28,450 nt of DNA from a bacterium (lineage in GTDB: Bacteria; Zixibacteria; MSB-5A5; GN15; FEB-12): positions 1-28,450 of the forward strand of contig JBDRNJ010000002.1 in assembly GCA_043811375.1 (NCBI GenBank). The letters run 5' to 3'. Every line of letters begins with the position of its first letter. The first letter of the stretch is position 1. The notes under the pieces were generated by a model that saw only the letters and a program-made list of their open reading frames with translations, did not search any database and was not told the DNA's origin. The position numbers and the translations under genes are program-made. Below are positions 1 through 28,450 of this stretch, one piece after another.

Positions 1-202
1 TCGGCGGTACCACGAATCACTGTCCAACGTGACCCCGGCAGACGTTTATCATGGGCGGGCAGCGGAGATATTGGAGCAGCGGGAACGAATCAAGACAGAA
101 ACAATCAGGAAACGGAGAGAATCATACCGAAAAGCCATTGCAATGAGGCAAAGTGTGTCTTAGCTTAAGGGGCAACGTGTCCGACTTGTTTGACGACATA
201 CA
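1..202 (+). mobile_element. Right end of an IS3-family insertion sequence (transposase tail plus right terminal inverted repeat)
   Basis: Transposase C-terminus in frame 2, followed by TGTCCGACTTGTTTGACGACATACA (178-202). The 3' ...CA end matches IS3-family termini. The left end and target duplication lie outside the window. Confidence 0.8.
2..163 (+). CDS. IS3-family transposase, C-terminal fragment (5' partial)
   Basis: Manual translation: RRYHESLSNVTPADVYHGRAAEILEQRERIKTETIRKRRESYRKAIAMRQSVS*. The R-Y-H-E-S-L-x-N-x-T-P-A-D-V-Y-x-G-R pattern is the typical end of the IS3 integrase core. Not in the ORF track. Confidence 0.85.
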   Translation, partial: RRYHESLSNVTPADVYHGRAAEILEQRERIKTETIRKRRESYRKAIAMRQSVS

Positions 203-249
203 GTGTGTGGGTGAAGTAACTAAAAATCCACTAACGAAAGGAAAACACT

Positions 250-973
250 ATGAAAAACAACAAAACAACTGATTAACAACGCTCTCACTTCATTGACCGA
301 GTCTCTTAAGAATGGCCGCACTAGTGAACTAAAGAATTATCTTCTGGCTATGGGTAAATTTCGTCAGTACAGTCTACAAAATATCATTCTCATAGCTCAT
401 CAGAAACCGAATGCGACTCATGTCGCCGGATTTCACTCTTGGAAGAAACTTGACCGATTCGTCAAAAAAGGCGAAAACGGCATCGTTATCATCGCTCCAT
501 TGGTTTACAAGAAAGAGACTGTTGAAAATAATGATAACAGTCCCAATGTCACTGAGATTAACGGTTTCGAAGCCGTTTACGTTTTTGACATCAGCCAAAC
601 CGACGGAGACGAACTGCCTGAATTCGCTCGGGTGCAAGGAGATCCGACCCGTTATCAGGAAATGCTCGGTAATTATATTTCCGCTAACGGTATTACTCTT
701 GAGTATTCGGATACCTTACACGCCGACGGCTGTTCGTCTGGAGGCAAGATCACTATCCGTTCCGGTTTGTCACCGGCTCAAGATTTCAGTGTGAAAGTCC
801 ACGAGTTGGCTCATGAGTTCTTACATCACTCCGGTGAAAAGCTGTCTAAGACTCAGAAAGAGACAGAAGATGAGGCAGTTGCTTATGTCGTCTGCCAGTC
901 CATCGGTCTGGATACCGGGACTATAGAATGGTTGCCCTGGGCGGGCCTGATCTGCTATAATACAAGCCGGTAG
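250..973 (+). pseudogene. ArdC-like antirestriction protein (ssDNA-binding N-domain plus HExxH metallopeptidase-like domain), frameshifted and 3'-truncated
   Basis: Motifs YSLQNIILI, VAGFHSWKKLDRFVKKGE, VFDISQTDG, HELAH. The RBS (AAGGA) and ATG at 250 run into TAA at 274-276, while the conserved-looking KQLINNALTSLTESL is in the next frame. After GLDTGT the sequence becomes the promoter of the next gene. Confidence 0.75.
932..961 (+). promoter_or_regulatory. sigma70-type promoter for the sigma54 activator gene
   Basis: TTGCCC (932-937), 18 nt spacer, TATAAT (956-961) with extended -10 TG (TGcTATAAT), 30 nt upstream of GTG at 992. Confidence 0.7.
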
Positions 974-991
974 CAAATCAGGTGATCAACG

Positions 992-2359
992 GTGAGTAAG
1001 AATACGAAGAATACACCACAAGACCTCAGGTTTTTCAAAGTCATACTGAGTTCAATAGCGGACGGTGTGTTCACTGTCGACAGCAAACGCATTATTACCA
1101 GCTTCAATCCTGCCGCTGAGCGTATCACCGGAATTACCGCCTCCAAGGCTATCGGCAGGCACTGTTCCGATGTTTTTCATTCGGATATATGCGAAAACTG
1201 CCTGCTGGAGCAGACGCTGAGAACCGGAGTCGAGGCCATCGACCGCCCGGTGAGCATTATCGATAGTCGTGGAGAAAAGGTCCCGGTCAGCATTTCCACG
1301 GCTGTGCTCAGAGACGACAATGGTGAGGTTCTGGGAGCTGTTGAGACTTTCCGCGATCTGTCGGCCATTGAACATCTGAGAAAGGAACTCAGCCAGAAGT
1401 ACTCCATCGAAGATATCATCTCCAAGAGCCCGAAGATACACAAGTTATTCGCCATCATGCCTGACATCGCCGAGAGCGAGAGCACAGTGCTCATACAGGG
1501 TCCATCCGGATCAGGGAAAGAGCTTTTTGCACACGCTATTCATGACCTGAGTCCGCGTCGGGCTCACAAGCTCGTTATCATCAACTGCGGCACCCTGCCG
1601 CATCAACTGTTTGAATCTGAGCTTTTCGGCTACGTTAAAGGGGCCTTTACCGACGCTAAGAAGGACAAACCCGGCCGGCTTGCCAACGCCGAAGGTGGCA
1701 CCGTGTTTTTCGACGAAATCGGCGAACTTCCCCTGCCTACTCAAGTCAAATTGCTGCGTCTGCTACAACAGCGAGAATATGAACCGGTCGGCGGGAATAC
1801 ATCCATCAGAGCCGACATCAGAATTATGGCCGCCACCAACAGAGACTTGAAGGAACTGGTGGCCCAGGGTAAGTTTCGTGATGATCTGTACTTCCGTTTG
1901 GCAGTGGTCAAGTTCGAGCTGCCGTCACTCAGCCGGCGACGAGAGGATATTCCCTATTTGGTCGACCATTTCATCGAGAAATTCAACGCCAGAAAAGGAA
2001 AACGAATTATCAGCGTCAGCCCGAGTGTAATGAGCATCCTGATGCAACACGATTTCCCCGGCAATATCCGCGAACTGGAAAACATCATCGAGTATGGTTT
2101 TGTTGTCTGCCACGGATCAATAATCCAGAAAGAACACTTGCCGGTGGAGATGTTATCCGGTGGTGAATTTCCCGAAAAACCAAAGATATCGGCAGATAAT
2201 CCTATCGCCGAATCCATAGACGAGAGAAGCCGAATTGTCTCAACTCTGCGGCGTCACGGCGGCAACATGACCCTGGCTGCTAAAGAACTTGGTATCCACC
2301 GTACAACCTTATGGCGTAAGCTCAAACGATACCAGATCACCCCCAGCAATCCACGCTAA
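992..2359 (+). CDS. sigma54-dependent transcriptional activator (PAS-AAA+-Fis HTH), OrpR-like Cys-PAS
   Basis: PAS N-terminus (IADGVFTVD...FNPAAERITG) with C-x8-C-x2-C, Walker A GPSGSGKE, ESELFGY-x2-GAFTDA, Walker B FFDEIGE, FRDDLYFRL, FPGNIREL and C-terminal HTH AAKELGIHRTTLWRKL. Confidence 0.95.
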   Translation: MSKNTKNTPQDLRFFKVILSSIADGVFTVDSKRIITSFNPAAERITGITASKAIGRHCSDVFHSDICENCLLEQTLRTGVEAIDRPVSIIDSRGEKVPVSISTAVLRDDNGEVLGAVETFRDLSAIEHLRKELSQKYSIEDIISKSPKIHKLFAIMPDIAESESTVLIQGPSGSGKELFAHAIHDLSPRRAHKLVIINCGTLPHQLFESELFGYVKGAFTDAKKDKPGRLANAEGGTVFFDEIGELPLPTQVKLLRLLQQREYEPVGGNTSIRADIRIMAATNRDLKELVAQGKFRDDLYFRLAVVKFELPSLSRRREDIPYLVDHFIEKFNARKGKRIISVSPSVMSILMQHDFPGNIRELENIIEYGFVVCHGSIIQKEHLPVEMLSGGEFPEKPKISADNPIAESIDERSRIVSTLRRHGGNMTLAAKELGIHRTTLWRKLKRYQITPSNPR

Positions 2360-2381
2360 GTATCGAATCCGGAAACATTGT

Positions 2382-2442
2382 TGTTGCATGCAACGTCGTC
2401 AATCGACCAATGCAACACTATATGTTGCACGCCGTGCAACAT
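2382..2442. promoter_or_regulatory. Cluster of TGTTGCA/TGCAACA inverted repeats (putative enhancer/UAS)
   Basis: GTTGCATGCAAC (2383-2394), TGCAACA-N5-TGTTGCA (2411-2429) and ATGTTGCAC-gcc-GTGCAACAT (2422-2442), about 90-150 bp upstream of the predicted sigma54 start site. Confidence 0.7.
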
Positions 2443-2503
2443 CGAGCGTTCTGATATCGATTAACTGTTTCAATTACACAAGCTTACGCACAACTCATCC
2501 GAT

Positions 2504-2519
2504 TGGCACGCTATATGCA
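2504..2519 (+). promoter_or_regulatory. sigma54 (-24/-12) promoter
   Basis: TGGCACG-CTAT-ATGCA matches TGGCACG-N4-TTGCW with one mismatch. It lies directly downstream of the bEBP gene and upstream of the operon. Confidence 0.9.
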
Positions 2520-2535
2520 ACATTATTGTTGCAGA

Positions 2536-3303
2536 ATGGTTAAGGTTGCAATTCCTCAGCTCGGCGATTCCGTGGCTCCTCGGTTTGAGGCTGCCAACGC
2601 TTTTGTTATCGGGACAATAGACGGCAATGATGTTGTGTCGTCGGTGACCATCTTTTGTGACGGTCCGGAGGGCTATCGGCGCATACGAATGCTCCAGATA
2701 CACCGGGTCAACGTGCTGATATGCAATGGCATCAAAGCATCCTATCTTGATATGCTGAAGGCTTCGGGAGTAACGGTAATATCCAAGGTCAGTGCGACTA
2801 TCGGTGATGCCCTTCAGCTGTTTCTGAAAGGCGAGCTGGCATCTGAGGGCGAGGACCTCAACGATCGGGCGCAGGTGTGCACGGTTCCTCACCAGGAACT
2901 GATTAATCGCGCCAGGACGGTTTTTGAGACTTACGGATACGTTGTGACCACCGGTCCCGGCGAGGATGCTTTTCTGATTGATCTGGTGGCCGAGATATCC
3001 TGTCCTGTTTGTGGGCGTCCGGTGAAGGTGGCCATCTGTTGTGGAGCTCACACTTACCGAATGGACCTGGAAATAACCGAGTTTCACCGGGCTACATCAT
3101 CCGGCTACCATGCTCGTGTTCTGGTCTGTCAGTCCAGACCTTCGATTTTGAAATACTGCCGGGAGTACGGCATTGAGTTGATAGATCCGGATCAGGCCGA
3201 GGTTGTCGGTGACAGTCCGGCCGACAATGCCATCCCGCTATTAAGGGGACCTGTTGCGGATCATGAGCAAGCTTCCGGGGGGGGCAGTGAGGATAGAGGA
3301 TAA
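2536..3303 (+). CDS. NifB/NifX-family (ORP-like) metal-cluster-binding domain fused to a Cys-rich restriction-endonuclease-like C-terminal domain
   Basis: KVAIP...VAPRFEAA...VNVLICNGI...GVTVI...DALQLFLKGEL is the NifB/NifX pattern. Start moved from 2503 to ATG 2536 because 2503 lies at the sigma54 promoter. The C-terminal half contains IDLVA, CPVC, VAICCG and YGIELID. Confidence 0.75.
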   Translation: MVKVAIPQLGDSVAPRFEAANAFVIGTIDGNDVVSSVTIFCDGPEGYRRIRMLQIHRVNVLICNGIKASYLDMLKASGVTVISKVSATIGDALQLFLKGELASEGEDLNDRAQVCTVPHQELINRARTVFETYGYVVTTGPGEDAFLIDLVAEISCPVCGRPVKVAICCGAHTYRMDLEITEFHRATSSGYHARVLVCQSRPSILKYCREYGIELIDPDQAEVVGDSPADNAIPLLRGPVADHEQASGGGSEDRG

Positions 3304-3372
3304 GGGACAATGTTTTACAGAATTGATATGTCATCCAACCGAGCAACGATAGTGGTTAGAAATGGAGCATAG

Positions 3373-4839
3373 ATGAGAACGAGCCGGATAAGTGCCAAAC
3401 AACGCGAGAAGGCTTTTGTGACAGCGAGAAAGCCGGAGGTGATCGAGAGGCAGCAACTCAACGTCCGCTATCATGTTGAGGACTTTGATGTCAATGACCG
3501 TCCCCGGCGTTTTCTCGAGGCGTTTGCAGCAATTCTGAAACATTCCAACTACCGGATGGCGCTCGATCACTACATGCGGATCAGCACCAAGTGCTCGAGA
3601 TGTGCCACGACCTGTCAGGTATTTCAGGCGACCGGTGACCTGAAAGACATCCCCTGCTATCGATCGGAACTGCTGCTGAGCGTATATCGCCGGCACTTTA
3701 CTCTCGGGGGTGTACTTCGGGGCCGCGTGTCAGGTTCCGGTTATCTGACTGATGAGAAAATCCAGGAAATGGCGGAGAGCTTCTATAACTGCACCGCCTG
3801 CAGAAGATGTTCCAACGACTGCCCGGTTGGTATCGACCACGGGCTGGTCACTCATCTCGGTCGATATATCCTGAGTGAAATCGGCATTGCTCCCAGGGCG
3901 CTGGTGGTCAGTACCCGCGAGCAACTTGAAGGGAAGACCTTCAACACTTCAGCCATTCCGGTACCGGCCCTGCTTGATACGCTGGAGTTTCTCGAAGATG
4001 ACATGAAGGAAGAAAAAAGTGTCGATATCAAATTTCCTCTCGATGTCGAAGGCAGTGAGTTTCTTTTTGTCCCGGCCGTCAGCGATTTCCTGATGGAGGC
4101 GGAATCACTTATGGGCATCGCGGCGGTGTTTACCGCCACCGGCGATTCCTGGACAACCGGCACCGGCTACTTCGACGGCATCAACTACGGTCTGTTTTAC
4201 AGTGACAGAATTCTGGAAAGGGTGGTTAAAAAGATCGACGTTGAAGCCAGGAGACTGAAGTGCAGGAAAGTGTTGATCGGGGAGTGCGGCCATGCCTCCA
4301 GATCTGCGAAGTATTTTCTGCCGACGTACTGTGGCGGCAAAGATGCCTATCCGGTTATCAATATCATGGAATACACCCATAAAGTGTGGAAAGAGGGTCG
4401 TTTGAAACTGACACCGAACGCGATTACCGAAAGAGTTGCCTATCATGATCCATGTAATATCGCACGTCAGGGCTGGATCATAGACAAGCCGCGTGAACTT
4501 CTAAAGGCGATCTGTAAAGACTATGTCGAAATGACCCCGTCCGGAATGGACAACATCTGCTGCGGCGGCGGTGGCGGGACAGTATCCATTGATGAAATAC
4601 GTGCGTACCGCACGACCATCGGCGGCAAGCTAAAGGCCGACCAGATCAGGAAATCGGGATGCAAAATACTGGTGGCTCCCTGTGCCAACTGCAAAAAACA
4701 ACTGAGAGAATTGGTGGAAGACCAGGAAATCGATTGCGAGGTGGTTGGCCTTCACGATTTGATCTATAAGGCAATCATCTTTGATGATTCTCTGAAGGTT
4801 GCTCCATCTGAGAATCAGAACGATCAGGAGGAGCAATAG
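3373..4839 (+). CDS. HmcF/TmcB/DsrK-like (HdrD family) Fe-S and CCG-domain oxidoreductase subunit
   Basis: STKCSRCATTC and CTACRRCSNDCPVGID ferredoxin motifs, GINYGLF, GECGH, and CCG domain YHDPC...CCGGGGG...APCANC. Confidence 0.9.
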   Translation: MRTSRISAKQREKAFVTARKPEVIERQQLNVRYHVEDFDVNDRPRRFLEAFAAILKHSNYRMALDHYMRISTKCSRCATTCQVFQATGDLKDIPCYRSELLLSVYRRHFTLGGVLRGRVSGSGYLTDEKIQEMAESFYNCTACRRCSNDCPVGIDHGLVTHLGRYILSEIGIAPRALVVSTREQLEGKTFNTSAIPVPALLDTLEFLEDDMKEEKSVDIKFPLDVEGSEFLFVPAVSDFLMEAESLMGIAAVFTATGDSWTTGTGYFDGINYGLFYSDRILERVVKKIDVEARRLKCRKVLIGECGHASRSAKYFLPTYCGGKDAYPVINIMEYTHKVWKEGRLKLTPNAITERVAYHDPCNIARQGWIIDKPRELLKAICKDYVEMTPSGMDNICCGGGGGTVSIDEIRAYRTTIGGKLKADQIRKSGCKILVAPCANCKKQLRELVEDQEIDCEVVGLHDLIYKAIIFDDSLKVAPSENQNDQEEQ

Positions 4840-4842
4840 ATT

Positions 4843-5547
4843 ATGGAAGTTTGGCTTGATTTTGCTCGCGGGCCGCTTTTCCGCTTCAGTCTGGCGGTAA
4901 TGCTGCTTGGCCTTCTGCGAGTTATCCTGCTCGATCTGGTTGCGGCAGTAGCAGCCTACAACCGGGCTGGTGACAAAACATTACCCTGGAAGTTGATTGT
5001 CCGTCGCACCGCGCGGTGGTTTTTCCCGGCCAACCGGGTTTTCACCAATCGACCGGTGTACAGCCTGTTTTCGATCCTCTTCCATGTCGGCCTGCTGCTG
5101 GTGCCGATACTCCTTTTTGCTCATATCGAACTATGGCGCGACGTGTTGGGTTTTGGCTGGCCGGCGTTGCCCAAATTCTGGGCGGACTGGCTCACGATCA
5201 GTACGATTGTTTTCGCCCTGGCTCTCGTGATCAGCCGTATCTCCAGCCGGGCTTCAAGATTTCTGAGCCGCAGGCAGGATTATCTCTGGCCGCTGATTCT
5301 CCTGATTCCTTTCACAACCGGATATATCTGCGCCAATCTGAGTGTGACCCCGACGGTATATCAGTTGTCAATGCTCATACACATGCTCTCGGCAGAGTTG
5401 ATATTCGTGTTGCTGCCGTTTACGAAGATTGCCCATTGTGTATTGGTGCCGTTATCGCAGTTGATTTCAAACCTGGCCTGGAAATTCCCCGCCGAAACTG
5501 ATGATGACGTGTGCACGACCCTGAACAAGAAAGGAGCACCGGTATGA
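4843..5547 (+). CDS. HmcE/TmcC/DsrM-like (NarI family) cytochrome b membrane subunit
   Basis: About 5 hydrophobic segments, with heme-b His pairs FHVGLLLVPILLFAH and IHMLSAELIFVLLPFTKIAH. Confidence 0.88.
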   Translation: MEVWLDFARGPLFRFSLAVMLLGLLRVILLDLVAAVAAYNRAGDKTLPWKLIVRRTARWFFPANRVFTNRPVYSLFSILFHVGLLLVPILLFAHIELWRDVLGFGWPALPKFWADWLTISTIVFALALVISRISSRASRFLSRRQDYLWPLILLIPFTTGYICANLSVTPTVYQLSMLIHMLSAELIFVLLPFTKIAHCVLVPLSQLISNLAWKFPAETDDDVCTTLNKKGAPV

Positions 5548-6302
5548 GCGCCGCTATTCTGACCGACGTCACCAGGTGCATCGGTTGCCTGGAATGCGTG
5601 GCGGCTTGCAAAGTGACGAATAAGTTAGCTGATGATGTACCTCGGAGGTGGCATAATAACGACGGTCTGTCGGCCAGAAACTGGACATCGATCCTGCTGA
5701 AACCAGACAAGCATTTCGTGCGCAAGCAGTGTCGCCATTGTCTGGAACCGGCCTGTGTTTCGGTTTGTCCGGTGGGTGCGCTGCACCAGACGGATGAGGG
5801 TGTGGTGGTTTACGATAGCGGTAAGTGTCTGGGTTGTCGTTACTGCATGATGGCCTGTCCCTACGGTATACCGCGATATGACTGGGACGAACCGGTGCCG
5901 TATGTTCGCAAGTGCATTATGTGCTACGACAAGATTCTCAAAGGGGAGCAGCCCGGCTGCACGGCCGCCTGTCCTACCAAAGCCACCATCTTCGGAGAGC
6001 GCCAGGAACTGATTGCGGAGGCTCACCGCCGGATAAAGGACAATCCCGGCGTGTACATCGACCGGGTCTGGGGCGAGCATGAGTTCGGTGGTACCTCGGT
6101 GCTGTATCTGTCGGACATTGATCTGAGCTTCCTTACATACGGTTCCAGGGCGGGTTCCCGACCGTTGCCGAAAACAACCGATCTGGCCATGAAATCGGTG
6201 CCGTACGCATTTGTCGGCATGGGTGGCGCCATGTACGGACTCAACTGGATCATCAAACGCCGCATGAAACTGAGCGACAACCCTGAGGGAGACAAGGACT
6301 GA
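5544..6302 (+). CDS. HmcB/HybA/NrfC-like 4x[4Fe-4S] protein with C-terminal membrane anchor
   Basis: CIGCLECVAAC, CRHCLEPACVSVCP, CLGCRYCMMACP, KCIMC...CTAACP, and a C-terminal TM helix followed by KRR. The start at 5544 has an AAGGAG RBS and an ATGA overlap with the upstream stop. Confidence 0.92.
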   Translation: MSAAILTDVTRCIGCLECVAACKVTNKLADDVPRRWHNNDGLSARNWTSILLKPDKHFVRKQCRHCLEPACVSVCPVGALHQTDEGVVVYDSGKCLGCRYCMMACPYGIPRYDWDEPVPYVRKCIMCYDKILKGEQPGCTAACPTKATIFGERQELIAEAHRRIKDNPGVYIDRVWGEHEFGGTSVLYLSDIDLSFLTYGSRAGSRPLPKTTDLAMKSVPYAFVGMGGAMYGLNWIIKRRMKLSDNPEGDKD

Positions 6303-6305
6303 CCT

Positions 6306-8198
6306 ATGAATAGAGTTCAGAACACGAAGACCGTACTGTGGACTCTTACCGGCCTGGCGGCTGCGGTGGGTGTGACTCGGTTCCTGTTCGGCCTGGGGGC
6401 CACCACCAATCTCACCGACGCTACCCCCTGGGGGTTGTGGATCGGTTTCGATGTTATGGCCGGAGTGGCTCTGGCGGGGGGCGGTTTCGTCATAACCGCG
6501 GTCTTCTATGTGTTTAAATGCGAAAAGTACCACAGCCTGGTTAAGCCGGCAGTGCTGACGGCTTTCCTGGGCTATCTCGCGGTGATATTCGGATTGTTGT
6601 TCGATCTTGGTTTGCCGTGGAACATCTGGCATATGATGATATACTGGAACCTGCACTCGCCACTCTTTGAAGTCGGCTGGTGCGTGATGCTTTACACCAC
6701 CGTGCTGCTGCTGGAATTCAGTCCGGTGCCGCTGGAAGAGTTCAGCCGTTATGCAAAGGTGCGCAACTTCCTGATGAAGTTCCGTTTCCCCCTGGTTCTG
6801 GTCGGTATTATGCTTTCCACCCTGCATCAGTCATCACTGGGATCACTGTTTCTGATAATGCCCGACAAAGTTCACGCATTGTGGTATTCCTCGATCCTCC
6901 CGGTGCAATTCTTCATTTCAGCGGTAGCCCTGGGTTTGATGATGGTCTCGCTGGAGAGCCTGGTTTCGCACTGGCTGTATCGCCGCAAGGCGGAGTCAGA
7001 CCTTGTCGCGGGCCTGGCTAAAGCTGCTGTCTGGGTGTTGATCGTTTACCTTGCAGTAAAACTGGTGGATATCGCTGCCTCCGGTGAACTGGGTCTCATT
7101 TTCTCAGGTGCCTGGGAAAGCAACCTGTTCCTCCTGGAACTGCTGATATCGGTAATTGTGCCGATGGTGCTGTTCTCGATACCGCGTATCCGATCAAGCG
7201 CCGGTGGGCAATGGGTCGGGGCGTCGCTGGTTGTTTTCGGCATGATCTTCAACCGCATCAACGTGGGCGGTTTGTCCATTCTTAGCGCTACCGGAGATTC
7301 GTATATTCCCTCCTGGATGGAGATAGCCATCAGTCTCGGGGTGGTGTCGGTAGCCGGTCTGGTCTTCCTGTTTGCAATCGAGAGGTTCCATTTCTGGGAA
7401 AAACGACCCCGACATCCCGAAAGCGCTCCCCATGCGCAGCCTGAGTTCGATTACTCTTCGAACGTTTGGCTGGGGTCTCCGTTGGTGGCGGCACGCACCA
7501 GGTACTCCCTCGCTTTCGTTCTGAGTTTCGCACTTGGTTTCGCGTTCATGCCGCAGAACAAAATTGAGAGTAAGGGAGTCGAGATGGTTTCGGCGCAGAA
7601 AGCACGAGGTGGAGACACTCTCTTTATCGACGGCAATCATGACTCTTTCGGGACACTGTTTAACCACGCCGGGCACGTTGACAGTCTGGGGCAGAAGGAG
7701 TCATGCGTTAAGTGCCACCACATGAACGTGCCTTTGGATAAACAGAGCGGATGTTGGGAATGCCACCGCAGTATGTATACAGCGGTCAACGTGTTTCGTC
7801 ACGATTGGCACTCCAGCCCTGACGGCGCGGTTATTGCCTGCGACGTGTGCCATGAACCCTCACAGGAAAGGCAGAAAGCTTCGGCCGTAAAATGCCGAAA
7901 ATGCCATATCGACCTCTTTGCCGACAGTACCGCCGATACACTGGACACCTATCTTGCGGTGTCTTATGTTGACGCTATGCATCTTTTGTGCGTCACCTGT
8001 CACCGGGAGCGAGTAGTCGCAGACACCAACCGGGCCGCCCAGGCGCAGTGCCCCACCTGTCACGCCGGTTCTTCCCCGGACTACCTCAGGACTGAGGCGC
8101 TGGAAAAGCCGAACTTACCTGGTGTCGCCAGTCGCGTTCTGATGCCGAAAACCACTCTGGAAACGGCGTCGAAGCGAAAGGAAAAGATTGAGCCATAA
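6306..8198 (+). CDS. NrfD/HybB/HmcC-family membrane subunit fused to a six-heme class III-like cytochrome c
   Basis: PWGLWIGFDV, DLGLPW, SPLFEV and LSTLHQSSLG motifs with about 10 TM segments. An extra TM follows, then CVKCH, CWECH, CDVCH, CRKCH, CVTCH and CPTCH, plus FNHAGH and FRHDWH. Confidence 0.92.
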   Translation: MNRVQNTKTVLWTLTGLAAAVGVTRFLFGLGATTNLTDATPWGLWIGFDVMAGVALAGGGFVITAVFYVFKCEKYHSLVKPAVLTAFLGYLAVIFGLLFDLGLPWNIWHMMIYWNLHSPLFEVGWCVMLYTTVLLLEFSPVPLEEFSRYAKVRNFLMKFRFPLVLVGIMLSTLHQSSLGSLFLIMPDKVHALWYSSILPVQFFISAVALGLMMVSLESLVSHWLYRRKAESDLVAGLAKAAVWVLIVYLAVKLVDIAASGELGLIFSGAWESNLFLLELLISVIVPMVLFSIPRIRSSAGGQWVGASLVVFGMIFNRINVGGLSILSATGDSYIPSWMEIAISLGVVSVAGLVFLFAIERFHFWEKRPRHPESAPHAQPEFDYSSNVWLGSPLVAARTRYSLAFVLSFALGFAFMPQNKIESKGVEMVSAQKARGGDTLFIDGNHDSFGTLFNHAGHVDSLGQKESCVKCHHMNVPLDKQSGCWECHRSMYTAVNVFRHDWHSSPDGAVIACDVCHEPSQERQKASAVKCRKCHIDLFADSTADTLDTYLAVSYVDAMHLLCVTCHRERVVADTNRAAQAQCPTCHAGSSPDYLRTEALEKPNLPGVASRVLMPKTTLETASKRKEKIEP

Positions 8199-8604
8199 AG
8201 TACTCATAGTTGACGATGAACCGGATGTCGCCACCTACCTGTCAATGATCCTGCGAACAAACGGCTATGTTACTGCTGTGGCGGACAGTGTGGAATCCAG
8301 CCTGGAGGTGCTGCAAGACTTTCACCCGGACTTGATCTGCCTTGACATAATGATGCCCGGGAAACTCGGTGTATCTCTATATACGCATTTGAAACAGGAC
8401 ATTACCCTCAAACGAATACCTGTGATAGTTGTAAGCGGCGCATTGCAGGACGATCAATCCGACTTCCACTCCTATCTGTCCGATGAGTCCATTCCGGTTC
8501 CTGATTATATCATGGAGAAACCGGTGAATGTAGAGGAGTTCACCGCGGCAGTTAAACAGCTTATCACGTCGCGATCTTCGCAGAAAAGGCGGATCGGCAA
8601 ATGA
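8188..8604 (+). CDS. Single-domain response regulator receiver
   Basis: KVLIVDDE...PDLICLDIMMPG...IMEKPV. TTG start overlaps the upstream gene end. Confidence 0.9.
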   Translation: MSHKVLIVDDEPDVATYLSMILRTNGYVTAVADSVESSLEVLQDFHPDLICLDIMMPGKLGVSLYTHLKQDITLKRIPVIVVSGALQDDQSDFHSYLSDESIPVPDYIMEKPVNVEEFTAAVKQLITSRSSQKRRIGK

Positions 8605-10112
8605 AGCCTGACGCCAGAGTCAACCCGTCAAGAAGGCTCGCAGACATGATCCGTGAAGCTCTTTTTGAGGAAGTGCCCTTCAACGTCGCCGTCATCGATC
8701 GCGAGCACAACATTGTCGAGGCTAACGAAGCTTTCGAAAAACGTTTCGGAGACTGGCGGGGCAAGAAATGCTACACGGTATACAAGAGACTACACCAACC
8801 CTGCGATGAATGCCCCTCGGCTCAGGTCTTCGAAGACGGCAAGGCAGTGGTGGCCGACGCTGTTGGGGTTGACCAGTATGGAAAACCGACCCACTACGTC
8901 GGGCACGTGGCTCCTCTTCGTACAACGAAAGACGGTCCCGTCGAGTATGTTCTCGAGATGACCAGGACGGTAACCGGGACAAAAAGCTGGCAGCAGGAAT
9001 ACCAGATTCTGTTCGACCGCGTTCCCTGCTATATTACCGTTATCGATCGGAACTACCGTATCGTCCGGGCCAACGAAGCCTTCAGGGACAGCTTCGGCGA
9101 CATACTCAATCAGCCCTGCTACGAGATATATAAGCGTCGCCAATCCAAATGTCCGAACTGCCCGGCTGCCCGGACTTTCCGGGATGGCCGGCGGCATCAC
9201 TCCAACCAGGTGGGCACCGGTAAGAGAGGCCAGGATATACACTATGCCGTGACGACATCGCCGCTGGCGCGCGATGGTGGTCGGGTGGGTCACGTCATTG
9301 AAATTTCCACTGATGTCACGGCGATCAGGAAACTTGAGCAAGACGTACTGGATGCAGAACGGCTGGGAGCGGTGGGACAAACGGTGGCCGGGCTGGCGCA
9401 CAGTATCAAAAATATCCTGATGGGACTTGAGGGCGGCAAATACATTGTAAGCCTGGGCCTGCAGAAGGACGACAAGGAGATGGTCGCCGAAGGCTGGGAG
9501 ATGCTGGAGAGAAACTTTGAGAAGACCACTTCTCTGGTCAAGGATTTCCTGAGCTTCTCTAAGGGCAGGCTGCCGCAACTGAGGATGGTGGAACCCTCCG
9601 GAATTGTGCAGGAGATCGTGAACCTGTACCGGGAGATTGCAGCCCGGTCCGGAATCGAATTGAAGGCTGAGGTATCCGACAACGTCAAAAGAGCCCCCCT
9701 TGATCCTGATGGAATCCATACCTGCCTGACGAACCTGGTGTCCAATGCGATTGATGCCTGCCAGATGGGTGAACAGAAGGGTACTGAGGTCGTCATTCGG
9801 GTGAAAGAAAGGGGCGATAAACTGATCTTTGAAATATCCGATAATGGCAGCGGTATCGACTACGAGATCAAAAGGAAGATATTCACCACGTTCTTCACCA
9901 CCAAAGGTGGGGGGGGAACCGGGTTGGGTCTTTTGACTACCCGCAAGATAGTACATGAACATGGGGGCCGGATCATAGTCGAATCAGAGCCTGGTGAGGG
10001 CGCCCGTTTCCGGATGGAATTCCCACGCCGGAGACTGATGACGCTGTATAAGGAAGATGTAAAATTGAATGGCAACGGAGCAAATAGAAGAGGAGGGAGC
10101 GATGGCGGATAA
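8601..10112 (+). CDS. Cytoplasmic PAS-PAS sensor histidine kinase
   Basis: Two PAS domains, each with C-x10-C-x2-CP. H-box AGLAHSIKN, N-box NLVSNAIDA, DNGSGI, FFTTK, GTGLGL. No TM segment. ATGA overlap with the upstream gene. Confidence 0.93.
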   Translation: MKPDARVNPSRRLADMIREALFEEVPFNVAVIDREHNIVEANEAFEKRFGDWRGKKCYTVYKRLHQPCDECPSAQVFEDGKAVVADAVGVDQYGKPTHYVGHVAPLRTTKDGPVEYVLEMTRTVTGTKSWQQEYQILFDRVPCYITVIDRNYRIVRANEAFRDSFGDILNQPCYEIYKRRQSKCPNCPAARTFRDGRRHHSNQVGTGKRGQDIHYAVTTSPLARDGGRVGHVIEISTDVTAIRKLEQDVLDAERLGAVGQTVAGLAHSIKNILMGLEGGKYIVSLGLQKDDKEMVAEGWEMLERNFEKTTSLVKDFLSFSKGRLPQLRMVEPSGIVQEIVNLYREIAARSGIELKAEVSDNVKRAPLDPDGIHTCLTNLVSNAIDACQMGEQKGTEVVIRVKERGDKLIFEISDNGSGIDYEIKRKIFTTFFTTKGGGGTGLGLLTTRKIVHEHGGRIIVESEPGEGARFRMEFPRRRLMTLYKEDVKLNGNGANRRGGSDGG

Positions 10113-10623
10113 GTCCGGGAAAACGGTCCTGGTAGTCGATGACGAAGCTGATGTCCGGAGTTTCCTGAAGGCAGCGCTGCTGGAGGCGGGATTCGAGGTC
10201 GTAACCGCGTCAGACGGCTTCGAGGCGTTGGAGGAAGTCAAAAAACGGATTCCTGATCTCATATCGCTGGATTTGGTAATGCCCAAAAAATCCGGGGCCA
10301 GATTCTACCGCGACCTCAACAGAAAAAAGGAGTGGTCCCGCATACCGGTCATTATAGTCACCGGCCACGCTCGTGATGATCTTGGCAAGGCTGACCTGAA
10401 GGAGTTGACAATGTCAGGTCCGGGAATCTATCTTGAAAAGCCGGTTAAACCGGATAACTACGTGGCGGCAGTGAAGCAGATTCTCGGCATGGATACGACT
10501 GCTGAAGAGAAAGAACTGGCCGACAAAGTCGAGCTCCAGAGTAATCTGAAAACTGCGATAGACGACGCCGACCCGGAGATTCTCCGAAAGATCCAAGAGA
10601 TGCTCGGTGGTGAGAAAGGATAG
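10102..10623 (+). CDS. Response regulator receiver with short C-terminal helical extension (resembles Tmc-associated DVU0259 type)
   Basis: VLVVDDE...PDLISLDLVMPKKSGARFY...YLEKPV. RBS GAGGAGGGAG precedes ATG 10102. Confidence 0.88.
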   Translation: MADKSGKTVLVVDDEADVRSFLKAALLEAGFEVVTASDGFEALEEVKKRIPDLISLDLVMPKKSGARFYRDLNRKKEWSRIPVIIVTGHARDDLGKADLKELTMSGPGIYLEKPVKPDNYVAAVKQILGMDTTAEEKELADKVELQSNLKTAIDDADPEILRKIQEMLGGEKG

Positions 10624-10675
10624 GGGCGGCGGAAACACCGGATCCGTAAAATCATTCGAAGGAGGTTCTGACGAT

Positions 10676-11056
10676 ATGTCCGAAAAGAAGAAAATACTTG
10701 TAGTTGATGATGAACCGGATGTGCTGAAATGGCTCACCATTCTGTTCGAGAATAACGGCTATGTGGTCATATCGGCACTGGACGGCTTTGAGGGTTTCGA
10801 GAAAGCCGAGGCCGAGAGCCCGGATCTGATTACGTTGGACATCACTATGCCCAAAGAATCGGGCATCAGGATGTACCGGAACCTACACGAATCGAAGACG
10901 CTTTCAGGGGTGCCTGTTATTATGCTGACCGGCGTTTCCCCTGAGTTCGAACGGTTTATTTCTACCAGGAAACAGGTAAACCCACCGGCGGCATATTTCG
11001 AGAAACCGGTAAACGATCAGGAACTGCTCGCCAAGGTCAAGGAACTGATCGGTTAG
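10676..11056 (+). CDS. Single-domain response regulator receiver
   Basis: KKILVVDDE...PDLITLDITMPKESG...YFEKPV. RBS AAGGAGG precedes ATG 10676. Confidence 0.9.
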   Translation: MSEKKKILVVDDEPDVLKWLTILFENNGYVVISALDGFEGFEKAEAESPDLITLDITMPKESGIRMYRNLHESKTLSGVPVIMLTGVSPEFERFISTRKQVNPPAAYFEKPVNDQELLAKVKELIG

Positions 11057-11158
11057 GCCGGCTAGCCAAAAGCCCGTGCGACGCCGGCCGAAGTTTGTGC
11101 CCCGGGTTGATCACCGCCGTCAGACAGCGCGCCATGGGGCAATAGAAAGGAGCGAATC

Positions 11159-11512
11159 ATGTCAAGGATTGCAGTACTCTACTGTAAACGGGTTAAGGAT
11201 CACTCGTGCATCGCATGTGCCAAGTGCTACAAGGGAATGGCGGAGAAAAACGGGGAGTTTGCTCGCCACGATGAAATCGAGTTGGTAGCCATGACCGATT
11301 GCGGGGACTGTCCCGGACTGACAATTCCGAGAGTTAAACTACTGAATGAAATCACCGGCAATCTCGACCGGCCGTTCGAGATACTTCACCTCGGGACGTG
11401 CATGAAGCTGGCTATGGAAACGGCTGAATGCCCGATTGATTTCGACGATCTCAAGGTTACCCTGGAAAGCAAGTTCGGTATCGAAGTAGTGCTCGGAACG
11501 CACTCCTATTAG
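11159..11512 (+). CDS. CGGC-domain protein (Cys-rich putative metal/Fe-S-binding)
   Basis: IAVLYC...CIACAKC...CGDCPG...LHLGTC...CP...VVLGTH, with RBS AAGGAG. Confidence 0.88.
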   Translation: MSRIAVLYCKRVKDHSCIACAKCYKGMAEKNGEFARHDEIELVAMTDCGDCPGLTIPRVKLLNEITGNLDRPFEILHLGTCMKLAMETAECPIDFDDLKVTLESKFGIEVVLGTHSY

Positions 11513-11715
11513 CGCCCCTCCCGCGGTGAGGGGCAGGGCAAGCGACTCGACCGGGATCGCTACAATCGTTGAACAGGAAATTCGACGCAGGATCGAATAA
11601 ACCGACCTCCAGTCAGGTATACATTCCGAGAGGAGGAAAAGCACGATGGGGAGACTTTACAGCAGGTTCCGGGTCGGATGAGCCTGAAGACCATGAGTTA
11701 GAATAGGAAAAAGTC

Positions 11716-11913
11716 ATGAAGAAATGTCCAAAATGTGCGTGCACGGCAATCGACAGTGGCCGGATTCTGAGCGCCGGAAGGATCTATTACAAGTCAGACA
11801 GCCTGAAACGTCGTCTCGCTTCAGGCACCTGCACAACTTATGTCTGTACCGCCTGTGGATTTTGTGAGACCTACATCAATGCCGAGTATCTTAACAAGAT
11901 CAAATCAAAATAG
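11716..11913 (+). CDS. Small zinc-ribbon protein
   Basis: CPKC...YVCTACGFCETY pattern in 65 aa, with AGGA RBS. Confidence 0.7.
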   Translation: MKKCPKCACTAIDSGRILSAGRIYYKSDSLKRRLASGTCTTYVCTACGFCETYINAEYLNKIKSK

Positions 11914-11962
11914 TCCGACCTCCTGCTGACCGGAGGTAGACAATGAAAACCGTGTGTGCATC

Positions 11963-12481
11963 CTAGGTCAGGTCGCCGAATTCGTTGCAGTATCTGGCGA
12001 CTCCGGAGGTCTGCGCCATCAGGGTGCGGTCCAGAAACCGGATCATGAAGACATTATCAGGGACATCCCACTCACAGCGGATACGGTAATCCGAAGCGGG
12101 CTTGAATCCGAATCGGGGATAGTAGTGTGAGTGCCCGAGGACAACCACGAAAGGGCATGATAGCTCTTTAAGTCGGTCGAGCCCGGCCTCTACCATTTTC
12201 GAACCAATCCCACGGCGTTGGTACTCCGGTAGTACGGCCATCGGTCCCAGCCCCATTCCCTCGGTGAGCGTGCGGTCACCCTCAACTTTGACTGGGCTGA
12301 AAAGGATGTGACCGACAACCCGATCTTCAAGGACAGCCACCAGCGAGATCGCCTCCGGACAACTGCTGCGTAACCGATCCACCAGGTTTGCCTCTCCCGG
12401 TTGGCCGAAAGCGCTATTGTTGATATAATGGACCGCATCAAAGTCTTCAGGTCGTTCATTGCGGACTACGAACATGTTCAT
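11963..12481 (-). CDS. GNAT N-acetyltransferase (YhbS-like)
   Basis: VVGHILFSPV, LGPMAVLPEYQRRGIGSKMV (acetyl-CoA motif A), VVVLGHSHYYPRFGF. Confidence 0.92.
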   Translation of the reverse strand: MNMFVVRNERPEDFDAVHYINNSAFGQPGEANLVDRLRSSCPEAISLVAVLEDRVVGHILFSPVKVEGDRTLTEGMGLGPMAVLPEYQRRGIGSKMVEAGLDRLKELSCPFVVVLGHSHYYPRFGFKPASDYRIRCEWDVPDNVFMIRFLDRTLMAQTSGVARYCNEFGDLT

Positions 12482-12538
12482 TTCTGCCTGTGCGAAATCA
12501 TCTGTGGCTGACTACCGAAGTCACGCTTAGATTAACTA

Positions 12539-13270
12539 TCACGCCGGGCCTCGGGACATAGCCTTCCGGCGCATGGCCTTCGGGTACTTCTCAATCGCGT
12601 AACGCAGGGCGGTACGGGGCATCCGGCTCTTGTGTTTCATGACATAGGCAAAGACCTCGTCCGGAAAAACGTTACCGGCTTCCTTGAGCATCCAGCCATA
12701 ACCTTTCTGCACCATATCATCGCTATCGACCAGCAGCGCATCGGCTGTCCGAAACAGATCCGGCAACAATTGACCGCTTCTGACAGGCACAATAAGGCTC
12801 ACAGCAGAGGCGCGGCGCAGCCACCTGTTTTTCGACCGGGTCCACCGGTGAACTTTCGGTGCCAGTTGAGGGAACATGGCGACAACGTTGCCGATAGGCC
12901 CGCAGCACAGGTGATCGCACGATCCCCAGTTGCTCACGTATCGTTTCAGCCAGGATTCAAAATGGCTGAAATCCTGCCGGCGGTAATCCTTTTTGATCTT
13001 GATGGCACATTCAAAGGCGAAAAACCTCATATACCGGTGGCCTGAAGCCAGCAACTGGTCGCAGTACTTGAGAATGTCCTGTGCAGGATGACTACTGATT
13101 TCCCGGAAACATTGATTGGATATCTTTCTCAGCACGGGGGTTTTCAGGCCAATCGGATCGTCCAGCTTTTCCTTGAAGAAGCGCTGGTAGTCGGATCTGT
13201 TTTCGGGTTTGTCCTGCCGGGCGATCTCGCGCTGCAACAAAGTGATGATTTTCCGCGCTTCAATGCTCAT
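12539..13270 (-). CDS. AlkD-family DNA alkylation repair protein (HEAT-like repeat glycosylase)
   Basis: GLKTPVLR, NWGSCD, WLRRAS, DDMVQKGYGWMLKE, MPRTALRYAIEK. Confidence 0.88.
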   Translation of the reverse strand: MSIEARKIITLLQREIARQDKPENRSDYQRFFKEKLDDPIGLKTPVLRKISNQCFREISSHPAQDILKYCDQLLASGHRYMRFFAFECAIKIKKDYRRQDFSHFESWLKRYVSNWGSCDHLCCGPIGNVVAMFPQLAPKVHRWTRSKNRWLRRASAVSLIVPVRSGQLLPDLFRTADALLVDSDDMVQKGYGWMLKEAGNVFPDEVFAYVMKHKSRMPRTALRYAIEKYPKAMRRKAMSRGPA

Positions 13271-13302
13271 TATCTCAATCTCACCTCGGTGGGGGATGGT
13301 GA

Positions 13303-15054
13303 CTACTTCTTCTTGTCGTCCCGACGGGGAGGGTTACAGGGCAGGTCGATGGTCATCGTGGTGCCCCGGTCGAGCTCGGAACTCACTCTGATCTCACCCT
13401 TGTGCTGCTGAATGATCTGGTAACAGATTGAGAGTCCCAGACCGGTGCCGACTCCGCTGCCCTTGGTAGTGAAGCCGGGTTCGAATATACGTCTCAGTTG
13501 ATCGGCTGGTATGCCGCAGCCGGTATCTTCAAATTGGATACAAATAAGGTCGTCGACGGCGAACGTCCTGATCTTGATTGCTCCTTTTCCTTCGATAGCC
13601 TGAGCGGCATTGATCAGCAGGTTCAAAAACACCTGGTTGAGCATTCCGGGGTAGCAGACCAGAGGGGGAATCTGGCCGTAATCGGTGGTGACGCTGATGT
13701 GATCTCCCAGTTGGCTTCGGGCCAGACCAAGCGTGTCATCCAGGCCTTCGTGTATGTCAACCTCTTTCAGTTCGGCTTCATCAAGGCGGGCAAATGTTCT
13801 CAGACGCTTGACGATGGTTGTAATGCGTTCATTAGCTGTGCAGATGACTCTGTCGGCGTCCGCGATCAGCTTCAGCATCTTCTCGACCGATAGATCGTTT
13901 CCGCCACCACTGTCTGTTGCCTTCGTATGCTTCAATCGGTTCACTGCCGTCATCAGAGTCGAATGCATACTATTGGCGGCCGCCAATGGAGTGTTGATTT
14001 CGTGAGCAATGCCTGCCACCAGTCGGCCCAGGGCGGCCATTTTCTCCGACTGTAGCAACTGCGCCTGTGTCTCGTGAAGCATCCGGTTGGCTTCCGCCAG
14101 TTCTTCCTGTTTGTGTTGAGAAGCATGCAGTTTTGCCTCAAGTACAGCTTGCTCACACTTTTCGCGGATAAGGCGGCAGTTCTCGAGTTTGGCTGCCAGT
14201 ATGTCTCCGAATGCAGCAAATGCCCGCAGATGGTCCTCGGTGAACTTAATACCGTCCAAGGTGGAATCCGCATAAAGGATGCCGGTCACCGCGTTTTGCT
14301 CAATCAGCGGCACGGCCATGATTGACCTCAGGCCGACTTCCACCGAGGGTGACTTGTTGGTGAACCGGGAATCACACTGGGTGTCGACCACTACGATGGC
14401 CACCTGTTTACTCAGGACTTCGTTTACAATCGTGGTGGATACCGAGAACTTGCCGGTCTCCATAGATTTGGCGGGGTAGCCGGCTGCCACCGACACCGTT
14501 TGGTCAGGATTGGCACTCAGCACTACCACCCGTTCGGATGCCACTGCCCGGTGCAGCAGCTTAAGCGATTTCATCAGCACCGTGTCGAGATTGTCAGAAT
14601 CAACCACCACCCGGCCGATTTCACACAGTGCCTGTGAGGTGCGCGGATTATTGAATATACCGGGCAACTGGCGACGAGCTTCATCGAAAGGCAGTACGAT
14701 GGAGGATTCCTCGGTCTCACCGGTATCGAATTTGTCGAGAGTGTCCCTGGTCGGTCCCCCGGTATCGGCCGTGACAACCTCGAACATCACGTCCCCAAAA
14801 GTGACCTCATCACCGATGGCCAGTTGGACAGTGCCGCTGATCAGGTCTCCGTTCACTTTGGTGCCGTTGCGACTGTTGAGGTCGGTCAGATAGATCTGGT
14901 TGTTATCACGAATATCCAGCATGGCATGCCGACGTGAAATCGACGTGGCTGAAATTTCGAAGTCATTGGCATGACTGCGCCCGATAGTGTGTTTGCCTTT
15001 GGAAAAGGGCTTGCCCAGGAACTGGGATGAATCGACGCTCTGTAGCTTTATCAT
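13303..15054 (-). CDS. FHA-GAF-histidine kinase (cytoplasmic)
   Basis: FHA (TIGR...ISRRHA...DLNSRNGT), GAF (RSIMAVPL...GILYADS...FTEDHL), H-box AGIAHEINTPL, LNQVFLNLLINA, DTGCGI, GTGLGLSIC. Confidence 0.93.
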   Translation of the reverse strand: MIKLQSVDSSQFLGKPFSKGKHTIGRSHANDFEISATSISRRHAMLDIRDNNQIYLTDLNSRNGTKVNGDLISGTVQLAIGDEVTFGDVMFEVVTADTGGPTRDTLDKFDTGETEESSIVLPFDEARRQLPGIFNNPRTSQALCEIGRVVVDSDNLDTVLMKSLKLLHRAVASERVVVLSANPDQTVSVAAGYPAKSMETGKFSVSTTIVNEVLSKQVAIVVVDTQCDSRFTNKSPSVEVGLRSIMAVPLIEQNAVTGILYADSTLDGIKFTEDHLRAFAAFGDILAAKLENCRLIREKCEQAVLEAKLHASQHKQEELAEANRMLHETQAQLLQSEKMAALGRLVAGIAHEINTPLAAANSMHSTLMTAVNRLKHTKATDSGGGNDLSVEKMLKLIADADRVICTANERITTIVKRLRTFARLDEAELKEVDIHEGLDDTLGLARSQLGDHISVTTDYGQIPPLVCYPGMLNQVFLNLLINAAQAIEGKGAIKIRTFAVDDLICIQFEDTGCGIPADQLRRIFEPGFTTKGSGVGTGLGLSICYQIIQQHKGEIRVSSELDRGTTMTIDLPCNPPRRDDKKK

Positions 15055-15213
15055 ATCACCGGACCAGCTTGAGGGGCGACGCCGGTTGCAGGATATCTGC
15101 CTGCAATGCGACAGCCCGATTCAACGACCTCGTCACCGAAGCCCGCGCTTCGACTGCGGCAATGTAAGTGACTGTGATCGTATTGTAAATAGAAATCTCG
15201 AGGGGATGCCGGC

Positions 15214-15242
15214 TTGCCACCTGTCGTTCGACAGCGTATATT
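15214..15242 (+). promoter_or_regulatory. sigma70-type promoter, probably giving a leaderless mRNA for the Ser/Thr kinase
   Basis: TTGCCA (15214-15219), 17 nt spacer, TATATT (15237-15242), ending 8 nt before ATG 15251. No SD sequence. Confidence 0.55.
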
Positions 15243-15250
15243 ACAACGCT

Positions 15251-17002
15251 ATGGAAGAACAGTACCTGGGCGACTACAAGATTGTCGAGCCGGTGGGAGA
15301 AGGTGCTATGGGAAAGGTCTACTTGGCTCACCACAAAGATATTCCGGCCCACCAGGTGATCCTCAAAGAACTGAAAAACCCACGTCACCTGGATCGTTTC
15401 GCAGACGAGGCCAACAATATGGCGATCCTGAATGCACATCCCGATATCTGCACCTTGTACAATTTCTTTAAGAAGGATGAGCGGACTTTTATAGTGATGG
15501 AATATATCGAGGGTATAACGCTCAAAGAAATGATCGACAGTGAGGAGCGTGTAACGACCGATCTGTACCTGAGAGTAGCTGTCGATGTTCTGGGTGTTCT
15601 CAGCTTTGCTCACGAGAAAGGTATCTACCATCGCGACATCAAACCAAGCAATATTATGGTCAACTGCTCCGGTAAGATTAAGGTGATTGATTTCGGTATA
15701 GCCAAAAGAGAGAGAGATGTTTCCTTGACTGCTGATGGCACTTTTTTCGGTACGCTGCAGTATGCCGCACCGGAGCAGTTCAATTTTGAGCAGAAGGTGG
15801 AAAACTGGGTAGTGGTTGACCTATACGCGCTTGGATCAACTCTGTATTTCATGCTGACGCGCCGAGTGCCCTATTTGGAAAAGAACTTCGAGGATCTGGT
15901 AGTGGCGAAGCGTCTGACCGATCCGGCACCTCCCAGCCAGATCAACCCCGAGATTGACAGCGCTGTTGATAATATTGTTATGAAATCACTGCACCGGGAT
16001 CCATCGCAACGATATCAATCGGCGATGGAGATGATTGAGGATATTGGTAAGGTGCGGCTGCCAGCTCTGGACTACACAGTAGACCTCGGGGAGACGGTTG
16101 GTATAATCTTAGAAGAAGGAAAGACTCGGCCCATTGCATCTGGTCAGCCACGGGTACCCGACAAGCCGAAACCCTGGCAGAAGTTGAAGTACTGGCTGAC
16201 GGCAGCGGTGATCGTAATTGCCGTAGCGGTAGGTAGTTATCTTAAATACTTCGGGGATCAAACAGATGAGGGAAATACCCAGACGGACACGTTAAGGGGT
16301 ACGGTTGGCCCGGTTGACTCGGGAGGAGGGGTGGTGCCGGCTATTCCGGCGGGCACCCTGTCGGTGGAGATAAATGCCCCGTCTGAGATTTGGGTAGACG
16401 ACACCCTTCTTGCTAATGCCGTTGATCGCTACGTGCTGACCCTTGATACCGGTGAACATAGGGTGCGTTTGGTGAACGAGCGGGCGGAGGGAGGCGACTT
16501 CGTCAGGACTGTCGCCATTATTGCCGAAGAGAGAAACACCCTGCGCCATGATTTCGTGATCGATTCTTCGGGCACGGTGGACATCCGGGTAGAGCCGTGG
16601 GGGGATGTCTACTTTGACGGCGAGCTGATCGACAGTAACACGAGCCATGTTTCCCATAGAACGGCCCCGGGGATTCATGAAATACGGGCGGAGAATCCCA
16701 CGGCGCGCAACCGGGTACGTAGAGATACGATCAGGGCATTGGCTTTTGAGCGAGTAAGTTGGGATTGCAGGTTTGAGTTGGTGCCGGATTCTGGGCGGCT
16801 GGTAGTAAGTTCCATCCCTATCGGGGCCAGTATTTATATCAACGGTGAACTTCAGCCCAACATTACGCCGTATACATTTACTTTATTCAAGGGTGAGTAC
16901 AACATATCAGTGTCGCTACCCACTTATCCCGCGCCACGGGAGACGACCTTGACAATCGTCCCCGGTGAATCTTCTGAGTTTGTTCCCGATTTTGATCGGT
17001 GA
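15251..17002 (+). CDS. Hanks-type Ser/Thr protein kinase with TM helix and extracytoplasmic PEGA-like repeats
   Basis: GEGAMGKV, VILKEL, HRDIKPSN, IDFGIAK, GTLQYAAPEQ, DLYALG, TM WLTAAVIVIAVAVGSYL, and three PEGA-like units (last GRLVVSSIPIGASIYING...GEYNISV). Start moved to MEEQYLGDY. Confidence 0.93.
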   Translation: MEEQYLGDYKIVEPVGEGAMGKVYLAHHKDIPAHQVILKELKNPRHLDRFADEANNMAILNAHPDICTLYNFFKKDERTFIVMEYIEGITLKEMIDSEERVTTDLYLRVAVDVLGVLSFAHEKGIYHRDIKPSNIMVNCSGKIKVIDFGIAKRERDVSLTADGTFFGTLQYAAPEQFNFEQKVENWVVVDLYALGSTLYFMLTRRVPYLEKNFEDLVVAKRLTDPAPPSQINPEIDSAVDNIVMKSLHRDPSQRYQSAMEMIEDIGKVRLPALDYTVDLGETVGIILEEGKTRPIASGQPRVPDKPKPWQKLKYWLTAAVIVIAVAVGSYLKYFGDQTDEGNTQTDTLRGTVGPVDSGGGVVPAIPAGTLSVEINAPSEIWVDDTLLANAVDRYVLTLDTGEHRVRLVNERAEGGDFVRTVAIIAEERNTLRHDFVIDSSGTVDIRVEPWGDVYFDGELIDSNTSHVSHRTAPGIHEIRAENPTARNRVRRDTIRALAFERVSWDCRFELVPDSGRLVVSSIPIGASIYINGELQPNITPYTFTLFKGEYNISVSLPTYPAPRETTLTIVPGESSEFVPDFDR

Positions 17003-17046
17003 TGGTCGAGAGCCGACCTTTCGGTCGTTGTGCTCTCAACCACATC
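17001..17046. terminator. Imperfect hairpin between convergent genes (possible bidirectional terminator)
   Basis: GAGAGC-CGACC-tttc-GGTCG-ttgt-GCTCTC, with outer GATG/CATC pairing. U-tracts are weak. Confidence 0.4.
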
Positions 17047-17063
17047 AGCTCTTTTGACTGTGT

Positions 17064-18806
17064 TTAATCCAGATGCTCTATCCCAACCAGTTGGAAGCGG
17101 GCGTTATCGGGGTGATACCAGAGCCAGAGTAGCACTGGTTGGGACCAGGATCCGAATCGCTTGGTTTGGATGTTAATTTCAACCAGGTGTTTTTTTGGAT
17201 CATCCCCGGTACTGACACCTGACAGCGCGGACGTCAGGTCGGCCAGTTGCTGCCGATCCAGTCTGATTTTAGTGCCGTCAAACGGACGATCGCTGATTAC
17301 CGTACTGCCGTCGTATTTCACTTGATAGCGGTACCGGCTTGTCCCTGACAGTTCCAGCCCGTAAGCCACGGCCAGATCGTCAAAGCTGATCTCCACGGCG
17401 TCGTCGGTCCGGGTAAGCTTGAAACGGTCCAGGGGATTGACCTTGCCGAACCAGTAGCTTCCTATTTTGTCCCGCCGGGCTTTCATAGTTTCCAGCAGGT
17501 AGGCGGCGGCTTCAGGGTCGCTGTATTGCGCGGCCTCAATCAGCGCCCGCAGGTCGTCATCACGCAGCGACATGACTTGCTTGGCGGCCCAGAAGGCGTC
17601 ACGGTCGGTCATGATCTCGAAAGAAGGTATCGGGTAGATGGCGTCCCATTTGCCGGGATTGAATATATTCGACTCGTACGGGCCAATCGAGGGGTGCGGG
17701 AAGGAACTCTCGGCATCCTCCCACGGCCACTGTTTCAATCCCAGGGTGAACAACGAGACCAGAGCGTCCCGCAGGTCAAATGAATTGCGGTATCCGTCGT
17801 AGGCCCGCTGGGGTGTACTACCGCGGGCGCCAAAAGTGTTGCCGAAATCGATCAGGTAGTGTTTCAAAAACTGGCGGCCATCTTCCTCGACATAGATATC
17901 CAGAGTGTTCTGATCTTTGATGTCCCAGTGGTTAATCAGGGAAGCAAAGACATATAGCCCCCGCAATTCCCTTCGGTGTTGATGGGGACACCAGTCATTG
18001 GGGTCTCCATCGCGCGTCCCACGGTAGCTGAACGGTCCTCTGACGTTCGGCAGGGCTTTCGATGCCAGCGAACGAATCCGCCCATCGGGCATCCGATCGA
18101 CACGAGCCAGCACTTCCTCCAGCGATTGTTGCGTAAACTCTTTATTGACGCCATCACGGTCCTTGAACCGCAGGTCTTCTTTGACGTGCAAGTTTTCCGG
18201 CCGCCAGTAAACGATGGTCTCCTGAGGGACGTTGTATCCCATGGCGTAGAAGTAACGGGAGGATATGGCGGCGGCACCGGTCTGCAATTCCGGATAGCCG
18301 GCAGCATCGAACTTCAGGATATACAGGTCACCAGCCGCATCCTCGATCCAGAAGCCGGGTGTCGCGCCCTGAACCTTGGCCTGGACAACCGTCCATGATC
18401 CGGAGGTGTCGGGGCCGCTGCCGATCACTGCACCGTGCTTGAACTGCTCGGCGGTGAAGGGTTGCCGGGCATGACGGTTGGTATACCAGGCACAGTCGGG
18501 CACCTCGTCGAAGCTGTTGATATTCAGGGACTGACGAGGATTGCCGGTTATTTTGCGAACATCCCGAGGGAAATCCAGCAGTTGTTCCGCCTGTTCAAAG
18601 CTGGTCCGGGTCACCGTTTCCCAGATCAGCGACGGTTTGCGTTTGCCGGGGTCGTCGATGTTTTTAGTGTCATTGTCACGCCAGTGCGGATCCTCCGGAG
18701 TGTAGGCCGGTGGTCGGGAACAGGAGGTCACAATTAGCGGCAACAGGAGACAGCAGACCAGCAGCCGTCTCACTGACTTAATCGGTATGTCACGGTATGT
18801 ATTCAT
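17064..18806 (-). CDS. Lipoprotein with atypical (HipA/PI3-4-kinase-like) protein-kinase fold
   Basis: Signal II (RRLLVCCLLLPLIVTS-C), KVQGATPGF loop, YILKFD Lys, AMGYNVP, catalytic-loop-like HWDIKDQN, YLIDFGNTFG, and RBS AGGAGG. Confidence 0.7.
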   Translation of the reverse strand: MNTYRDIPIKSVRRLLVCCLLLPLIVTSCSRPPAYTPEDPHWRDNDTKNIDDPGKRKPSLIWETVTRTSFEQAEQLLDFPRDVRKITGNPRQSLNINSFDEVPDCAWYTNRHARQPFTAEQFKHGAVIGSGPDTSGSWTVVQAKVQGATPGFWIEDAAGDLYILKFDAAGYPELQTGAAAISSRYFYAMGYNVPQETIVYWRPENLHVKEDLRFKDRDGVNKEFTQQSLEEVLARVDRMPDGRIRSLASKALPNVRGPFSYRGTRDGDPNDWCPHQHRRELRGLYVFASLINHWDIKDQNTLDIYVEEDGRQFLKHYLIDFGNTFGARGSTPQRAYDGYRNSFDLRDALVSLFTLGLKQWPWEDAESSFPHPSIGPYESNIFNPGKWDAIYPIPSFEIMTDRDAFWAAKQVMSLRDDDLRALIEAAQYSDPEAAAYLLETMKARRDKIGSYWFGKVNPLDRFKLTRTDDAVEISFDDLAVAYGLELSGTSRYRYQVKYDGSTVISDRPFDGTKIRLDRQQLADLTSALSGVSTGDDPKKHLVEINIQTKRFGSWSQPVLLWLWYHPDNARFQLVGIEHLD

Positions 18807-18820
18807 GAATTCTGCCTCCT

Positions 18821-20107
18821 CTACCAGTCAGCGCCGAGTTCAAAGTAAAAACGGGTCGGTTCATCACTGAAAGCGACCTGCATTCCAAAGGTGATTCCTT
18901 CGGCGTTGAAGATGCGCAGGCCGCAGCCGTAGTCGTAGTTGAAATCATCTTTGTAGAAATCAGTGAAGATATCTTCATAAACCTGCCCGGCATCGACAAA
19001 GAGGAAAGCGTCGACGACATCCCAGACAGGGTAACGATACTCCACCGTGCCCATGGCCATGTCTTCGCCGAGAAAGCGGTATCGGAAATAACCTCGCAGA
19101 TCGTCCGCTCCCCCTAAAGAACTGAGCAAATAGAACGGCACCACCGTGCGTTCGCCCGAAAACTCCACCGATTGAGCCTGCACCCTGACAGCCAGGATCC
19201 GTTTGCGAAACAGGTTCAGGTAGGCGCTGGCGTCACCGCGAGACACCCACACGTCGATATCATCCGAAACCCCGGTGCCCAGATAATAGTCGGTGGCAAC
19301 TGAAACCAGCAGGCCGCGCGACGGCTGACCCTGGTGGTCACGACAGTCAAAGGTCAGGGCGCCGCCGGTGTAAACGAATCGAGTGGGGGCAAAATGATCT
19401 TCCAACAAGCCGAATTTTTGGCTGATCAAAGTGAGATTGCCCTCGCTGGTAGTTGCCAGACCGTCAGAAATGTTCGTCGCCTTAAATCCCCCTGAGATGG
19501 TGGCCTTCAGACTGCCCAGCAGACGCCTGGTACCCTCCACGTGAACCAGTGTTTGCTCCTGTGAGAAGTTTGTCTCCTCGTCGATATTGGTGTCGTTGCC
19601 GATACCATAGAAGCTTTCCTGGGTGAGCTTGCGATAGCGAGCGAATATTTCAAAGGAATTAACCTCACCCCGCATCCGGTAGCCGATTTTGTAGTCCTGG
19701 TACTGATTACTGGAATAGGCGCCTTTCATTTTCAGCACGCCTCCCCCGATATTCTTTAGCTTCAAACCCAGACCGCCCTTGAGTCCGGTGCGGGAACTGT
19801 AGCCGGCCACCGGATAGAACGGCTCAATGGGGTTTTGCAGGTACAACAATCTCCTCAGCGGCGTTTCATAGGAGCCGAGTATAATTCCCTGAGAAGTAAG
19901 TTTGACGGCGTAGATCGGCAGTCGGGCCACCTCGCCGGGTATACTCAGGAGTACGTCCCCGACAGAGGGTTTCGGCAGGCTGCGCTCCCGCGCCGTAGTC
20001 GAATCGGGAATGTCTGCCGCTGCTATCGGCGTGACCAGACAGACCCAGACAACCAGGCTAACGCAGGCTCCCAGTAAAACCTGCCTGACACCAGTCTTTG
20101 CTACCAT
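18821..20107 (-). CDS. Omp85 (BamA/TamA superfamily) beta-barrel protein without evident POTRA domains
   Basis: Signal peptide ending PIAAA-D, LRGY..YRF loop-6 motif, VEYRYP, FVDAGQV, YGCGLR, and C-terminal beta-signal FYFELGADW. The start at 20107 has RBS AAGGAG. Confidence 0.88.
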   Translation of the reverse strand: MVAKTGVRQVLLGACVSLVVWVCLVTPIAAADIPDSTTARERSLPKPSVGDVLLSIPGEVARLPIYAVKLTSQGIILGSYETPLRRLLYLQNPIEPFYPVAGYSSRTGLKGGLGLKLKNIGGGVLKMKGAYSSNQYQDYKIGYRMRGEVNSFEIFARYRKLTQESFYGIGNDTNIDEETNFSQEQTLVHVEGTRRLLGSLKATISGGFKATNISDGLATTSEGNLTLISQKFGLLEDHFAPTRFVYTGGALTFDCRDHQGQPSRGLLVSVATDYYLGTGVSDDIDVWVSRGDASAYLNLFRKRILAVRVQAQSVEFSGERTVVPFYLLSSLGGADDLRGYFRYRFLGEDMAMGTVEYRYPVWDVVDAFLFVDAGQVYEDIFTDFYKDDFNYDYGCGLRIFNAEGITFGMQVAFSDEPTRFYFELGADW

Positions 20108-20194
20108 ATTGTGACTCCTTCCCCAACACCGCGAGTGCACGGAATATCTCCGGTGGTGTACGATGTTATGATTATTACTTAGCATAATTTAAGT

Positions 20195-21523
20195 TCAACT
20201 CTCCGCGGTAATTTCGTCAAACTTCCTGCCGGCGTATCTGGCGGCAAAAATCCATAGGATTACTACCACACCGGTGAATACCGACAACCAGCGAGCACCG
20301 GAAATACCAACGAAGGCCGCGGACATTGCCAGATTCACGCCTACTGCCAGCACTTTAGCGAACCGTTGCACGAACATGTCAATAAAAGCTTTGGCTTTGT
20401 ATTTTTCGTCGCGGGAGGTTGGTACGTAAAGAGTCTCCTTGCTCGACTGATTAATGGAGTAGTGAAAACTGTTGTTAGCCACTGTCAGAAAGCTGCCTAC
20501 CCATAGTATGGGGAAGACCAGGAAACCGGCCGAGGCACCCAGGATGATAACCGGCAGGATCAGAAGAGCCGTCTTGACCCCGAATCTCGTCATCACGAAA
20601 CTGGTTAAGAAAAGCTGCACAAACATTGAAACGATATTCTGAACAGCGTACCACGTGGACAGATGACGTGTGAAATCATCATTCTCCTTGAGATAGTGTG
20701 TGAGTGTCTGAGTGAATTGAAACTCCAACACTTGGGAAGCTATCTCATAAAGTCCGACAACAGCAACAATTGCCAACAGGTAGCGGGACCGAAAGACAAG
20801 TTTGGCTCCCTCCAGAACCGGATTGACAGATTTTGAAGATTCGGCAGATGGTCTTGAAGCTGGTTTGATAGGCTCCGGTGGTGGGTTTTGAGATACAATC
20901 CGCCCTGATGCTCCGGCAATAATCCATATCAAGGTGACCAGCCCCACGCAAATTCCCATCCACGCAGCTGGAGACAAGGCATCAACCCAGAGCCTTAGAA
21001 TGCTGGCTCCAAAAGCACCACCCACTACACCGCCAAAGACAATCACACCGTAGAGACGCTTGGCGGCATCGGGAGTGACACTATCATTGAGAAACGCAAA
21101 AAAGCCGGCGACCATCAGGGTAGTAAAGAGATCACCGAAAAGATAGAAAGTCCATACCGTAAGAGCATGAGGGTTGTTGATGGTCGGATAGTAGATTGCC
21201 AGGCAGGCGATAATAAAACCGGATAGAATATAACAGAGCTGCTGTCTTCTGAATCGTCGCGCCAGCCACGTGAAGACTACCACTGCGGCAAATGCTACAA
21301 CCATGTTGAGTATTTTGGCAATCTGCTCTGCTTGGACGGCCGTCAAATGCCACGATAACAAATCAAACCCAGACTCCCTATAGAATTGGATAAACATCGC
21401 CTTCTTGAGAGGTTTCAGGATCCAGAAGGTTGTGATGGTCAGGAAGAAATAGCTGGCCATCAACAACGACAGCGGCAGCTCCTGCCGACGGATGTCCATG
21501 AACACCTTAAACGGATTCGCCAT
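20195..21523 (-). CDS. NTT/TLC-family nucleotide transporter (Npt1/Npt2 ATP/ADP translocase-like), stand-alone
   Basis: About 12 TM segments, with YFFLTITTFWILKPLKK, FAFLND...AKRLY, and KETLYVPTSRDEKYKAKAFIDMFVQRFAK matching the NTT C-terminal signature. No HEAT or cNMP extension. Confidence 0.87.
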   Translation of the reverse strand: MANPFKVFMDIRRQELPLSLLMASYFFLTITTFWILKPLKKAMFIQFYRESGFDLLSWHLTAVQAEQIAKILNMVVAFAAVVVFTWLARRFRRQQLCYILSGFIIACLAIYYPTINNPHALTVWTFYLFGDLFTTLMVAGFFAFLNDSVTPDAAKRLYGVIVFGGVVGGAFGASILRLWVDALSPAAWMGICVGLVTLIWIIAGASGRIVSQNPPPEPIKPASRPSAESSKSVNPVLEGAKLVFRSRYLLAIVAVVGLYEIASQVLEFQFTQTLTHYLKENDDFTRHLSTWYAVQNIVSMFVQLFLTSFVMTRFGVKTALLILPVIILGASAGFLVFPILWVGSFLTVANNSFHYSINQSSKETLYVPTSRDEKYKAKAFIDMFVQRFAKVLAVGVNLAMSAAFVGISGARWLSVFTGVVVILWIFAARYAGRKFDEITAES

Positions 21524-21873
21524 ATACACCCCACGATGAGATCGGTTCGCCGGTCAGTTGACATTCAATCAGAAACAATAGCTCCTGCCTTTACCCTAAT
21601 GACATTACCGAAACGACAACAACACGTCCGAACCAGGACAAATACAATCCAATGGTTGTGCCGATCGCTCAGAACTGTCTGCAACTCGGTGGAAAATATG
21701 GTAACCGTACGGTGATGTCAATATCGCTGCTAAGACTGTTTTATATTGTTGACCGAACATCACAGTCGTTGGGAAGTGGTCGATAACACCGTGTGTCGTT
21801 GATGGTGTTTGGCGTAACACGCTGTGTAACATGCCGTTCGTCCGACCTGGCGACCCGAAGTCGGCCGTCGGCC

Positions 21874-21901
21874 TTGACAATCTCCCCAAAGAGGTTATCT
21901 T
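21874..21901 (+). promoter_or_regulatory. sigma70-type promoter for the giant surface protein gene
   Basis: TTGACA (21874-21879), 16 nt spacer, TATCTT (21896-21901), followed by an AT-rich stretch. Confidence 0.6.
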
Positions 21902-21939
21902 AAAATTTAATACAAAAATCAAACAGGAGAATGTGGTTT

Positions 21940-22026
21940 ATGCGAGTATGGGTTCAGGGGTTGGTGTCACCAATTATTGGCGTGGCGGCGTTGTTGTTGG
22001 CTGTCAGGTTTTCGGTTATGTTATGA
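21940..22026 (+). CDS. Putative 28-aa hydrophobic peptide (upstream ORF)
   Basis: AGGAG at 21925-21929, translation MRVWVQGLVSPIIGVAALLLAVRFSVML*, and a stop that overlaps (ATGA) an ATG in frame with the giant ORF. Confidence 0.35.
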   Translation: MRVWVQGLVSPIIGVAALLLAVRFSVML

Positions 22027-22040
22027 GGATGGAATTGAAT

Positions 22041-25000
22041 ATGAACAAGCGATTAGTTTACCGGGTATTTTTAGTGCTGATGTCGGTCACGACGTTATAC
22101 CTGCTGACCACCTGCGCCAAAAAGATAATCAACGACGACCACGATACCGCCATCCAGTTCAAAATAGCGGTGGAGTACAGCACCGCCGAGCTGGCTGACC
22201 TGATAGTCAAGTACCGGGTGACTATCTCTGCCTCCGACATGGAAACAATCACGGCGACGCTGGAGGAGCGGAACGGAATTGTCAGCGGCGAGGTGAGAGA
22301 AGTACCGGAAGGTTCCGGTCGCAATATCCTGTTGGAGGCGCTCGATGTCCATGACACCGTGATCTATGCCGGTTCGGTGGATACATCGATTATCGCCGGT
22401 CAAACAGTCAGGGTGAATATACAATTGGAGCCAGTGGTCAGTATCGTGCGTTTGTCACCGAAGTTCAGTTCGGCGCAGTCGACCGATACGCTCACTGTCG
22501 AGGTGCGCGCCTGCAATGTCGGTGACTTAAGCCACGCTGATCTGGCAGTGGTGATTGACACGTCAGCATTAGATGTAACCGGTGTAACCGGTGATAACGT
22601 GGACTCTTTCTATTTCAACGCCGGTCGGGACAGTCTTTACATTGCTATTTTCGTAAACTCATCACCACCAGACACCGGGGCAGGTATCCGGTGCCTGGAT
22701 CTGGCAACGCTGCAGTGTTCCTGTCTGGTAGCGGATTTTTGCAGTTATTCCGCCAGTCTGGGTGTGGATGTGTTGAGCATTCGGTCCGACACATTGACGT
22801 TAGAACTTCCTTACACCGACGGCATGACAACCCGCATCAGCGGCTTCTTACTGGACGTGACGCCTGGCACGCTGTCTTTCCAGATACCCGCTCCGGGACC
22901 GTATCTGCACGGTGTGTTTTCATTGGTGGAAAGCTGTGGCAACGGGGACATCCCATATAGCCTGGAGATTGACGAATCGGTTGACTGGTTCACGATCAGT
23001 TCGCAATCTGGTCTGACACCGGCGGTTTGCACGGTCGGTATCAATACAGCAGGTATGCCTTATGAGACGAGCTACTTCGATTCCATCCGGGTAACATCGC
23101 AGCTGGCGACCGACACGTCCTTCGTTTATGTGTTACTTAATATCGGCGACTGCCCGCCGCCGTTGCCGCCGGGCTCGCCGGTGGGACAGATAGGCCACCT
23201 TTACGGTGACACGGTAGCCACATTGATCATGTGGCTCCAGAGCGGCAGCCCCGATGTGGCCGGCTACAATGTATACAAGAGTTCCGGCGATGGTGACTTC
23301 ACGACAATTAACGACAACCTGATCACCCAAAACCCGATGGACCCCAGTTTCGGGAACTTTCTCCATATCGACTATGACCTTAACACTACCTCGCAGGTGC
23401 GATTGCGTTACTATGTCACAGCGGTGAGTGACAGTGGCTGTGAGAGCAGCAACTCGGATACCATCACGTTTGTCCCGGCCGATATCAGCGATTCCTCCCA
23501 GACGCGGGTGCAGAACCTGCAACCGATGGACGGCTGGTTCTCCTCCGATGTCCCCACTTTTACGTGGAACTCCGAGCCGGGAGCTGAGTCTTACATGATT
23601 CTGCTGACTCCGAACACACCGGGCAATGATCCTGCTATCTGGCTCTACCGCCACACCGATACCAGTTTCCAACTGGGGGAGCAGTTGGGTATGACCTATA
23701 TGCCTCTGGCGACGGCGCATTCCCCGCTGGTCGGCGGTCAGTTGTACCGCTTCCAGGTCTATCCGATCAATTCCGACCGTGCCGTCTACCGCTGGGGTGA
23801 GGCGACGTTTGAAGCTATCGGCCCGGAAGGGTTCCTGGGGATAACTGAATGCGAACCGCCGGGTGCGGAGGACAGTCGGGATTGGAGGAATCACGGTTCA
23901 ACACGATATGGTGTAGCACCCGCCTGCCCCAACCCGGCGTCGATGCCGGTCAGTGTGGGGCTGAGCAACATGGATGATGGCACGCTGGATTGGTATGTAT
24001 TGAGTAGTCTGTCGGATACGGTGAAAGTAGGCCAGTCATCTTTCATGCCGGCTGGCCACCATTACTTCGTCTGGGACCTGACCGATGATGAGAGCATTCG
24101 TCTTGTTCCCGACATCTACCGTTTCTGCCTGCGGATTAACGACTTCCAAACCTATGGCGACATACAGGTGCTCGATTATTCGGATACTGTGCCGGCGCCC
24201 ACATCACCGCTCGGCCTGATGGGCTACACGGAACACGGTGATACAATCATGACCGTGATCTTTTGGATTGAGCCCGATTACCATGATATAGCCGGCTACA
24301 ATGTTTACAAGAGTGTGGGTGGCGGCGCTTTCGACACATTAAACGACAGTCTTATTACGGGGAACCCCATCAATCCCGCCTGGCCCAACTGTTTATGGGT
24401 GGACTACGGTAACGACACGTCGTCGACAGTTGTTCACAGATACTATATCAAGACCGTGAACTCAGCCGGGTCAGAGAGCGAAGCTTCCGATACAATCAGC
24501 TTCGTGCCGTCAGTCCTGTGGCAGGCAATGATGGGAGAAGGTAGCCCACGGATTGAGAACCTGCGACCGAGAGACGGTCTCTTCGGTTCCACCAGCCCCA
24601 CATTTAGCTGGGACCCGGTGGCCGGTAGCCAGGGGTATGCCATGATGCTCAGACCGACCGGCTCCGAGGGGGACGAACCGGTCATGTGGATCTATGGGAG
24701 CAACGCCACCAGTATGCAGCTTGGCGAAACCGGTGGCTTGACTTACGTACCGCTTGAATATTCACCACTGATTGCCGGGACATATTACCATTTCAATGTG
24801 TTCGCCATTAACTCGGACAACGCTGTATATATGATGTCTGAAGGGTCGACCTTTGAAGCCATCGGACCGGAGGGATTTACCGGTATCACCAGGACGGATG
24901 TGGACTGCGTCGTTGACTCGTCAGAAGTCGACACTTCTGACTGGTGCGACAATTGTGGCGGCGGACCGCTGCCATCACAGTTCTGTTCGCCTCCGGCCTG

Positions 25001-28000
25001 TCCCAACCCGGCCAGTGACTTTACGGAGATTAATCTGGGGTTGCCTCAAGCGTCTGATTATACGGTGTATATATTTGACAACATTGATGCTGACTTCGCT
25101 TTGGTCAACAGCTTGACGGGTTACGGAGATGCCGGCATGTTGGCTATCGAATGGGATCTCACGGACAGCAATGGCGTAAAACTCGACACTGGTATATACA
25201 GGTGTCTAGTTAAGGCCGGCGACTTCAGTTGCTGGGGTGACATCCGTATAACGGACTGCACTATTCTCTCTGCTCCGGGACTCGTCTCGCCGATCAATGG
25301 CGACACCGGTGTAAGTCATACACCGACACTCATATGGCATGACGTGGATGGTGCCGACAACTATGAAGTCGAAGTTGACACCGATAGCACGTTCACTGAT
25401 TCACCGGCGTCAGGGTACATTGTCGATACTACCGTGGTACCTCAAATCCCTATCAGCGATACCGTGTACTGGCATGTGCGGGCGCTATCTTCATGCGACA
25501 CCTCCGACTGGTCGGATACCTGGCATTTTACCACGACTGATACGGCTACAGGTTCGGTCTGTGTCTCCCTCTGGATGGGAGAGGATAGTTGTATCGATAT
25601 CTCAAGTCCATTCGCAACCGGTGAGGTTTGGGTGGGGCTGTATATGAACGCCGCTGAGGAATTGGGCGGTTTCGATTTGTTGATTGACTACGACCCCTCC
25701 TCCATGTCGTTTGAAATGGCTACCATTGCCACTACCGAGATTGAGGCCTGGGAATACTTCATTGACTCTATAGTAGACTCCAACAGGATTCGTCTGGTGG
25801 CAATAGCAGATGTAAACAATGGTCCGTTCCACCCACCTACGGAGTCACTGACTCCCAACGGGCTGGCTGTTCTGTTGCAGTTTTTCGTTGCTTTCGACAG
25901 CAACCTGTATGGGCAGTATCTGCCGATCGACTTCTACTGGGTAGACTGCGGTGTCAACACTCTAAGTAATGTAGACGGTAGCGAGGACTTTGTTGATCTG
26001 CAGATATATAGCGCCGAGAGTGTTCTCATTTGGGATGAAGACGACGATATCAACTACCCTGAAGGCTCACGGCCTGCCGGTTTGGGATTCAGCGATGACT
26101 GCCTGACCGATTTTCCTGATGCGCGCCGCTGCGCCATTTTTCAGCATGGTGGCGTCTGTGTTGCAGAGCCGGCACCCTGCCAATTGCAGTGTTTCACCAG
26201 TGCCATCACTTTTCCTGCAATCGAAGGTGGTCCCGACCCGACCAACGCTCTCTTCACGGTCAGTGAGGCGGGTGGCGGCAACTGTCCCTTTGCAGTTTCC
26301 TGGGATTCGAGTTGGTTTAGTGTTGTTCCCGACACCGGCACCACACCCGCTCAATTGACTGTCTCTATCGACATATCAGGTCTGGCAGCAGGTACTTACA
26401 TCGATACCATCTGGGTAACCTCGCCGCAGGACCCGGACTCGGTGTCTGTCCGTATTCAGCTCGACCTGTCACCTGTTGGAGGTGATTTTGCAGCGTCCTT
26501 TACCGCCTCATCCGGCAGCCAGATGTACATATTCGATTCGACGGTGTCGGTCGGCGATGTCGTAGGCGTTTCCGTAGTCGGCAGCCCTGACGATTACGAT
26601 GTGCCCTGGTGTGACGGGATAGGCTGCTGTATCAGCCACAGCCTGTACGATGCCTACTCTCTGGCGCGTGTTGCCGCCGACACTATTCATCTCACCGGTG
26701 GGTATCCGGGGGCGAACTGGCTCGACGGCTGGCTGGAAGTGCGCGACTCCCTCAGTATTGATACTGTGTTTGGGTCGATTGGCGTAGAAGCCCACGGCGC
26801 CTGGTACCAGGTCTCGCCGGATCGACACCGCCTGGAATGGCATGGCGGGCAGTCTGATGACGGTTGTAGCTGCTCTGATTGCGGCCGACTAAACCTCTAC
26901 ATCGTACTGGCCGGTACCACCCCTTCCTGCACAACCGTCTGGATCGCAGCCGACGCCGGTCTGGAAGCCGCCGTCCGGAACCACATTGGCAAGCCGACCA
27001 ATACTGTCTGGCTATGTGATGTGGACACGATAACGAACCTGGATGCCTCAGGCCGCAGTATCTACGGTTTGGGCGGTATCCAGTACCTGATTGCGCTGGA
27101 CACGCTTAATCTCTTCGACAACCAGATTACCGATATCGGCCTGCTGGCTGCTCTAACATCGCTAAGCTATCTTGATCTCTCCTACAATCAGACTTCAGAC
27201 ATCGAGTCACTGGCTGAAATGGATTCGCTGGTTTGGCTTAACCTCTTTGTCAACCAGATCATTGATATCACTCCACTGGCTGGATTGACGTCGTTGAGTT
27301 ATCTGTATCTTGCCGATAACCAGATCGTTGTCATCACTTCGCTGGCGGGATTGGATTCGTTGGTTCTACTTAATCTGTTCAATAACCAGGTCGAAGACAT
27401 CAGCCCGCTGGTTGCCAACAGCGGCCTGGCTGCCGGTGATACAGTTCACGTTTGGTATAACCCTCTGAATGACTCTTCCATCAATATCCACATTCCTGCG
27501 CTCACGGACAGGGGCGTCGTGGTTCGCTCCAAATTCCTTGTGTTCGACCCTGACACGCTTTATTTCTATGCCGATTCAGGTGGAACTAACCCGGCAGCGC
27601 AGCAAGTTCTGGTCAGCGAGGCGGGCAACTTCTACTCATTGGATTACACCATGGAGGAATTCACCTCCTGGCTGTGGCTCACTAATCCTTCTGGTACCAC
27701 ACCTGGCAGCACGATGGTGTATGTTGATATCACCGGCTTTTCGGTGGGCGGCTATTCCGATTCGATTGAGGTGACATCGGCCCAGGCCTATTACTCAACC
27801 AAGTCCGTCTACTGCAGTCTGGTGGTGAGCAGCCCGGACGCTGGCCTTGTCTTCCCCGACACCGGCCTGGAGGGCGCTATCCGGGATCATATCAGCAAAC
27901 CGACCGGGCCGATTTATGTCAGCGATGTGGATACGATCACGTATCTGGATGCTTCGAGCCGCAATATCTCCGATTTGGGCGGTATCCAGCACCTAACTGC

Positions 28001-28450
28001 CCTGGACACGCTTGGTCTCGCCGGCAACAATATCACGGACATCAGCCCACTGGTTGCAAACGGGGGACTGGCTGGAGGTGATTATGTGGGCATACAGTAT
28101 AATCCTCTAAGCGACTCCTCCATCTGTTCCCACATCCCGACTCTCACCGACCGGGGTGTGATAGTTTACTCCAACTACTTCCGCATTGATCCTCAAGCGA
28201 TCTACTTCACGGCCGAGATAGGTGGACCGAATCCGGTGCCGGAGACACTTCGTGTCTACGAAGCCGGCGGGCAGACGGTACTAAACTATACGATCAGCAG
28301 GTCGATCACCTGGTGTGGGGCAGATGATACAACCGGCAGTACACCGGACAGCACTACCGTACATGCTGAAATCTCCGGTCTTGCTACAGGCAATCACTAC
28401 GGTTACCTGATACTAACCTCGGCCCAGGCCTACAACTCCCCGGATACAAT
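22041..28450 (+). CDS. Giant modular surface lipoprotein (>2136 aa, 3' partial): cohesin-like, BACON, FN3, FlgD-Ig-like and internalin-like LRR modules
   Basis: Manually translated with no stop to the window end. Signal II MNKRLVYRVFLVLMSVTTLYLLTT-C. Contains AGYNVYKS x2, PACPNPA...WDLTD x2, GGFDLLIDYD...WEYF...AIADVNNG, BACON-like W..V.P..GTTP units and 22-aa LRRs. Alternative in-frame ATGs at 22023 and 22029. Confidence 0.92.
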   Translation, partial: MNKRLVYRVFLVLMSVTTLYLLTTCAKKIINDDHDTAIQFKIAVEYSTAELADLIVKYRVTISASDMETITATLEERNGIVSGEVREVPEGSGRNILLEALDVHDTVIYAGSVDTSIIAGQTVRVNIQLEPVVSIVRLSPKFSSAQSTDTLTVEVRACNVGDLSHADLAVVIDTSALDVTGVTGDNVDSFYFNAGRDSLYIAIFVNSSPPDTGAGIRCLDLATLQCSCLVADFCSYSASLGVDVLSIRSDTLTLELPYTDGMTTRISGFLLDVTPGTLSFQIPAPGPYLHGVFSLVESCGNGDIPYSLEIDESVDWFTISSQSGLTPAVCTVGINTAGMPYETSYFDSIRVTSQLATDTSFVYVLLNIGDCPPPLPPGSPVGQIGHLYGDTVATLIMWLQSGSPDVAGYNVYKSSGDGDFTTINDNLITQNPMDPSFGNFLHIDYDLNTTSQVRLRYYVTAVSDSGCESSNSDTITFVPADISDSSQTRVQNLQPMDGWFSSDVPTFTWNSEPGAESYMILLTPNTPGNDPAIWLYRHTDTSFQLGEQLGMTYMPLATAHSPLVGGQLYRFQVYPINSDRAVYRWGEATFEAIGPEGFLGITECEPPGAEDSRDWRNHGSTRYGVAPACPNPASMPVSVGLSNMDDGTLDWYVLSSLSDTVKVGQSSFMPAGHHYFVWDLTDDESIRLVPDIYRFCLRINDFQTYGDIQVLDYSDTVPAPTSPLGLMGYTEHGDTIMTVIFWIEPDYHDIAGYNVYKSVGGGAFDTLNDSLITGNPINPAWPNCLWVDYGNDTSSTVVHRYYIKTVNSAGSESEASDTISFVPSVLWQAMMGEGSPRIENLRPRDGLFGSTSPTFSWDPVAGSQGYAMMLRPTGSEGDEPVMWIYGSNATSMQLGETGGLTYVPLEYSPLIAGTYYHFNVFAINSDNAVYMMSEGSTFEAIGPEGFTGITRTDVDCVVDSSEVDTSDWCDNCGGGPLPSQFCSPPACPNPASDFTEINLGLPQASDYTVYIFDNIDADFALVNSLTGYGDAGMLAIEWDLTDSNGVKLDTGIYRCLVKAGDFSCWGDIRITDCTILSAPGLVSPINGDTGVSHTPTLIWHDVDGADNYEVEVDTDSTFTDSPASGYIVDTTVVPQIPISDTVYWHVRALSSCDTSDWSDTWHFTTTDTATGSVCVSLWMGEDSCIDISSPFATGEVWVGLYMNAAEELGGFDLLIDYDPSSMSFEMATIATTEIEAWEYFIDSIVDSNRIRLVAIADVNNGPFHPPTESLTPNGLAVLLQFFVAFDSNLYGQYLPIDFYWVDCGVNTLSNVDGSEDFVDLQIYSAESVLIWDEDDDINYPEGSRPAGLGFSDDCLTDFPDARRCAIFQHGGVCVAEPAPCQLQCFTSAITFPAIEGGPDPTNALFTVSEAGGGNCPFAVSWDSSWFSVVPDTGTTPAQLTVSIDISGLAAGTYIDTIWVTSPQDPDSVSVRIQLDLSPVGGDFAASFTASSGSQMYIFDSTVSVGDVVGVSVVGSPDDYDVPWCDGIGCCISHSLYDAYSLARVAADTIHLTGGYPGANWLDGWLEVRDSLSIDTVFGSIGVEAHGAWYQVSPDRHRLEWHGGQSDDGCSCSDCGRLNLYIVLAGTTPSCTTVWIAADAGLEAAVRNHIGKPTNTVWLCDVDTITNLDASGRSIYGLGGIQYLIALDTLNLFDNQITDIGLLAALTSLSYLDLSYNQTSDIESLAEMDSLVWLNLFVNQIIDITPLAGLTSLSYLYLADNQIVVITSLAGLDSLVLLNLFNNQVEDISPLVANSGLAAGDTVHVWYNPLNDSSINIHIPALTDRGVVVRSKFLVFDPDTLYFYADSGGTNPAAQQVLVSEAGNFYSLDYTMEEFTSWLWLTNPSGTTPGSTMVYVDITGFSVGGYSDSIEVTSAQAYYSTKSVYCSLVVSSPDAGLVFPDTGLEGAIRDHISKPTGPIYVSDVDTITYLDASSRNISDLGGIQHLTALDTLGLAGNNITDISPLVANGGLAGGDYVGIQYNPLSDSSICSHIPTLTDRGVIVYSNYFRIDPQAIYFTAEIGGPNPVPETLRVYEAGGQTVLNYTISRSITWCGADDTTGSTPDSTTVHAEISGLATGNHYGYLILTSAQAYNSPDT
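23160..25260 (+). repeat. Diverged tandem duplication (about 344-aa period) of an FN3/FN3-like/FlgD-like module
   Basis: AGYNVYKS at 23259 and 24291 (1032 nt apart). SDTI.FVP, TFEAIGPEGF.GIT, PACPNPAS and WDLTD each occur twice. Boundaries are approximate. Confidence 0.85.
26952..28450 (+). repeat. Duplicated cap-LRR-BACON module
   Basis: D.GLE.A.R.HI.KPT at 26952 and 27858. GGIQ.L..LDTL, DISPLVAN.GL, HIP.LTDRGV and TSAQAY each occur twice. Confidence 0.85.

Follow-up and report, generated by a model that had tools for sequence, protein, structure and literature searches.

The window (the whole stretch of DNA analysed, 28,450 nucleotides) carries on its reverse strand a gene for a 580-residue protein that belongs to an uncharacterised family of likely exported, predicted atypical kinases. 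The sequence-only reading had proposed such a family, and the proposal is supported by the lack of any Pfam match or convincing PDB sequence match and by an export signal that is family-wide. The protein is a new family inside a known fold, and its gene keeps company with genes for an Omp85 barrel and an NTT carrier.

The kinase-fold protein: family, predicted export and fold

The features of the gene are as follows.

17064..18806, reverse strand: predicted exported atypical kinase-fold lipoprotein, 580 aa, ATG start (main finding)
18720..18806, reverse strand: signal peptide with lipobox VTS-C29, residues 1-29
17439..18449, reverse strand: predicted kinase domain, residues ~120-456, with fold matches to CtkA, Fam20, PI4KIIa and CotH
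17082..17438, reverse strand: C-terminal FN3-like beta-sandwich, residues ~457-575 (Z about 7.5-8; a common fold)
18354..18377, reverse strand: K144-VQGATPG, end of beta1 and Gly loop, with K144 and G147 conserved
18270..18314, reverse strand: beta3 K165, loop E173 and alphaC position A179 (E/D in the wider family)
17907..17930, reverse strand: catalytic loop HWD295IK297DQN300, assigned by conservation
17841..17849, reverse strand: D320FG, predicted metal-binding motif

AGGAGG, which resembles a ribosome-binding site, can be read 8 nt ahead of the ATG, and no terminator-like site was found at the 3' end of the gene. Profile searches with the 580-residue frame returned no Pfam family at E ≤ 1, the Fam20 and CotH family profiles included. 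NCBIfam gave a single match, below threshold, and the PDB sequence search nothing credible, its best match (E 0.03) being due to chance. Of 8,000 scored candidates 872 are homologues, those named at the top coming mostly from Zixibacteria, and the family has 3,631 representatives at 50% identity. Confirmed genome loci number at least 580. The best 80 of these, which yield 81 homologous ORFs, are the locus sample used throughout; by record title they span Zixibacteria, Ignavibacteria, Acidobacteriota, Gemmatimonadota, Latescibacterota, Eisenbacteria, Rhodothermales, Balneolaceae, Nitrospira and others. Cultured carriers of the family, again by record title, include Salinibacter, Fodinibius and Edaphobacter. 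A search for fusions among longer homologues turned up a single protein of 1160 aa, whose tail is of unknown nature, and no fusion to Omp85, an absence that is weak evidence.

The protein had initially been called a secreted lipoprotein; export is supported, whereas a lipid anchor is optional across the family. In the window protein C29 of the lipobox follows a hydrophobic stretch, the motif pattern of a bacterial lipoprotein. This cysteine is at least 90% conserved in the homologue alignment, and the AlphaFold2 model has an N-terminal helix at residues 9-27. By motif and hydropathy, the N-terminus is hydrophobic in 229 of 238 full-length homologues (107/112 near relatives and 122/126 wider representatives, after 8 and 23 shorter or non-Met rows respectively were dropped), while a strict lipobox is found in 84/112 and 59/126. 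Judged from these motifs, export looks invariant and lipidation optional, and we infer that the window protein itself is both exported and lipidated.

The AlphaFold2 model is of high quality (pLDDT 92.9, pTM 0.92). Foldseek, the check suggested at the outset, placed Fam20 structures at the top (4kqb, E 5.5e-5). In a wider structure search of 48,161 chains, 16 scored Z ≥ 8 and the top 14 were all atypical kinases. These comprised CtkA (Z 13.5, rmsd 4.2, 223 aligned), Hydra Fam20 (Z 13.0, rmsd 3.9, 250 aligned), PI4KIIa (Z 13.0, rmsd 4.5, 241 aligned) and CotH (5jda; Z 12.0, rmsd 4.1, 230 aligned), with further matches to actin-fragmin kinase (Z 11.4), HipA/HipT (10.9) and MavQ (10.1). The model therefore assigns the protein, with high confidence, to the atypical kinase fold of the CtkA/Fam20/PI4KII/CotH type (Z 12-13.5), and the analogy first drawn to CotH- and Fam20-type ectokinases is supported, both being among the top fold matches. 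Because the matches are near ties, the fold does not give the substrate.

That last point bears on the acceptor. An NTT-fed envelope kinase could act on an outer-membrane or periplasmic lipid or glycan, with PAP2 as the reversing enzyme. PI4KIIa and Hydra Fam20 tie with the protein kinases and MavQ approaches them; Hydra Fam20 is a xylose kinase (PMC7948968, available text); and about half or more of the family members would be membrane-anchored by the lipobox motif. The D-x-K/R-x-x-N loop, on the other hand, is like that of protein kinases.

Comparison with known proteins places the family within the fold. Fam20 kinases (Fam20C acts on protein, Fam20B on xylose) are alike in fold (Z 11-13) and work outside the cytosol. 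The window kinase differs from them in its 8-12% identity, the lack of a Pfam match, the D-x-K-x-x-N and DFG motifs, the lipobox and the FN3 tail, and in being bacterial and linked to Omp85 and NTT. An Atlas neighbour with Fam20C on 11% of its members scores 0.79, which is a lead only. CotH kinases of the Bacillus spore coat are likewise bacterial and extracytoplasmic with an atypical kinase fold. SIR_1594 of Streptococcus likewise joins a kinase to FN3 (10.1101/2024.04.20.589940, available text). CotH is nonetheless only a fold likeness: the window kinase has 10% identity to it, no Pfam match, diderm hosts, a barrel partner and the NTT link. CtkA, HipA/HipT, PI4KII, MavQ and actin-fragmin kinase match 210-242 residues at Z 9.6-13.5. 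These are known to act in a cytoplasm, whereas the window kinase has an export signal and no antitoxin-like neighbour. A HipA-type toxin was considered and rejected in view of the export signal, the Omp85 and NTT neighbours and the absence of a HipA Pfam match.

Catalytic residues and the missing alphaC glutamate

The motifs quoted from the sequence are all present and in the order given: the lipobox VTS-C29, the Gly loop (K144-VQGATPG), the beta3 lysine (YIL-K165-FD), the helix ending G190-YNVP, the D-x-K-x-x-N loop (H293-WD295-IK297-DQN300) and D320-FG. Their conservation among homologues, on which that reading had staked its case, is above chance. Among the 81 ORFs from the best 80 of at least 580 loci, D295, K/R297, H316 and D320 are each found in 81, K165 in 78 (the other three being gaps), N300 in 78 and K144 in 77 (the rest being three gaps and one masked position). 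The order of secondary structure and the fold match are in keeping with a putative convergence of K165, D295 and D320 in the cleft. H-x-D-x-K-x-x-N is the Ser/Thr-kinase consensus for this loop. The protein is a putative phosphotransferase.

The alphaC glutamate had been reported missing, with the Glu of YPELQT (E173) offered as its possible substitute. The first observation is real: the residue here is A179. An acidic residue (E/D) occupies position 179 in 137 of the 149 representatives of the wider family versus 1 of 120 nearest relatives, so the acid has been lost solely in the nearest clade. The second idea fails. E173 is Glu in 113 of the 149 wider representatives and coexists with E/D179 in 108 of these; it is thus a family-wide residue and not a compensation, and a compensatory replacement is ruled out. 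In the model E173 sits between strand 161-166 and helix 174-188, that is, at the end of the beta3-alphaC loop. In Fam20 kinases two lysines are critical, and the Glu that closes the corresponding loop is essential (Glu213 in ceFam20; the two lysines in Fam20C; PMC5413348 and PMC7948968, available text). K144/K165 and E173 may be their counterparts in position, to judge by topology.

It might be argued that the protein of this clade has little or no kinase activity and binds nucleotide to serve as a sensor or scaffold at the barrel. Of 120 near relatives, 119 carry a non-acidic residue at 179, six wider representatives have no acid at either 173 or 179, and a barrel-fused kinase-fold domain described below has R at the beta3 Lys position. 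Yet the remaining catalytic residues, both lysines and E173 are all kept, and 118 of the 119 near relatives without an acidic residue at 179 retain K165, D295, K/R297, N300 and D320. In Fam20, moreover, activity is abolished by loss of the Glu at the loop end (PMC5413348, PMC7948968, available text), a place that E173 seems to hold here. We regard such a sensor or scaffold as distinctly improbable. The absent alphaC Glu lowers the description 'canonical', not the description 'works like a kinase'.

The NTT - Omp85 - kinase row and its conservation

The kinase gene is the last of a three-gene row, preceded on the same strand by an NTT gene and then an Omp85 gene.

18821..20185, reverse strand: POTRA-less Omp85 beta-barrel with a signal-like N-terminus, 454 aa (PF01103, E 1e-15)
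20195..21529, reverse strand: NTT/TLC (ATP/ADP translocase family) inner-membrane carrier (PF03219, E 1.4e-21)
21693..21721, reverse strand: weak sigma70-like promoter candidate ahead of the three-gene row (10/12 matches; the scan found 6 sites versus 3.7 expected)

The NTT and Omp85 genes are separated by 9 nt, and the Omp85 stop codon lies 14 nt ahead of the kinase ATG. Both upstream genes were absent from the first reading and carry most of the interest. The Omp85 protein scores 58.5 bits with PF01103 (gathering 24) and has no POTRA match, which defines it as a noNterm Omp85; it falls below the NF047779 cut-off (70.6 versus 200 bits). The NTT protein scores 77.3 bits with PF03219 (gathering 21), and its family profile matches PDB 9j3n, ADP,ATP carrier protein 1, at E 4e-47. 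It is far under the NCBIfam TIGR00769 cut-off for NTP/NDP exchangers (67.9 versus 387.2 bits).

In the best 80 of at least 580 loci, Omp85 is present in 73, in 68 directly upstream of the kinase on the same strand. Of the seven exceptions, five have <300 bases upstream, one is partly masked and one (L021) is real. NTT lies within ±6 kb in 51 of the 80, with at least two matches in 23, and both single-domain and HEAT/cNMP forms occur.

The linkage to NTT extends to whole genomes. In the window's own phylum, kinase and PF03219 occur in the identical 34 of 121 genomes, with 87 having neither. Nine families there are mixed for presence of the pair, and listed NTT matches lie off the kinase contig in several genomes (G019, G033, G031, G022, G002). 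The phylum of G121 gave 25 genomes with both, 2 with kinase only (one counted 'kinase' in this phylum being an N-terminal fragment only), 4 with NTT only and 70 with neither. In the phylum of G122, where only matches at E<1e-100 were counted and 8 weak-match genomes set aside, NTT is found in 18 of 21 genomes with a full-length kinase and in 20 without one. Across all three samples NTT is present in 77 of 82 kinase genomes versus 24 of 241 others; the three centre genomes were picked for having the kinase, and related genomes are not independent. A purpose-built NTT profile, run with a positive control, found no NTT in five full-length-kinase genomes (G253, G269, G309, G199, G204). In four of the five Omp85 adjoins the kinase, and G309 carries its kinase on a contig of 5.34 Mb, which amounts to nearly its entire genome.

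Phosphatases are recurrent neighbours at the kinase loci: Metallophos-like proteins in 13+4 loci and PAP2 in 13, with PhoD twice and single cases of phosphodiesterase/nucleotide pyrophosphatase and His-phosphatase. They carry signal- or lipobox-like N-termini. cNMP-binding proteins are found in 13 loci, and response regulators, His kinases and Ser/Thr kinases also recur. A second locus of the window's own genome, on contig C60, encodes an uncharacterised, exported-looking protein of 443 aa, PAP2, response regulators, His kinases, a cNMP-binding protein and NTT-HEAT, the set that flanks the kinase at loci L002, L007 and L023. The PAP2 genes, in 13 loci and at this one, add weight to a lipid or glycan acceptor. 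Most loci, however, are without PAP2, and genes for lipid or glycan biosynthesis are not recurrent (97 scanned, with a single LPG-synthase and a single MlaD neighbour). We consider such an acceptor unlikely.

The presence of phosphatases of several folds could instead point to nucleotide or phosphate scavenging, whereby substrates would enter through the barrel and be trimmed or trapped in the periplasm by the kinase fold and phosphatases, and nucleotides would be imported by the NTTs. The characterised NTTs are indeed importers, although they cover a small part of the family (PMC5381601, available text). That would, however, leave a periplasmic kinase in need of a donor. PMC4104836 (available text) presents Omp85 barrels as closed factors for assembly or translocation, and the recurrent neighbours are signalling genes rather than salvage enzymes. 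Scavenging is in our judgement improbable.

A phosphoesterase at one kinase locus led to the Metallo-Omp85 proteins (1,270-1,300 aa), in which phosphoesterase, kinase-fold domain and barrel form a single chain. Their barrel is homologous to the window Omp85 barrel (hhalign 99.6%, E 1.7e-24), and Heinz and Lithgow 2014 relate noNterm to Metallo Omp85 barrels; the word 'kinase' is absent from their main text (PMC4104836). Of 7,999 candidates scored with their middle region, 3,897 are homologues. The model of the middle domain (pLDDT 92.7) matches PI4KIIa (Z 14.3, rmsd 4.4, 252 aligned), CotH (Z 14.2, rmsd 4.3, 254 aligned) and CtkA (Z 12.4). Any sequence relation to the window kinase is at most remote: full-length profiles gave no match, a single sequence E 0.24, and trimmed profiles a marginal result (probability 8.7%, E 0.004). 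We therefore make no claim of a common origin inside the fold class. NTT was absent in both of the two Metallo-Omp85 genomes tested. Since phosphatase, kinase fold and barrel occur in one chain there, the separate genes found here may be argued to act together at the outer membrane.

Complex prediction for barrel and kinase scored 0.60 versus 0.00 for the best control, with at least 84% of contacts agreeing between runs and partner pLDDT of at least 86, and named no interface. In calibration, 116 of 157 solved pairs reached the mark, as did 2 of 215 mismatched pairs; at scores of 0.60 or below lie only 18 of those solved pairs and both of the mismatches, and the alignments and ligands used here fall outside that calibration. 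The model hints, weakly, that the kinase docks on the Omp85 barrel.

Short exported relatives of the kinase are found in 8 genomes, only one of which has NTT. The loci of five genomes (six kinases) were examined; these proteins are 310-410 aa, bear signals and match the long family weakly (E 1e-9 to 1e-18). Two of the six lie directly after polyphosphate kinase PPK1, one in the order PPK1-kinase-DUF4956, and three, this row among them, have a gene for an exported-looking tyrosine phosphatase no more than two genes away. Exported kinases of the group thus have a context besides NTT, and it too involves a gene for a phosphoryl donor. This raises the prospect that the kinase uses polyphosphate or acts in its metabolism, with NTT in a side role. 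PPK2 adjoins the long family twice, five kinase genomes are without NTT, and in Streptococcus the secreted CotH-FN3 kinase SIR_1594 lies beside the phosphate-polymer enzyme VTC polyP polymerase (10.1101/2024.04.20.589940, available text). The linked gene of the long family, however, is NTT (77/82 genomes), polyP genes are rare neighbours (2 of 97 scanned), and the short relatives match the long family weakly. We assign a polyphosphate donor a slight probability.

A proposed model for phosphorylation in the cell envelope

We propose that the likely exported, predicted kinase is probably bound to the adjacent Omp85 barrel, likely at the periplasmic face, and that neighbouring NTT carriers would export ATP to it in exchange for ADP. 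The kinase would likely phosphorylate envelope proteins, with Ser/Thr as the acceptor suggested by the catalytic loop, and linked, probably exported phosphatases are predicted to reverse the reaction. An NTT-HEAT(-cNMP) partner, to judge from the neighbours, may put the supply under cyclic-nucleotide or two-component control. The periplasmic location and the outward carriage of ATP by the NTTs are both inferred. We hold this reading, a barrel-docked, NTT-fed kinase of envelope proteins, tentatively, at slightly below an even chance; NTT-fed envelope phosphorylation of either a protein or a lipid/glycan acceptor is, taken together, fairly probable.

Several observations count against this reading: (i) the five NTT-less kinase genomes, the PPK1-linked short relatives and the NTT-less Metallo-Omp85 genomes; (ii) the 20 NTT genomes of the third phylum without a full-length kinase, the low TIGR00769 score and the missing alphaC Glu; (iii) the marginal sequence link between kinase and Metallo-Omp85, the weakness of the docking result, and the fact that characterised NTTs are importers.

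NTT/TLC carriers and NTT-HEAT-cNBD fusions were described by Major et al. 2017, whose available text does not settle what NTT does in free-living bacteria and suggests no connection to a kinase or Omp85 (PMC5381601). An engineered periplasmic kinase received its ATP via the medium (PMC5038940, available text). No description of a kinase, Omp85 and NTT module was found in the literature searched, which was without most subscription papers and supplements.

The periplasm is generally held to lack ATP; the system would permit ATP-driven phosphorylation in that space. The chances are evenly balanced that these genes represent an undescribed envelope phosphorylation system of many diderm phyla, in which outward NTTs would feed an Omp85-scaffolded, Fam20/CotH-like kinase whose action exported phosphatases would reverse. 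Metallo-Omp85, where the parts that are here separate genes are joined, would then be its fused form, and the polyP-linked short kinases its alternative-donor version. The system offers one possible explanation for three items: NTTs in free-living bacteria (PMC5381601, available text) and the noNterm and Metallo Omp85 subfamilies (PMC4104836, available text). The conserved set of kinase, barrel and nucleotide carrier makes ATP export and envelope phosphorylation directly testable. If true, the model would explain why free-living bacteria keep NTTs and would constitute a bacterial counterpart of secretory-pathway phosphorylation.

Genes flanking the module in the window

Other genes of the window surround the module formed by the kinase, the Omp85 barrel and the NTT carrier:
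992-11512, plus strand: presumably genes for a sigma54-type regulator, an Fe-S oxidoreductase, a membrane cytochrome b-like protein, and 4Fe-4S and NrfD/multiheme-like proteins
13303-17002: FHA-GAF-His kinase gene (minus) and divergent Ser/Thr kinase gene (plus)
21753-28448, plus strand: open frame of >2,200 aa, divergent from the gene row that the NTT gene opens and continuing past the window end

Judged by sequence motifs, the first region, presumably with a two-component cluster as well, looks like a respiratory module. The Ser/Thr kinase has a TM-like stretch and PEGA, and its gene converges on that of the exported kinase (17064..18806, minus). In Gemmatimonadota, and at further loci, Ser/Thr kinase genes lie beside the module as well. 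By its motifs, the long open frame has a lipobox-like LTTC, repeated domains and leucine-rich repeats, and reads like a large surface protein.

Full-length kinases and a second locus

NTT was not detectable in the genomes of full-length kinases at five loci (L131-L135); Omp85 adjoins the kinase in four of the five, and one of these genomes (G309, locus L133) appears to be a single contig. Genomes G221, G126, G168, G146 and G198 each encode two to four full-length paralogues, some in tandem. The homologue P0121 (1160 aa) combines a kinase of this family with about 600 extra residues that gave no Pfam match, and a structurally similar cluster, of 983 aa, appears in the Atlas.

The remaining module genes of the source genome lie at a second locus:
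G000:C60:18000-34000 (L081), positions 764-12845: 443-aa protein, PAP2, two response regulators, His kinases, cNMP-binding protein and NTT-HEAT

The 443-aa protein has no Pfam match and looks exported; its relatives follow the kinase at L002, L005, L007 and L023.

Other kinase-like proteins and domains

Two Metallo-Omp85 proteins carry a predicted atypical kinase-fold domain, hitherto without annotation:
L102:873-4724, minus strand
L103:6891-10703, minus strand

The domain lies between the phosphoesterase and a beta-rich domain that precedes the barrel, and has R at the beta3 position, a D-R-H-x-D-Q/N loop, then D-R-D.

A family of short, exported, kinase-like proteins, for which Pfam gave no match, occurs at:
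L126:2448-5675 and 10317-12248
L128:2704-5682
L129:3078-7793
L130:4566-6124

PF03219 was not matched in the host genomes. Depending on the locus, the neighbouring genes encode PPK1 (polyphosphate kinase), DUF4956, a PLD-like protein or DSP/PTP phosphatases that look exported. This family is possibly a polyphosphate-fed counterpart of the kinase.
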